DNA of 56,031 nt from the IMG/VR virus record IMGVR_UViG_3300021171_000001, positions 1 to 56,031 of that record. The stretch is one strand, 5' to 3'. Position numbers and translations under genes: made by a program. Below the pieces are notes generated by a model. The model searched no databases and was not told the DNA's origin. It saw only the letters and a program-made list of their open reading frames with translations. Source of the DNA: a virus. Of the stretch, positions 1 to 56,031 are shown one piece after another; positions within the stretch are counted from its first letter, which is position 1, and every line of letters begins with the position of its first letter.

Positions 1-127
1 CATATCTCTATGAAGGATCGGAGAGAAGGGCGGTGGGATTGGCGTGCATTTGATCTACTGGTGACTGTTGCTAATACCGATCCTCGTCTCATTCGTTGGT
101 GTGTGGATCATTTCGGCGGGCAGGAGA
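1..127. repeat. Terminal overlap: nt 1-127 are identical to nt 55905-56031, so the contig closes on itself (unique genome length 55,904 bp)
   Basis: Direct comparison of both ends: catatctctatgaaggatcgg...ttcggcgggcaggaga occurs at 1-127 and again at 55905-56031 without mismatch. Confidence 0.95.
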
Positions 128-414
128 AGTTGGCATATCGTAAGAACTACCGGAAAAACAACAAAGCCTGTTTCCGCTGGCAGGTTTACGGTAAATCGTG
201 TGGGGATATTTTGCGCGGTATTCTACCCTACTCGATCATTAAACGGGAACAGATCGAGATCGGCTTGGCCTACGTCGAAACTCTGCAAAAAACATATCAT
301 CGGCACACAATGCCCGAAGAGGTGAAGGCAAAGCGTGCGGAGCTCTTCCTTGCGATGAAAAAAGCTAGGGAGATAGATTCGAGCGAGGCCGAAGAGAATT
401 TGACTGTGCAATAA
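1..414 (+). CDS. LAGLIDADG-type homing endonuclease, continuation of the ORF that starts at ATG 55845 (157 aa across the circular junction)
   Basis: ORF 10..414 is in frame with 55845..56031 through the overlap (55914 corresponds to position 10). The full N-terminus MPSQIEWAQLAAYIDSEGCIHI carries one LAGLIDADG-like motif. Stop TAA 412-414. Confidence 0.7.
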   Translation, partial: HISMKDRREGRWDWRAFDLLVTVANTDPRLIRWCVDHFGGQEKLAYRKNYRKNNKACFRWQVYGKSCGDILRGILPYSIIKREQIEIGLAYVETLQKTYHRHTMPEEVKAKRAELFLAMKKAREIDSSEAEENLTVQ

Positions 415-425
415 AGGAGAGTTTC

Positions 426-932
426 ATGGCCATAAATATCGGTTTGTCGCGGACGTTCCCTGGATTTGGAGTATCGACGCTCCAATCGATCCAGGTAGCC
501 ACCGGCATCGCGGTCACTTCGGGCACGACGTATTACGTTCCGGGTACCACGCTCAATACTGTGGCCGGACTCCTCGTTCCGACTGTGACTATCGGACGTT
601 TGCGCATCAAGATTTACAACGGCACCGGGACCACGCCGACCGTGACGAAGATTCAGGTCATGTCATTCGATGGCACGAACTCAGTCGTAGTCGCCGACTG
701 GAACTTTAGCACGGCGGTTACACTCTCCTCGACCAGTTGGCTCGATGTGATGATGGATTTCATCACCGATACGGCTTCTGGCACGACGAGCGGGGGAGCG
801 GTCGGGCAATTGATTGGCGGTGCGAGCGCGACTTCCGGTAATGGCGGCATTCAGTGTTTGAAGATCATTCCGACACTCGGCGGAACTGGACCGGGCGCAA
901 CGATGGACGCCGAAGTGTTCGGATTAATTTGA
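426..932 (+). CDS. Virion-module protein of unknown function, Thr/Gly/Ser-rich
   Basis: 168-aa ORF; RBS AAAGGAGAG just upstream of ATG 426; lies in the capsid-to-tail gene run; no recognisable motif. Confidence 0.6.
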   Translation: MAINIGLSRTFPGFGVSTLQSIQVATGIAVTSGTTYYVPGTTLNTVAGLLVPTVTIGRLRIKIYNGTGTTPTVTKIQVMSFDGTNSVVVADWNFSTAVTLSSTSWLDVMMDFITDTASGTTSGGAVGQLIGGASATSGNGGIQCLKIIPTLGGTGPGATMDAEVFGLI

Positions 933-1018
933 TTTAGAGTTTCTCCACTGGTCGGCAACGAGCCGGGGCAAAGGCGTGAAAATGCCTGGTTCCCGGCTCG
1001 TACCAGTTTTAGGAGCAC

Positions 1019-2278
1019 ATGGCAACGAATCCCATTGCGTTGTTTGCCGGTTCTCTCATCGGAGACGTTTTGATTCAAGCGAGAGAGACTGTACCCGACC
1101 TTCCTCCGTCGCTTCCGGCACCTATCGCTTCCTTTGCGGTTACGACGCCGGGAACCGGGACTCTATCGGCTGGAACCTATTTTGTCGAAGTGACGCAATG
1201 GAATCAGTGGGGAGAAACTCTTCCATCGACCGAATCGGCACAACAAACAATTCTTGCCACGAACGGATTACAAATTACATCAGCCTTACAGGTCGGAGCG
1301 ACCAAGATTCGAGCTTATCTGACGCAGGTCAATGGCTCATCCGGTACGGAATCGCAGTACGTCGAATCGACTGTTTCTCCCTTCACGATTCTTGCTAATC
1401 CGGTACTCGCCGGTTCTCCTCCGGTGCGGGGAACGGCATGGCTCCCAGATTCGGATGGTGGATTTATTTCGGCAGGAGCTATTTATCGCTGGCTCAACGC
1501 TGGATTAGAATTGATCGCTCGGGGCACAGGAGGTTACCAAGATTACTCGGCTATCGGATCGACGATCAATCAGCCTCTTTACCAGATTCCGGGAACATGG
1601 AACTCAATTACATCGATATGGTACGACGGATACTGGATGCAGGGCGGGGATGCAGGGACATTTTGGCGTCGCAACTCGATCACGAGCCAAGTTCTGTCCC
1701 AGGCCCACATTTCAGTCAGCTACGGGAAGACGATTTTAGAGGTTTACCCGCAACCGGCCCGAACTTCGGTAGTGACAACGCTATCTTCGCCGATGGCCGC
1801 AACCGATACGACGGCGGCTCTTACGAACGCCGGTTTCACGCTGCCATTTGGATTCGTTTCAGTCGGTTCCGAGATCATGGCTTACGCTACGATCAGCGGC
1901 AGTTCACTCACGGGACTTATTCGTGGTCTCGGCGGGACAACGGCTATCGCTCATACCACAAGTGAAGCGGTTGTCGAGTGTAATATCGCTTGGATGGGGA
2001 AACGGCAGTCGAATCAGGTCTACTCTCCCGGTCAATCGACTACCACACTCCCCATTACATCGGGGTGGGATCAACTTCTTGTCCAGTACATTTCCGGGAG
2101 AGCGAAGATCGTCGAACACGATATCCAGTCGATGCAGGCATTTACTGCCGAGATGGAAAAATCGGTGAAGTCATGGGCACAGACGAATAGAGGGGTTTTG
2201 CGTAGACGGCAAGTTGGCGATCCAAGTGGCCCGGTTGTCTATTTCCCTGACATTGCGGGCGGCATTTTGATTAACTAA
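1019..2278 (+). CDS. Virion structural protein (head-tail adaptor or tail candidate)
   Basis: 419-aa ORF; RBS TAGGAGC before ATG 1019; sits between the capsid module and the 941-aa tail-like protein; assignment by position only. Confidence 0.5.
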   Translation: MATNPIALFAGSLIGDVLIQARETVPDLPPSLPAPIASFAVTTPGTGTLSAGTYFVEVTQWNQWGETLPSTESAQQTILATNGLQITSALQVGATKIRAYLTQVNGSSGTESQYVESTVSPFTILANPVLAGSPPVRGTAWLPDSDGGFISAGAIYRWLNAGLELIARGTGGYQDYSAIGSTINQPLYQIPGTWNSITSIWYDGYWMQGGDAGTFWRRNSITSQVLSQAHISVSYGKTILEVYPQPARTSVVTTLSSPMAATDTTAALTNAGFTLPFGFVSVGSEIMAYATISGSSLTGLIRGLGGTTAIAHTTSEAVVECNIAWMGKRQSNQVYSPGQSTTTLPITSGWDQLLVQYISGRAKIVEHDIQSMQAFTAEMEKSVKSWAQTNRGVLRRRQVGDPSGPVVYFPDIAGGILIN

Positions 2279-2280
2279 AA

Positions 2281-5106
2281 ATGGCTTATCAACCCATCAG
2301 TTCCGGGCCGTGGTTAAAAGGTTTTGTTGCCTCGAATCAGCCTCTCGCGCAACCGAAAGGCTCATTTCCGCGTGGCTCGAATCTCGTATTGATGGAGCGT
2401 GGAGCACTGACCGAGTGCGATGGGTCGGGGATCATCAATTGGTTTTCCGGGGCTGTGCAGAACAATCGTGGCCGGTTTATGAGTACGTTTCTATACGAGC
2501 CGACTGGCGTTAATCCGTATTATCTGGTGCTGGCTCAGGCGCTTGACGAACATCTCGGAGCGCCGCATGCCGTATCAGCTACGGCATCAACTGGCGGAAG
2601 TCTTGTTTCGGGACAGCAGTATTTCTACAAAATTACGGCAATAGATGGTGTGGGTGGAGAAACTACAGTTTCAAATGAGGTAAGTGCCACTCCGTCAGGT
2701 GGAAATCTATCCGTTACGCTTGTTTGGAATGTTGTTCCGAACGCCTTTGGATATAATGTTTACAGGTCTACGACCACCGGAACGGAAGTTCTTCTTTACT
2801 CTGCAAAATTACCAGTAGTACAGCCAAACCCACTGACCGCCACAGTTACGTTCATCGATGACGGAACCGCCGCTGTTGGATCATCGTATTCAGCTACGGC
2901 TTTTGGAAACGTGTTTCCGCTACAAAATTACGTGGATTTCACGACCACGAACCCAGTTTCGGGAATCCCTACAGGAGTTCTGATTGCCACTGGATTTACT
3001 CCTGCCGGTTTCAATATGACTTATGCTAGTTTTGTTCAGAATGGACCGCAATCTTTTACCGCCTTCCGGTCTGGATCGACTCCGACTGGATCGGGCACAG
3101 GTGGAAGTATAGGATTCCAGAGTACACCGCCCGTCAGTGACACAACTCAACAAGTAGTTCTTTTTCAAATGCCCCGTGGAACAGTGATTCCGATTAGCTA
3201 TTCCAATTCAAATATCGTTGCCTTCTTCCCTGCTACCCTGAATCAGCTTGGTCAGATTCCAACTGGCGGCAGTGGGGGAAGAGGAACAACTGGTCCTGGT
3301 ATTAACGGAAGAGGAAGTTCAACTCCGTCTGGTGGAATAGCCGGTCTCGTAGGTCCACTCCCACAGATGAAACAGTTTACAAACCGGGTCTGCATGGCGA
3401 TGGGGAATGGTTTCCCGATGCAGGTTTTTTGGGATTCTACCGGCTCAACGGTAAATTCGGCTCCGACCGGAGCCATCGCTTCGGTTGCTGTTTCTGCTGA
3501 TGAAGTCACCGTTACGGTAACGGGGATCACATTAAGTGCCACAAATCCGTTCGCTGCTGGTTTCCTGCCGGTTGGGGCAAACGTAGTAATCTCGGGAGCG
3601 AGCGATGCGTCCTATAACGGAACCTTCGTCGTAATTTCGGTTCCAAGCAATACTACATTCAAAATTAGAAATACAAGCGCATCCGGTGGGGCTTCGACCG
3701 GCACTTTTACCATTTCTACTACTCCGATAACGACTGCCGACAATACATTCATTCCAGCTTATCCGGCGTGGGCAGCATCGACTCCTGTCATAGTCGGTGA
3801 TATTTATGTTCCAAAAACGCAACCTGGGGCCTCGAATATCTATATCACTTGTATTCAATCAGGGACGACGAATGCGAGTACTGAACCGACGTGGGCAGCA
3901 GTGGCTGCAACTGGACAGTCGTTTCCCACCGGAAATATTGCAGATGGTAGTGCGATTTGGCAGGAAACAGGGTATTTGGCTGCTCCGGCCCCACATGGAG
4001 CAGGGCACATTGAGGTTTACGCCGGATCGCTGTGGGCTTTAAATACCTATCCCATTGGTAGCTCCGATGGCCTAGATGGTCCGACTTCGCTTCGAATGTC
4101 AAATACCAACAACATTTTCGGCTGGAATCCAGTGAATCAGGCGTTCCTCGACAAAGACGACGGCGCGGAAGGGATGGGTCTAGGGAAGTTCACCATCACG
4201 GCACAAGGGATTCCGCCCGAAGGTTCGCTTATTGCTTTCAAATATCGTGTTCCGTATCAGTTGATTGGCGTCTTCGGAGCGAATAACTTCGTGATTCAGC
4301 CGGTTTCGACGGATATGGGCTGTCTCGCTCCGAGATCGATTCAATTCGTTGCTGGTTACGGGTTGATGCGGTACACGCATCTCGGAATTTCAGTTTTCGA
4401 TGGCTGGAAGGATCAGGTTGTCAGCGAACAAGTTAGACCATATTTCTTTCCGGTGAACGATTTCGACGTACAGGATATCGTGGTCGCCGACGCGAACTAT
4501 ATCCCGCTTTCCTGGGGAGCGCAGACGGCGAATCCGCCGATGTACACCATTGCGATACCGATTGGCAATAGTGGTGGTCAACTCACACGCATCATGCTCT
4601 ACGATCTGATCCTAAAATGTTGGGCCGCGCCGGTCGATCTGCCGTTCCCGATTGGAACAATGTCGCAGGTTCAGCCGGTTACGTCGAATCCATTGACGAT
4701 TATCGGCGGTTTCAATGATGGAGCCTTACAACGCTGGCAGACTGGTGACGAGCAATGGTATACGGGCGGTGGAGCGGCTCAAGTCCCAGTTTTATGGTCG
4801 CTTCGAACCATCACTATCGCTTCGCAGAGTTCGAGTCAACGGATTTGGGCACGTAAACTGATTGTACGTGGAACAAATGGAGGAAGCGCCGGGACGATTA
4901 CGGTGCAACCGAGAATGTCGGCGGTAGCACAAGCGGCGGTGAAATATGCAATCCCAGGAAATGGAGATTTCGATCTGTTCGCCGACATAGGACTTACAGG
5001 ATTGCGGTTCGATGCGGTCATTAGCGGAATTGTTGATGTTGAGATCGACGGGATCGATTTTGCAATCGAGCCGAGACCGTTTGGCGTTCCAGTGCAGGCT
5101 GTGTAA
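2281..5106 (+). CDS. Large virion/tail protein with a fibronectin-type-III-like segment
   Basis: 941-aa ORF starting 2 nt after the previous stop. YFYKITAIDGVGGETTVSNEVSATP...GYNVYRSTTTG looks like an Fn3 signature. Confidence 0.6.
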   Translation: MAYQPISSGPWLKGFVASNQPLAQPKGSFPRGSNLVLMERGALTECDGSGIINWFSGAVQNNRGRFMSTFLYEPTGVNPYYLVLAQALDEHLGAPHAVSATASTGGSLVSGQQYFYKITAIDGVGGETTVSNEVSATPSGGNLSVTLVWNVVPNAFGYNVYRSTTTGTEVLLYSAKLPVVQPNPLTATVTFIDDGTAAVGSSYSATAFGNVFPLQNYVDFTTTNPVSGIPTGVLIATGFTPAGFNMTYASFVQNGPQSFTAFRSGSTPTGSGTGGSIGFQSTPPVSDTTQQVVLFQMPRGTVIPISYSNSNIVAFFPATLNQLGQIPTGGSGGRGTTGPGINGRGSSTPSGGIAGLVGPLPQMKQFTNRVCMAMGNGFPMQVFWDSTGSTVNSAPTGAIASVAVSADEVTVTVTGITLSATNPFAAGFLPVGANVVISGASDASYNGTFVVISVPSNTTFKIRNTSASGGASTGTFTISTTPITTADNTFIPAYPAWAASTPVIVGDIYVPKTQPGASNIYITCIQSGTTNASTEPTWAAVAATGQSFPTGNIADGSAIWQETGYLAAPAPHGAGHIEVYAGSLWALNTYPIGSSDGLDGPTSLRMSNTNNIFGWNPVNQAFLDKDDGAEGMGLGKFTITAQGIPPEGSLIAFKYRVPYQLIGVFGANNFVIQPVSTDMGCLAPRSIQFVAGYGLMRYTHLGISVFDGWKDQVVSEQVRPYFFPVNDFDVQDIVVADANYIPLSWGAQTANPPMYTIAIPIGNSGGQLTRIMLYDLILKCWAAPVDLPFPIGTMSQVQPVTSNPLTIIGGFNDGALQRWQTGDEQWYTGGGAAQVPVLWSLRTITIASQSSSQRIWARKLIVRGTNGGSAGTITVQPRMSAVAQAAVKYAIPGNGDFDLFADIGLTGLRFDAVISGIVDVEIDGIDFAIEPRPFGVPVQAV

Positions 5107-5118
5107 AGGAGGTTTCCA

Positions 5119-5628
5119 ATGGCAACCGCAGTGCCGACCAGATCAACTTGTATTACATACCAAGTGGAGCCGTTCGATACCAGTTTCGAGGAAGCTCAGG
5201 AATTGCTAATCGAGCATTGGGAAGAAATTGCGCTGAACAAAGACAAGATCAAATTGGCGGTCGATGTCACTCGATACAAGGAACTTGCTGATCGAGGGGC
5301 ATTACATATCGTCACGGTGCGAGACGCGAGTATCCAAAAGTCGGCATGGGACCCTGGAAAGCTAGTTGGCTACCATGTGGCGATCATCAATGTACACATG
5401 CACTACAAGAATGATTTGCATGGGTTTACGGACATTTTCTTCATCCATCCAGATTACCGAAAGGGCCGTATCGGGATCGATTTGTTCAGGTTTGTAGAAA
5501 AATCCATGAAGGAACGCGGCGTGGTGAAGTTGATGACGGCGGTCAAGATGCATAAGGACGTAGGCCCGATTTTCGAGTGGCTCGGATGGACGGAAACGGA
5601 ACGCATGTTTTCGAAGTATATAGGGTGA
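5119..5628 (+). CDS. GNAT-family N-acetyltransferase
   Basis: 169 aa; RBS AAAGGAGG. FFIHPDYRKGRIGIDLFRFVEKSMKERGV fits the GNAT acetyl-CoA loop (R-x-x-G-x-G). Confidence 0.6.
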   Translation: MATAVPTRSTCITYQVEPFDTSFEEAQELLIEHWEEIALNKDKIKLAVDVTRYKELADRGALHIVTVRDASIQKSAWDPGKLVGYHVAIINVHMHYKNDLHGFTDIFFIHPDYRKGRIGIDLFRFVEKSMKERGVVKLMTAVKMHKDVGPIFEWLGWTETERMFSKYIG

Positions 5629-5632
5629 ACGA

Positions 5633-6031
5633 ATGGCTGGACTTTTAGCCGCTATCGCATCGATTGCGGGCATCGCCGGAGCCGGAACGAGCATTGGTGA
5701 GGCTATTGCCAATTCCGGTGGTCCCCCTAAACCGACTGCAACTCCTACACCAGTCCCAACACCCCCGAATGCGCAGACATTATTGCAGCAACGGGCAGCG
5801 GTTAGTCAGCAAGAACCGAATGTTATCGGCGCTACATCGGGACTCGCGAATCCAGAATATAACTCTTTGATTGCGCAGATTTTAGCAGGTACACTCGGTC
5901 AACCAGGATCGACGGCAGCAGGGAATGCGGCAACGGGTCAAAGTACTTTTACCCCGGCAAATAGTCAACCTACAAACGCAGCGATAAACGGGACACAGAT
6001 CAATTTGTCCGACTTTCTCAGTCAGCAATAG
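5633..6031 (+). CDS. Putative internal virion / ejection protein with a Gly/Ala-rich hydrophobic N-terminus
   Basis: 132-aa ORF; N-terminus MAGLLAAIASIAGIAGAGTSIG; lies downstream of the tail genes as in podovirus layouts; stop is TAG 6029-6031. Confidence 0.4.
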   Translation: MAGLLAAIASIAGIAGAGTSIGEAIANSGGPPKPTATPTPVPTPPNAQTLLQQRAAVSQQEPNVIGATSGLANPEYNSLIAQILAGTLGQPGSTAAGNAATGQSTFTPANSQPTNAAINGTQINLSDFLSQQ

Positions 6032-6039
6032 AGGGTTAA

Positions 6040-6693
6040 ATGGCCGGATTATTCAGCGGTATCTCTAATTTTTTCAGTAGCTCGGCAGGAAAGGGCCTGT
6101 CGGAGATCGCAGGGATCGGTGCGGCTGGCAGTGGATTGGTTGGCAATCTGCTCGCCGATAAACAGAGGTCCGATGCTGCCGCTCTTGCCAAGAAGAACGC
6201 TAATTTAACCCCACAGCAACTCGGAACGATGGTTTCAGGGGCCGAACAGCCCCTCAATGCGGCCTTGGTTCAGGCTGTGACCGGGAACGTCAACGCCTCT
6301 CTTGCCGAGCAGGGACTTTCCGAGGCTCCTGGATTGATCGCCACGGCCACATCGCAAGCACTAGCACCCTATCAGCAGGCCAACCAACAGACGGCCTTAC
6401 AGCTTGTGCTTCGGAAACTTGGTCTACCAGCCGAATACGCTGCTACGATCCCACAGAACGCACAATTGGCTCCGTTATTGGCTCTCTTGATGCACAGTTT
6501 CGGGACTCCGGGAGCGACGCCAGCACCTTCACCATCGGGATTCCCGGCCACACAGCCGAATATCCTGCAATTGACTGGCGGGGCGACGCCGATGCAACCG
6601 GGGACAGACCCTAATTCGTTTATCAACTGGCTCGGGCAATCAAACAACGTACCGCCCGATATGCAGCCGCCTGATGTTGGGGGAGGGTACTAA
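6040..6693 (+). CDS. Putative internal virion protein
   Basis: 217-aa ORF; RBS GAGGG; N-terminus MAGLFSGISNFFSSSAGKG resembles that of the preceding gene. Confidence 0.4.
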   Translation: MAGLFSGISNFFSSSAGKGLSEIAGIGAAGSGLVGNLLADKQRSDAAALAKKNANLTPQQLGTMVSGAEQPLNAALVQAVTGNVNASLAEQGLSEAPGLIATATSQALAPYQQANQQTALQLVLRKLGLPAEYAATIPQNAQLAPLLALLMHSFGTPGATPAPSPSGFPATQPNILQLTGGATPMQPGTDPNSFINWLGQSNNVPPDMQPPDVGGGY

Positions 6694-7753
6694 TACGGGG
6701 TGGTTTGGACGATCAATCGGAGATTTCGGGTCCCAAGTTGGGCAGGGATTCGATCTCAACCTTGGCTGGAAAGAGCGCCTACAACAAATGGCGCTCGCGA
6801 ACGCTCGGCAGAAGCTCGCCGATCTAATGGGACCATTGCAGTTGAACGAGCTTCAACAGCGGATCAAGCAGATGCAGGCACCACAGTACGAGGGGACGGT
6901 CAATACTCCCGGAGGCGGGGTCGGGGCCATTAGCCGGAATCCGAATACTGGCGCAATCGGGATGAATCCACTCGTTCCATCGTATATCACGCCGGATGCG
7001 GTCGGAAGGCAGATTTTGACTGGTCGGCAGTCTTTGTCTCCAAATGACCAGCCCTACGCAGATCAATTGCTCGGGGCGCTTCGAATGGGAATCGATCCAT
7101 CGAAAGTGATGGAGGAATGGCAACGATTCTTTGCCGGAGCGTCGAAAGCGCAGAAGCAAAAGCCTCCGGTCGTAGATGTGAACAAGGGAACGGTAGCGAT
7201 TTACGACTCATTCGGTAACGGGTCCGAATACCCGATCTATGACGCGAAGGGGAATATTAATCCTAATCTTCCACCCGAGGTTAAGCCTCTAGTCGCTTCC
7301 CAGGTTAGCGCACAAAACACGCTCGATCAGCGGAAAGCGAATGATGAAGAACGCCGAAACCAAGAAATCCTTGGTCGATTGCAAAAAACAGAGGACTTCC
7401 GAGCGGGTCAAACTGCGACCGCCGATAAACGGTCTGATGCGACAAAGGCCGTAACCGAGGCGATTAATGCGTTCAGTAAATACCAGGTCGCGTCCACGGG
7501 CCAACAGAAAGTAGCGGTCGGCTCTCATTGGTTCGAACCGTGGACATGGGGACGGACGGATTTATTCCAATCCGGGGTGGATGAAGCGAAAGCGGACGCC
7601 GAAGGAAAGCGTATCGATGCGATTCAGAAGCTCAAGGATGCTGGAATGCCGGTCCCGGATTGGTTGACAAGGCCGATTGACCAGCAAATCGAAGCGGTTC
7701 CGCCTCCGAATGTTCCTCCACCTCCTGGATTCGTACCGAATAGGCCATCCTGA
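6674..7753 (+). CDS. Putative internal virion protein
   Basis: 359-aa ORF overlapping the previous gene by 20 nt; Pro-rich C-terminus; assignment by position only. Confidence 0.4.
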   Translation: MLGEGTNTGWFGRSIGDFGSQVGQGFDLNLGWKERLQQMALANARQKLADLMGPLQLNELQQRIKQMQAPQYEGTVNTPGGGVGAISRNPNTGAIGMNPLVPSYITPDAVGRQILTGRQSLSPNDQPYADQLLGALRMGIDPSKVMEEWQRFFAGASKAQKQKPPVVDVNKGTVAIYDSFGNGSEYPIYDAKGNINPNLPPEVKPLVASQVSAQNTLDQRKANDEERRNQEILGRLQKTEDFRAGQTATADKRSDATKAVTEAINAFSKYQVASTGQQKVAVGSHWFEPWTWGRTDLFQSGVDEAKADAEGKRIDAIQKLKDAGMPVPDWLTRPIDQQIEAVPPPNVPPPPGFVPNRPS

Positions 7754-9651
7754 TGCCTGATTATACAGCTACGAATCCACAGACCGGCGAAATCGTGCGG
7801 TGGGACGGTAAGTCATGGATTCCCGTTCCCAAGCCTAGCGCTATCAATCGTGGGATTACGTCACTTGCGGGAATACCGGAAGGAACAGATATCAACCCTA
7901 CAAGTAAGGGCTTCTATGTTGGAGCCGGTAATTTGGAAAACTATATCACTGCTCTCAAACAGGCTATTACCGGATTAAATCCTTTACCATCAATGTCCGA
8001 ATCGGAGCAAACCGCTGAAAGTCGGTTTAAACAGCCTGGATGGGCCAATAAGGTGACCGGAGCGGAAGAATTCCTCGAATCCGGTGTGCCTTGGGCCGGT
8101 CCTGCCACGGTTCGTAGCCACGAGCAGATTGGTCGTGGCGATATTGCCGGTGGTGTCGGGAGCGCAGTGGGAGCGGGACTTACGGTAGCAGGGCTTGGGA
8201 AGAGTGCTCCCTCTTTGGCTGAACGTCTAACTCCTTCATCTCTCAGTGAAATGGCTCGTAAACCAGTTGCCGGACTACTCGATGTCGGAGAGAACTTCGA
8301 AGCGCGAGCCAAAAAGGAACACGAGGAAGCTCTCGCGACACTCACGCAGAAATATGAAGAAGAAATCCAGCAAGCCGGGAAGAAAACTTCTGAAAGTGAA
8401 GCCGCCTATCGAACCAAGGTCGAACAGGCGAAGGATGAATATTCCCAGAAGTTGGCTGAAAACGAAAAGAAAAAGATCGAGGCGTCGGCAAAGCAAACCG
8501 GAGCCGAAACGAAGAAAAAGGCGCTCACAACGCAGCCGCGTTCTGGACCTGTGTATCAGCGCCTCGCGGGGATGGCCGATCAAATCGCGACCCAAGATGT
8601 TCCGAAACTCGATAAGGACGTGCGAGCCGCGCAAAACTCTCGTTGGAATGCCTTCCGTATGGCAATTGGTGATACGCCCGGAACTCCTAAAATGGTCGAT
8701 TGGACACCCGTCCAACAGGCTGTAGTGGACGCTGAAACGAATATCCTGCAAGGCTCTCCCGAGAATATCGCCATTTTCAGGAATATTCTCCGGGAGGGAG
8801 TAAATCCACTACTCGAAAAGGCCACGGTTTTCAAGAAAACAGCCGGATCGTTAGAAGACCTACTCTCGAATAAGAATCTAACCGAGGAAGGTCGTGCTCG
8901 GCTGATTTCCCAACTTGGCGAGGAAAGTCAGTTTGAGACGCGGGGAGGTAGTGGTCCTATCGGTTCGGAACAGGTTTCCATTCCGTTTGACGATGCCCGT
9001 GGATATTACACCGAACTCAACCAGAAGATTTATCGAAGCCGGTCTCTTCCGGGAGATGTACGGCGTGCTCTCAAGTCGGTTCAGGAGACAGTCGATAAAA
9101 AAGCGATCCAACCGATCATTCCGAGAGAACAGATTCCGACCTACAACACCCTAAAATCAGACTGGGCGCAATACATGAGCGATTTCTATGATTCCGATGG
9201 CCCACTCGCACAACTCAAGAATTCAGCGACTTCGGATGGTCGGTTAAACCTGCTTACCGGGAGTAAGGGCGCAAATATCATCGATGCGCTCGGTCGGTAC
9301 GCTCGATTTAATCCAAACGTAACTGGATTGGCAGGTAGGCTTCGGTCTATGATGAAGCAAATTAGGGAACTGCCTTCTGTAGCTCCTTCGATTCCTGGCC
9401 CTCTGCGTCCACCACGCTTACCGAGCGAGCCAAAGCCTGTAAATCTATCGTCACGGCCATCTGAACTTGAGCCTCTCGATGTGACGCGAGCGAAACTTGA
9501 AACATTGGAGAAGATGCCGAAGACATGGGGCACATTGCGACCCTATCAGGCCGTGATTCCGTATTACTGGCCTCGGCTATTGGCACAGAAATTGATCTCT
9601 GAATTGCTTTCTCATCAGAATGTCCGGGAATGGATTGCGCGAGAAAAATAA
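7753..9651 (+). CDS. Large putative internal virion / ejection protein with a Lys/Glu-rich coiled-coil centre
   Basis: 632-aa ORF; ATG overlaps the previous stop (TGATG); no lytic-enzyme motif seen. Confidence 0.4.
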   Translation: MPDYTATNPQTGEIVRWDGKSWIPVPKPSAINRGITSLAGIPEGTDINPTSKGFYVGAGNLENYITALKQAITGLNPLPSMSESEQTAESRFKQPGWANKVTGAEEFLESGVPWAGPATVRSHEQIGRGDIAGGVGSAVGAGLTVAGLGKSAPSLAERLTPSSLSEMARKPVAGLLDVGENFEARAKKEHEEALATLTQKYEEEIQQAGKKTSESEAAYRTKVEQAKDEYSQKLAENEKKKIEASAKQTGAETKKKALTTQPRSGPVYQRLAGMADQIATQDVPKLDKDVRAAQNSRWNAFRMAIGDTPGTPKMVDWTPVQQAVVDAETNILQGSPENIAIFRNILREGVNPLLEKATVFKKTAGSLEDLLSNKNLTEEGRARLISQLGEESQFETRGGSGPIGSEQVSIPFDDARGYYTELNQKIYRSRSLPGDVRRALKSVQETVDKKAIQPIIPREQIPTYNTLKSDWAQYMSDFYDSDGPLAQLKNSATSDGRLNLLTGSKGANIIDALGRYARFNPNVTGLAGRLRSMMKQIRELPSVAPSIPGPLRPPRLPSEPKPVNLSSRPSELEPLDVTRAKLETLEKMPKTWGTLRPYQAVIPYYWPRLLAQKLISELLSHQNVREWIAREK

Positions 9652-9812
9652 TGCCGACTGAGCACTTCAAAAATAAAGAAGCATACCGTAAAAATATGGC
9701 CTATCGGCATATGCACGATATTCCCTTTTCGGCTAACGAGGTTGTGGTCGGAGGCCGGAAACACAAGGTCAAGCACTCGAAGCGCAGTCCGAGGAAAAGC
9801 GGGAGGAAGTGA
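9651..9812 (+). CDS. Small basic protein
   Basis: ATG 9651 overlaps stop TAA 9649-9651 (TAATG). MPTEHFKNKEAYRKNMAYRHMHD...KHSKRSPRKSGRK. Confidence 0.5.
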   Translation: MPTEHFKNKEAYRKNMAYRHMHDIPFSANEVVVGGRKHKVKHSKRSPRKSGRK

Positions 9813-10024
9813 TGGCCCGAAAGAAAAAAGAGAAGAAATGGATTCAGAAGGCCGAAAAGGGCATGGAGAAGCGTGGGACTGTAGGCGCGTTCGGCCCTGC
9901 GACGAAGTCAAATATCGCCGAAGGGAAGGCAGCAGGCGGATTAGAAGCGAAGAGGGCCAACTTTGCCCAGAACATGCGCCGTATCGCGCAACGTCATAAG
10001 GGCCGACATTCGAGGCGACGCTGA
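9809..10024 (+). CDS. Small, very basic protein
   Basis: 71-aa ORF with GTGATG coupling to the previous gene. MARKKKEKKWIQK...RRIAQRHKGRHSRRR. Confidence 0.5.
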   Translation: MMARKKKEKKWIQKAEKGMEKRGTVGAFGPATKSNIAEGKAAGGLEAKRANFAQNMRRIAQRHKGRHSRRR

Positions 10025-10101
10025 TGTGGGGGAATAAGAAGATTTCCGGCTCGCAGAACGGGTCGAGAAAGGAAGTTAAACGGCGTTCCAGGAGGAGGTA
10101 A

Positions 10102-19697: not shown

Positions 19698-20196
19698 TCT
19701 TTTTCCTTTTTTCTTTGTTTTTGCGATAAGCCCGCATTGCTTTTTCTTTGTTACCAATTACTTTTTCTAGGAATTTCTGCGCGGCAGGATGGGTGACCAT
19801 TAGATTTTTGGCGAATTCGACTCCTAAATCGGTCATTTTAAAAGCCGGTCCTCCATTCTTCGTGGTGCGTTGCATTAAATCTTGCCCACAAGAAATATCC
19901 AGATTAAGAGCAATGCCGGAATGCTTATCTTCGAAATATTCATGGAATCGATCCAAATTTGCGCCAAATACTCCGTTCTTCCTAAGTATCAGCGCGATTG
20001 TGTCAATAACCGGCACGGGAATGCCTGTCTGTAAATGAAGTTGTTCAATATTCTCCCCCACAAAACAACTGAAAATTAGGATTATCCCAATTGTGTGCTC
20101 GATGGAGCCTACTTCCGCCCCAACCAATTCCGGTATTGTTAGAACCTCACTCACATCTTCGAGTGTGGGAATGTCAGTCCGGCTAAATTTGCTCAT
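19684..20196 (-). CDS. Hypothetical protein
   Basis: Start moved to MSKFSRTD (ATG 20196-20194) behind GGGAGGTGAA. Confidence 0.5.
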   Translation of the reverse strand: MSKFSRTDIPTLEDVSEVLTIPELVGAEVGSIEHTIGIILIFSCFVGENIEQLHLQTGIPVPVIDTIALILRKNGVFGANLDRFHEYFEDKHSGIALNLDISCGQDLMQRTTKNGGPAFKMTDLGVEFAKNLMVTHPAAQKFLEKVIGNKEKAMRAYRKNKEKRKKNARK

Positions 20197-20230
20197 TTCA
20201 CCTCCCGATACAGGTAGCACGGGCAATATT

Positions 20231-20461
20231 TCACTCGCGCCGTATCGACGATTGCGAGACAATCCTTTCCGTGGTGGTGCTTCGTTTTCGGGTGCCCGCA
20301 GACACAGAGTTCCTTGGCGTTCCGATATTCATTCGGGGATGTGCTTTTTGCCATGCGTCCCACCTACATTGAGCGTCACAATAAACCTGCACCCTCCGAC
20401 TTTTAGGCCGGAACCTTTGCCCGCAGTTCGGACAGACCTGCTTTGGATGGTTGAGGCGCAC
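20231..20461 (-). CDS. Small Zn-ribbon protein
   Basis: CPNCGQRF...YCDAQC. Confidence 0.45.
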   Translation of the reverse strand: MRLNHPKQVCPNCGQRFRPKSRRVQVYCDAQCRWDAWQKAHPRMNIGTPRNSVSAGTRKRSTTTERIVSQSSIRRE

Positions 20462-20516
20462 CGTAGAGTGACATTGCTACGAATTGCTACGCGATGTCAA
20501 GAACTTTCTTCCCGAC

Positions 20517-20705
20517 TCACGATATTTTACCCACACAGGATCGGATAATCGTTTGTAGGGCCTCTTTGACCGGATCAGCCGGTTCGACCGGCACCTGAAC
20601 CACGTCTTGGGCCTCCCACCGGCAGTTCCAGCACATCTTCGATTGTTGGGCTTTCCAACCACCGCAAATCGGACAAGTGTTACTGTGCTTGGATCGGTCG
20701 GGCAC
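20517..20705 (-). CDS. Small Zn-ribbon protein
   Basis: CPICGG...CWNC. Confidence 0.45.
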   Translation of the reverse strand: MPDRSKHSNTCPICGGWKAQQSKMCWNCRWEAQDVVQVPVEPADPVKEALQTIIRSCVGKIS

Positions 20706-20714
20706 GAGTCCCCG

Positions 20715-21209
20715 TCATTTTCTTTGAATTTGCAATACCTTGGACTCTGCTCGTGCGATCTCCCGTTTTATTGCCTCCAATGGATTGCTTTCGGGAGGCG
20801 GTCCTAGTTCTTGGAACGTTAGGCGTGCATAATCAAAGTTTCCGATTGCCATATCGAGTATTGTCCGGCATCCATCGCAAAGTCCGTAATAGCTATTATG
20901 GGTAAAATCCCAGCAAAGCTCCTCGTGACAAACTCGGCACGGCGCTGATTTCGGCTTATGAAGAGGTGAACTTCCGAAAGTTTCTACTTCATGGCACCGG
21001 CGACAAAGTGGTTCCAAGTCGTCGTCTAACTCTCTTCCTACCCTCGCGTAATTTTTATGGTGGACGTGTAGGTCTTGATCATAGGCGATCACCGCGAGCC
21101 AGCGAGGAAGCCCGCAACGTATACAAATCGGAAACGCAAGCAGAAACACCTTTCTGCGTTTCTGCCAATCTTCGGAGGCAATATAAGCTTGATATTCTGT
21201 CTTGGTCAT
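20715..21209 (-). CDS. HNH-motif nuclease-like protein
   Basis: CIRCGLP...LHVHHKNYARVGRELDDDLEPLCRRCHEVE. Confidence 0.6.
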   Translation of the reverse strand: MTKTEYQAYIASEDWQKRRKVFLLAFPICIRCGLPRWLAVIAYDQDLHVHHKNYARVGRELDDDLEPLCRRCHEVETFGSSPLHKPKSAPCRVCHEELCWDFTHNSYYGLCDGCRTILDMAIGNFDYARLTFQELGPPPESNPLEAIKREIARAESKVLQIQRK

Positions 21210-21748
21210 CGGACCATCACTTTCTGCCTCGCTAGGCGTTCGATCTCTTCGCTTATCCAGTTATAGCCGACATTGATCTCTTTTCGGGAGTCGGCCTCTT
21301 TTTCTAGGCGTCGATCTCTTCCTTCAATCCTCCGCCTTTGCTCCTGTTCATCGACGAGAGAGGAAACGCGCCGGGGTTGCGCGGATTTTTTCTTAGTCTT
21401 TAATTCTTGCTTTACTTCTTTAAGAGTGGTCGCTGGTGTCGTCACTTTTGGAAAAGTGGCGTCATTAGTGTCGTCACTTTTTGAAAGTGGCGTCATTAGT
21501 GTCGTCACTTTTTCCACAGATTTGTTATAGTTGTGGATAATCACGGGGAAACTGCCCTTTTTACCTCTCGAATGGCGTAACGCTATGTAATGTTTGATAT
21601 TAAGTGATGCGAGGATTCGCTGGCATTTCCTAGGTGACCAGCGTTTAAGATAGGAAGCGAGCGCCACACCTGAGCCAATCCAGATGCCGGTGCGATAATC
21701 TGCAAGGACCAATAAGGCGGTAAAAACGCCGAATTCATCACCTGACAT
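21206..21748 (-). CDS. Replication-initiator candidate (N-terminal winged-helix) with iteron-like repeats inside the gene
   Basis: 180 aa. N-terminus FGVFTALLVLADYRTG...LASYLKRWSPRKCQRILASLNIKHYIAL looks like a wHTH. It contains the 31-32-nt direct repeats at 21436-21513, followed by an AT-rich stretch. Confidence 0.4.
   Translation of the reverse strand: MSGDEFGVFTALLVLADYRTGIWIGSGVALASYLKRWSPRKCQRILASLNIKHYIALRHSRGKKGSFPVIIHNYNKSVEKVTTLMTPLSKSDDTNDATFPKVTTPATTLKEVKQELKTKKKSAQPRRVSSLVDEQEQRRRIEGRDRRLEKEADSRKEINVGYNWISEEIERLARQKVMVR
21436..21513. repeat. 2.5 tandem copies of a 31-32-nt direct repeat (iteron-like; candidate origin)
   Basis: gtgtcgtcacttttggaaaagtggcgtcatta / gtgtcgtcactttttgaaagtggcgtcatta / gtgtcgtcacttttt. 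Confidence 0.85.
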
Positions 21749-21914
21749 CCTTCCAGATTGTAGATGGTGGATTATTCCCCGTCGAAGTTTTACAAATCCT
21801 GAATGCGTGGCACCCTCCTAGAAAGGGCGGGACCGAGCGATGTTCTAGGCACCGCCCGGCCCACGGTCCTCTGGATCGGAAACTTAGTTCCCGGCCCATA
21901 CTCTATAATTGCCT

Positions 21915-21949
21915 GAAAATAAAGGGCCAGTGTTCGAGGCACCGGCCCT
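21915..21949 (-). terminator. Intrinsic terminator (minus strand) in the ERF-to-rep intergenic region
   Basis: The minus strand reads AGGGCCGGTG-cctcgaa-CACTGGCCCT-TTATTTTC: a 10-bp stem with one G-U, a 7-nt loop and a U-tract. Confidence 0.65.
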
Positions 21950-21996
21950 GGAGCGAAACCAAAGATCGGGCGATTGCACACTCGATCCGATTCGGG

Positions 21997-22025
21997 AGCA
22001 TAAAAGGCTCGCCGGTCGGCGTCAA
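21997..22025 (-). promoter_or_regulatory. Sigma70-like promoter (minus strand) directly after the ERF stop
   Basis: Minus strand: TTGACG (22025-22020), 17-nt spacer, TATGCT (22002-21997). Confidence 0.45.
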
Positions 22026-22033
22026 GTGTTTTC

Positions 22034-22840
22034 TTATCCCTCGATGTCGATATGCAGTTTCATGGCCGTTTCGATCAGGCCGCGTTCGTATTCAGCCGCA
22101 ACGCGCCAATAAACCGACTTATCCTTCAATTGGAAGCGCTTCGAGTCTGTATCTAATAGATATTGCTCGATTTGTGGTACGGCGAGTAATCCGGAGACCT
22201 TGATGTAGTGACCGTTATACTCTTCCGGTCGAGAGATTACGATTTTCTTCTCCGGTTCGACCTGAGTTAGTGCATCGACGGCGATTTTTCGAACCTTCGG
22301 ATCGTCGGAATTCGCTTTTTGCGCGAGCGTCTTGTTGACGACATCCTTCTGCTTCGCTTTCCCTTCCTCGAAGGTCATGCCGTGTTCCTCGACATCGTTG
22401 CCGATAGCCAAGTTGAAAATGATGATAATGGCGTATTTTCGGCATCCGGTCATGGCCTTGTAAATCGATTTGTCGGTGCCGTCGTATCCGTCTCCGGGAA
22501 ACGTCCAGGTTCGATGCTCGCCGGATTCCGTATCTTCGACGGTCCAATCCATCAACACTTCGGAGATATAGCCGCTCCGACCGAGATTCCCGTCTTTGCC
22601 GACACGTTCATGCGCCGTTCGAAGCGAAGACCTGAGCGTTCCCGTGAGAATGAGTTTGTTGCCGCTCAGAAGTTTGTTGACCGCAACGACGGCATCCTCG
22701 ATTCGGAGATAGCTCGACCCTCCCATATCGGTGCCGAATTTCCCGCGTTTCTTCACGACAGCAACTTTCTCTTGGATGTCGAGAATTTTTTGCGCGAGAG
22801 TTCGTTTCGGAGCTTCTGGCGTTTTCGTCTCTTCGCTCAT
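22034..22840 (-). CDS. erf: ERF-family single-strand annealing recombinase
   Basis: 268 aa. LAQKILDIQEKVAVVKKRGKF...YLRIEDAVVAVNKLLSGNKLILTG...GTDKSIYKAMTGCRKYAIIIIFNL follows the ERF superfamily pattern. Confidence 0.7.
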   Translation of the reverse strand: MSEETKTPEAPKRTLAQKILDIQEKVAVVKKRGKFGTDMGGSSYLRIEDAVVAVNKLLSGNKLILTGTLRSSLRTAHERVGKDGNLGRSGYISEVLMDWTVEDTESGEHRTWTFPGDGYDGTDKSIYKAMTGCRKYAIIIIFNLAIGNDVEEHGMTFEEGKAKQKDVVNKTLAQKANSDDPKVRKIAVDALTQVEPEKKIVISRPEEYNGHYIKVSGLLAVPQIEQYLLDTDSKRFQLKDKSVYWRVAAEYERGLIETAMKLHIDIEG

Positions 22841-23037
22841 TCGTCCTCACTTTCGTAATCGTCCCATGTAGCAGGTTCGAACGTCGAGCAATCGCAGGCA
22901 ATCATCGGCATCGAATAGTGGCATTCACCGGAATTCGCGTGCCAAAACGCCGGATGAAGGCAATTTCGGCAGGGATGATCCGGTTCGATCACATCTCGAT
23001 TGGCTCGTGATTCGAATTCTTCATCGGGCGTTTTCAT
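22837..23037 (-). CDS. Small Cys/His-rich protein
   Basis: 66 aa with CRNCLHP...CHY...CDC; ATGA coupling. Confidence 0.5.
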   Translation of the reverse strand: MKTPDEEFESRANRDVIEPDHPCRNCLHPAFWHANSGECHYSMPMIACDCSTFEPATWDDYESEDE

Positions 23038-23465
23038 TTCTCGCGCTTCGCTTTCCGAATGTATCGGTCGAGTTCCATTGCAGCGGCTGCCGCCCGGCCT
23101 TCGGGTGTCGAGGCAGCGTTATAGGCTTCGGCTGCTTTGGGACTCCATCCGTCTTTAGGAAATGCGGCGAAGAGAGCCTCCGCTTCTCGATGAGTTAATC
23201 CAAGAATCTTTTGTGCCGCATCGGAAACATTAAGATGTTTCCCTTTCAACCCTACGATCCAAACGGTTCGTGTAACGCTGTTCCGCAAGAACTTAAGTCC
23301 TTCCATGACGCAGGCATTTCCGGCAAGGCATCCTACTGTCCCGCACGGCGGGTTCTGCTCTCTGAAAATGTCTGATTCTTTCGAGTAGAACCATGCTGCT
23401 TGTCGATACCGGCGCGGTTCTTCGAGGATATATCGCTTCAATTTTTCGAGTGCTCTGATTTTCAT
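23034..23465 (-). CDS. Hypothetical protein
   Basis: Start moved to MKIRALEK (ATG 23465-23463) behind TAGGAGGAAAAAT; contains CGTVGCLAGNAC. Confidence 0.55.
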   Translation of the reverse strand: MKIRALEKLKRYILEEPRRYRQAAWFYSKESDIFREQNPPCGTVGCLAGNACVMEGLKFLRNSVTRTVWIVGLKGKHLNVSDAAQKILGLTHREAEALFAAFPKDGWSPKAAEAYNAASTPEGRAAAAAMELDRYIRKAKREK

Positions 23466-23484
23466 ATTTTTCCTCCTAGGTCGG

Positions 23485-23628
23485 CTAGTGCCTCGAATCG
23501 AGTTTCTGAATCGCTTGTTCGGCGGTTGCCCAAATATCATCGAGCGACTCGCCGCGTGCGCATAGCACCTGGATCAGTTCGAGCAGTTGTCGGACCGAAG
23601 TGGTTTTAACCGGCCTTCGGGATGGCAT
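23485..23628 (-). CDS. Small hypothetical protein (47 aa, below the ORF-track cutoff)
   Basis: Translated by hand: MPSRRPVKTTSVRQLLELIQVLCARGESLDDIWATAEQAIQKLDSRH. RBS AAGGAG 6 nt upstream; TAG stop. Confidence 0.45.
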   Translation of the reverse strand: MPSRRPVKTTSVRQLLELIQVLCARGESLDDIWATAEQAIQKLDSRH

Positions 23629-23869
23629 AGATAACTCCTTCACGAGCGTAGACATTGTGGCTCCTTCGGTATTTCCGCTTGAGCGCCTGAACGAACGCGT
23701 TCACCGGATTTCGGAGATCAAGTTCTCCATTCAAGCGGATTTCGATGCTTTTCCCGGCCTCGATGTCCTCTACGGCGTTTTTCCATTCGGGTGTATTCCG
23801 AATGATGCCGGACTGTTTCGGACGCGGAGGATTCTTTGCGGCTTTAACTCCTGTTCTACGTTTCGACAT
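23606..23869 (-). CDS. Hypothetical basic protein
   Basis: 87-aa ORF. Confidence 0.5.
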   Translation of the reverse strand: MSKRRTGVKAAKNPPRPKQSGIIRNTPEWKNAVEDIEAGKSIEIRLNGELDLRNPVNAFVQALKRKYRRSHNVYAREGVIYAIPKAG

Positions 23870-24212
23870 CGTTGTATCCCTCCCAGGGCGGTAGTTCCGG
23901 CTCGATGCCCAAGCAAAACTTTTCGGTGATGGCTTCTGCCGCTTTGCCCAAGCTGATTTGACCGTTGGCGAAAAGGTGCATGATCGTTCGACCGCTCGGG
24001 TCGTGTTTCAGGAATTGGAATAGCGGTTCCTGACACACTTTCTCCCAAGTCAGTAATCTTTCGTAGTACTGGACTCGGAGGGCTAACTTTTCGAGTCGAT
24101 CCCCTTCGGGAGTGCCCTTAGCCGCGTTTGAGTCAAGTAGTTTTTCGATTTCCAGAAGTGCCGCTTTGTATTCCTCCCGAGGCATGTATCCTTCTGGCGC
24201 TTTGATTTTCAT
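23856..24212 (-). CDS. Hypothetical protein whose N-terminus resembles HigA/COG5499-type regulators
   Basis: EEYKAALLEIEKLLDS...GTPEGDRLEKLALRVQYYE resembles the N-terminal extension of COG5499 antitoxin-like HTH proteins. No toxin partner was recognised. Confidence 0.3.
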   Translation of the reverse strand: MKIKAPEGYMPREEYKAALLEIEKLLDSNAAKGTPEGDRLEKLALRVQYYERLLTWEKVCQEPLFQFLKHDPSGRTIMHLFANGQISLGKAAEAITEKFCLGIEPELPPWEGYNDVET

Positions 24213-24701
24213 CTAGGCCGCATCCGTGTTGACTGAGTTTAGGTCCGTTCGAATGCCGGTCGTGTAATGGTACTTAATCTTCCGGCCTTGAACCTTGTGC
24301 GGCCCTCGCGGTTTCGGCTGCCCGAGTTTCTGACTTTCCGGGAAGACTGCAAGCACATAGTCTCCCGGCGCAAAGCCAGCCTCTCGGTCGAAACTGACAA
24401 TCTCGCGCTGGACAGCAGTCGGCACTCGGTAGCGAATCGCTTTCTTGCCCTTGACGATGTAGGCAACCGTCAAGGAAACGAGCACTCCATCGGCCTTCAT
24501 CTTTCGTTTCGAAGCGACGGCCATCGCGCACGAAGCATGACTTCGAACGGCGGCGGATTCGGAATCATTTGCCGTCACTTCGATGCTCAACGGCTGTTTT
24601 CCATCTTCGACGCTATCGACTTGCGGGAAATACCGCTTGACGATGATTAACGCTCGATCTGTTCGCTCTTTCATTGGTTTTCTCCTATTCGATTTCGACA
24701 T
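24213..24701 (-). CDS. Hypothetical protein, paralog B of a tandem pair
   Basis: 162 aa. Shares YFP-V--VED---PL--EVT--DS-S-AVR----CAMAVA-KRKMKADGVLV---VAYI-KG----RY--P--VQ-EIVSFDREAGFAPG-Y with 24685..25176. Confidence 0.6.
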   Translation of the reverse strand: MSKSNRRKPMKERTDRALIIVKRYFPQVDSVEDGKQPLSIEVTANDSESAAVRSHASCAMAVASKRKMKADGVLVSLTVAYIVKGKKAIRYRVPTAVQREIVSFDREAGFAPGDYVLAVFPESQKLGQPKPRGPHKVQGRKIKYHYTTGIRTDLNSVNTDAA

Positions 24702-25176
24702 TGGAACCGAGAGCCGTTCGGATGCCGGTTGTTCTGTGCTGGAAGCGCACTAGTTTCCCGCTCAGCTTGCCGGGACCGTATTCTCTCTTCTCTCCGAATC
24801 GGTTTGCTGGACTTTCGGGAACGAGTTGATAGGTCCCTGGCGCAAATCCCGCTTCCCGGTCAAAACTCACAATTTCTTTTTGAACGGACATTGGGATTTG
24901 GTACCGAGTTGCGGTTGTTCCCTTGATGATGTACGCAACGCTTCGAGCAACGAGGACTCCATCGGCTTTCATCTTTCGTTTGCAGGCGACCGCCATCGCA
25001 CAGCCTTCCTTGTTGCGGACGGCGGAAGAGTTCGAGTCGGCTTTCGTCACTTCGACTTGAAGCGGTGTATCGCTATCCTCGACTCTCTCGACTTTCGGGA
25101 AATACTTTTGGACGTTGGCCAAAGCAATCGACTTCGGTTTGTGATTCAAGGCAATACGATTCACTTTCGTTGACAT
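24685..25176 (-). CDS. Hypothetical protein, paralog A of a tandem pair
   Basis: 163 aa; see 24213..24701. Confidence 0.6.
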   Translation of the reverse strand: MSTKVNRIALNHKPKSIALANVQKYFPKVERVEDSDTPLQVEVTKADSNSSAVRNKEGCAMAVACKRKMKADGVLVARSVAYIIKGTTATRYQIPMSVQKEIVSFDREAGFAPGTYQLVPESPANRFGEKREYGPGKLSGKLVRFQHRTTGIRTALGSNVEIE

Positions 25177-25189
25177 TTCGAATTCTCCT

Positions 25190-25570
25190 TTATCGAGCGA
25201 CGTAGAATTTACGACTGGATGTCGGCTTCGCAGTCGTAGGTTGGATTAGTTGATCATGGAGTCGATCAAGTTCCGACTCGATTGTCGAACGCATCTTCTC
25301 GAAAGCATATTCGAGGAGCGCGGGAGGAATTTCGGTTGAGTGACCATTGGTCGGTCGGATGCCCAACTTGGCATTCCTCCATCTTGGACTTTGACCGATA
25401 GGCAATCCGGTTTTGACGTTAATCAGAATGTGACCGGGATTTTTCTTGCCATGATTCACGCGGCCCGTGTTCGAAGCGAACCATTCGTTGCATGTCTTGC
25501 AAGTGAATTGCGCTTGACTAGGAACCGTTCCATCGGCAGGCAAGAATTTCGGCAGTCTTGAGACATTCAT
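25190..25570 (-). CDS. C2H2-type zinc-finger-like protein, first gene of the leftward early operon
   Basis: FTCKTCNEWFASNTGRVNHGKKNPGH (C-x2-C-x12-H-x6-H); RBS GGAGAATAAAA. Confidence 0.5.
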   Translation of the reverse strand: MNVSRLPKFLPADGTVPSQAQFTCKTCNEWFASNTGRVNHGKKNPGHILINVKTGLPIGQSPRWRNAKLGIRPTNGHSTEIPPALLEYAFEKMRSTIESELDRLHDQLIQPTTAKPTSSRKFYVAR

Positions 25571-25683
25571 TTTTATTCTCCATTCGGTCGGCGTATAGAG
25601 CTTCCTTCATCCATTCTCGGAAAATTCGCAGCAAAAACCATTCTTCGAAAATTCACCCGGATTTTTTGAAGGTCCGAGAAAAC

Positions 25684-25721
25684 GGGACTCGTAGACTCTT
25701 TCGGAGGGTTTTCCGAGTCCC
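25684..25721 (-). promoter_or_regulatory. Hairpin in the leader of the leftward operon (attenuator/terminator-like)
   Basis: GGGACTCG (25684-25691) pairs with CGAGTCCC (25714-25721). On the minus strand the stem is followed by GTTTTCTC. Confidence 0.3.
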
Positions 25722-25808
25722 GCCTCTCGGAGCACGTAGGAGCAACCAACACAGCACGTAAAATGTACACTGTCGAGTGAATAGTGTCTAGAACTATGTA
25801 CTTTTTAC

Positions 25809-25837
25809 TTGCTTTTAGTTTTCCCGTGACATAAAAT
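25809..25837 (+). promoter_or_regulatory. Sigma70-like promoter whose -10 box lies 9 nt from ATG 25847 (leaderless design)
   Basis: TTGCTT (25809-25814), 17-nt spacer, TAAAAT (25832-25837); no SD before the ATG. Confidence 0.55.
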
Positions 25838-25846
25838 GGCGCAATT

Positions 25847-26275
25847 ATGAGGAAACAAGCGAACGGTAGACTTGGCGAAGATGCGGTTTATCACTTACTC
25901 TCTACGAGATACGGGCGAGATGTCCACACGGCACCTTACCTGTCCCCGTATGATATCACCATAGACGGGATTCGGGTAGAAGTAAAAACGGCTAAACCCC
26001 GCACCCAAAATGACGGGTATCCGATGCTTAGTTGGACATTTAATATCCATCGGCACGGCAAAATTCCGACAATTCAACCTGATTGCTATCTATTGCGGTT
26101 AGAAGATGTTCCCTATTCGAGCAATGCAATCCATTTGGTGTTTCTCGCTCCCTTGTACCGTCCGACGATTCAAATTAGCATTCGGGCACTACTGGACCAA
26201 AGATACCACGAAGAACGCGAGCAATTTATACGTCTTACTAACGGAACCCTCGTCATACCCTCCCGCACAAAGTAA
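25847..26275 (+). CDS. PD-(D/E)xK nuclease-fold protein (Hjc/restriction-endonuclease-like)
   Basis: GRLGEDAVYHLLSTRYG...SPYDITIDGIRVEVKTAK shows the G-x-x-G-E ... D ... E-V-K arrangement. Confidence 0.5.
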   Translation: MRKQANGRLGEDAVYHLLSTRYGRDVHTAPYLSPYDITIDGIRVEVKTAKPRTQNDGYPMLSWTFNIHRHGKIPTIQPDCYLLRLEDVPYSSNAIHLVFLAPLYRPTIQISIRALLDQRYHEEREQFIRLTNGTLVIPSRTK

Positions 26276-26372
26276 TTACTTCTCATTTCTTAAATACCAC
26301 TTGACACTTTTCACTCTTTCGCGCATCTTATCAAACGTGGCAGAACGCATGCCCAACTGGAGCGAAAAACCA

Positions 26373-26693
26373 ATGGCAGAGCAAGATAACGTGATTACGC
26401 TCAAACCTCCCGACAGGAGGAAGACTGTCGTACTGGGCAAGATTCTCACAAACGCTCAAATTCATGTAGCGATGGACATTATCCGGGGTGAAGAGATAAC
26501 CGGGAATGACCGCGCACCCGAAAGAATCGCGCATGAAGTCATTCTGCCAATTCTCCATTCAATCAACAAGATAACCGGGCAGGAAAATGATCCTGCCTAC
26601 CTCGGATACGCCATAGCCTTTGCGCTCCGTCCGCATTTGATTGGTGCGGAGTCCGACGCGTTCGATTGCGGAGACCCGTCGATATGCGAGTGA
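26373..26693 (+). CDS. Hypothetical protein
   Basis: Start chosen at MAEQDN (ATG 26373) behind GGAGCGAAAAACCA; the alternative is ATG 26349. Confidence 0.5.
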   Translation: MAEQDNVITLKPPDRRKTVVLGKILTNAQIHVAMDIIRGEEITGNDRAPERIAHEVILPILHSINKITGQENDPAYLGYAIAFALRPHLIGAESDAFDCGDPSICE

Positions 26694-26733
26694 TTTGTGC
26701 ATTGCTCTCAACGGCGGTCCTATTTTACCGGGA

Positions 26734-27081
26734 ATGGTTTGGACCGCGTACCGAGGAAATAGCGCGGGAGACTTGGAACGCGTGTTTGCGGAGGAAACCG
26801 TGAGCGTATGCCCAACATGCAAGCGAAAAATGCCGAGTCCAAAGCTAACCGAGGATAAGCGGTTAGTGGAAGACAGGCTCAAGGCAAAGCGGTCTCTCGC
26901 GGTACTCGAATCGTGTTTAGGTGACGCGTGGTACTTCGATCTAACGGACGCGATTCGGGACGAACAAGAGAGACTCATTCGCGCCTTGTCGGATTCTCGT
27001 TTGCTTTGGTCTATCTATCGACGTGCCGACAAGGGAAAGCTTCCGCCGTACTACGAGAGAGAGGAAAGCATCGCCGCGTGA
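26734..27081 (+). CDS. Hypothetical protein with a CPTC motif
   Basis: Start uncertain (ATG 26734 or TTG 26695). Confidence 0.4.
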   Translation: MVWTAYRGNSAGDLERVFAEETVSVCPTCKRKMPSPKLTEDKRLVEDRLKAKRSLAVLESCLGDAWYFDLTDAIRDEQERLIRALSDSRLLWSIYRRADKGKLPPYYEREESIAA

Positions 27082-27083
27082 GC

Positions 27084-27123
27084 TTTGCGGGTATGGCACG
27101 TCACAAACCGTGCCAATCCCGGA
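27084..27123 (+). promoter_or_regulatory. Conserved intergenic hairpin element, copy A
   Basis: TTTGCGGGT-at-GGCACG-tcacaaac-CGTGCC-AATCCCGGA. Confidence 0.7.
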
Positions 27124-27168
27124 ACGCGCACAACGTTCCAAATCTGAAACGAATAGGAGCAAACCGAC

Positions 27169-27552
27169 ATGTACGATTTGTATTTTACTTCTTTCGGAGA
27201 ACAGGGAATCACGCAAGCGGGAAGAGACTTTATTCAGTCGATTCTCATTCGCCGTCCCTTGTTTCCGCCACTTGACGTTCGCCTTGCCCGACAAAACGGA
27301 CTCCGAGTGTCGTTCGCGGACAAAGACGCTCTCGACTACGCGGACGTGGACATAACGGATGTTGCTGATCCGGGAAGCACGTCAACGGAAACGGGAGACT
27401 GGAAACCGATGGACGCGCCAATCGGGACTCCGGGATACGCGGACAACGGACGACCGTGTGACGATTTGGAAGACGATTCGCCAGACGAAGCTCTCTGCGA
27501 TTCGATCATGGATGCAGAACTCGATACGGACGGCGAAACGGAGGAAATGTAG
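27169..27552 (+). CDS. Highly acidic early protein
   Basis: 127 aa; RBS TAGGAGCAAACCGAC; the C-terminal half is dominated by Asp/Glu; TAG stop. Confidence 0.6.
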   Translation: MYDLYFTSFGEQGITQAGRDFIQSILIRRPLFPPLDVRLARQNGLRVSFADKDALDYADVDITDVADPGSTSTETGDWKPMDAPIGTPGYADNGRPCDDLEDDSPDEALCDSIMDAELDTDGETEEM

Positions 27553-27555
27553 TCC

Positions 27556-27592
27556 TTTGCGGGTGCGGGATGCCTAACATCCCAATCCCGGA
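27556..27592 (+). promoter_or_regulatory. Conserved intergenic hairpin element, copy B
   Basis: TTTGCGGGT-gc-GGGATG-cctaa-CATCCC-AATCCCGGA. Confidence 0.7.
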
Positions 27593-27629
27593 GGGGATTT
27601 GATCCTTCCAACTAGGAGAAAAACCAAAC

Positions 27630-27818
27630 ATGCCACGTACAAAAGCGAAAGTTACCCCGAAGATGCGCAAGCGGACGCGAGCGACGAATGTGCACGTACA
27701 CATTCATCCGCCTGCACAGCCGTCCGAGGAAGAGAGAGCGGAATTCATGCAGGAACTCGTTGGCTCGAATCCCGATGGTTTGTCGGATGACGGCCCGGAT
27801 TCCGACTCGCTCGCGTAA
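27630..27818 (+). CDS. Small protein with a basic N-terminus and an acidic C-terminus
   Basis: 62 aa; RBS TAGGAGAAAAACCAAAC. Confidence 0.55.
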   Translation: MPRTKAKVTPKMRKRTRATNVHVHIHPPAQPSEEERAEFMQELVGSNPDGLSDDGPDSDSLA

Positions 27819-27898
27819 AGGCGCATTGCCGATAGGACTCCCAAATCGGGAGTCCCTTCGGGAGTGCGCACAAGCATTCCCATAGGAGCAAACCTTGA

Positions 27899-28318
27899 AT
27901 GCTAATCGAGCTTACTAGAAACGGGAAGATTCATGCGTCCACGATGATTCCCAATCCAACGAAGTGCGCGGCAATGCGGACGAAGACGTACCCCTACGCT
28001 GTGCGCATCGAAGCAACGGACAAAAAGCTATCGCCCGAAGGCTATATCTTCAATAACGAGCGAATCCAAAGCTATTTTGATCATCGCTTTGGACACTTAG
28101 CGAAGCCTTGGCACGCGGAGTCATGCGAAAACATGGCTCTTACAGCCTGCCATGAGTTAGCTCAAATCATGCTTAACGAAGGAATCGAGGTTAAGTGTGT
28201 GGAATGTCAGATACTTGGGAGCAATGGAGCGAAGATTCGAGGAATCTGGAATGCCGACAATCGAATGGAGGAAACCAACAGTGACAGGATTCCTGAGAGC
28301 ATTACTCGCGGAATGTGA
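27899..28318 (+). CDS. Hypothetical protein
   Basis: 139 aa; RBS TAGGAGCAAACCTTGA. Only a weak QueD/PTPS-like pattern, without the His triad. Confidence 0.55.
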   Translation: MLIELTRNGKIHASTMIPNPTKCAAMRTKTYPYAVRIEATDKKLSPEGYIFNNERIQSYFDHRFGHLAKPWHAESCENMALTACHELAQIMLNEGIEVKCVECQILGSNGAKIRGIWNADNRMEETNSDRIPESITRGM

Positions 28319-28481
28319 GCGAGAGCACAAAGCGTCGGGAGACACGGGAGACTGGCAAGTCTGGTACGCGGCTTACATGACTCCTAAGCTTTCCGAATGG
28401 CAGGTAAACACATATGGAAGCTTCGCGGGCGAGGTAGCTTGTCCATACAAGGCGGAGACCAATGGCAAAAAGAGCACGTAA
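28251..28481 (+). CDS. Hypothetical protein
   Basis: Start chosen at MPTIEW behind GAGGAATCTGGA; overlaps the previous gene by 68 nt. Confidence 0.4.
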   Translation: MPTIEWRKPTVTGFLRALLAECEREHKASGDTGDWQVWYAAYMTPKLSEWQVNTYGSFAGEVACPYKAETNGKKST

Positions 28482-28665
28482 GTGGGCGATTCGATGCGCC
28501 AAGCGCTGTAAGGGATTCGCGATACGGGCAGGGATCACTTGCCTAGCGGTATTCGCGGTCCTAATCGTCTTGGCGAACACGGGCGAAGCAATCACGGTAG
28601 GGGTAGCGTTCGAGAGATTAGCGGAAGCGCTCGGATACGCTACAGCCGACACGTTAGCGGAGTGA
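28462..28665 (+). CDS. Small membrane protein
   Basis: 67 aa; TM segment GITCLAVFAVLIVLANTG. Confidence 0.5.
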   Translation: MAKRARKWAIRCAKRCKGFAIRAGITCLAVFAVLIVLANTGEAITVGVAFERLAEALGYATADTLAE

Positions 28666-28733
28666 ACGTCCTTCGGAGATTCGGGAAACCGAGTCTCCGG
28701 GGATGCGTTCGAGACGCATCTAGGAGCGAAACA

Positions 28734-29219
28734 ATGGCAAAGAGACTACTTGCGACGTTGAAAGTGTACGAATCGGATGCGGATTGTTTATCCGGTTTGC
28801 AGGTGAAGTATCGGAGCGATACGGGCGAAGTTGATAAGAATTTCGAGTTATTGCTTTGTCCGAAGGGAACAACGGGAAACGGACTCGAACAACGAGACCG
28901 CGTTCAGATCATGGCGCATGAACTCGGACACTTTGTTGGGCACGTACTCGGATTACCGGCGCATCGGGAATCGCGGGAAGCGGGCATTAAAGCGCATTTC
29001 GCGGGATTCGATCATAGCTATACGCGCATGGCACCAGCAGAGCAGGAAGCTTGGAACGTCGGAGAACAGATTGTTCCGGGTGCAATGAACTCGCCCGCAT
29101 ACTTTGTTTCGATGAATGGATATCGCGGGCATGATGCGGAACTCGAAAAGGCCATCGAAGACCTAGCGCCAGAACCCCGAGAATACTTTCGGGAACTCCT
29201 CTTAGGGGGAAACCGATGA
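28734..29219 (+). CDS. HExxH metallopeptidase-like protein 1 (ImmA/IrrE-like motif order)
   Basis: ATG 28734 behind TAGGAGCGAAACA. IMAHELGHFVGH ... AEQEAWNVGEQIVP. Confidence 0.5.
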   Translation: MAKRLLATLKVYESDADCLSGLQVKYRSDTGEVDKNFELLLCPKGTTGNGLEQRDRVQIMAHELGHFVGHVLGLPAHRESREAGIKAHFAGFDHSYTRMAPAEQEAWNVGEQIVPGAMNSPAYFVSMNGYRGHDAELEKAIEDLAPEPREYFRELLLGGNR

Positions 29220-29713
29220 AAACATTAGCTTTTGTAGTGATTGAAATTGATCCGAACGCGAAACCGCAACCGAGTAGCACTAGTCCGATGGGCACAGCGG
29301 TTAATCCGACTACGGGAGAAACGGCACAAGCTTTCCGTATTCAAATCTTCCCGAATGACGTAAACGGCGAAGCATCGAAGCTAACACCGGAAAGCCTGAA
29401 AACGAGTCTCGCGCATGAACTGGGACACGTCGTGGCGAGTCTCGCGCACACCAAAACAAACGCGAATGATCCACGTAGTAAACCGATGGGCAATCGCTGG
29501 ACAGAGCATCCAGCGGAAGCGGTAATCGAATCGGAACGAGAAGCTTGGGAGATAGCGCGTCTGATCGCACCCGATTTGGACGAAGCGGAAGCGAAGCGCA
29601 ATTTCGATAGTTACGCGGACCATAGCGCAGAACTCGATTCAACACTCAAGTCCGCGATTCTCATTGATGCGCTAGTCGATTCGATTGACAAGCTCGGGAA
29701 GGCGGTAAACTGA
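29216..29713 (+). CDS. HExxH metallopeptidase-like protein 2
   Basis: ATGA coupling. SLAHELGHVVASLAH ... SEREAWEIARLIAP. Confidence 0.5.
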   Translation: MKTLAFVVIEIDPNAKPQPSSTSPMGTAVNPTTGETAQAFRIQIFPNDVNGEASKLTPESLKTSLAHELGHVVASLAHTKTNANDPRSKPMGNRWTEHPAEAVIESEREAWEIARLIAPDLDEAEAKRNFDSYADHSAELDSTLKSAILIDALVDSIDKLGKAVN

Positions 29714-29803
29714 ATGACAATCGGATGGATTGCGTTAGGGATAGCGGCAATTCCGGTAATCGGATGCTTAGTTTGGCATCTTCGGATACGCTTTCCCGGT
29801 TGA
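29714..29803 (+). CDS. 29-aa single-TM peptide
   Basis: Translated by hand: MTIGWIALGIAAIPVIGCLVWHLRIRFPG. The ATG directly follows stop 29711-29713. Confidence 0.35.
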   Translation: MTIGWIALGIAAIPVIGCLVWHLRIRFPG

Positions 29804-29810
29804 TTCTGTC

Positions 29811-29848
29811 TTGCGGGTGCGGCATTCGGAAACGGTGCCAATCCCGGA
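29811..29848 (+). promoter_or_regulatory. Conserved intergenic hairpin element, copy C
   Basis: TTGCGGGT-gc-GGCA-ttcggaaacgg-TGCC-AATCCCGGA. The 3-prime flank continues into the GGAGG RBS of ATG 29859. Confidence 0.7.
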
Positions 29849-29858
29849 GGATAGACGA

Positions 29859-30059
29859 ATGAAAAGAGAATATAAGACACCGGAAGCGAACAGGATTGCG
29901 AGCGCACGGCAATTTTACGAAATGGGACTCGCATGGCGATGGATTCGGAAGCATCGGCCCGACATCGAGCAAATCATTCGGGCCGAAGGATTTAAGAAGT
30001 ATCCGGCATCAAAACGACCTAGTTTGATGTTGCCTAAGTCATTGGAGACATTAGAGTAA
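29859..30059 (+). CDS. Hypothetical basic protein
   Basis: MKREYKTPEANRIASARQFYEMGLAWRWIRKHRPD...; RBS GGAGG 8 nt upstream. Confidence 0.55.
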   Translation: MKREYKTPEANRIASARQFYEMGLAWRWIRKHRPDIEQIIRAEGFKKYPASKRPSLMLPKSLETLE

Positions 30060-30072
30060 ATCGGAGGATAGA

Positions 30073-30249
30073 ATGCGCACGGCGCTTGCAACGCTCTTGG
30101 TAGCGGCTTGGTTCTACATGCCGAAGATTCGACACGCGAAATGGGACGGTAAACGGTTTAACTGTCCTATTAACACTGACCTATGGGCCGATGAAAGCGA
30201 AGCATTGGCAGGGAAAGATTACGTCTATTGCATCTCGGAACGTCGATAA
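30073..30249 (+). CDS. 58-aa hypothetical protein with a hydrophobic N-terminus
   Basis: Translated by hand: MRTALATLLVAAWFYMPKIRHAKWDGKRFNCPINTDLWADESEALAGKDYVYCISERR; RBS GGAGGATAGA. Confidence 0.45.
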   Translation: MRTALATLLVAAWFYMPKIRHAKWDGKRFNCPINTDLWADESEALAGKDYVYCISERR

Positions 30250-30251
30250 AA

Positions 30252-30380
30252 ATGTGCGAATTACTGGAACTCGTTTTCGGTCTATGGCTTATGTCGCTCA
30301 TCGGCCTCGTTACGCTTTACGTTCTCTGGAAGATTGTCGAATGGCTAGCTTTCGGACACAAACCGAACATTCGGCCTTGA
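30252..30380 (+). CDS. 42-aa single-TM peptide
   Basis: Translated by hand: MCELLELVFGLWLMSLIGLVTLYVLWKIVEWLAFGHKPNIRP. Confidence 0.35.
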   Translation: MCELLELVFGLWLMSLIGLVTLYVLWKIVEWLAFGHKPNIRP

Positions 30381-30412
30381 CTCCGAATCCCCGATAGGCG
30401 CATTCTCTCGGC

Positions 30413-30529
30413 ATGGACGCGAAACCTCGGTTATCCCCAATTCCGATGCTCTCGGACCTGAAACACGCCATTTCGATGCTGCGAACGCACGCCAACGCCA
30501 CCAATGCACGTTCTACGGCCCGGCCTTGA
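30413..30529 (+). CDS. 38-aa hypothetical peptide
   Basis: MDAKPRLSPIPMLSDLKHAISMLRTHANATNARSTARP. Its TGA overlaps TTG 30526 of the next ORF (TTGA coupling, as seen elsewhere in this genome). Confidence 0.3.
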   Translation: MDAKPRLSPIPMLSDLKHAISMLRTHANATNARSTARP

Positions 30530-30777
30530 ACGCCAAACCTCACGCAAAGCGTACTAGCGCGGCCACTATTGCTCACATCGCGAGACTTAGGCGCATGAGT
30601 GAAGAGGAGCGTAAGGCTTGGGGTATGCGTCTGTTCGCAATCTATAGCGGACGTAAGACTCAAGAAATGTATAGGTTACGAGGTATTGATGCGATGGCGC
30701 ACGCACGCAAGTTCCGATGGCCGAATAAAGACGGTCACGTGAAGGCGAAGCGCAGCAAAGTACTGCCGATTGCGTAA
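30526..30777 (+). CDS. Hypothetical basic protein
   Basis: 83-aa ORF with TTG start. Confidence 0.4.
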   Translation: MNAKPHAKRTSAATIAHIARLRRMSEEERKAWGMRLFAIYSGRKTQEMYRLRGIDAMAHARKFRWPNKDGHVKAKRSKVLPIA

Positions 30778-30837
30778 GTCATTCAATCTACAGGTAGATG
30801 CGCGTTCACGTCCTATAATCAACAATCTGTTACTAAG

Positions 30838-30991
30838 TTGGGCATAGACGCGAGTAACTCTCTTATTCTAAGCCAGTAACGTCTCTAACCATCCCATCGA
30901 GGAAAGTGCAAGCCCCCCGCGTTCGAGATCGGCGGCGGGAAACTGGCTACTGCTAGACTCAGGCACATAAAATCCCCGTTCTATGCCCAAC
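30838..30991. repeat. Perfect 11-bp inverted repeat flanking 132 nt of non-coding DNA
   Basis: GTTGGGCATAG at 30838-30848 and CTATGCCCAAC at 30981-30991. Confidence 0.85.
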
Positions 30992-30997
30992 TTGTTC

Positions 30998-31064
30998 GTA
31001 ATACGAATTTGCTTGACAACGTAATACGGCTGTGTAATACGGTAATACCGATGGCGCGTAATAC
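30998..31064 (+). promoter_or_regulatory. Promoter with five GTAATAC heptamers (candidate operator array) around the start of the RHH gene
   Basis: GTAATAC at 30998, 31021, 31034, 31042 and 31058. TTGACA 31013-31018, 16-nt spacer, TAATAC 31035-31040, ATG 31051. Confidence 0.55.
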
Positions 31065-31554
31065 AGTGACGATCAGTTTGAGATTAAATCCGGAAGAGGC
31101 GGCGGTGTGGCGGGAGCGGGCGTCTGCGAGTGGGGAGCAGACGTTAACGAATTGGATTCGGAAGCGGTGTAATATCGATGGGGCAGGGCCGCGCAGAGCG
31201 GGACAGATACCGCCGGTTCCTGTCGAGATTGATGTTCGGCAAAAACCTCCATCTCGACAATCTGTTTCCAACTCGGCTGAGATGCCGACTGCCCCGACCA
31301 AGATGGAGGAAAGTGTCGAAGATCATCGAGATTCGGACGTGTCAAGGGGTGGAGAAGTACCTACTCCGAAGCGACGGGAGCCTGTGCCCGTGGAGGCTGG
31401 TGGAGGACCTTGCGATCACGATTTCGGATATGGGGTTGGGAAGTGCCCGTATGGGACGTGCCGAAACAGGAACAAGAAGGCCAAGGTTCGATGCGAGCAT
31501 GGAACGGAGAAGGGATTCCGATGTTGGCAGTGTGGAGGGATGGCGAAATGCTGA
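31051..31554 (+). CDS. Ribbon-helix-helix (CopG/Arc-like) DNA-binding protein with a Cys-rich C-terminus
   Basis: MARNTVTISLRLNPEEAAVWRERASASGEQTLTNWIRKRC has the beta-strand/helix/helix RHH pattern. Confidence 0.6.
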   Translation: MARNTVTISLRLNPEEAAVWRERASASGEQTLTNWIRKRCNIDGAGPRRAGQIPPVPVEIDVRQKPPSRQSVSNSAEMPTAPTKMEESVEDHRDSDVSRGGEVPTPKRREPVPVEAGGGPCDHDFGYGVGKCPYGTCRNRNKKAKVRCEHGTEKGFRCWQCGGMAKC

Positions 31555-31718
31555 GTGATTTCGAACGGGAAGAGGCGCGGTATCTATATCCGAGAGAGCA
31601 CTATACGGTGATTGAGGAGCATACAGGGGAGTCGAAGTGGCAGACGTGCATGTGCCGGAGTTGTCAGGACAAGCGGGAAAGGTTGGCGCAGCGGGTTGAT
31701 CCCCCGGACGAGTTTTGA
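31548..31718 (+). CDS. Small Cys-containing protein
   Basis: MLSDFEREEARYLY...CMCRSCQDK; its ATG overlaps the previous gene. Confidence 0.45.
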   Translation: MLSDFEREEARYLYPREHYTVIEEHTGESKWQTCMCRSCQDKRERLAQRVDPPDEF

Positions 31719-31721
31719 TCG

Positions 31722-32321
31722 ATGGTCCGAATTGGCACGCCTGTTCCTGCGATTCTAGAGAAAGGCGATTGGAAGAAGCCGAAGGTGGACCGCGCCCAAT
31801 TGCGCAAGATGCTCGAAGAAGGGCAGTTGATGCAGATCGAGATTGCGAATCGATTGGGAGTGACCCGAGAGCGAGTTAGGCAATTGTCGAATAAGTGGGG
31901 CTTCGGAACGGGCCGAGAGCAGGGAGCGAAGCGTAAGTTCGAGCGGATGTTGGCCGGGATGGAGGAGAATCGGTTTTACCGTAGGGCGATTGAAGAGGGA
32001 TTCGAGGTAAATTGGAGTCCCGAAGGGCCGGAATCGTTCATTGTTGGGACGAAACTAGTTCGAGTACGAAGTGCACCGAGTAAATTTATTAGTGGTTCCT
32101 ATAAAGTGATCGTACTTCGAGCACCGCTTCGACCGGCTGATATTTGCGCTTGGGAATTACCGGACGGCAGGTTTCTGATTATGCCCCAGGAATTGTGGCC
32201 GGAATCGCAGACATGCTTTCGGTTGGAGGAGCCAAAGACAACCAATGGTAGAGTGCTATCGAATGCGCATCATTACCGGGATTACATCGAGGCGTGGCAC
32301 GTTCTACGGGAGGAACCATGA
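31722..32321 (+). CDS. HTH DNA-binding protein, sigma-70 region-4-like
   Basis: MQIEIANRLGVTRERVRQLSNKWG resembles sigma-70 region 4.2. Confidence 0.5.
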   Translation: MVRIGTPVPAILEKGDWKKPKVDRAQLRKMLEEGQLMQIEIANRLGVTRERVRQLSNKWGFGTGREQGAKRKFERMLAGMEENRFYRRAIEEGFEVNWSPEGPESFIVGTKLVRVRSAPSKFISGSYKVIVLRAPLRPADICAWELPDGRFLIMPQELWPESQTCFRLEEPKTTNGRVLSNAHHYRDYIEAWHVLREEP

Positions 32322-32584
32322 AGATTTTGGAGCCGGTGGATCAGCAAATAACGATTCGTGGATCATCTCGATGGCTTGAAGTGGTTGCGGCTCTTGAGAA
32401 GTTGCCAAAAGGTTTTGCCTTGCCGGTGGAAACGGATTCGAGGAAGGAAGGTTTGGCCTTGCAGTATTTCATTTTTAACACGCACAATCGGCGCAATAAT
32501 GGAACTAAGTTTAGGGTTCAGCGTCGAGGGTTGACCGTCTTCATTAGTCACTATGAACCGCCAATCATAGGAGGAAATAGATGA
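32318..32584 (+). CDS. Hypothetical protein
   Basis: ATGA coupling; RBS GGGAGGAACC. Confidence 0.55.
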   Translation: MKILEPVDQQITIRGSSRWLEVVAALEKLPKGFALPVETDSRKEGLALQYFIFNTHNRRNNGTKFRVQRRGLTVFISHYEPPIIGGNR

Positions 32585-33072
32585 TCTTCAATACGAAACC
32601 GAAGTTGTACCGGGAATCGGAAGTCGAGGAGCCGGATGAATCGAGGAAGGAACTCGCGGTCAAGGCGAAAACCCTCTTGGGTTATTCGGTTTTGGAGCAA
32701 ACGATTCCGAATCGCTCGTCATCGGAAGTGAGCGCTGTTTTCAAGAAGTTGGGCATCGAGCCGCTGAATGAGAGGCAGGTCCAGAAATATCAACGGTGGT
32801 ATCGACAAAAGCATTCCGGGACATTCAGTTGGGAGCGTGTGCATTGGGAATCGGCGCGGATAGAGAACTATGCTGAACCGATGCCCGAATTTGTTCTCTC
32901 GCGGGCTGTCGAATTGAAGGAACATCTTCCGAACGCCGTGTTCAGCATTGAATTTCCGGTGCGGGAAGAGAGGGTCAGGCCCGATCCATTTCTAGTCATG
33001 TACTATGCCGGGATTCGATATTACATCGATGTGTGGGATGAACCGAAATTTGAAGGACGGAGGACGGTCTAG
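32581..33072 (+). CDS. Hypothetical protein
   Basis: 163-aa ORF; ATGA coupling; TAG stop 33070-33072. Confidence 0.55.
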   Translation: MIFNTKPKLYRESEVEEPDESRKELAVKAKTLLGYSVLEQTIPNRSSSEVSAVFKKLGIEPLNERQVQKYQRWYRQKHSGTFSWERVHWESARIENYAEPMPEFVLSRAVELKEHLPNAVFSIEFPVREERVRPDPFLVMYYAGIRYYIDVWDEPKFEGRRTV

Positions 33073-33081
33073 AGGATCGCA

Positions 33082-33873
33082 ATGGAGCGAATCTGCGTCG
33101 TCGGACTCGGCAAAGTCGGGCGTCCCATCCTCGGCATGCTTCGGGATAAGGGCTTCCGAGCCTTCGGTTACGATCATATCCCCAAGGATTCCGAGGTGAG
33201 TCTCGAACAGGCGGTGGATCGGACGGACGCCGCAATCTTCATTGTGCCAACCCCATCGAAGGAAGACGGGTCCTTCTCGAACGATTGTCTGCTCGACGCC
33301 CTCGGCAAGTTCAAACGCTCGATTGCCATGAAGTCGGACTATCTGTACATCATCACCAGCACCACGACGCCGGGAAGCTGCGACCAGTTCCGAGAGATTG
33401 TCGGCGACAACGTGGTCTACAAGCCGGAATTCATTCGCCTGGAATACGTCGAAGCCGACCTCCGAGCACCGTCCTTTGTGCTAATCGGCGAGCATCGAAA
33501 AGAAGCCGGAGACCGAGTCGAGAGAATCTACGAGAAGATTTCGGATGCCCCGGTCAAACGGATGTCGCTTATCGAGGCCGAACTTGCCAAGATCACGCTC
33601 AATTGTGCGCTAACCATGAAGATTTCACTTGCGAATCAACTGCATCTCGTGGCCCGGAAACTTGGGGCCGATTCCGCAAAGATTATGGATGCAGTCGGAA
33701 CCGATCCTCGGATTAACAATCGGTATCTCAAACCTGGATGGCCCTACGCGGGACCATGCCTCGATAGGGATAATCGGATGTTTCAGTACGTTGCCGAACA
33801 AGTGGGAATCGAAGCGCATCTTTCGATAGCCGCCGATTCGATCAATGCGATGATCTATGACGAAGATTTCTGA
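33082..33873 (+). CDS. Nucleotide-sugar dehydrogenase (UDP-glucose/GDP-mannose dehydrogenase family) lacking the C-terminal domain
   Basis: Rossmann motif ICVVGLGKVG. Central-domain pattern ELAKITLNCALTMKISLANQL...GTDPRINNRYLKPGWPYAGPCLDRD with the catalytic-site Cys. Only 263 aa. Confidence 0.6.
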   Translation: MERICVVGLGKVGRPILGMLRDKGFRAFGYDHIPKDSEVSLEQAVDRTDAAIFIVPTPSKEDGSFSNDCLLDALGKFKRSIAMKSDYLYIITSTTTPGSCDQFREIVGDNVVYKPEFIRLEYVEADLRAPSFVLIGEHRKEAGDRVERIYEKISDAPVKRMSLIEAELAKITLNCALTMKISLANQLHLVARKLGADSAKIMDAVGTDPRINNRYLKPGWPYAGPCLDRDNRMFQYVAEQVGIEAHLSIAADSINAMIYDEDF

Positions 33874-34633
33874 GATCGAAGCCTACTGGAACGCCAGCCC
33901 TTGCAACATTCGACATGGCGAAGGCGAAGTCGGAACCGCCTTTTGGTCGCATGGAGTATCGGAGCGCCGGTATTTCGTCGAATCGCATATCCCTGCCTTC
34001 GCGGATTTCAAAAGGTGGGATGGGAAGAAAGTTCTCGAAATAGGTGCGGGAATCGGCACCGATACGTTACAGTTCGCGAAAGCCGGTGCTTTAGTCGATG
34101 CCGTGGAACTATCGAGCCGTAGCCGAATCATCGCCATGCAACGGTTCGATGTGGAAGGACTCGGGCATCTTATTTCCATCAACCGGGTTAATTTCTACTT
34201 GGCCGACGCGGAGAAGTTCCTTCCTGATGGACCGTATGATTTGATTTATTCGTTTGGGGTCCTGCATCACACGCCGCGCCCGGAAATGGTATTGACGAAA
34301 GCGGCTCGACGCCTCGCTCCGGGCGGCGAACTTCGAGTCATGCTCTACGCTCGATGGAGTCTCAAACATCTGCTAGGGATTCAGCCGGAAGCGCAGGCGG
34401 GATGTCCGCTGGTTCGCTGGTACTCGGAACGCTCTGCGCGGCATCTCCTCGAATCATGCGGGTTTCGAGTCTTATCGATTCGAAAGGTTCACATTTTCCC
34501 GTGGCGTATCAAGGATTACGTCCAATACCGATATGTAAAGGCGTTTCCTTGGAACGTGACTCCCGACTGGCTCTTTCGGAAACTAGAACTCCATATCGGT
34601 CACCACCTTCTTATCCGTGCGGTGAAAGCGTGA
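33857..34633 (+). CDS. Class I SAM-dependent methyltransferase
   Basis: VLEIGAGIGTDT (motif I), DLIYSFGVLHH, LAPGGEL. Confidence 0.7.
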   Translation: MTKISEIEAYWNASPCNIRHGEGEVGTAFWSHGVSERRYFVESHIPAFADFKRWDGKKVLEIGAGIGTDTLQFAKAGALVDAVELSSRSRIIAMQRFDVEGLGHLISINRVNFYLADAEKFLPDGPYDLIYSFGVLHHTPRPEMVLTKAARRLAPGGELRVMLYARWSLKHLLGIQPEAQAGCPLVRWYSERSARHLLESCGFRVLSIRKVHIFPWRIKDYVQYRYVKAFPWNVTPDWLFRKLELHIGHHLLIRAVKA

Positions 34634-35655
34634 AAGCCGCCGTTGTCGTCACCACGATCCACGACTGTTCGGTTCTCCTCGACGGCTATCTCCGAAACTT
34701 CGCTAAGTTCGGGCGTGAAGCGACAATCTTCTTAATCCCTGATCGCAAAACTCCCGCATTTAACATTCCAAAAGGCGTGCTTTGCCCAGAACTCACGACT
34801 CAGTTTGATTTCCTAAATGACAGTGGATTCCGCTCGCACGATATTCCAGAGAACTCCGACAATCGGCGCAATGTCGGCTATCTGATGGCGCTTGCCGATG
34901 GAGCGGAAATGGTTGTGTCCATCGACGATGATAACTACTGCTCAGAGAATGAGGATTACTTGCAGGCGCATGAGTACGGTTTTTCAAGGTCTATGGGCTA
35001 TGAGAAAGAAGGACACTGGTATAATAATCTCGCTTTACTTGATGCTCCTCCATACCAATATCCTAGAGGATTCCCTTTTTTTGCAAGGGGAACAACAAGG
35101 TCGAGAAAACTACCGTTAACCGAATCTACTGTTAGAATCAACGCCGGGATGTGGATTGGCGATCCCGATCTAGATGCGATGAGTTGGCTGCATCTTCCAT
35201 TTCAGGCAATCCGATGCTCTAGCGAATTAGTACTTGGACCTGAAACTTGGTGCCCGATCAACTCACAGAATACAGCGGTGCATCGGGATTTGATGGGCGC
35301 GTACTATTTCGTGCGCATGACCTCGATGATGGATCGATTCGGTGATATCTTCCAGGGATATTTCGCTCTCAAAGTAGCAAAGCATATGGGCTGGACAGCC
35401 CGGTTCGGCTCTCCGGTGGTCACACATCGCCGGAACTCCCATGTCTACCTAAGGGATGTACAGAAGGAAATCGAGCCGATCCTACTCCTCGAAGAACTGC
35501 TCCCGAAACTCTTGGAGACGAAATTGACTGGCACGACGGTCGAGGAAGCGTATTTGTCTCTTTCGGACTTTGTCGAAAGCCAAGCATCGCCATTTTATTC
35601 CGAAACGGCTAGACTGATGCGCATGTGGTCGAAGGCCGTAAAGGGGATCGGATGA
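34630..35655 (+). CDS. GT-A-type glycosyltransferase, RGP/GT75-like
   Basis: GTG 34630 overlaps the stop (GTGA). VVVTTIHD...IFLIPDRKTP...NRRNVGYLMALADGAEMVVSIDDDNYC shows a DxD motif. Confidence 0.5.
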   Translation: MKAAVVVTTIHDCSVLLDGYLRNFAKFGREATIFLIPDRKTPAFNIPKGVLCPELTTQFDFLNDSGFRSHDIPENSDNRRNVGYLMALADGAEMVVSIDDDNYCSENEDYLQAHEYGFSRSMGYEKEGHWYNNLALLDAPPYQYPRGFPFFARGTTRSRKLPLTESTVRINAGMWIGDPDLDAMSWLHLPFQAIRCSSELVLGPETWCPINSQNTAVHRDLMGAYYFVRMTSMMDRFGDIFQGYFALKVAKHMGWTARFGSPVVTHRRNSHVYLRDVQKEIEPILLLEELLPKLLETKLTGTTVEEAYLSLSDFVESQASPFYSETARLMRMWSKAVKGIG

Positions 35656-36131
35656 AAACCATTCCTCTAACCCAAGGAAAGGTCGCACTGGTCGATGATG
35701 CAGATTTTGAATTTCTGTCTCAATTTAAGTGGCATCTAAAAAGACCATCCAAGAAAGCAAGAGTACTATACGCGGTCGCGCATCAACCCAACACTACAAG
35801 GAATTCGACCAAACTTAGGATGCATAGACTTTTGCTACCAGGAGCGAAAGAAGTCGATCATATCAACGGGGATGGACTCGATAATCGACGCCAGAATCTC
35901 CGTGCGGCGACGAAGCCTCAAAATATGAGCAATATGCAAAAACACCGAGACAATGAGTCTGGATTCAAGGGTGTGTCTCGACATCAGAAGCGATGGTGCG
36001 CCAGAATTAGAAATGAATTTATTGGTGTATTCCAATCTCCATTGGAAGCTGCTAAAGCTTATGATGCTGCGGCATTGGCTCTGTTCGGGGAATTCGCTAG
36101 ACTCAATTTCCCGGAGCAAAAAAATGGCTAA
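35652..36131 (+). CDS. HNH-AP2 homing endonuclease, copy 1
   Basis: ATGA coupling. IPLTQGKVALVDDADFEFL...MHRLLLPGAKEVDHINGDGLDNRRQNLR (HNH) followed by FKGVSRHQKRWCARI...AAKAYDAAALALFGEFARLNF (AP2). Confidence 0.8.
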   Translation: MKTIPLTQGKVALVDDADFEFLSQFKWHLKRPSKKARVLYAVAHQPNTTRNSTKLRMHRLLLPGAKEVDHINGDGLDNRRQNLRAATKPQNMSNMQKHRDNESGFKGVSRHQKRWCARIRNEFIGVFQSPLEAAKAYDAAALALFGEFARLNFPEQKNG

Positions 36132-37485
36132 AATTATACTTACAGGGGGTCCGTCGTTTTCTTTGTTCAACCCGAGCTTGCACGCTTCTCTCGGCTTACT
36201 CTATTTAGGCGCATCGCTTCGTGAAGCGGGCCACGAAGTTAAAATCATCGATTGTCACCGAATCTCGACCTTCGACGCCTCGGAAAATAAACTCAAGGTC
36301 AATCCCGACCTCATGGAACCGTGCGACATCCTGGGCGTCTCGATTGTGACTCCCAATGCCGAATTTGGCGGTCAACTAGCGTCCGTTTGGCCCGCCAAGG
36401 TGAAGGTAGCCGGTGGGCCGCATGTGACGTACATCATCGAAGGTCCCCACGCTCAATTCAAACAGAAGAAATATTTCGAAGGTTTCGATTTCCTGATGAC
36501 CGGAGAGTGCGAAGAATCCTTCGTCCAGTTCTGCAATATATGGCAGGCAGGCGGGGATGTAACGAGAGTGCCAGGAGTGACGTGGTTCGATGCATTCGGA
36601 GTTCACCAGCTTTACCCATCGCCGCCGCTCCCAGATGTAACGAAGATGAAGACCCCGGCCTACGACCTCTGGGGAAATTACAGCAAAGGAGGACTTCAAG
36701 TTGCCTCAATCCACGGACAATCTATCGATGCTGCTGAAAGAACTATTGGGTCCCTATGGACAGCGAGAGGATGCCCGTATGGTTGCTCTTTTTGCGCGGA
36801 TGCTAGGACCAAACTACGGGAAGAAACCTTCGACCAGATCGAAGCGGAGGTCAAAGCCCTCGCCGAAATTGGAGTAACCGCCCTCCGAGTTTGGGATGAT
36901 GTGTTGACCATTAAGGCGAAGCGGTGCCGGGAATTGGCTGCCCTGTTTCACGACTACGGGATGCTGTGGCGAGGATGGAGCCGGGTCAATCTGTTCGACT
37001 CGGAACTGTTCAAGGACCTAGCTCGCCTCGGTTGCACCGAACTCGGGTTCGGAGTCGAGCACGGCTCGGCCCGAATGCTGAAAGCCATGAACAAGGGCAC
37101 GACGCCCGAAGCGAACACTCGGGGGATTAAACTTTGCCAAGATGCCGGAATCTCGGCACGGGCGTATCTTTTGATCGGGTTTCCGGGTGAAACTTGGGAG
37201 TCGATTCAGGAAATGCAGGACTGGCTGGACACCTGCCGACCGGATGCCGCCAGTTTGCATATGTTCCAGCCGTATCCTGGATGTGAAGTGTGGAACACGC
37301 CCGAAAAATTCGGGGTTTCTATCCCACCGGATAAGTTCTCTATGATGTGGGAATTGATGGATGACGACCCGAAAACGACGGTTCTAGACTTACCGACAAT
37401 GACTACAGCAGAACTTTTCCAAGCACGTAAGAATCTGCACAACTGGATCACGGATAATATCTCTCTCCGGCTTGCGACCCGATGA
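36124..37485 (+). CDS. B12-binding-domain radical SAM enzyme
   Basis: N-terminus GLLYLGASLREAGHEVKIIDC (cobalamin-binding-domain pattern) and CPYGCSFC (C-x3-C-x2-C). Confidence 0.7.
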   Translation: MAKIILTGGPSFSLFNPSLHASLGLLYLGASLREAGHEVKIIDCHRISTFDASENKLKVNPDLMEPCDILGVSIVTPNAEFGGQLASVWPAKVKVAGGPHVTYIIEGPHAQFKQKKYFEGFDFLMTGECEESFVQFCNIWQAGGDVTRVPGVTWFDAFGVHQLYPSPPLPDVTKMKTPAYDLWGNYSKGGLQVASIHGQSIDAAERTIGSLWTARGCPYGCSFCADARTKLREETFDQIEAEVKALAEIGVTALRVWDDVLTIKAKRCRELAALFHDYGMLWRGWSRVNLFDSELFKDLARLGCTELGFGVEHGSARMLKAMNKGTTPEANTRGIKLCQDAGISARAYLLIGFPGETWESIQEMQDWLDTCRPDAASLHMFQPYPGCEVWNTPEKFGVSIPPDKFSMMWELMDDDPKTTVLDLPTMTTAELFQARKNLHNWITDNISLRLATR

Positions 37486-38186
37486 CGACGAAGCCCCTTG
37501 GCCGAAAAAACTATGGCAGCATTCCGCATCTTCCGGACAGCCGAATGGGACCAGGGGACCACCATTGCCACGAAGGACAGGAAGAAATTTGCACGAATCG
37601 GTTACGGGACCGTCACGATCTTGTAATCTGCACGGAGAAACTTGACGGTTCGAACGTCGGCGTAGCAAGAATCGGAGATGATATTTTGGCTCTTGGCCGT
37701 GCCGGGTATCTCGCTCAAACTTCCAAGTTCATACAGCATCAATGGTTTGCTGATTGGGTTAGAAAGAATGAGGATCGTTTTCGGTCTGCGCTACAGCCCG
37801 GCCAGCGTATTGTCGGAGAATGGCTTGCTCAAGCGCACGGCACTAGATATAAACTCACGCATGAGCCATTCGTAGTATTCGATCTCATGGAAGATGACCG
37901 GCGCTTGCCCTACTCGGCCATCGAACAGCTACAAGATCGTTTTGTGCTCGCGCATGTGATCCAGAAGGGCGGTCCTATTTGTGTAGGACTTGGATTTGAA
38001 GAATTGGAGCGTGGCGGAAGAAACGGATTTCATGGGGCCATTGATCCGGTTGAAGGGATGGTATGGAGGATTGAGCGTAAAGGTGAATTCGATTTCATGG
38101 CGAAGTTCGTTCGTCCGACTAAAGTTGACGGAGCCTATCTACCGGAAGTTTCTGGCCTTGATCCTGTATGGAATTGGACGCCATGA
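37482..38186 (+). CDS. ATP-dependent RNA ligase-like nucleotidyltransferase (PF09414 / Rnl2-5-like)
   Basis: YGSIPHLPDSRMGPGD, motif I EKLDGSN, GEW, EGMVWR, KFVR. Confidence 0.6.
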   Translation: MTTKPLGRKNYGSIPHLPDSRMGPGDHHCHEGQEEICTNRLRDRHDLVICTEKLDGSNVGVARIGDDILALGRAGYLAQTSKFIQHQWFADWVRKNEDRFRSALQPGQRIVGEWLAQAHGTRYKLTHEPFVVFDLMEDDRRLPYSAIEQLQDRFVLAHVIQKGGPICVGLGFEELERGGRNGFHGAIDPVEGMVWRIERKGEFDFMAKFVRPTKVDGAYLPEVSGLDPVWNWTP

Positions 38187-38893
38187 AACTGAGTATCATC
38201 TGTGCAGGCCGAAACGATGGGCATTGCGGAGACTTCATCGACCGGATGAACTGCTCCTTCGAAACGCTTCCATCCGATGCCGAAATCATCATGGTCGAAT
38301 GGAATCCTCCCGAGGATCGGCCTCCGCTTGCCTCGACGATCCGGCGACGGGGCGTTCGGGTTATTACCGTTTCACGGGAATTGCACAATCAGATGCATGG
38401 GCATGACTGGCTTCCGTTCTTCGAATATCGGGCCAAGAATGTCGGCATTCGGAGGGCGCACGGCAACTGGATTTTATCGATGAATCCCGACATCATTTTA
38501 GGGCAGGAAATGCTCGAACGTCTCGGGTACGACTTCGATTACCATTGCTGCTACGAGGCTCCGAGACATGATATCAAAGACGGGAAACTCGTTCAGATTA
38601 CAAGTGGGCCGGGAGACTTCGTTCTGATGCATCGGGACAAGTGGTTCGACCTCCGAGGGTATCTCGATATTGTCAGTTATTCGCATATCGATTCGCTGCT
38701 TATATGGAATGCGGAGTCTATGGGCATTCCAAAGGTCGAACTTCCCTGCCCGATCTTCCATCAGGAGCACGACCGTTCGGTTCACAAAGGCCGAATGACG
38801 ATCCATTCCTCGGACATCCACTATTTCGTTGGGCAAAAGAATGACGAGGATTGGGGACTCGCCGACATCCATTTACCGGAGATCACGACATGA
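38183..38893 (+). CDS. GT-A (GT2-like) glycosyltransferase
   Basis: MKLSIICAGRND ... AKNVGIRRAHGNWILSMNPD. Confidence 0.5.
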   Translation: MKLSIICAGRNDGHCGDFIDRMNCSFETLPSDAEIIMVEWNPPEDRPPLASTIRRRGVRVITVSRELHNQMHGHDWLPFFEYRAKNVGIRRAHGNWILSMNPDIILGQEMLERLGYDFDYHCCYEAPRHDIKDGKLVQITSGPGDFVLMHRDKWFDLRGYLDIVSYSHIDSLLIWNAESMGIPKVELPCPIFHQEHDRSVHKGRMTIHSSDIHYFVGQKNDEDWGLADIHLPEITT

Positions 38894-39360
38894 AGGAAAT
38901 TACTTTAACGCAAGGTAAAGTGGCCCTTGTTGATGACGAGGATTTTGAATACCTTTCTCGATTCAATTGGCATGTTAAAAGAACTAATCGGAAATGGAAA
39001 GTTCTTTACGCTGTTGCACACGAACCAAACACGAAGAGGAATTCCACTAAGTTGAGAATGCACCGCCTTTTATTGCCGGACGCTAAAGAGATCGACCATA
39101 TCAACGGGGATGGTTTGGATAACAGACGTTGCAATCTTCGTCCAGCAACTCATCGTCAAAACCTAGCCAAGTCCAGGCGTCCACTGGGGGCTAGTGGCTT
39201 AATTGGAGTGGATCAATTATATGGAAAATGGAGAGCCAGAATTACTGTCAATGGGATAGGACATCATCTTGGGATGTTTACTTCAAAAGAAGAAGCGGTA
39301 TCAGCCTACAATGCAGCCGCACAAAAATTTAACGGTGAATTTGCTAGGACAAATTTATGA
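38890..39360 (+). CDS. HNH-AP2 homing endonuclease, copy 2
   Basis: ITLTQGKVALVDDEDFEYL...MHRLLLPDAKEIDHINGDGLDNRRCNLR ... WRARITVNG...AVSAYNAAAQKFNGEFARTN; paralog of 35652..36131. Confidence 0.8.
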   Translation: MKEITLTQGKVALVDDEDFEYLSRFNWHVKRTNRKWKVLYAVAHEPNTKRNSTKLRMHRLLLPDAKEIDHINGDGLDNRRCNLRPATHRQNLAKSRRPLGASGLIGVDQLYGKWRARITVNGIGHHLGMFTSKEEAVSAYNAAAQKFNGEFARTNL

Positions 39361-40334
39361 AATGTGGACTTTTATATCCCTGCGTTTCTGCTCTTGTTGA
39401 AAAAATGGCGTCCATATTTCCTGATCTTTGTGTAATCGGACCTCCGTGCGATGCGCTGTACAGTTGGGACAAGAGAATCCTGAATCTGGCAAAAGCGAAG
39501 GACAGAGTGAAAGAATGGCAGGAAGTCGGGCTTGACCTTCATTTCGAGGAAAAGCCGTACTCGGAGTGCGATTTCTCGAAGTTTGATCTCCTGATCGAAT
39601 CGGTCGAGACTTTCGATTATGCCGCCGACTGGAAGAACCATTGTCACCGGGTCGAATGCCCGATTCTGGTCTTTGTGTGCTGGTACGACGGCCCGGATTA
39701 CTTGCCCTCGAACTACCGGGAGAAGATCAAAAACCTACCCATCAAAGTCGGGATGCCGTCCATTGTCCCATCCTGGAAGTCAGCCTATCCCCAAGCGGAG
39801 TTCGGTCCACTTCCAGTCGGCGATTGGTGGTTCGAGCGGGAATGGACTGGCCTTCGGGAAGAGGCACTATTCGTTCTCGCCGGGAAGGACCTATGGCGAC
39901 CGGCAGACAAATCGGTCTGTGGGGTTGATCTATTCGAACAACTCTCGGAACGCTTCCCGGGACGGATGCACCACCACGACGGGGCGACTGAATTTAAGAC
40001 CGCGAAGCAGATGGCCGAAATGTATAGCGAGTACCGGGCCTTCCTGAATCTCGATAATGCAGCCGGTAGACCGCTATCGACTTCCTTCACGGAGGCTTTG
40101 GCAGCCGGTATGCCGGTCGTAGCTCGGGACCTTCCGGGACTCAACTATAAGGACTATATCGATGGAAACGGAACCTACACAGAGAATTTCGATACAATGT
40201 GCGATTTCATCGACAATTGTTTTTCGAGTATTGGATTCGCCAGGACGTGCAGTATGTACAGTCGAGCCATCGCTCGGGCGGCATTCTCGGTGGCGAATGT
40301 TCGACCCTACTACGAAATCGGAAGGTCGGTATGA
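39357..40334 (+). CDS. GT-B (GT1/GT4-like) glycosyltransferase
   Basis: The C-terminal FTEALAAGMPVVARDLPG matches the E-x7-E-region pattern EA-x-A-x-G-x-PVV. Confidence 0.5.
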   Translation: MKCGLLYPCVSALVEKMASIFPDLCVIGPPCDALYSWDKRILNLAKAKDRVKEWQEVGLDLHFEEKPYSECDFSKFDLLIESVETFDYAADWKNHCHRVECPILVFVCWYDGPDYLPSNYREKIKNLPIKVGMPSIVPSWKSAYPQAEFGPLPVGDWWFEREWTGLREEALFVLAGKDLWRPADKSVCGVDLFEQLSERFPGRMHHHDGATEFKTAKQMAEMYSEYRAFLNLDNAAGRPLSTSFTEALAAGMPVVARDLPGLNYKDYIDGNGTYTENFDTMCDFIDNCFSSIGFARTCSMYSRAIARAAFSVANVRPYYEIGRSV

Positions 40335-40495
40335 CCGACGAGCAGGATAGCCTAAAGGAACTGTACGAACACGCAATCGAGGAATGGGAGTCCGGCAAGA
40401 CCCTCGATGAGATCGGCGAAAAGTATGGGTTTACAGGCAGCACAGTTCTACGTATCCTTCAATTTTTGGGCGTGCCCAAGAAGGAAATTCAATGA
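40331..40495 (+). CDS. Small HTH protein
   Basis: TLDEIGEKYGFTGSTVLRILQFLGV; ATGA coupling on both sides. Confidence 0.5.
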   Translation: MTDEQDSLKELYEHAIEEWESGKTLDEIGEKYGFTGSTVLRILQFLGVPKKEIQ

Positions 40496-41091
40496 GAAAT
40501 GAAATGACCGGCCAGCGCTTCGGTAGACTAGTTGTATTATACCCAACAGAACGTCGGAAGAGTGAAAGTGTCATATGGAAATGCCACTGTGATTGCGGTA
40601 ACGCGACCGAAGTGGTTAGCACGGCTCTACGACGTGGACATACCAAGAGTTGCGGATGTCTCCATCAGGAAAAGATGCTTGATGGTATCGGCAGAACGCA
40701 TGGACACAATTCGACCAAATTAGGGAAGAGTAGAACGTATCAATCATGGGATGGAATTATCCAACGCTGTTGTAATCCGAATTGTGTTGCGTATCTCAAA
40801 TATGGTGCCCGTGGGATTAAGGTCTGTGAACGATGGAGGGATTTCAAAAACTTCTTGGCCGATATGGGCGAGCGCCCACTCGACAAAACCATCGACCGAA
40901 TAGATTCGAAGAAAGGCTACTATCCAGAAAATTGTAGATGGGCCACTAGATTAGAACAAGGTCAGAATACATCACGGAATATTCGAATTACAATGAATGG
41001 GAAGACCTTGGTCCTAAGTGAATGGGCCAGAAGACTAAATGTACATAGGAATACATTGGGATATAGATATCATCGCGGAATATGGCCGTGA
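40492..41091 (+). CDS. Homing-endonuclease-like DNA-binding protein (degenerate HNH type), copy 1
   Basis: GQRFGRLVV...CHCDCGN...SCGC ... YGARGIKVCERW-DFKNFLADMGERP...IDRIDSKKGYYPENCRWATRLEQ-QN. Confidence 0.5.
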   Translation: MRNEMTGQRFGRLVVLYPTERRKSESVIWKCHCDCGNATEVVSTALRRGHTKSCGCLHQEKMLDGIGRTHGHNSTKLGKSRTYQSWDGIIQRCCNPNCVAYLKYGARGIKVCERWRDFKNFLADMGERPLDKTIDRIDSKKGYYPENCRWATRLEQGQNTSRNIRITMNGKTLVLSEWARRLNVHRNTLGYRYHRGIWP

Positions 41092-41906
41092 TAAGTATAC
41101 TTTTACCTACTCGCAAACGGCCAAAGGAATTACGTCGCATGGTCGAATCGGTTCGAGATACAGCCAAGAATGAGGTAGACATTTGTCTATATATAGACGA
41201 CGATGACCCGCTTAGTATTCCCGTCGCAGAAGAACTAGGGTTGGCCTACAAAATCGGTCCACGAATCAGAAAAATTACTCAGGCGTGGAATGAAATACTT
41301 CCGATTGCGCGTGGTGAAATTTTAGAACAGGGTAACGATGATGTTCGCTACTGTACATCCGGTTGGGATGTAATGGTGCAAGAAGCCTTCGATGAAGTGC
41401 CGGACAAAATTATGTGTCTACATGGCCTTGACCGCTTCGGACATGGATCAAATTTTGGTCCCCATGCCTTCACTAGTAAACGCTGGACCGATTGTTTAGG
41501 TTACTTTATTGCACCGTACTTTAGCAGTGACTTTGGAGATGCGTGGCTTTGCGAATTGGCGAATATGATTGGTCGCCGTCGGTACCTTCCTTTTATCATT
41601 GAACATTTACATTTCTCGCAAGGGATGGCCGAGATCGATGAGAATACCGCCGACCGATTACAACGGCACCGGGAGGATGACCCCGACACTCTATACTATA
41701 GCCCGGCAATGCAAGCCGAACGGCAGCGTGACGCTCAGAAACTCGCAAAACTAATGGATAAGCGGCAGGATACGAAGGGCTGGTGTCCGCCACACAACAA
41801 TATTCGAAGCGCCGGGATGTGTCCGAAGTGCGAGAGCCTATCGACTGTGGCGGTCGGAGTGGGGAAGTTCCATTGCAATTGTTGTTCATACCTATTTACG
41901 AGGTAG
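41082..41906 (+). CDS. GT-A glycosyltransferase with a C-terminal zinc ribbon
   Basis: ISILLPTRKRPKEL ... LYIDDDD ... CPKCESLSTVAVGVGKFHCNCCS. Confidence 0.5.
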   Translation: MAVISILLPTRKRPKELRRMVESVRDTAKNEVDICLYIDDDDPLSIPVAEELGLAYKIGPRIRKITQAWNEILPIARGEILEQGNDDVRYCTSGWDVMVQEAFDEVPDKIMCLHGLDRFGHGSNFGPHAFTSKRWTDCLGYFIAPYFSSDFGDAWLCELANMIGRRRYLPFIIEHLHFSQGMAEIDENTADRLQRHREDDPDTLYYSPAMQAERQRDAQKLAKLMDKRQDTKGWCPPHNNIRSAGMCPKCESLSTVAVGVGKFHCNCCSYLFTR

Positions 41907-41908
41907 CA

Positions 41909-42469
41909 ATGCCTAGACTAAGCACAAAGAACAAATGCCCTCATTGCGAAGGCATGAAATGTTGGTATGCCAAAACGTGTAGGACATGTAGGGATAAAAT
42001 CCGTATAGGTTGGAACGGACCAAAATGGAGTCAAAAGCTCGGGCCAATATCACTTACCAAACACGGCCATAACAACGCATCCGGTAAAAGTCCGACATAC
42101 AGATCGTGGAATGCAATGATCCAGCGTTGTAGAAATGAGAATTCTAAGGAGTATTACAACTATGGAGGCCGGGGAATTAAAGTCTGCGAAAGATGGTTTA
42201 AATTTGAACATTTTTTGGCTGATATGGGCGAACGTCCAACTGGACTTGGGCGCGGCTTTACCTTAGACCGTTATCCGAATCAGAATGGAAACTACGAACC
42301 AGGAAATTGCCGATGGGCTACATGGACCGAGCAAATGAACAACAGCAGGAGAAATATCCGAGTTGAATTCCAGGGTCAAAATCTGACTTTAGGAGAATGG
42401 GCCAGAGAACTTAATGTCGATTACAAATCTCTACAGAGGCAACATAGCGCGGGGAAGTGGCCGACATGA
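41909..42469 (+). CDS. Homing-endonuclease-like DNA-binding protein, copy 2
   Basis: YGGRGIKVCERWFKFEHFLADMGERP...LDRYPNQNGNYEPGNCRWATWTEQ-NN; paralog of 40492..41091. Confidence 0.5.
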   Translation: MPRLSTKNKCPHCEGMKCWYAKTCRTCRDKIRIGWNGPKWSQKLGPISLTKHGHNNASGKSPTYRSWNAMIQRCRNENSKEYYNYGGRGIKVCERWFKFEHFLADMGERPTGLGRGFTLDRYPNQNGNYEPGNCRWATWTEQMNNSRRNIRVEFQGQNLTLGEWARELNVDYKSLQRQHSAGKWPT

Positions 42470-43140
42470 AGTGGGAGATTTTGATATTAACAATGCCCAC
42501 TCGCTATGAATTTCTACGGCGTTTAATGATGTGTCTCGCCCCCCAATGCTCCGGTAATCCGAATATTTCGGTCAGGATTCGTACCTGCGATCCTAAATAT
42601 ACTTTGGGCGAAAACCGCGATATGTTGAGAAGGGCGTCGGAAGCACATTATTGTTCATTTTGTGACGATGACGATTTAGTATCTACCGACTATATATCTT
42701 CGATTCTTCCGCTAATGGACGGCGTAGATTATATCGGCCATAATTTGCAGTGTTATGTGGACGGCGAACCTCTTGGAAAAGTGACCCGTCATTCGTTGGT
42801 TTATAGGGGGTGGTATGAAACTGATGAATTCTATGCACGGGACATTTCGCATATCAATCCGATACGTCGGGACCTTGCGCTACTCGAACCAATGGAAGGC
42901 GGGCACGGAGAGGACGTTCGGTGGGCCGACCGGATGCGGGCGAGAGGTGTTCTGAAAACGGAACGCTATATAGATCGGGTTCTATACCACTACTATTTCC
43001 GAACCCGAAAGAACATGGGTAAGCCATGCCCGAAGTGCGGCAGTACGTCCACCGTGCTCGTCGGCGAAGGGACAGTATGCAACGCCTGTAGCCTCTCGTT
43101 CGACCGGCATCCAGAGCAAAAATCTTGCCTTTGGACCTAA
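42466..43140 (+). CDS. GT-A glycosyltransferase with a C-terminal zinc ribbon
   Basis: ILILTMPTRYEFL ... FCDDDD ... CPKCGSTSTVLVGEGTVCNACS. Confidence 0.5.
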   Translation: MKWEILILTMPTRYEFLRRLMMCLAPQCSGNPNISVRIRTCDPKYTLGENRDMLRRASEAHYCSFCDDDDLVSTDYISSILPLMDGVDYIGHNLQCYVDGEPLGKVTRHSLVYRGWYETDEFYARDISHINPIRRDLALLEPMEGGHGEDVRWADRMRARGVLKTERYIDRVLYHYYFRTRKNMGKPCPKCGSTSTVLVGEGTVCNACSLSFDRHPEQKSCLWT

Positions 43141-43183
43141 AATCGGTATAATCGGCCCATCGAAGCAAGGCTAGGGAGGGATA

Positions 43184-43223
43184 CGGGAGCGGTGCAGGGC
43201 CAGACCGCTCTCGTATTTCATTT
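43184..43223 (+). terminator. Intrinsic terminator closing the sugar-modification operon
   Basis: CGGGAGCGGT-gcagggccag-ACCGCTCTCG-TATTTCATTT. Confidence 0.65.
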
Positions 43224-43250
43224 GACTTGGATATCCGATTCTGTTATTAT
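43222..43250 (+). promoter_or_regulatory. Sigma70-like promoter whose -10 box lies 7 nt from ATG 43258 (leaderless design)
   Basis: TTGACT 43222-43227, 17-nt spacer, TATTAT 43245-43250. Confidence 0.6.
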
Positions 43251-43257
43251 ATTCGGC

Positions 43258-43722
43258 ATGACATAGATTCCTGAATCCTACGTTTATATTTTCATCAGGA
43301 CCGATCTTCCGGTCGAGCATCAAATCGTCCAATCAAATCACGCTATTTTCCATCTCGCACTCGAACATGCCGGTATTCAGGGTGTGCCCAATATTGTCCT
43401 GATCGGCATTCCTAATGTGAAGAGTCTCGCCCGCGTCGAACGAAAACTACAAGAGAATCAAATCCAGCACTACAGTTGGCATGAGCCGGATAACGATATG
43501 GGATTTACGGCGATTGCGACGGTTCCGCTTCGAGGCGAGATTCGGAAGCTAATGGAGAATTATCGACTTTACCCACGTTCCCCTCGTATAAGCGTATGTA
43601 CACCCGCCTCTACAGCGGGTAGTCCAGGTATAAGCCCTGGGGGGAGCGCCATGCCGGACGGTGGGAGGCATCTCACCTCACTTGAATGTGAGTCCGGCTC
43701 CAATTCGACTGAGCGCCCGTAG
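43258..43722 (+). CDS. Peptidyl-tRNA hydrolase 2 (Pth2)-like ORF with an in-frame TAG as codon 3 (43264-43266) and no stop at the family C-terminus
   Basis: ATG ACA TAG, then IPESYVYIFIRTDLPVEHQIVQSNHAIF...NIVLIGIPN...EPDNDMGFTAIATVPL...NYRLY. The track ORF (GTG 43384) would lack the R-x-DL/Q-x-x-HA third. The frame runs on through tRNA-like 1 to TAG 43720. Confidence 0.5.
43577..43651 (+). tRNA. tRNA-like gene 1, anticodon CUA (amber-suppressor candidate), encoded CCA
   Basis: Hand fold: acceptor GTTCCCC/GGGGAGC; D stem GTAT/GTAC; anticodon stem CCCGC/GCGGG; loop cTCTAca; T stem CCAGG/CCTGG; G73; CCA. The D and T loops are non-canonical (no GG; T loop TATAAGC) and position 37 is C. Confidence 0.55.
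43654..43697 (+). ncRNA. Three-way-junction RNA element between the two tRNA-like genes
   Basis: P1 CCGGAC/GTCCGG encloses P2 GGTGGGA-ggca-TCTCACC (7 bp) and P3 TCAC-ttgaat-GTGA, with no unpaired linkers. Confidence 0.4.
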
Positions 43723-43788
43723 CTCAACATGCAGAGCAACGGACTCTAAAGCCGGGGGTTGTGGGCGCAAATCCCACCGGGCGCTCCA
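43713..43788 (+). tRNA. tRNA-like gene 2, anticodon CUA (amber-suppressor candidate), encoded CCA
   Basis: Hand fold: acceptor GCGCCCG/CGGGCGC; D stem GCTC/GAGC; anticodon loop cTCTAaa; T stem GTGGG/CCCAC; U73; CCA. The anticodon stem has only 3 Watson-Crick pairs and the T loop is CGCAAAT. Confidence 0.5.
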
Positions 43789-43792
43789 AAAA

Positions 43793-44122
43793 TCATGGAC
43801 AGGGAATTGTTTCCCAGAACGCTTCGCTACCAGTATTGCGCATTCGGATGCAAACATGAACTTCGGTAGCGGGAGAAAATACTGTAGTAGTTTTTCTTGG
43901 CACCCATTCTAGGTAAACGAGGCATCCGAGAAGCAGAAGTTCGGCGAGCATCGACAAAAGCATTATCGCCCTGTAGTTCCGGTCAATCCAAGCAGAAAAG
44001 CCAGTAGTAGAAGTATTCCCGCGCTCGATAATGTCACCCATGCCGATTGCTGCCTCCCGGTGCCCCTCATTTTCCACATCCCTTTCTCTCGGAAAAACTT
44101 CATAGCCCCAATTCATCGCCAT
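43793..44122 (-). CDS. Membrane protein
   Basis: 109 aa; TM segment AIMLLSMLAELLLLGCLVYL. Confidence 0.5.
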   Translation of the reverse strand: MAMNWGYEVFPRERDVENEGHREAAIGMGDIIERGNTSTTGFSAWIDRNYRAIMLLSMLAELLLLGCLVYLEWVPRKTTTVFSPATEVHVCIRMRNTGSEAFWETIPCP

Positions 44123-44128
44123 CAGGTT

Positions 44129-44386
44129 CTACTCCTCCAATAGAGGAAAGTCGATTCCGTTCGAAGTGAAAAAGTCACAGACTCCGGTCGGGGATACCCC
44201 GTCTTTGTCGGTCTCTTCATCTCGGAATATTTCGCAAGTATGGAATTTGTCGATCACGCGCTCGAAAAAGTGCTGGCAATTTTGGCATTTTTCTTCGCCT
44301 TCGGCTTCCCGGTACGACACTTCCTCGGCATTGAACTTAACGGGCCTAGACTCCATTAATCTTTCGTAGAAGTTCTTGCTGACCAT
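44129..44386 (-). CDS. Small acidic Cys-containing protein
   Basis: 85 aa with CQNCQHF...HTC; TAG stop. Confidence 0.5.
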   Translation of the reverse strand: MVSKNFYERLMESRPVKFNAEEVSYREAEGEEKCQNCQHFFERVIDKFHTCEIFRDEETDKDGVSPTGVCDFFTSNGIDFPLLEE

Positions 44387-44393
44387 TTAGACC

Positions 44394-44672
44394 TCATTGG
44401 GATATATCCCATGTATAAAGATGAGATGGGACTGCTTCGATGGCCTGTTCCATAATTTTCTGACCATACTGGGCAAGCACAGCATTGATGGAGAAGTCGA
44501 TATACGGACCAAGTTCGATCCAATCACCCATCACGGCAGGAATAATTTCGGGAGGCGGTGGAGTCCAAATCTGACTCCGGCCCATATCGAAAATCTTCCG
44601 GTGCGGATCAAAAGCCAGAGCGACCGGCGCGGCGGATAGGAACTGCATGAACCTTCGGCGAGAGAGTTCCAT
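44394..44672 (-). CDS. Small protein with a twin-arginine (Tat) signal peptide
   Basis: MELSRRRFMQFLSAAPVALA-F shows S-R-R-x-F plus a hydrophobic core and A-x-A. Confidence 0.55.
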   Translation of the reverse strand: MELSRRRFMQFLSAAPVALAFDPHRKIFDMGRSQIWTPPPPEIIPAVMGDWIELGPYIDFSINAVLAQYGQKIMEQAIEAVPSHLYTWDISQ

Positions 44673-44810
44673 TTAGCGAGCATCCTTTTGCATTTCTTGT
44701 CTGATAATTTTTCGTATATGCTCATCGAGCTTTTGATCGGTAAGTTTTTCGAGTTGGATAATGACGTGCTTATGGAGAATTTCGTGAACTATTTTGCGCA
44801 ATTCATCCAT
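44673..44810 (-). CDS. 45-aa hypothetical protein
   Basis: Translated by hand: MDELRKIVHEILHKHVIIQLEKLTDQKLDEHIRKIIRQEMQKDAR. Its stop abuts the next ATG. Confidence 0.45.
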   Translation of the reverse strand: MDELRKIVHEILHKHVIIQLEKLTDQKLDEHIRKIIRQEMQKDAR

Positions 44811-44830
44811 GAGAGCGACCTCCTGCATTT

Positions 44831-45232
44831 TCAGTGAACCTCAGTCGGTGGGATTTCGACATCGGATGGTCTCATTCGAGCTTTCGCTTCGATAGCCGCA
44901 ATTTCTTCTTCGGAGAGTTCGAGTGCCGGAAGGGGCGGAAGTCCGAACTTAGCCCCGCAGCTCCCGCAGTAAACGTCGTCCGGCGCTCCCGGCTTACCGC
45001 AGCTACATGTCTTTCCGGCAATGAGTCGGCTGCCATCGTTTCGGCAGAAGGCATCCCCGGCTTTCGGAATGCGGTCGCATGTTGGGCATACGAGATTGCC
45101 GATCCCGGCAGGTTTCTGTATGATCGGAGCCTTTATCAGTTCTCGTACCCAACTATGGCATCCGCACCTGCACTGATGGTCTGTGCAAGATTCATGGTGA
45201 CCAGACATACACATTTCCGCAAAACCTGGCAT
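44831..45232 (-). CDS. Double zinc-ribbon protein
   Basis: CPTCDRIP...FCRNDG...CSCGK...YCGSCG. Confidence 0.5.
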   Translation of the reverse strand: MPGFAEMCMSGHHESCTDHQCRCGCHSWVRELIKAPIIQKPAGIGNLVCPTCDRIPKAGDAFCRNDGSRLIAGKTCSCGKPGAPDDVYCGSCGAKFGLPPLPALELSEEEIAAIEAKARMRPSDVEIPPTEVH

Positions 45233-45672
45233 CAGATATACCTTTGTGCGTTTCTTCGATTATTGCAAGTTCGGCAGTACCTTCTACCATTGGCAGTAAT
45301 CCTAAGATTTTCTCCACACATAGCATGCCCAGATTTACAGTGTGTCCAAGGTGGAGAACTGCGGTGCCTTCCTTTCGTTACACAATCCCGCATATTGTCT
45401 GTATGCGTCCCAATAAAAAGATGTTTTGGATTAAAACAAGCCGGATTATCGCAGCGATGGAGGACGTGGAGATCGGACTCTAAATCAAATTTCAAATAAC
45501 AATGGGCTGAAATTCGATGTACGTATTCAGGTTTACCTAGATAGGACATAGTGCCATAGCCGTGATTATTGCGGTGTCCAGTCCAGTTCCAGCAACCAGT
45601 CTTCTCATCATAGCGGTTATTAGTTATAAAACATGTGCTTTTCTGTCGGATTGCGCCTTTAACTCCTCCCAT
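45232..45672 (-). CDS. HNH homing endonuclease
   Basis: Start moved to MGGVKG behind GAGGTTGAAA. CWNWTGHRNNHGYG...VHRISAH...VLHRCDNPACFNPKHLFIGTHTDNMRD. Confidence 0.75.
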   Translation of the reverse strand: MGGVKGAIRQKSTCFITNNRYDEKTGCWNWTGHRNNHGYGTMSYLGKPEYVHRISAHCYLKFDLESDLHVLHRCDNPACFNPKHLFIGTHTDNMRDCVTKGRHRSSPPWTHCKSGHAMCGENLRITANGRRYCRTCNNRRNAQRYI

Positions 45673-45841
45673 TTTCAACCTCGGGAATTGTACGGCCCCA
45701 TCTTTTGAGGGCAGCGGATCGAGCTTTGGCTTTATTTGCAGCCGATTTCTTCGGACTGGATACGCGTCCACCGGCTGCACCACGACACCCGAGACAAGGA
45801 ATTCGGCGATTATGTATTTCGCAAATTTCGGGGTCGCTCAT
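45659..45841 (-). CDS. Small basic protein, first gene of the short leftward block (leaderless start)
   Basis: MSDPEICEIHNRRIPCLGCRGAAGGRVSSPKKSAANKAKARSAALKRWG. The longer track ORF would overlap the rightward gene at 45907. Confidence 0.4.
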   Translation of the reverse strand: MSDPEICEIHNRRIPCLGCRGAAGGRVSSPKKSAANKAKARSAALKRWGRTIPEVENGRS

Positions 45842-45850
45842 TCGTTGGGC

Positions 45851-45879
45851 ATGATACTCTTTGTCGGGCTTGCATTCAA
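45851..45879 (-). promoter_or_regulatory. Leftward sigma70-like promoter whose -10 box lies 9 nt from ATG 45841
   Basis: Minus strand: TTGAAT (45879-45874), 17-nt spacer, TATCAT (45856-45851). Confidence 0.5.
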
Positions 45880-45899
45880 GTTGGGAATAGGCGTATCTT
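45870..45899 (+). promoter_or_regulatory. Rightward sigma70-like promoter whose -10 box lies 7 nt from ATG 45907
   Basis: TTGCAT 45870-45875, 18-nt spacer, TATCTT 45894-45899. Its -35 box overlaps the leftward -35 box. Confidence 0.45.
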
Positions 45900-45906
45900 T
45901 CTCCCG

Positions 45907-46164
45907 ATGCCCGAATTGCCGACCTGTGGAAACTTTCTAGCCGGAACGTGTGAACGATCTTCGGTTTACGTGTCCCGAGAGACCGATACTGCTTTCGTTT
46001 TGACCTGCCGAACCTGCTTCTCAATAAACATTTTCCCTAAAGAACGAGACGAAAATGCCGGACGCTATCAGGCATTTTTAAAGAAGCAGGCCGCTAGGGA
46101 AGCGCAAATTCGATACGAGTCTAGCCGACCAGAATATTCATTTCCGACCAGTGGAGGAAAATGA
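45907..46164 (+). CDS. Small Zn-ribbon protein, first gene of the late operon
   Basis: MPELPTCGNFLAGTC...LTCRTC. Confidence 0.45.
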   Translation: MPELPTCGNFLAGTCERSSVYVSRETDTAFVLTCRTCFSINIFPKERDENAGRYQAFLKKQAAREAQIRYESSRPEYSFPTSGGK

Positions 46165-46165
46165 C

Positions 46166-46729
46166 GTGGCAATGACAGCCGAGGCACGCGCTTTACAATC
46201 CGCAAAGATGAAGGAAAGTTGGATCAAACGCAAGGCCGAAAAGCAGCAAGTTCCCGCCGATCCTGCCCTCCGAGAAGCGATGGCCAAAGTTCCGATGAAT
46301 GCCCCCATTGAACGCGGAACGATGGTTGCCGAAGTGAAGGATGAAGTAATTCCGACCGAAGCGTTGCCGGTATATCCCGTATCCCATTTCGTCGATCACA
46401 TCACCATCGAAGTCGATTGGGAACACATTCCGATGAACGAAGGGCAGCAATTCTACGCGCATCTGAAATCGGAATTCGAGAACGCCGGTAAAATCCTGAA
46501 TGCGCGGTCGATGCAGAGAACTTCCGGGTACGATTGTTTTATGTGTGGCAAGCATTTCGAGGGCCAGCCGAAGTATACCGACCACAGTTATAAAGACCCG
46601 ACAACCGGCTTAGTTCCAACAATATACTGCTGCGGCGAGCATTGCGTGATTCTTTTTAATGCAAAAGTCATCCAAGAACGACATCAGCGCGAACTAGCTC
46701 GTGCTGCCGCCGAACGGGAAAATGCCTAA
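46166..46729 (+). CDS. Hypothetical protein upstream of terL (small-terminase candidate by position only)
   Basis: GTG 46166 lies 7 nt after GGAGGA (the track start is 46151); C-terminal CFMCGK...CCGEHC. Confidence 0.4.
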   Translation: MAMTAEARALQSAKMKESWIKRKAEKQQVPADPALREAMAKVPMNAPIERGTMVAEVKDEVIPTEALPVYPVSHFVDHITIEVDWEHIPMNEGQQFYAHLKSEFENAGKILNARSMQRTSGYDCFMCGKHFEGQPKYTDHSYKDPTTGLVPTIYCCGEHCVILFNAKVIQERHQRELARAAAERENA

Positions 46730-49544
46730 GATTTACGACCCAACTTGGCTGGATCGTTCTCGCACGTTGCTATCGCGTCTACCAATTAAGAATCGGCAGA
46801 CTCATGCCATGACCCAATTTACTTTCTTTCCAAGTCAGGAGAGAAGGTTGCAAAAAATGCGCGAACAATGGAGGCGTGAGGGACACATTCGTATTATTGA
46901 TTTGAAAGCTAGGCGTGTCGGATTTTCTTCGCAGACAACAGGGCTACTTTGGTGCCGTGGACTTGGCTTTCCGAATATGAATATGAAGATTGTCGCGCAT
47001 CTCGCTCCGAGCGCGGAAGAATTATTTCGAGTGCCGAGCGATCTTTCTAGGGGATTCCCCCAATTTCCTCTAGAGGACATCCAACAAAAGAAAATTTATT
47101 TTAGACATAGCAATGGCGATAGCCATTTGACCATTGCTACAGCCGGAACCCCGGCTGCTGGTCGTGGGGGAACGCTCTCGGGATTGCTACTTAGTGAAGC
47201 TGCTAAATATTACGATCCTGAAATTTTCGTCGCCATGATTTCTTCTGTTTCTAAGGGTCCAGGAAGTATCGTGGTTATTGAATCGACTGCGAATGGCCGC
47301 GAAGGTCCCGGAGAAGCATTCTACGAATATTGGAACGAAGCCGTAGCCGGTAAAAATGGATATATTGCTAATTTTGCATCATGGCTCGAAGACCCAGATT
47401 TCATTCGTCCAGAGGAAGAAGCCGAAGATGCTCCTCGGGACGATCTTGAAAAAGAATTAATGGCTCCTCCCTTTAACGCAACGCGAGAACAGATTGCATG
47501 GATGCGAAGGACCAAAGCGGAAGATTGCAGAAACGTGGAAACTGCTTTTTTGACGGACTTTCCCCATTGTCTTTCGGGGAATACTAGAGTTCAGACATCC
47601 AGGGGGATTATTTATCTGTCGGAACTAAAGTTGGATGATAGAGTTTCCGGCAAAAATATAATCGGTGTGTTCCATGAGGGGGAGCAACCAACAAAAAGGA
47701 TAACATTCAATTCGGGACGTGAAATAGATGTTACAGATGAACATCTATTCCCACTATTAAGCGGTAAATTGACTCGCGTATCTGATCTAAAAGTTGGGGA
47801 TACGATCCCTCTTTCAATTCTAGATTTTGCGCCATCCTATTATTTGGTTCAATGGGAAGATTTTGGTGGGGTTAAATGCCATCTTGTAATAGATGAAGAT
47901 TGGGGAAGATTTCTCGGATATTTCATGGGAGATGGTAGTTATCATGGTGCTCAAGTATCGATTTGCTGCACTAGGAAGGATGATGATGTAGTGGAGGATG
48001 TTGAACGCCTTTTTGACAAAATTTTGGGAGGCCATCAAACTAGAAATCCTTCGGTTGGATCAACCGAAATAAGAGTTTCTCGTCCAGCATTTCTTGGCCT
48101 TATGGAGAAATTGGGAATTCGTGCAACTGGATTGGATAAAAGGGGCGACCGTCTCCCAATGAGAAAAGTATGCGTCCCAGAATGTATTTGGCGATCTCCG
48201 AGGATTGTGGTGCGAGAATTTATACGTTCATTATTCGAAGCCGATGGTTGGAATGCATGGGAAGGCCATAGTATAAAATTTTATAGTCAATATCGGAGTT
48301 TCGTGCAGGAAGTTCAACTTCTCCTCCTTGGATTTGGAGTTACATCCACGATAAAACGAGCCAGTACACGAAGGGAAGGAAAGGTTTTTGAAGGGTGGTG
48401 GTTATATCTGAGAGCTAGTGAATCTCTTAGATATCATCAGGATATTGGATTTATTGGTAAGCGGAAAAATGTATGCGCTCCCTATAAACATTTGGGAAGA
48501 AAATCTCTACCAATCATTTTAGCTGATACGATATCGACCATCGAAAGTGTTGGTCTTCGGGAAGTTTACGATGTCAGACTTACCGGAGATAATCTTTTCA
48601 ATGCAAATGGACTAATCACACATAATTGCCCGGAAGTTGCCTTCCAAATCAGCGGCGATCCTGCGCTTCCGAGAGAAGAATTGGCATACTGTGAAAAGAC
48701 GATTAGACCACCTATTGCAAGAGGAAAATTCTATCGTCCTTCACCTCACGCTAAAATTGAATTTCACAAAGACGATAACGGTCCTGTATTCCTATGGAAA
48801 TATCCGGTAAACGAAAACAACAAACCTGATGGATTACACTATTTCATTGGCGCAGATGCGGCTCTCGGAACTGAGGAGGGTGATTTCACAGCTTATTGCT
48901 GTTTATGCGGGGAAACTGGGGAACTCGCGTGTCGATTTGCAGAAAGAGTGCCCCCTGAAATTCTAGCCGAGCAACTTAATATGTGCGGGAACTTCTATAA
49001 TCTCGCAATGGTCAATATTGAATTGACCGGGAATTTAGGTCGATGGGCGCTCAAAGTTTTGCGGGATACATATAGATACTCCAATATTTATACATGGAAA
49101 GGAAGGGATGATCGCAGACGTGGGAAAACAAGAAGTATATCTCTTGGATTCGAAATGAACCAAGCTACGCGACGACTAATCGTAGATGCTGCTCGTAGTG
49201 GTATCAGGATGGGCATGAATTTCCAGCCTGGAGGCTTGGTATTGAATGACCGAGCCTTAATGGGACAAATTGGCGGTATGACAATCAAAGAATGGCGGTG
49301 GGAAATAAAGCGCGACCATGATGATATCGCCGTAGCCTGGATGATAGCCTGTTTGACACGCGAACAATATCCTCCTCCCCGGATGAAGTTCGCTCCGAAA
49401 AATATTCTAGAACCACAAAGCCCACGGGAAATGTTACAAGGGATTCCCGTGAAAGAAGAAATTTCTGGCATGATACGTCGTGAAATGACTATGTTTATGA
49501 AGGCCGCGAAGACAAAACATCGTGACCGGTTAGTTGGAGTGTGA
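46722..49544 (+). CDS. terL: Terminase large subunit interrupted by an intein (exteins 46722-47567 and 48627-49544, 587 aa after splicing)
   Basis: ATG 46722 overlaps the previous gene. Walker-A-like KARRVGFSSQT and Walker-B-like LSGLLLSEAA. Lies upstream of the portal gene. Confidence 0.75.
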   Translation: MPKIYDPTWLDRSRTLLSRLPIKNRQTHAMTQFTFFPSQERRLQKMREQWRREGHIRIIDLKARRVGFSSQTTGLLWCRGLGFPNMNMKIVAHLAPSAEELFRVPSDLSRGFPQFPLEDIQQKKIYFRHSNGDSHLTIATAGTPAAGRGGTLSGLLLSEAAKYYDPEIFVAMISSVSKGPGSIVVIESTANGREGPGEAFYEYWNEAVAGKNGYIANFASWLEDPDFIRPEEEAEDAPRDDLEKELMAPPFNATREQIAWMRRTKAEDCRNVETAFLTDFPHCLSGNTRVQTSRGIIYLSELKLDDRVSGKNIIGVFHEGEQPTKRITFNSGREIDVTDEHLFPLLSGKLTRVSDLKVGDTIPLSILDFAPSYYLVQWEDFGGVKCHLVIDEDWGRFLGYFMGDGSYHGAQVSICCTRKDDDVVEDVERLFDKILGGHQTRNPSVGSTEIRVSRPAFLGLMEKLGIRATGLDKRGDRLPMRKVCVPECIWRSPRIVVREFIRSLFEADGWNAWEGHSIKFYSQYRSFVQEVQLLLLGFGVTSTIKRASTRREGKVFEGWWLYLRASESLRYHQDIGFIGKRKNVCAPYKHLGRKSLPIILADTISTIESVGLREVYDVRLTGDNLFNANGLITHNCPEVAFQISGDPALPREELAYCEKTIRPPIARGKFYRPSPHAKIEFHKDDNGPVFLWKYPVNENNKPDGLHYFIGADAALGTEEGDFTAYCCLCGETGELACRFAERVPPEILAEQLNMCGNFYNLAMVNIELTGNLGRWALKVLRDTYRYSNIYTWKGRDDRRRGKTRSISLGFEMNQATRRLIVDAARSGIRMGMNFQPGGLVLNDRALMGQIGGMTIKEWRWEIKRDHDDIAVAWMIACLTREQYPPPRMKFAPKNILEPQSPREMLQGIPVKEEISGMIRREMTMFMKAAKTKHRDRLVGV
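47568..48626 (+). mobile_element. Intein (353 aa) with a LAGLIDADG homing-endonuclease domain inside terL
   Basis: FPH/CLSGNTRV (block A, Cys1), DVTDEHLFP (T-x-x-H), LGYFMGDGS and SLFEADGW (two LAGLIDADG motifs), VYDVRLTG...GLITHN/C (His-Asn plus a +1 Cys). Confidence 0.85.
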
Positions 49545-49545
49545 A

Positions 49546-49968
49546 ATGCCAGCTTATTCTCGTGGCGATGCGAGCCTAGAATCCTACCTCGTAAAAATCA
49601 TTGCCGCTCTGTGCAAAGAGCGTGGTGGAGAGATTCGGGTCAAAGGCGAATTAATCGACGTAATCGACCAGCCGGTTACGCTAATGAAAAGTTGGGATTC
49701 GATCTCGCAGGAGTTAGTACTTCGGACCACGATGGGGACATTTACGGAGGTTTATCGCGTGATCCCGGAGAAACAGCCGACCAAGGAAGTGATTGCCGCC
49801 GATCCGATCCGAAAACAGGTCCCCGAGGAGCCGAATCTGTTTGCTCCGAAGGGGTCCACACTTGATGACCAAAAACTCACCGAACTCGAAAGAAAGTTGA
49901 CCAAACGCCGGGTTGCTGCTTTACTATCGGACGAATTGAAAAATAGGAATCGTCAGCCGGAGGCTTGA
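49546..49968 (+). CDS. Hypothetical protein
   Basis: ATG 49546 lies 1 nt after the terL stop. Confidence 0.55.
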   Translation: MPAYSRGDASLESYLVKIIAALCKERGGEIRVKGELIDVIDQPVTLMKSWDSISQELVLRTTMGTFTEVYRVIPEKQPTKEVIAADPIRKQVPEEPNLFAPKGSTLDDQKLTELERKLTKRRVAALLSDELKNRNRQPEA

Positions 49969-49970
49969 AA

Positions 49971-50216
49971 ATGGACGAGCACGAAGTCGTATTACGGACC
50001 ATGCTGCTGACTTTCCATCCCGACACACTAGAACTCGACATCGATGCTCCGAATATGTCGCTCGATTTCGGTATTTCCCTACTCGAACGAGCAAAAAGAT
50101 TGCTCGAACATCAGGAAAAGATTACAGTTGTGCAGCAAGCGGCAGCAACCGCCCGAGCCGATGCTGCGAATCAAGATCGAACGAAGGAAGTTCTATCAAG
50201 GATCAAGCTCCATTGA
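49971..50216 (+). CDS. Hypothetical protein
   Basis: 81 aa from ATG 49971. Confidence 0.5.
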   Translation: MDEHEVVLRTMLLTFHPDTLELDIDAPNMSLDFGISLLERAKRLLEHQEKITVVQQAAATARADAANQDRTKEVLSRIKLH

Positions 50217-50515
50217 CAGAAGAGACTGCGAAAGCGATATTCGAGCGAATCTGGCGTCAATTCTCCGTTGATCGGAAGGAGGGCCGCGCTTCCGCGAGTG
50301 CGAAGCTACAACGGGCGCTTGCCGAACATGCCGGAGACCTCGTTCCCGCCTACGCGACGGCGAAGGAATTGATGACCATGATTTTCGATTGCGAGCAGTT
50401 CTCGAAAGGGGATCGAGAATCGAATAATGACGACCCGTTGACGAATATGAGCGATTGGTTGTCTGGAAAGACGGACCTCTCCAGAATTTCGATGGTCAAG
50501 GAGCGGACGCATTGA
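50213..50515 (+). CDS. Hypothetical protein
   Basis: TTG start overlapping the stop (TTGA). Confidence 0.5.
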   Translation: MTEETAKAIFERIWRQFSVDRKEGRASASAKLQRALAEHAGDLVPAYATAKELMTMIFDCEQFSKGDRESNNDDPLTNMSDWLSGKTDLSRISMVKERTH

Positions 50516-50670
50516 TTCCGACGTGCCCCTACTGCCAGCGCCAAATGCAATTGAACACTGCGACTAGCACCGAAACGCAGCAACAGTTCATTTGCGGGTG
50601 TCGGGGATTCGTTCATTATGTGAATGTGCCGCAGTGGAAACCGCCACTCGAACTTCGGAAGAGGAGATAG
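50512..50670 (+). CDS. Small Zn-ribbon protein ending in TAG, in frame with the portal ORF
   Basis: TTG 50512 (TTGA coupling); CPYCQ...CGC; TAG 50668-50670. Confidence 0.45.
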   Translation: MIPTCPYCQRQMQLNTATSTETQQQFICGCRGFVHYVNVPQWKPPLELRKRR

Positions 50671-50778
50671 TTTACGTCTGTCACCTATATCCAGGCACCG
50701 TATATCACCACCGAGAATAAAACTGTCGCATTTCCCGGCGACAAGAAAATATCAAAGCAAATTGACGAGCTACAAAGG

Positions 50779-52407
50779 ATGTCGAAGCTCGAACGGGAGC
50801 AAAAACAGGGATCGAACCATGCCGAGGAGATGCGGAACTTCTATAATTTGAATGTGTACCCCTCGGCAGCTACTCCTTCCTTCCGGCCACGCGTCATCCT
50901 CCCCGAAGCGCAATTCCTGATGTGCTGCGAAGCTACTGATTTGACGAATGATACGCCACGTATCTATATCTCGGTGAATGGGAAAGCCGACGAACAGAGA
51001 GAGAAGGCGTTTTCGGCGGCATGGCGTCTCGGGATGTTCAATAACCGAATCTTCGACGCCGTGCTCTGGTCTCAATTCGTGAATCCGGCTTATCTGCAAG
51101 TGGGATGGTCTCCCGACGCCCGAAGCGGCAAAGGAATGGCCTGGATTGCCGCCGATGATCCTGAGACGATTTTCCCCGACCCGCATGCTAAGGACGACCG
51201 AACCTGGGCTTACGTTATCAAGGAGCGGTACTTCTACGTCGATGAAATTCGGCGCATGTTCCCGGAAAAGGGGAAGTACGTCAAGATTGGCGGCGGTTAT
51301 GACGATTACGAAGACAACGAGATGGAAGGGTCGAGATTCGACCTCGGGATGGAACTTCCGCCTGGGCCGCTGCGCATCGATGCCCCCGAAGGTTTCGAGC
51401 ATCAAAGGAACGGACCTCGTGTGCGTGTACGGTACGCTTGGGTTAAGGATTATGCCCGAGACCGAGTGGAAGAAATTGCGGGAGTTCGAGCGGGAGAAGG
51501 CTTCGAACTTGTAGTCCAGCCTAAATTTAAGTGGAGATTCCCGAATGGCCGATTCATCGTCGAGTGCAACGGAATCATTCTTGCCGATGGGCCGAATTTC
51601 ATTCCTCGCCTTCCCGAAGATGATTTTGGAACTTTCCCATTTATTGGCATGTGGTCTATGCCTCACCTTGATAGCATGTACGGTCCTCCTCCAGTTCGGT
51701 ACGTTAAGTCTCCACAGGATATTGCGGAACGGATGTACACGCAACTCATCGAAAACATGATCCGCACGAATAACGTGCAATGCTGGATTCCCCGAGATTC
51801 GAATATCGATATCGACGCTTACGGTGGATTGCCGGGAGAAGTGCAGGTTTACGACGGCGACAAGCCTCCGACCATGAGTTCGCCGCCACAGATTCCGCAG
51901 CATATGACGCAGATACCGGAACTGTTGCTACAAAAAGTGGCTCGGTATTCGGGCACAACCCCGGAGCGGCAGGGGCAATCCGGGGGAGGAAACATTTCCC
52001 CTGAACTGTTCGATGCGGCGGTATTTCAAGGGCAGACCTTCGTTCGGATGAAGGCTCGTCTACTAGCCGAATCTTATCAGCGTCTTGCCCGGATGGTTTT
52101 TTACACGATGGCTCGGTTCAAACGGCAGGAAGATATGCTCATGCCAGAGCGCAAAAAGCAGAAATCGTGCTCGTGGCTGCCGATTCCCGATGGAGCGGAA
52201 TGCGATCTTGAACTTGACGCAGTTTCGCTACAGGCGGTTTCAAGCTCTATGATGAAAAATCTCGTAATGGCGCTCTCGAAGACGGGCGCGTTGCCTCCTA
52301 AATTTATCTTCGAGACCCTCGGGTTGCCGCAAGCTGAACAATTGGCGGAAGATGCGCAGCACGCGCAAGAGCTTGCGGCGGTAGCCCGCCTTAAACGGCC
52401 TCGCTAG
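50779..52407 (+). CDS. Portal protein (by position and size)
   Basis: 542-aa ORF downstream of terL and upstream of scaffold and capsid. AGGA directly abuts the ATG (poor spacing). The frame is open for 36 codons upstream, back to TAG 50668. Confidence 0.6.
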   Translation: MSKLEREQKQGSNHAEEMRNFYNLNVYPSAATPSFRPRVILPEAQFLMCCEATDLTNDTPRIYISVNGKADEQREKAFSAAWRLGMFNNRIFDAVLWSQFVNPAYLQVGWSPDARSGKGMAWIAADDPETIFPDPHAKDDRTWAYVIKERYFYVDEIRRMFPEKGKYVKIGGGYDDYEDNEMEGSRFDLGMELPPGPLRIDAPEGFEHQRNGPRVRVRYAWVKDYARDRVEEIAGVRAGEGFELVVQPKFKWRFPNGRFIVECNGIILADGPNFIPRLPEDDFGTFPFIGMWSMPHLDSMYGPPPVRYVKSPQDIAERMYTQLIENMIRTNNVQCWIPRDSNIDIDAYGGLPGEVQVYDGDKPPTMSSPPQIPQHMTQIPELLLQKVARYSGTTPERQGQSGGGNISPELFDAAVFQGQTFVRMKARLLAESYQRLARMVFYTMARFKRQEDMLMPERKKQKSCSWLPIPDGAECDLELDAVSLQAVSSSMMKNLVMALSKTGALPPKFIFETLGLPQAEQLAEDAQHAQELAAVARLKRPR

Positions 52408-52408
52408 A

Positions 52409-52591
52409 ATGATGAGAACACCAATGAGTGTTTTCCGTGAAGAATGGATTCCAGTGAGTGTGATCGCCAAGGAGTATAATAAAAATTCTGTAACCATAAA
52501 GCGATGGTGTAGTAGCGGCTTTATCCTTCGGCTCGGATTTCGTATCAAGCGCGATCCCAAAGGTCGTTGGATGTTGTTGAAAATAAACTAG
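52409..52591 (+). CDS. Small HTH (excisionase/MerR-like) protein
   Basis: WIPVSVIAKEYNKNSVTIKRWCSSG. Confidence 0.4.
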   Translation: MMRTPMSVFREEWIPVSVIAKEYNKNSVTIKRWCSSGFILRLGFRIKRDPKGRWMLLKIN

Positions 52592-52655
52592 ACATATCGA
52601 ACATTTCGAACTCACCCTCTTGCCTCACCGATAGGTTTACCCCCATCCTCCGAAG

Positions 52656-52883
52656 GTGCAACAAAAGTTTGAGTTAATTCACCTCTCCGAGCACACGCAT
52701 CCGGGCTATCAAACCCCAGTCTATCTCGTGCAATTCGCCATTAATGGGCAAGTTTGTCCACCTTTCTGGTCCACGAAACAGGATCGGGTCGATATGGGCG
52801 AGGATATGTGGTTCGAGAGTCTGAAACAGAACGCCGAAGGTGCCCTTGCCGAATGCGGGCCTTCGAAGGCATTAACGAACTAA
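52656..52883 (+). CDS. Hypothetical protein
   Basis: 75-aa ORF with GTG start. Confidence 0.45.
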   Translation: MQQKFELIHLSEHTHPGYQTPVYLVQFAINGQVCPPFWSTKQDRVDMGEDMWFESLKQNAEGALAECGPSKALTN

Positions 52884-52898
52884 CAGGAGATCGATTTT

Positions 52899-52985
52899 AT
52901 GGCGCGACGGTCAAAAGGACGTGGCTCTATGAATACGAAGATGGCCGGTCACAAGCATGGTATGCGGAAGGCTGGCCGGTACTAG
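52899..52985 (+). CDS. 28-aa Arg/Lys-rich micro-ORF
   Basis: AGGAG 9 nt upstream; MARRSKGRGSMNTKMAGHKHGMRKAGRY; TAG stop. Confidence 0.4.
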   Translation: MARRSKGRGSMNTKMAGHKHGMRKAGRY

Positions 52986-53057
52986 CTTCGTAAGTATCAA
53001 GCGATCTGGGGGTCTCCCCGTGTAAGCGGGTGCCCAGACGAGAAAGGAGACACCGAT

Positions 53058-53096
53058 ATGGCACGACGGCGCGGTAGGCACAGTAAGCGCAAGTAA
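53058..53096 (+). CDS. 12-aa Arg/Lys-rich micro-ORF
   Basis: AAAGGAGA upstream; MARRRGRHSKRK; same frame as 52899..52985. Confidence 0.3.
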   Translation: MARRRGRHSKRK

Positions 53097-53125
53097 CGGA
53101 TGTAGGCGCGGAAGGTACTGCCGGA

Positions 53126-53158
53126 GGCGGGGTAATGCCCCACGCATGCCCCGCCTTT
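53126..53158 (+). terminator. GC-rich hairpin with a short T run (weak terminator or processing site)
   Basis: GGCGGGG-16 nt-CCCCGCC-TTT. Confidence 0.35.
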
Positions 53159-53175
53159 CGCATAGGAGAACAAAA

Positions 53176-53388
53176 ATGCCGGATACACGGAACGGAAGAG
53201 ACAATCGGATCGATGTGGAGCAGATCAACCGGAACATCCAGACGACCGAGGATTCGTATCTCGAATCGCCATTCAACGAAGAGATTATGGCCGGTGACGC
53301 CGACTATGGCGATGTGCTGTTCAACAGCATGCCGGAAGATCGAATTGGTCTGATGACGAATGGAAGGAGAATCAAAAACAATGGCTAA
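53176..53388 (+). CDS. Hypothetical acidic protein
   Basis: ATG 53176 behind TAGGAGAACAAAA. Confidence 0.55.
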   Translation: MPDTRNGRDNRIDVEQINRNIQTTEDSYLESPFNEEIMAGDADYGDVLFNSMPEDRIGLMTNGRRIKNNG

Positions 53389-53569
53389 GGGTAACCATTT
53401 CGATGTGTTCGACACTCCGCTAGAGACACAACCACCTAAGAGTTCAGCCGAAGGTCCTATCGATTATGGCGGCGTAGCGGATATAGCCGACGATCACCGC
53501 AACGATCCGATGGGGGTCCTTCCGAAAGATGCTAAGCCTCGGAATATCGGGCCGAGTTCGAAAGATTAA
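53381..53569 (+). CDS. Hypothetical protein
   Basis: ATG 53381 behind GGAAGGAGA. Confidence 0.5.
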   Translation: MAKGNHFDVFDTPLETQPPKSSAEGPIDYGGVADIADDHRNDPMGVLPKDAKPRNIGPSSKD

Positions 53570-53575
53570 TGCGTC

Positions 53576-53992
53576 GTGGCGAGTCCTCCAAATCCGTTAA
53601 TGGGCGGTGGTGCCCCTCCGGGTGGAGGGATGCTCTCGACCATCCTCGGGGCGCTCTCGAATCGAGCCTCGACGAATCCAGGGCAGGATTTCGCTCAACA
53701 GTCGGCAGCATTACAAGGTGCCGACCCTTCGATGGTTTTGCGCCAACTCGAACAGGTCAACCAGATTCTCGGAGTCCTGTTCGTGAAGACGTTTCAGAGC
53801 CTACCGAATGTGGCGAATCAGATTAGTGCCACGATGAAAAGTTTATCGCGAGCGATTAAGGAAGGACAGCAGGCAAGTAACGTAACCGAGGCAGTCAGCA
53901 AGAACGAAGAGGGATCGAGTCAGCCGCCGATCAATTTCAGTGCGGTAAGCCAAGGGCAAGTTCCTGGGGCCGACCAGGGTGCAACGACATAA
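53576..53992 (+). CDS. Hypothetical head-module protein
   Basis: 138-aa ORF with GTG start. Confidence 0.45.
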   Translation: MASPPNPLMGGGAPPGGGMLSTILGALSNRASTNPGQDFAQQSAALQGADPSMVLRQLEQVNQILGVLFVKTFQSLPNVANQISATMKSLSRAIKEGQQASNVTEAVSKNEEGSSQPPINFSAVSQGQVPGADQGATT

Positions 53993-54007
53993 AGGAGAGA
54001 ATGGTTT

Positions 54008-54817
54008 ATGAGTGTGGACAAGGTAAAAAAGTGGCTCGAATCAGTGCAAGAATATCCCGATAATACTCCGATCAAATTCGGAGATGAGGAAATACCGCTT
54101 GGTTCCATTCGAGCATTGAATTCTTCCGACCGGCAAGCTCTATCCGAACGGATCAAGGGCGTCGAGGCGAAGGAAACAGAACTCAATACTCGGCAGCAAA
54201 CCGTTGTGGAACTCGCGCAGAAGGCGCAAGCGGCATACGACGCGGCAGAAGAAGCCCGAAAAAAGGCGACTACGCGGCAAGCCGATCCGAATTCCGATCC
54301 CTTTTCCGATCCGTGGCTCGCTCCGGTGAAATCAGCCCTCGAAGCGAGAGACAAGAAGCTCGAAGAGAATGCCGTTCTCCTAAAGAATTTGCAGGCGACG
54401 CTCGGACAGGCTGCGACCGTGTTCATGCGCCGGGAATGGCAGCGCGAATACGACGGGCTGAATTTCGGCAAGCGTGAAAAGAGGCCGACTCGGGATGAAA
54501 TCCTGAAATACGCCCAAGAAAACAAGATCGTCGATACCGATGGCATGCCGTCCGTTCGGCTCGCCTGGGACAAGATGTCGGAAACCGACCGCCTCGAAGA
54601 TTTGAAGAAAGAAGCTCTCGAAAGGGGTCGGGAAGAGGGTCGGATGGAAGCGATGGCGGCTCGGGTTACGGCTCCCGGAGTCTCGGGAATTGGACAGGGA
54701 CCGCAGCCGGGCGCTCGGAAGATCACTCCCGAGACGGACATCCTTGGAGATTTGTACGTAGACGCATTGAAGGACCCCGATTTAAGGGCATTGATCGAGC
54801 AATCGGGAGTCGTATAA
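54008..54817 (+). CDS. Scaffolding protein candidate
   Basis: 269 aa; charged and helical (AQKAQAAYDAAEEARKKATTRQ...); lies immediately upstream of the capsid gene. Confidence 0.55.
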   Translation: MSVDKVKKWLESVQEYPDNTPIKFGDEEIPLGSIRALNSSDRQALSERIKGVEAKETELNTRQQTVVELAQKAQAAYDAAEEARKKATTRQADPNSDPFSDPWLAPVKSALEARDKKLEENAVLLKNLQATLGQAATVFMRREWQREYDGLNFGKREKRPTRDEILKYAQENKIVDTDGMPSVRLAWDKMSETDRLEDLKKEALERGREEGRMEAMAARVTAPGVSGIGQGPQPGARKITPETDILGDLYVDALKDPDLRALIEQSGVV

Positions 54818-54830
54818 AAAGGAGCCTTAA

Positions 54831-55835
54831 ATGGCACTGACTGTCGGAACGGGAATCAATCAACCTAGTGCTCTTTTTGTTAACACCCTCTCGTCAATCG
54901 CGCAGAAACTAATATTTCCGAAAATTTCTGATTTAGTTTTTCAGCCGAGTCCTACTTTTAGCTTTCTTAACCAGTACGCCAAGAAGTATTCGGCAGGTGC
55001 GGAAATAGTATATCCGTTATTGACTACAAAGATAACAACTCGCGGCTCCTACTGGGGCGACCAGCTTTTGCCGACCTCGGCAATCGATGCGATTCAGCCC
55101 GCCGATCAGGTGTGGCGCGGCTATTTCCAGGCGACTACATTGCCGGTGATGGATATTGTGATCGGGCGCGGCGGGCCGGTGGGTCTCGATCTCGTGAAGA
55201 CTTACGTGCAGGCTGCCGCTGGTTCGATGCTCGACATGCTCGCCGAGGCAGTGGCCGGAAATTCGCCGTTTAACTCTTCGACCGACCTTGATTCGATTAG
55301 TTCTTGGGTTCTATCGACGACCAACACAATTGCCGGAATCAATCGAACCACGAACACGTTCTGGCAGCCGCAGCCGAACTCGGCCATCGGCGGTCACTTG
55401 ACACCGCAAAAGCTGCTCATTCCGTACTTCCAGGCGACCTATGGCTACGATGAGCCGAACCTGCTGATTCTGAACAACACGGACTTCGCGAACTTCGAGT
55501 CGGCGTTCACCGCGAATTCGAACTCGGCGGCTTCGACGACTATCATCCGAGCTTCGGACAATTACGCGGACACGGCTCCCATCCAGACTTCGTTCCGGTA
55601 CCATATGCGGTTCAAGAACGCCGTGGTGCTCGCGGATCAGCATTTCCCGGCTGGCACTGGGTATTTGTTGAACACGAAATACATCTGGATGATTTACAAC
55701 ATGGGAAGCTTCTTCCGCATGACGCCGTGGATCATGCCGTCGAACCAGGATGTGATTACGTCACGTATCCATCTCATCGCGCAGCTCGGGTGTAATCGGC
55801 CAATCGGTCAGATCGCCCTAACTACTTTAAGCTAA
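54831..55835 (+). CDS. Major capsid protein
   Basis: 334 aa; RBS AAAAGGAG; lies after the scaffold candidate; size and composition are typical of HK97-fold capsid proteins. Confidence 0.65.
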   Translation: MALTVGTGINQPSALFVNTLSSIAQKLIFPKISDLVFQPSPTFSFLNQYAKKYSAGAEIVYPLLTTKITTRGSYWGDQLLPTSAIDAIQPADQVWRGYFQATTLPVMDIVIGRGGPVGLDLVKTYVQAAAGSMLDMLAEAVAGNSPFNSSTDLDSISSWVLSTTNTIAGINRTTNTFWQPQPNSAIGGHLTPQKLLIPYFQATYGYDEPNLLILNNTDFANFESAFTANSNSAASTTIIRASDNYADTAPIQTSFRYHMRFKNAVVLADQHFPAGTGYLLNTKYIWMIYNMGSFFRMTPWIMPSNQDVITSRIHLIAQLGCNRPIGQIALTTLS

Positions 55836-55844
55836 AGGACTTAC

Positions 55845-56031
55845 ATGCCATCACAGATTGAGTGGGCACAACTCGCAGCGTACATAGATAGCGAAGGGTG
55901 CATCCATATCTCTATGAAGGATCGGAGAGAAGGGCGGTGGGATTGGCGTGCATTTGATCTACTGGTGACTGTTGCTAATACCGATCCTCGTCTCATTCGT
56001 TGGTGTGTGGATCATTTCGGCGGGCAGGAGA
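55845..56031 (+). CDS. N-terminal part of the LAGLIDADG homing endonuclease (continues at 128..414 through the junction)
   Basis: ATG 55845 behind AAAGGA; MPSQIEWAQLAAYIDSEGCIHISMKDRREG... Confidence 0.7.
   Translation, partial: MPSQIEWAQLAAYIDSEGCIHISMKDRREGRWDWRAFDLLVTVANTDPRLIRWCVDHFGGQE
55905..56031. repeat. Second copy of the 127-nt terminal overlap
   Basis: Identical to 1-127. Confidence 0.95.

Follow-up and report, generated by a model that had tools for sequence, protein, structure and literature searches.

A stop-anchored, covarying RNA hairpin module repeated at four gene junctions of an early operon in an uncultured soil phage

Structured RNAs are known between the early genes of T7 (RNase III sites) and of T4-like phages (PeSLs), and to our knowledge few structured early intergenic RNAs have been defined outside model phages. 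A further relevant scheme is ermC-type translational attenuation, with alternative pairing among four segments: while a ribosome occupies segment 1, segment 2 is available to segment 3, and the SD in segment 4 is thereby released. The early mRNA of T7 carries five RNase III signals, R0.3, R0.5, R1, R1.1 and R1.3. Signals of this type are helical hairpins of some 20-22 bp, often with an internal loop at the target site. An idealised substrate of the enzyme is 22 bp long; where the target has mismatches or internal loops, one strand alone is cut and the product keeps a stabilising 3' hairpin (PMC3867540). The PeSL cassettes of T4-type phages consist of a strong sigma70 promoter and a terminator stem-loop (Arbiol et al. 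2010, PMC2839356). Coupling by RNA unfolding, in which a ribosome on the upstream gene opens a structure that occludes the next RBS, is an established model with examples in f1 (VII/IX) and MS2 (coat-lysis and coat-replicase) (PMC12548453).

The window analysed here (56,031 nt, the whole stretch of DNA) is one complete genome of an uncultured soil phage, whose largest ORFs encode a 941-aa protein without family match and a 947-aa intein-bearing terminase. The early genes, all ORFans, form one operon behind a putative promoter, which is a consensus match only, found by direct reading of the sequence:

25809-25837, + strand: sigma70-like promoter (TTGCTT, 17 nt, TAAAAT), 9 nt 5' of the first early-operon ATG (25847)
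25847 to the TAA at 30775-30777, + strand: early operon, which holds all hairpin modules

The next promoter-like site is at about 31015, and a scan of the + strand from 27000 to 29900 found none.

A sequence-only reading had described three hairpins with common flanks and different inner stems in this operon, and all three are there: the exact motif TTGCGGGT-N(19-22)-AATCCCGG occurs three times, each on the + strand (copy A, 27085-27122; copy B, 27557-27591; copy C, 29811-29847), and 0 times in 100 shuffles of the sequence. Each of the three folds at -21 kcal/mol (z-scores -2.5 to -3.9), and an in-frame stop codon ends 3, 4 and 7 nt 5' of the TTG in copies A, B and C, respectively, so the copies do start shortly after a stop as reported. 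A count of three was too low, as the hairpin at 27835-27855, which had been taken for a different one, is a fourth member (copy D, 18.5 bits with our first covariance model, R1); the order is A, B, D, C, each at a gene junction of the same operon. The inner stems are as previously described, and the helix continues for another 9-10 nt in both directions, so that the stop codon is included. The complete structure, fold X, is an irregular hairpin of about 53-54 nt on the sense mRNA. It has basal helices P(-1) and P1a, whose 5' strand holds or directly follows the upstream stop codon, then a 4-bp helix P1b between invariant G.G and U.U mismatches, and then a hypervariable helix P2. A second hairpin (HP2) follows copies A, B and D. 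The features, with scores from R1 or the second model (R2), are:

27078-27131, + strand: module A, fold X (63.3 bits with R2)
27121-27139, + strand: module A, HP2 (GGAACG/CGUUCC, 7-nt loop), mutually exclusive with P1a/P(-1) of fold X
27550-27600, + strand: module B, fold X (59.8 bits with R2)
27590-27609, + strand: module B, HP2 (GGAGGGG/UCCUUCC), then SD AGGAG (27614-27618) and ATG 27630
27819-27871, + strand: module D, fold X (18.5 bits with R1; as a training row of R2 its 60.7 bits there are not an independent test)
27860-27881, + strand: module D, HP2 (GGGAGUGC/GCAUUCCC), then SD AGGAG (27884-27888) and ATG 27899
28669-28725, + strand: junction E, three-way junction (-34.2 kcal/mol, z-score -5.97)
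29804-29856, + strand: module C, fold X without HP2 (60.0 bits with R2)
29855-30068, + strand: one-gene cassette of 214 bp (ORF 29859-30059), inserted directly behind module C

In module A the UGA stop (27079-27081) lies inside P(-1) (GUGAGC/GCGCAC), followed by P1a (UU/AA), the G.G mismatch, P1b (CGGG/CCCG), an internal loop of U.U and A.A, P2 (UGGCACG/CGUGCCA) and an 8-nt loop; 3' of its HP2 come an A-rich linker, the SD AGGAG (27155-27159) and ATG 27169. Module B also has its stop (UAG, 27550-27552) within P(-1) (UAGUCC/GGAUUU), with P1b CGGG/CCCG, a 3x3 internal loop (UGC/AAU) and P2 GGGAUG/CAUCCC. The stop codons of modules D (UAA, 27816-27818) and C (UGA, 29801-29803) adjoin the helix. 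Module D has GGACUCCC/GGGAGUCC as P2 and a compensatory P1b (CCGA/UCGG) with the U.U mismatch retained; the outer helix CGGG/CCCG, proposed from the three exact copies and paired in all of them, is thus not invariant, and it covaries in relatives as well (CGCG/CGCG, CUCG/CGAG and CGGA/UCCG). In module C the 5' strand UCUGUCUU pairs with AGGAUAGA, i.e. most of the SD (AGGA) and its spacer; as had been noticed, the 3' flank of this copy becomes an RBS (GGAGGA, 29846-29851, serving ATG 29859).

The covariance-model scan for homologues suggested along with the first description yielded, together with the window, an alignment of 17 covarying instances of fold X from four phage genomes and two soil contigs. 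Over 19 pairs, 93.1% of 321 cells are paired compared to 68.5% in shuffles (none of 500 shuffles reaches 93.1%) and 30-57% in slid controls, and 16 of the 19 pairs have changed on both sides. The covariation strongly argues for a single-strand structure under selection, and the instances in relatives strengthen the case made from three copies. That reading had left RNA and ssDNA side by side; G.U cells outnumber A.C cells (24 vs 9), which favours sense-strand RNA over ssDNA or a cruciform. An in-frame stop ends 3-7 nt 5' of the invariant UUG in 16 of the 17 instances, and P1b begins 6-10 nt 3' of the stop codon. The conserved flanks (8-9 nt, with 19 to 29 nt between them) are identical even where the neighbouring gene has 45% amino-acid identity. 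In the four genomes every copy is on the coding strand inside the early operon, with none elsewhere. At gathering thresholds the only Rfam match in the whole window is a tRNA (43713-43785), and between 26900 and 30100 nothing matched even with the cut-off relaxed to E = 10; covariance models of Rfam families including the hammerhead, twister, pistol and hatchet ribozymes were likewise without match. The module is therefore a covariation-supported RNA motif absent from Rfam, new but of a familiar general kind, and the element is very probably a cis-acting structure of the sense mRNA that acts post-transcriptionally at cistron boundaries.

Gene content changes right at the modules. The cassette behind module C is bounded by a 10-bp direct repeat, GGAGGATAGA (29846-29855 and 30064-30073), and alignment shows the site empty in two relatives (G003 and L238). 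In G003 an additional gene lies behind D and HP2 of B carries an insertion, and G005 has a module copy at a different junction. Copy B of G003 resembles an A/C hybrid, which suggests gene conversion. These changes are what a DNA-level element (a recombination cassette boundary, a promoter, or a cruciform or ssDNA site) would produce, with the RNA fold incidental, but we consider such an element very improbable: the variable flank spacing (19-29 nt) is incompatible with a two-box protein site, flanks of 8-9 nt are too short for homologous recombination, the promoter scan found no sigma70-like promoter at any module copy, and the compensatory changes and G.U excess point to selection on the single-strand fold of the + strand. 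The gene flux more plausibly results from the repeated junctions than constitutes their function. PeSLs, too, are short conserved regulatory cassettes that recur among small ORFan early genes and at which genes are gained and lost; in contrast to PeSLs, the modules have neither promoter nor terminator tail and are read as mRNA structures tied to stop and start signals.

HP2 begins directly after P1b in every module, and the GGA of the 3' flank doubles as its first three bases. It has its own covariation (98.2% paired vs 85.8%; 9 compensatory cells, 0/500). Since P(-1)/P1a and HP2 use common nucleotides and would cross, the two folds exclude each other; there are thus two mutually exclusive predicted helices, both with compensatory change, and since HP2 is incompatible with the base of fold X, the RNA of A, B and D should be bistable. 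Constrained energies of the two folds differ by -4.8 to +2 kcal/mol in nine of ten modules (the value of the tenth was a script artefact).

Fold X has dimensions reminiscent of the T7 signals. Its 19 pairs and 4-5 mismatch levels make 22-24 helical levels, close to the 22 bp of the idealised RNase III substrate (PMC3867540), and P1b, like the internal loop, lies 9 or 10 levels below the apical loop in every one of the 17 instances, though P2 sequence and loop size (2-11 nt) are free to vary. Like the T7 signals, the modules are several related hairpins between cistrons of a host-transcribed early operon (four copies here, akin to the five of T7), with about two helical turns, an internal loop and no U-tract, and with the nucleotides flanking the loop conserved while stems differ. 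None of the 17 instances departs from U18, U48, G13 or G53, suggesting one common recognising factor. Host RNase III, or another dsRNA-specific endonuclease, might thus cut fold X at or beside the internal loop as a processing or stability signal. The upstream cistron would then end in a protective P2 hairpin and the downstream RNA would begin CCCGGAAC..., with HP2, placed directly after P1b, as protective 5'-terminal hairpin and the SD free, so that the early polycistronic RNA would be cut to gene-sized pieces as in T7. We regard such processing, one of the roles proposed earlier, as a serious candidate and the main rival to the coupling discussed below, somewhat less likely than it. The lower stem is very irregular for a substrate (12 pairs interrupted by two conserved single mismatches), and a nuclease site needs neither tight anchoring to a stop codon nor inclusion of the SD, whereas the modules have the stop codon in the helix, and in copy C the SD too. 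A second hairpin competing with the basal helix further sets them apart from the T7 signals, to which they have no sequence similarity, nor do they resemble any Rfam family. Neither an RNase III nor a dsRBD protein is among the phage's own gene products, so an enzyme of the host has to be assumed, and cleavage of the modules is putative.

The invariant mismatches, with a constant upper-stem length and free stem sequence, might instead be read by a dedicated non-nuclease RNA-binding protein of phage or host that recognises P1b, framed by G.G and U.U, at a fixed distance from the loop and regulates translation or decay of early genes, e.g. in early shut-off. That the flanks do not change even beside a gene with 45% amino-acid identity would agree with this, and the regulator could be among the ORFan early genes. 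We hold this improbable, as P1b covaries in distant relatives (so its sequence is not strictly read), no candidate protein was found, and dual pairing accounts for part of the "invariant" sequence (GGA in HP2, UU in P1a).

Stable hairpins within an early operon might also act on transcription, as a factor-dependent terminator or pause, or as a put- or nut-like antitermination RNA on host RNA polymerase. The two-hairpin layout loosely recalls HK022 put, and two relatives (G004 and L239) have an operon-end terminator at the position equivalent to copy C. Such a role appears quite improbable. Neither fold X nor HP2 is followed by a U-tract, and no copy appears in a terminator scan, while the relatives show the host using canonical U-tract terminators; the termination role considered in the first description is thus unlikely. 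An intrinsic terminator was rejected (GGAACG... follows fold X and AAAUCUGA... follows HP2, both without a T run). The loops, 2-11 nt and of any sequence, are unlike boxB, and in place of one promoter-proximal site there are four copies, every one of them tied to a stop codon and 1.2-4 kb away from the promoter (copy A at 1.2 kb); lambda nut or HK022 put RNA was rejected on these points. Two other candidates were discarded. Hairpin promoters of the N4 type have a 5-7-bp hairpin with a conserved 3-nt loop and go with a giant virion RNA polymerase gene; here the loops are unconserved and a scan of the 30 larger ORFs turned up no RNA polymerase. A tRNA-like minihelix (t-element), which mimics an acceptor/T-arm, would have a UUCRANY-type loop, which is absent, and the loop sequences are mutually unrelated; the only Rfam tRNA is the one at 43713-43785.

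The fourth copy, the stop codon inside the helix, the competing HP2 and the downstream SD pairing had all been missed by the sequence-only reading, and together they make coupling at least as likely as the roles it proposed. Our best reading, a tentative one, is that the module couples translation: on terminating, the ribosome of the upstream gene would open the basal helix and thereby free or reposition the next RBS. A ribosome at the stop codon would have to unwind exactly P(-1) and P1a, and the start of P1b, 6-10 nt past the stop, would lie about where the mRNA channel of the ribosome ends. Copy C has the SD and spacer as the 3' strand of the opened helix, and both would be set free directly. 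The four C-type copies all have SD plus spacer as 3' strand, with a covarying 5' strand opposite (UCUGUCUU, GCCUGC.UU, CCUAC.UU), as seen in G001 and L238. Thermodynamic modelling predicts that occupying the 5' strand raises the unpaired probability of the SD from 0.26-0.38 to 0.56-0.75 in these copies (0.26 to 0.73 in module C alone), and from 0.03-0.04 to 0.23-0.47 in two further instances (L240_x and G001_D).

Junction E, which lies outside the module family, has the same theme. Its hairpins (28675-28720) were rightly set apart earlier, as a scan with R2 gave no match. Here UCCU, 3 nt after the UGA stop (28663-28665), pairs with the SD AGGA (28722-28725) to form P0, enclosing two hairpins, one of 12 bp closed by a GAAA loop and one of 9 bp that resembles HP2 (GGAUGCGUU/GACGCAUCU); the ATG is at 28734. 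Orthologues with different stems exist in G001, G003, L238, L239, L240 and G004, and in these six relatives an anti-SD-like tetramer, read by eye, is found at the P0 site, where pairing is putative. Copy C and junction E, in which the downstream RBS pairs with a strand at the end of the upstream ORF, directly fit the coupling described for f1 and MS2. Those cases are one-off, whereas here a conserved module occurs 3-4 times per genome across a phage clade, with 80-90-nt spacers and mismatches that do not vary, and a relay hairpin takes the place of direct SD pairing in A, B and D.

In copies A, B and D the link of RBS to upstream end runs only indirectly, through HP2. There the freed 3' strand (GGAAC...) would snap into HP2, which would sequester the anti-SD-like arm (..UUCC), and two compact hairpins would leave the true SD free and spatially near the terminating ribosome, so that translation of each downstream gene would be tied to completion of the upstream one across the 80-90-nt spacer. 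This logic is that of ermC, with two differences: ordinary termination on the stop codon of a complete gene would serve as trigger in place of drug-induced stalling in a leader peptide, and a stable hairpin (P1b and P2), inserted between them, links the two strands of the 1:2 helix. Computed changes in SD accessibility are small or inconsistent for this type (0.29 to 0.34 in win_B, 0.50 to 0.30 in win_D, 0.80 to 0.63 in G005_b).

Several observations do not sit easily with coupling. The proposed anti-SD:SD helix has just 4-5 bp, the strong downstream SDs (AGGAG) could initiate independently, and copy B of G001 keeps the fold though its true stop is 19 nt upstream. Coupling also leaves unexplained the invariant U.U and G.G, the P1b sequence kept among close relatives, and the constant upper stem of 9-10 levels. 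Coupling and nuclease processing are not exclusive, and both may occur.

A more specific and more speculative form of coupling, which we think unlikely as it stands, would make the module a portable "termination sensor". Its basal helix would be sized to what a ribosome waiting on the stop codon covers downstream, so that termination would switch the bistable RNA from fold X to HP1 plus HP2 and pass the ribosome, or else a new 30S subunit, to the adjacent RBS. If true, the invariant U.U and G.G would set the extent of unzipping, and coupling over long spacers would be standardised as a plug-in, with orphan genes insertable behind any module without re-tuning of expression.

With both the stop codon and the next SD built into its structure, the module might also be a standard junction for plugging in new genes. 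As a ribosome-operated coupler it would explain how expression is maintained while these phages shuffle orphan genes, and synthetic operons would gain a reusable part with which to balance expression; as a nuclease site it would extend T7-style mRNA punctuation to an unrelated lineage of soil phages. Either way, it is a defined, testable element of 60-100 nt.

The pattern TTGCGGGT-N-AATCCCGG, by which the sequence-only reading had defined three hairpin copies, occurs exactly three times in the window, at the places noted and on the + strand, and is absent from shuffles; the fold proposed for these copies was reproduced at about -21 kcal/mol each. A further hairpin at 27835-27855, which had been taken for a different structure, was recovered as a weak fourth copy (18.5 bits) by R1, a covariance model trained on nine copies. 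The modules in the window are:

27078-27131, + strand: copy A
27550-27600, + strand: copy B
27819-27871, + strand: copy D (contains the hairpin at 27835-27855)
29804-29856, + strand: copy C

Using the neighbouring 165-aa HExxH protein as query, we found three syntenic IMG/VR genomes, G003, G001 and G005 (92%, 63% and 45% identity, respectively), and syntenic fragments on two soil contigs, L238 (68%) and L240 (49%). The covariance-model scan of related phages that had been proposed gave R1 matches in all three related genomes (three copies in each), and no copy in G004 and G006, which are more remote. A second model, R2, was built from 17 aligned instances and recovers its training members alone (four each in the window, G003 and G001, three in G005, and one each in L238 and L240), all of them in the early block and on the coding strand; there was no further R2 match in the member genomes and none in G004, G006 and G007. 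A weak match at L238:273-320 was rejected, as it lies at the 3' end of a coding region and has a different fold.

When folded with more flank, the helix of each copy continues downward into a long irregular hairpin of 53-54 nt (fold X).

Layers of fold X, from base to loop
1: P(-1), basal helix, 5-6 bp
2: mismatch, one position
3: P1a, basal helix, UU/AR
4: mismatch, invariant G.G
5: P1b, outer helix, 4 bp
6: mismatch, invariant U.U plus one or two more
7: P2, upper stem, 6-8 bp, hypervariable
8: loop, 2-11 nt

In the alignment of the 17 fold X instances (A3), 93.1% of 321 cells are paired, as compared to 68.5% in column shuffles; 0 of 500 shuffles reach this level, a count that is not a probability because the rows mix paralogues with orthologues. 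Both sides have changed in 16 of the 19 pairs, with 75 compensatory cells (23.5 expected), and sliding the partners by 1-3 columns gives 30-57% pairing. These slid controls and the variety of pair types (e.g. GC 8, CG 4, GU 4 and AU 1 for pair 6-60) make the covariation of fold X convincing. The outer helix, CGGG/CCCG in the three copies first noted, shows compensatory change in relatives and in copy D (CGGA/UCCG in G005, CGCG/CGCG in L238, CUCG/CGAG in L240 and CCGA/UCGG in copy D). U11, U12, G13, C14, U18, U48, G52, G53 and A54 are invariant in 17/17 rows; the spacing between the conserved flanks is 19 to 29 nt, and P1b is separated from the loop by 9 or 10 levels in every row. In the window, the U.U internal loop lies at 27092/27117 (A), 27564/27586 (B), 27833/27857 (D) and 29818/29842 (C). 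Covariation had been said to argue for a selected RNA or ssDNA structure. G.U cells outnumber A.C cells (24 vs 9), so that fold X pairs better on the + strand (93.1%) than on the complement (88.5%), which points to sense RNA; a role of the element at the DNA level seems very improbable to us.

Directly after P1b, a second hairpin (HP2) begins in the A-, B- and D-type modules. GGA/UCC at its base never changes, and the interior covaries (AACG, AACGU, AACGG, AGGGG, AGC, AGUG, AGUGC, AAUGC). In all, 98.2% of HP2 cells are paired (shuffles: 85.8%) and 9 are compensatory, a result matched by 0 of 500 shuffles. The 5' arm of HP2 consists of the P1a 3' strand and the start of P(-1), so that the basal helix and HP2 are mutually exclusive. 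By constrained folding, fold X and the alternative fold Y (HP1 + HP2) lie -4.8 to +2 kcal/mol apart in 9 of 10 modules (the value for the tenth was set aside as a script artefact). HP2 is followed by an A-rich linker, then by AGGAG and the start codon. The C-type copies (window, G003, G001 and L238) have no HP2; their Shine-Dalgarno sequence (SD) and spacer form the P1a/P(-1) 3' strand, and the 5' strand covaries with the spacer. A UUUG/CAAA closing helix for a three-way junction in A-type modules was dismissed, being found in some copies only. Another structured gene junction (28669-28725; junction E) stands outside the hairpin family and is predicted to form a three-way junction, in which UCCU just 3' of the stop pairs with the SD; at its position in six relatives, an anti-SD-like tetramer was read by eye from the sequence.

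The modules are anchored on the upstream gene as well. In 16 of the 17 instances, the in-frame stop ends 3-7 nt 5' of the invariant UUG, which puts it inside or directly ahead of the P(-1) 5' strand. The exception is copy B of G001 (L234 ~5735-5760), where TAA truncates the upstream ORF 19 nt 5' of the hairpin. The old AUGUAGUAGUCC is still present there as basal pairing partner, and what used to be the C-terminal codons and stop (AUGUAGUAG) is retained as the basal helix 5' strand despite the truncation, which argues that this sequence is kept for pairing rather than coding.

A terminating ribosome opens mRNA about 5 nt past the A-site codon and covers about 9 nt. P1b starts 6-10 nt 3' of the stop, so melting would be limited to P(-1) and P1a, exactly the helices with which HP2 competes or in which the SD is paired. 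We tentatively read the module as a device for ribosome-driven translational coupling, a plausible function that we infer from the sequence and that would explain the anchoring on stop codon and SD. In modelling, the unpaired probability of the SD in C-type copies rises from 0.26-0.38 to 0.56-0.75; for A, B and D the change is small or inconsistent and sensitive to the extent of the 5' strand masked, so the relay step through HP2 is put forward as a conjecture. Coupling by RNA unfolding is an established model for f1 and MS2 (PMC12548453).

Fold X might instead be an RNase III-type processing signal, with HP2 as the 5' hairpin of the downstream product, a possibility we consider somewhat unlikely. 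It would account both for the unchanging mismatches and for the ruler-like upper stem. The length of fold X is that of an ideal RNase III substrate (22 bp), and it has mismatches at positions where cleavage of one strand would leave a 3' end protected by a hairpin (PMC3867540). That the upper stem keeps its length and the mismatches never vary suggests one factor that recognises all copies. No phage-encoded RNase III or dsRBD protein was found, and a target of a phage-encoded nuclease was rejected on that ground. Recognition by a dedicated binding protein is improbable in our view. The loops are not conserved, which excludes a loop-specific (boxB-like) protein site or a tRNA-like loop. Coupling and processing may both operate together.

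A transcription-level role is more doubtful still. The record (56,031 bp, with direct terminal repeats of 127 bp identical at both ends) belongs to a tailed phage according to profile matches of its proteins, which include a P22/SU10-type portal, a large terminase with an intein inside, a major head protein, an ERF recombinase, an RNA ligase and a sugar-modification block; a scan of the 30 larger ORFs gave no RNA polymerase. Gene orientation is + up to ~16.5 kb, - as far as 25,570, and + once more from 25,847 onward. A sigma70-like promoter (TTGCTT, 17 nt, TAAAAT) ends 9 nt 5' of the ATG at 25847, and the next promoter-like region lies at ~31,015, behind a 270-nt gap, so all hairpin elements fall within one early transcription unit. 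Its genes are ORFans, and protein annotation of ten neighbouring early ORFs was uninformative. Two adjacent, overlapping early genes (28734-29713) encode proteins of 161 and 165 aa with 19% mutual identity, each carrying AHELGH (HExxH metallopeptidase-like motif); of the pair, the second gene alone is widely conserved in relatives. We note an SD-like GTAGGAGCAACCAAC at 25733-25760, similar to the module-associated RBS context ATAGGAGCAAACC, in the divergent promoter region 5' of a 5-codon ORF (ATG at 25764). Five direct copies of GTAATAC within 67 nt (30998-31064, + strand; 12 copies genome-wide vs 2.7 expected) surround a TTGACA/TAATAC promoter-like site ahead of the gene at 31051, and resemble an operator array at which a phage regulator would control the next transcription unit.

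No sigma70-like site was found at any copy. TTGCGG as a -35 box, GGAAC...TCTGA as an ECF-type promoter and TGGCAC as a sigma54 box were rejected, as the second box or the spacing is lacking in most copies, and the variable flank spacing also speaks against a promoter. Termination, another suggested role, is not borne out: no U-tract follows fold X or HP2, and the copies are absent from the terminator scan. The early operon ends in textbook U-tract terminators in G004 and the related sequence L239, so the host uses ordinary ones. These intrinsic terminators (e.g. AAGCCTATCG...CGATAGGCTTTTCC) lie just 3' of the HExxH gene in G004 (L125/L237) and L239, with a divergent gene arrangement behind them.

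Genes come and go at the modules. Directly 3' of copy C, the window carries a 214-bp cassette (29855-30068) with one gene, a 66-aa ORF (29859-30059) that has no homologue in relatives; it is bounded by a 10-bp direct repeat, GGAGGATAGA, and the site is empty in G003 and L238. G003 has an extra 66-aa gene 3' of copy D, and a ~50-nt insertion in the HP2 loop after copy B (L123 ~4590-4690), which lengthens HP2 into a long hairpin and keeps its GGAACGG/CCGUUCC base; this copy B appears to be a hybrid of A and C. In G005, a module copy lies between the two HExxH genes that overlap in the window. With such gains and insertions, the modules behave as reusable junctions, as do the PeSL cassettes of T4-type phages (PMC2839356), which, unlike the modules, have a promoter and a terminator.

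Rfam gave no match in the region, even at E = 10. A self-cleaving ribozyme (no conserved core) and a tRNA-like minihelix (no T-loop) were rejected, both having no Rfam signal. In flank-pattern scans of IMG/VR, nearly all matches were single and by chance, and an inner-stem filter left true relatives only. A 20-nt flank pattern run against 185,579 species genomes gave 24 matches, about our chance estimate. All of them draw their 20-30 bits solely from the flanks, and the top one sits inside an apparent ABC-transporter-like coding sequence; they provide no host or prophage lead, and a host or prophage repeat was rejected, matches outside the clade in both scans being due to chance. A 22-bit match in L141 is a non-member within a GGAACA-repeat, iteron-like region; in this unrelated phage (IMGVR_UViG_3300049459_000188), dense GGAACA/TGTTCC repeats at 626-860 resemble an iteron or origin region.

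Overall, the original hairpin observation was confirmed and has grown, with 17 instances, a longer helix, HP2 and a fourth copy. Comparative sequence analysis argues that the element is a real, selected mRNA structure, predicted by modelling to be bistable (X vs HP1 + HP2). As a general kind, structured elements that punctuate phage early genes are already known; this one constitutes a small new RNA family, restricted to a single soil-phage clade.

Follow-up and report, generated by a model that had tools for sequence, protein, structure and literature searches.

The window analysed here (the whole 56,031-nucleotide stretch of viral DNA) contains a chain of 14 genes, g1 to g14 (33082-43140), all on the plus strand, that we read as a cassette for building a glycan in the cytoplasm. 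The acceptor would most likely be one or several structural proteins of the virion; this is our best single guess, held with slightly less than even confidence. Which sugar is made, how g5, g1 and g2 act on it, in what order the steps run and what serves as acceptor are inferred.

A gene chain upstream of the structural block

The 14 open reading frames are joined through overlaps at 12 of their 13 junctions (nine are 4-nt overlaps of the ATGA/GTGA type, the other three measure 8, 10 and 17 nt), and the remaining junction is a 2-nt gap. The start codons chosen are backed by about 12 related contigs, in which the homologous proteins have matching N-termini. The chain ends at a terminator-like plus-strand hairpin (approximately 43178-43219) with a 16-bp stem (-29.7 kcal/mol, z = -4.2 against shuffled sequences), followed by a U-rich stretch, so that both the overlapping chain and the strong terminator at 43184 of the preliminary description are borne out. 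Because positions 1-127 of the window are identical to 55905-56031, the genome of this 56-kb soil phage is taken as circularly assembled. Its unique length is 55,904 bp, of which the operon occupies 18.0%, as had been estimated (about 18 percent).

Three upstream genes (u2 to u4; 31722-33072, plus strand) overlap one another, and the last ends 9 nt 5' of g1, so that they probably share a transcription unit with g1-g14. The product of u2 (31722-32321) has a sigma-70 region 4-like HTH (Sigma70_r4, 1.3e-4), and the closest relative, L005, is the only one to keep the three genes 5' of the cassette. On the other side, a plus-strand packaging and structural block begins 1.7 kb past the cassette, with its first open reading frame at 44834. 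Pfam and PHROG scans of the 66 other open reading frames recovered terminase, portal, capsid, Erf, GNAT and many HNH genes; these scans revealed neither an integrase nor a lysogeny gene, and judged by this the phage looks lytic. No hydrophobic segment was found in any of the 14 cassette proteins (maximum KD19 1.49), which argues that all are soluble and that both the pathway and its acceptor are cytoplasmic.

A recurrent core and its insertions

Comparison of the cassette across about 20 related contigs shows that eight genes recur (g1, g2, g3, g5, g7, g9, g12 and g14). The presence or position of the other six (HNH genes g4, g8, g11 and g13, HTH gene g10 and RNA ligase gene g6) changes between relatives, and we therefore consider these six mobile or accessory. 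The idea of an operon for sugar activation, tailoring and transfer stands, but the 14 genes do not appear to be the single set first proposed; they are better described as an eight-gene module with six insertions. Within the module, g5, g9, g12 and g14 are present in every related contig of about 55 kb whose fetched stretch covers their position, g3 and g7 in most of these contigs, whereas g1 and g2 are missing from some relatives and are gained or lost jointly every time. This co-occurrence, together with the g12+g14 fusions and recurring gene combinations described below, supports one functional module. Since the cassette is present in every relative recovered, there is no natural knockout for comparison.

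The four endonuclease-like genes reported earlier are indeed of this kind, and are mobile homing endonuclease genes. Free-standing HNH_3 enzymes are predicted for g4 (35652-36131, 159 aa; PF13392, 2.2e-8), which is missing from the equivalent position in most relatives, and for its 61% identical paralogue g8 (38890-39360, 156 aa; PF13392, 6.7e-8), whose occurrence varies. Another paralogous pair (53% identity) is formed by the HNH-family genes g11 (40492-41091, 199 aa; HNH PHROG 374, 8.5e-66), with homologues at differing positions among relatives, and g13 (41909-42469, 186 aa), which varies in both presence and position. The 54-aa HTH protein g10 (40331-40495), with a weak Sigma70_r4 match (4.8e-3), is found in L006 and L007 only, adjoining HNH or g11-like genes, and seems to travel with the endonuclease genes. 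Finally, g6 (37482-38186, 234 aa) is the ATP-dependent RNA-ligase-like nucleotidyltransferase that had been announced (RNA_ligase PF09414, 2.1e-18; PHROG 38169, 4e-51; KLDGSN motif); among the relatives, just the two closest, L005 and L006, have it.

Proposed making and transfer of the sugar

The preliminary description had presented g3 (34630-35655, 341 aa, GTG start) as an RGP/GT75-like GT-A enzyme. The family is correct (PF03214, 5.5e-14, across the entire length), but we think that a transferase role is not, because g3 is 46% identical to MtdL (PDB 7XPR/7YUA, 1e-67), a crystallised GDP-L-galactose/L-fucose pyranose-to-furanose mutase, and retains 19 of 20 of its functional residues (catalytic, Mn2+ and GDP-binding; PMC9937993). 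These include the DDD motif, H287, R159, R257 and the GDP-selective T13 and S86; the only change is N42 to K. Most likely, then, g3 is a GDP-hexose mutase, predicted to be GDP-specific, that would supply the donor: the host would provide a GDP-L-hexopyranose like that of L-fucose or L-galactose, and g3 would turn it into the GDP-furanose, a rare form with a five-membered ring.

The class B (B12-binding) radical SAM identity proposed for g5 (36124-37485, 453 aa) is confirmed by PF04055 (1.1e-19) and PF02310 (2.7e-8), both exceeding gathering scores, and by the CPYGCSFC motif at residues 217-224. No other gene of the cassette is as well conserved as g5 (75-96% identity in related phage contigs of about 55 kb and metagenome proteins). 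Acidobacteriota chromosomes hold copies at 70-73% identity, a GalT-family nucleotide-sugar enzyme adjoining the chromosomal copy, and in phage contigs of 108-170 kb homologues at 51-55% identity are flanked by a TylC3-type NDP-sugar C-methyltransferase on one side and a GDP-mannose 4,6-dehydratase plus epimerase/reductase pair on the other; radical SAM relatives in larger phages thus adjoin GDP-6-deoxyhexose genes. All NCBIfam matches of g5 are far under cut-off, which tells against the full scheme, and its best PDB match is AprD4. The enzyme would modify a sugar carbon, C-methylation being most likely and dehydration or rearrangement possible.

Two further genes probably form an optional tailoring pair. 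As first described, g1 (33082-33873, 263 aa) is a truncated NDP-sugar 6-dehydrogenase-like protein of the UDP-glucose/GDP-mannose dehydrogenase family (PF00984, UDPG_MGDP_dh central domain, 5.6e-24; PF03721, N domain, 3.1e-12; PHROG 9148, 1e-39; TIGR03026, 6e-46, under that model's cut-off). It has the NAD-binding domain and a central domain with the catalytic Cys, its AGPCLDRD aligning to the catalytic GGSC(F/L)PKD, and stops shortly after; Pfam and structure alignments find no C-terminal NDP-binding domain, and the length is 262-273 aa in 8 relatives. It aligns comparably to UGDH (3vtf, 1.5e-24) and to GDP-mannose dehydrogenase (1mfz, 1.7e-23). The class I SAM methyltransferase g2 (33857-34633, 258 aa), also correctly recognised, matches Methyltransf_23 (1.5e-17) and PHROG 22502 (6.5e-39), and its nearest NCBIfam models, all under cut-offs, are the O-/carboxyl-methyltransferases UbiG, BioC and CmoM. 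We suggest that g1 would oxidise the primary alcohol of the sugar to an acid, possibly after transfer of the sugar since the NDP-binding domain is absent, and that g2 would methylate the product. A GDP-sugar donor is supported by the match of g3 to MtdL, the alignment of g1 to GDP-mannose dehydrogenase and the neighbours of g5 homologues.

The case for transfer is strongest for the two GT-A enzymes with C-terminal zinc ribbons. The GT2-type g12 (41082-41906, 274 aa; PHROG 14945, 1.7e-28) gives an AlphaFold2 model of pLDDT 92.4, for which Foldseek retrieves K4CP, the GDP-fucosyltransferase WrtF, TarS and TarP in the PDB (E ~1e-8; generic GT-A similarity with TM-scores of about 0.5) and a Mimivirus GT2 in BFVD (TM 0.78, 38% identity). 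DxDD, NDD and four Cys are invariant in its family, as are DDDD and four Cys in that of g14 (42466-43140, 224 aa; glycosyltransferase PHROG 14775, 4.4e-31). Both carry the invariant CxxC...CNxC ribbon, as had been noticed, and the two ribbons are homologous (hhalign, 1.5e-10). Domains like g12 and g14 are fused in about 10 metagenomic proteins from other phages, one of the two ribbons being lost, and the two enzymes would thus act as a physically coupled pair. The GT-B (GT4-like) assignment of g9 (39357-40334, 325 aa) is supported weakly and for the C-terminal half only (Glyco_trans_1_4 and Glyco_trans_1_2, E ~1e-3, under gathering scores; 7e-4 in a PDB profile search to GT4 C-terminal domains, e.g. 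TreT and TarM), so that we call it putative. A GT2-like g7 (38183-38893, 236 aa), by contrast, could not be confirmed: this conserved protein has no match in Pfam, PHROG or NCBIfam, and aligns to the g12 family with E = 0.0028 (hhalign, 11% probability, 159 columns) and to heparosan synthase with E = 0.13 (PDB profile search), and its single-sequence AlphaFold2 model has pLDDT 38; it is possibly a divergent GT-A. With g9 putative and g7 possible, we propose that g12, g14, g9 and perhaps g7 would build a short hetero-oligosaccharide on an intracellular acceptor. Two unrelated phage contigs, of 59 kb and 157 kb, again combine a g12-like GT-A, a GT-B and a UGDH, with a g14-like GT-A as extra partner in L024 and a g2-like methyltransferase in the 59-kb L025, where a 57% identical g2 copy adjoins the g12-like gene and a full-length UGDH.

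Such enzymes could also make or modify a small molecule (a glycosylated metabolite) or a host macromolecule (protein or RNA) targeted during takeover, in place of a structural glycan. The only characterised bacterial GT75 mutases, MtdL and Hyg20, indeed come from nucleoside/aminoglycoside antibiotic pathways (PMC9937993), AprD4, like class B radical SAM enzymes generally, is typical of natural-product sugar tailoring, and the closest relatives have the RNA ligase within the operon. However, most relatives lack that ligase, the cassette has no aglycone-building gene (PKS, NRPS, nucleoside biosynthesis), homologous glycosyltransferase cassettes are located in virion modules, and four transferases conserved across the phage family suggest a polymer or protein acceptor. 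We give this scenario very little credence.

What the glycan may be attached to

Virion-protein glycosylation or host-glycan remodelling had been put forward together; we retain the former as the preferred reading and the latter as a rival. The virion is favoured because homologues of g14 adjoin capsid genes in actinophages: Mycobacterium phage LittleE gp15 lies immediately 3' of the major capsid gene, with three further glycosyltransferases behind it, and in Actinoplanes phage phiAsp2, Pas33-35 (a glycosyltransferase homologous to g14, a glycosyltransferase fused to an O-methyltransferase, and a glycosyltransferase) come after tail and head genes. It is also favoured because the modules of L024 and L025 sit among structural genes (e.g. 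Mu F, HCP) and the cassette itself precedes the structural block, and because the viral structures that g12 matches best are those of GT2 enzymes from giant viruses. On the other side, the window's glycosyltransferases have no significant similarity (hhalign E = 0.0024 to 0.42) to Corndog gp36-38, the cluster O enzymes linked to virion modification (PMC11600133). The Ser/Thr-rich virion proteins of the preliminary description are there (Ser+Thr 18-26% in capsid and fibre-like proteins), but this weighs little, and no C-terminal tail obviously rich in Ser/Thr is seen in the capsid protein.

Alternatively, the soluble transferases might decorate a cytoplasm-facing precursor of the host envelope (lipid-linked O-antigen, an EPS or capsule unit, a teichoic-acid-like polymer) with the tailored furanose, blocking superinfection or keeping progeny from sticking to cell debris, as prophage TarP and other serotype-converting enzymes do. 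EPS is typically built from uronic acids and sugars of the GDP-fucose type, wall-teichoic-acid (TarS, TarP), O-antigen (WrtF) and capsule (K4CP) enzymes are among the top PDB neighbours of g12, and one Acidobacteriota contig has MBOAT and AlgX-type polysaccharide O-acetylation genes in the vicinity of the g5 homologue that is the closest from a cellular source. The window encodes no flippase, polymerase, polyprenyl-phosphate transferase or any membrane protein; this counts against the idea, yet is compatible with it since soluble GT-A enzymes such as TarP modify wall polymers. The matches of g12 are however generic, homologous cassettes of other phages lie within virion modules, and a phage that looks lytic would gain less from surface conversion. 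We regard an envelope acceptor as unlikely.

Finally, the zinc-ribbon enzymes might bind phage DNA after replication and attach the glycan with its furanose to a base, so that the genome would be shielded against restriction or CRISPR. Zinc ribbons frequently bind nucleic acid, and that of g14 resembles DNA-binding GATA-type fingers (5.5e-6); but the ribbon is also similar to ribosomal and, as we take it, TFIIB-type ribbons, which bind RNA or protein, and the fusions do with one. All known phage DNA glycosylation starts from a hydroxylated base, which either a ThyA homologue or a C5-methyltransferase together with a TET-like oxygenase provides. No base-hydroxylating enzyme, polymerase or dNMP kinase was detected among 80 open reading frames, and in the 66 outside the cassette Pfam and PHROG revealed neither a polymerase nor a ThyA-like enzyme, TET/JBP or DNA methyltransferase, as had been stated for hydroxymethylase and polymerase; this in turn favours virion proteins. 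Radical SAM enzymes are usually slow, and a B12-dependent step would be easier to reconcile with hundreds of sites on proteins than with the roughly 10^4 that the DNA of each genome would offer. The glycans known from phage DNA are nonetheless furanoses, and one family, Pootjesviridae (e.g. Rhizobium phage RL38J1), encodes its own NDP-sugar mutase (PMC13326640); phage GT-A enzymes glycosylating 5hmC are similar to TarP (bioRxiv 10.1101/2023.12.21.572611). In Streptomyces BE-cluster phages, g12 homologues belong to the DNA replication module, where a glycosyltransferase pair and an RfaE-like nucleotidyltransferase are surrounded by genes for replication and nucleotide metabolism, which, like the GATA-like ribbon, speaks against a virion acceptor. 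All in all, DNA glycosylation strikes us as improbable.

We thus return to virion proteins as the preferred acceptor. Their glycosylation is known in mycobacteriophages and giant viruses, to which the cassette can be likened; in cluster O mycobacteriophages, according to PMC11600133, citing Freeman et al. 2023, tandem glycosyltransferases and an O-methyltransferase modify capsid and tail-tube proteins. If this reading is correct, the glycan would coat the particle, for instance masking it or altering its adsorption or stability.

A gene chain, its conserved core and its insertions

The fourteen genes of the cassette at 33082-43140 on the + strand (g1 to g14, numbered 5' to 3') are indeed chained as the preliminary description proposed, since 12 of the 13 junctions overlap, nine of them by the 4 nt of ATGA or GTGA and the others by 8, 10 and 17 nt, leaving one 2-nt gap; the ORF starts that we chose agree with the N-termini of homologues in related contigs. 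The estimate that the cassette takes up about 18 percent of the genome was accurate (18.0%), and the strong terminator placed behind it can be recognised in a 16-bp hairpin (about 43178-43219, -29.7 kcal/mol, z = -4.2) that has a U-rich stretch behind it. Three mutually overlapping genes (31722-33072) stop 9 nt ahead of g1, and the chain probably begins further upstream than this gene. The packaging and structural block, whose first + strand ORF is at 44834, follows 1.7 kb beyond the end of the cassette.

The first 127 bases of the window are identical to the last 127 (55905-56031), which means that the contig is a circular assembly (or ends in a short terminal repeat) and that 55,904 of its bp are unique. 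The phage, known only from metagenomes, encodes an intein-bearing large terminase, a small terminase, a portal, a major head protein, an Erf-type recombinase and many HNH endonucleases, and no tRNA gene was found in the window. The intein of the large terminase (gene at 46701-49544, +) includes a LAGLIDADG endonuclease domain (PF14528 4.5e-16, PF14890 8.8e-8); in the relatives the terminase appears as two adjoining tblastn pieces with no insert between them, which is consistent with the absence of the intein there. HNH homing endonucleases are unusually dense in the window: four genes lie inside the cassette, and no fewer than six PHROG HNH families are represented elsewhere (for example at 10-414, +, and 20715-21209, -). 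A GNAT acetyltransferase (PF00583 4.5e-5; 5119-5628, +) lies in the structural and tail block directly after a 941-aa protein, and the genome also yields a PHROG "esterase/lipase" match.

Conservation was followed on tblastn maps of about 35 loci from related contigs, obtained with g3, g5 and the portal protein as probes, many of them being parts of genomes of about 55 kb. In every related ~55-kb contig whose retrieved part spans their position, four genes (g5, g9, g12 and g14) are present; g3 is absent from two contigs, as is g7 from two, and g1 and g2 are always either both present or both absent. The transferases are 33% to 97% identical among relatives. The presence and position of g4, g8, g10 (a 54-aa HTH protein), g11 and g13 vary, and these genes behave like free-standing homing endonucleases. 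The four genes described earlier as endonuclease-like are in fact two paralogous pairs of HNH homing endonucleases, g4/g8 (61% identity) and g11/g13 (53%). The assignment of g6 as an RNA-ligase-type nucleotidyltransferase was also correct (PF09414 2e-18). We considered g6 as the sugar-nucleotidyltransferase of the pathway and rejected this idea, the gene being restricted to the two closest relatives.

When the 10-kb region was compared by megablast with 50,697 phage records, no close phage relative came up. The portal probe gave 22 loci, and no natural knockout (a relative without the cassette) was found among them: in each relative whose upstream sequence reaches far enough, g12 and g14 are in place or the cassette occupies another site in the genome. 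The combination of a GT-B enzyme, a g12-like GT-A enzyme and a full-length dehydrogenase recurs in two unrelated phage contigs, L024 (157-kb), where a g14-like GT-A accompanies it, and L025 (59-kb), where a g2-like methyltransferase does.

Enzymes that would make the sugar donor

The RGP/GT75 assignment of g3 stands (PF03214 5.5e-14, over the whole protein), whereas its reading as a glycosyltransferase most likely does not, because g3 resembles the mutase MtdL. It matches the MtdL crystal structures (PDB 7XPR and 7YUA) at E = 1e-67, with 46% identity over 309 aligned residues and full-length homology spanning residues 3-318. MtdL is a GT75 enzyme that converts GDP-L-galactopyranose or GDP-L-fucopyranose to the furanose form (PMC9937993). 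When the 20 MtdL residues assigned in that paper to Mn2+ coordination, GDP binding, sugar binding and catalysis were mapped onto g3, 19 proved identical (including D109-D111, H287, R159, R257, S228-Q229, D260, T13 and S86), the sole change being N42 to Lys. Mn2+ is bound in GT75 enzymes by the DxD motif and a conserved His, with Arg159 and Arg257 at the anomeric carbon and beta-phosphate (PMC9937993); aligned with these MtdL positions (D109-D111, H287, R159 and R257) are D99-D100-D101, H266, R146 and R236 of g3. According to its authors, T13 and S86 of MtdL favour GDP over UDP (PMC9937993), and of the three GDP-selectivity positions Thr13, Asn42 and Ser86 g3 keeps the Thr and the Ser, which predicts that it is selective for GDP rather than UDP. 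Because of the strength of the MtdL match and the identity of 19 of the 20 functional residues, we think that g3 is best read, on sequence grounds, as a donor-forming mutase yielding GDP-L-hexofuranose and not as a transferase.

Like MtdL and Hyg20 (bacterial GT75 mutases, in one family with plant UAM, that interconvert the pyranose and furanose forms of GDP-L-galactose or GDP-L-fucose), g3 keeps the DDD motif and the Mn2+ ligand corresponding to His287. Unlike MtdL, this predicted mutase is phage-encoded and about 35 residues shorter, and has Lys in place of Asn42, the contact to guanine O6; it also sits in a glycosyltransferase cassette rather than in an antibiotic cluster. Its closest cellular relatives are acidobacterial. 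PHROGs v4 has no family for g3, g7 or g9 and gives a weak match for g5, and our literature search for a GT75 or RGP enzyme in phages found nothing relevant. Synechococcus phage S-T4 has a GT75-like protein annotated as hypothetical (gp110, 31% identical to g3), which lies within gp104-gp119 in the company of a phosphoheptose isomerase, two nucleotidyltransferases, a methyltransferase, an epimerase and three or four glycosyltransferases.

The family assignment of g1, a truncated UDP-glucose/GDP-mannose dehydrogenase, is confirmed by its NAD-binding and central domains (PF03721 46.9 bits, PF00984 84.5 bits), and the Cys of its AGPCLDRD motif aligns with the catalytic Cys of the UDP-glucose dehydrogenase 3vtf and of the GDP-mannose dehydrogenase 1mfz. 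Since the protein stops right after the central domain, at residue 263, it lacks the entire C-terminal NDP-sugar-binding domain (PF03720), which is absent from eight relatives as well. One could suspect a decaying pseudogene; we reject this, because the eight relatives keep the same 262-273-aa form at 57-100% identity, so that the truncation is conserved. Full-length dehydrogenases (384-404 aa) occur only in more distant phages. The next gene, g2, encodes a class I SAM methyltransferase, as had been suggested (Methyltransf_23 1.5e-17), and the strict co-occurrence of the two genes would fit an oxidation to a uronic acid followed by methylation.

The preliminary description also recognised in g5 a B12-binding radical SAM enzyme, and both domains exceed their cut-offs: the Radical_SAM domain PF04055, which contains the CxxxCxxC cluster motif (CPYGCSFC, residues 217-224), scores 71.7 bits against 29.5, and the N-terminal cobalamin-binding domain PF02310 (residues 20-134) scores 34.1 against 32.1. 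No functionally defined subfamily (PhpK, HpnR, BchE, AprD4 and others) claims the protein, all 29 of 29 NCBIfam hits falling far below their cut-offs; the best family is PhpK (123.8 bits against 600) and the best solved structural relative is AprD4. Most characterised class B radical SAM enzymes are methyltransferases; AprD4, the nearest solved structure, is a sugar diol dehydratase. With the class B enzymes acting on sugars or related substrates (GenK, Fom3, AprD4) g5 shares the N-terminal B12-binding domain, the CxxxCxxC core and the genomic company of nucleotide-sugar enzymes; unlike them, it reaches no curated family cut-off. A literature search on B12 radical SAM enzymes in phage glycosylation found nothing relevant.

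At 75-96% identity among relatives, g5 is the most conserved protein of the cassette, and it forms its own highly conserved clade common to phages and Acidobacteriota. Copies at 70-73% identity are found in chromosomes of Acidobacteriota MAGs (L053-L057 and L021, contigs up to 894 kb), where their neighbours are a gene for a GalT-family nucleotide-sugar enzyme and common housekeeping genes. The acidobacterial relatives of g5 and g3 suggest that the host belongs to this phylum and that host and phage have a history of gene exchange. In phage contigs of 108-170 kb, homologues at 51-55% identity have sugar genes of four sorts as neighbours, which encode a GDP-mannose 4,6-dehydratase, an epimerase/reductase, a TylC3-type NDP-sugar C-methyltransferase and a 2OG oxygenase. 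These neighbours, taken with the GDP signature of g3 and the likeness of g1 to GDP-mannose dehydrogenase, are the reason why the pathway seems to us to be centred on GDP-linked L-hexoses or 6-deoxyhexoses.

Two of the homologous loci have peculiarities of their own. The 170-kb phage contig L022 has two paralogous B12 radical SAM genes (7307-8740 and 10001-11440, 51% and 54% identical to g5), which share a sugar cluster with genes for a 2OG oxygenase, a TylC3-type C-methyltransferase, a GDP-mannose dehydratase and an epimerase. In the 119-kb viral contig L017 (about 9076-10001) the radical SAM homologue is split by an intein-like insert exactly within the CxxxCxxC motif (junction …SLWTARGC/IVAGTLVTLHDG…VHPVHN…), and a GT75 mutase homologue (38% identity) follows directly after the split gene.

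Glycosyltransferases and their possible acceptor

The two GT-A enzymes with C-terminal zinc ribbons, g12 and g14, are glycosyltransferases as expected (PHROG 1.7e-28 and 4.4e-31). The AlphaFold2 model of g12, built from an alignment of 62 database protein sequences (pLDDT 92.4), has a predicted GT-A fold whose Foldseek neighbours in the PDB, at E of about 1e-8, are the K4CP chondroitin polymerase, the GDP-fucosyltransferase WrtF, TarS and TarP; its best match among viral models (BFVD) is a Mimivirus GT2 (TM 0.78, 38% identity). DxDD and NDD are invariant in the g12 family and DDDD is invariant in g14, for which the Pfam GT2 score is below the cut-off. The C-termini of both proteins are homologous CxxC...CNxC zinc ribbons, and about ten proteins retrieved with the g12 family profile are fusions of a g12-like and a g14-like domain with a single terminal ribbon, which implies that g12 and g14 work together.

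The other two transferase assignments fared less well. For g9, described as a GT-B enzyme, the C-terminal region alone (about residues 211-319) matches this fold, with a Pfam E of about 1e-3 (below the cut-off) and a PDB profile match of 7e-4, which makes it a candidate for this fold; similarity to the GT-B of L025 is likewise weak and C-terminal (E = 0.005), and tblastn found no match to g9 in cultured phages. The GT2-like reading of g7 is likewise weak: profile searches gave no family match, hhalign against the g12 family gave E = 0.0028 at 11% probability, the best PDB profile match has E = 0.13, the single-sequence AlphaFold2 model has a pLDDT of 38, and comparison with the g14 family and with an L025 neighbour found nothing.

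Because none of the 14 proteins has a membrane-spanning segment, we think that the acceptor (the molecule receiving the sugar) is met in the cytoplasm. We give virion proteins somewhat less than an even chance of being this acceptor, and regard a host envelope polymer as an unlikely one. The gene positions of homologues favour virion proteins: in Mycobacterium phage LittleE the g14 homologue gp15 comes after the capsid gene and before three more glycosyltransferases, in Actinoplanes phage phiAsp2 Pas33-35 come after tail and head genes, and the module of L024 and L025 has structural genes around it. Capsid and tail-tube proteins of cluster O mycobacteriophages are modified by a set of three glycosyltransferases and one O-methyltransferase (PMC11600133).

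Several observations count against the virion proteins. No similarity between the cassette transferases and Corndog gp36-38, the cluster O enzymes to which PMC11600133 ties this modification, was found by tblastn at E < 0.01, and hhalign gave E = 0.0024 to 0.42 at low probability. The earlier remark that virion proteins are Ser/Thr-rich holds in that their composition is moderately enriched, but a Ser/Thr-rich tail is absent from the capsid protein, whose gene is at 54831-55835. The g12 homologues of Streptomyces BE phages lie in the replication module and adjoin an RfaE-like nucleotidyltransferase, and the g14 ribbon resembles GATA fingers. In two Streptomyces phages, Faust (genes 78-80) and Jay2Jay (genes 37-39), a tandem pair of glycosyltransferases and an RfaE-like nucleotidyltransferase sit inside a DNA replication and nucleotide-metabolism module, and their target could be DNA; a literature search on DNA modification in Streptomyces BE phages found nothing relevant.

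For the window phage itself, DNA as the acceptor seems to us decidedly improbable. Known phage DNA glycosylation always starts from a hydroxylated pyrimidine, made by dedicated enzymes (PMC13326640; bioRxiv 10.1101/2023.12.21.572611). In agreement with the preliminary description, which saw no hydroxymethylase or polymerase in the genome, the 14 cassette genes and 66 other ORFs, searched at Pfam E <= 1e-3 and PHROGs E <= 1e-5, gave no match to a ThyA-like enzyme, a TET/JBP oxygenase, a DNA methyltransferase, a polymerase or a nucleotide kinase. One could still imagine a post-replicative glycosylation of the phage's own DNA by the cassette that needs no hydroxymethyl- or hydroxy-pyrimidine precursor, g5 or the transferases functionalising a canonical base and the zinc-ribbon GT-A pair binding DNA and attaching a tailored L-hexofuranose glycan. 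We see only a very slim chance of this; if true, it would be a new path to hypermodified DNA in a phage relying on the host replisome. A small molecule or another host macromolecule as the acceptor has, in our opinion, little probability.

Relation to known systems and significance

Leaving the acceptor aside, the cassette can be compared with three kinds of system. It resembles the virion cassettes of actinobacteriophages (Corndog gp35-38, cluster O; LittleE gp15-21, cluster J; phiAsp2 Pas33-35) in that a tailed phage carries a SAM methyltransferase together with tandem soluble glycosyltransferases; LittleE gp15 (30% identity, 8e-15) and phiAsp2 Pas33 (37.5%, 1.6e-31) are homologues of g14, and modelled g12 resembles Pas34. 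Unlike them, it adds the GT75 mutase, the B12 radical SAM enzyme and the truncated dehydrogenase, lies just outside the structural block and not inside it, has transferases without detectable similarity to those of Corndog, and probably belongs to a phage of Acidobacteriota rather than Actinobacteria.

In chloroviruses and Mimiviridae, the machinery that glycosylates capsids and fibrils includes virus-encoded cytoplasmic GT-A enzymes, sugar-nucleotide enzymes and methyltransferases, which decorate virion proteins with unusual methylated glycans; a Mimivirus GT2 is, as noted, what g12 matches best in BFVD. These giant viruses are eukaryotic and use other sugars, and we know of no GT75 mutase or cobalamin radical SAM enzyme in their machinery.

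The third group comprises the phage DNA glycosylation clusters (T4 alpha- and beta-GT, the arabinofuranosyl-5hoC systems of RB69 and DLP3, RL38J1, and the C5-MT/5mYOX/GT clusters). These join a phage nucleotide-sugar supply to GT-A or GT-B enzymes and make mono- to trisaccharides (PMC13326640; bioRxiv 10.1101/2023.12.21.572611), and that of RL38J1 includes a UDP-galactopyranose mutase, of the pyranose-furanose type (PMC13326640). However, they need a ThyA-like hydroxylase or hydroxymethylase, or a C5-methyltransferase with a TET-like oxygenase, none of which is detectable in the window, and the predicted mutase of the window is of the Mn2+-dependent GT75 type, not the FAD-dependent Glf type. 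The cassette works like the actinophage and giant-virus systems, with a nucleotide-sugar logic that resembles the DNA glycosylation clusters, and is not a demonstrable member of any experimentally defined system. Its distinctive parts are the GT75 GDP-sugar mutase, the cobalamin radical SAM enzyme shared with Acidobacteriota, the dehydrogenase minus its nucleotide-binding domain and the zinc-ribbon GT-A pair.

Virus-encoded glycosylation of particles or DNA alters their recognition by host defences, by immune systems and by the virus's own receptors, and few phage glycosylation systems are understood. The Mn2+-dependent GT75 mutase, which has no PHROGs v4 family, and the cobalamin radical SAM enzyme, with its weak match there, are new phage chemistry, and together they imply a furanose sugar that is rare and heavily tailored. 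Should the virion be the acceptor, its glycan would to our knowledge be the first on a virus particle to be tailored by a radical SAM enzyme, and the soluble mutase, radical SAM enzyme and fused GT-A pair would offer a tractable enzyme set for glyco-engineering; should it be DNA, a new modification pathway would be at hand. The chemistry of the cassette is unusual and directly testable, and the cassette is not a one-off, being conserved across the whole ~55-kb phage family, with parts that recur in phage contigs of 59 to 170 kb.
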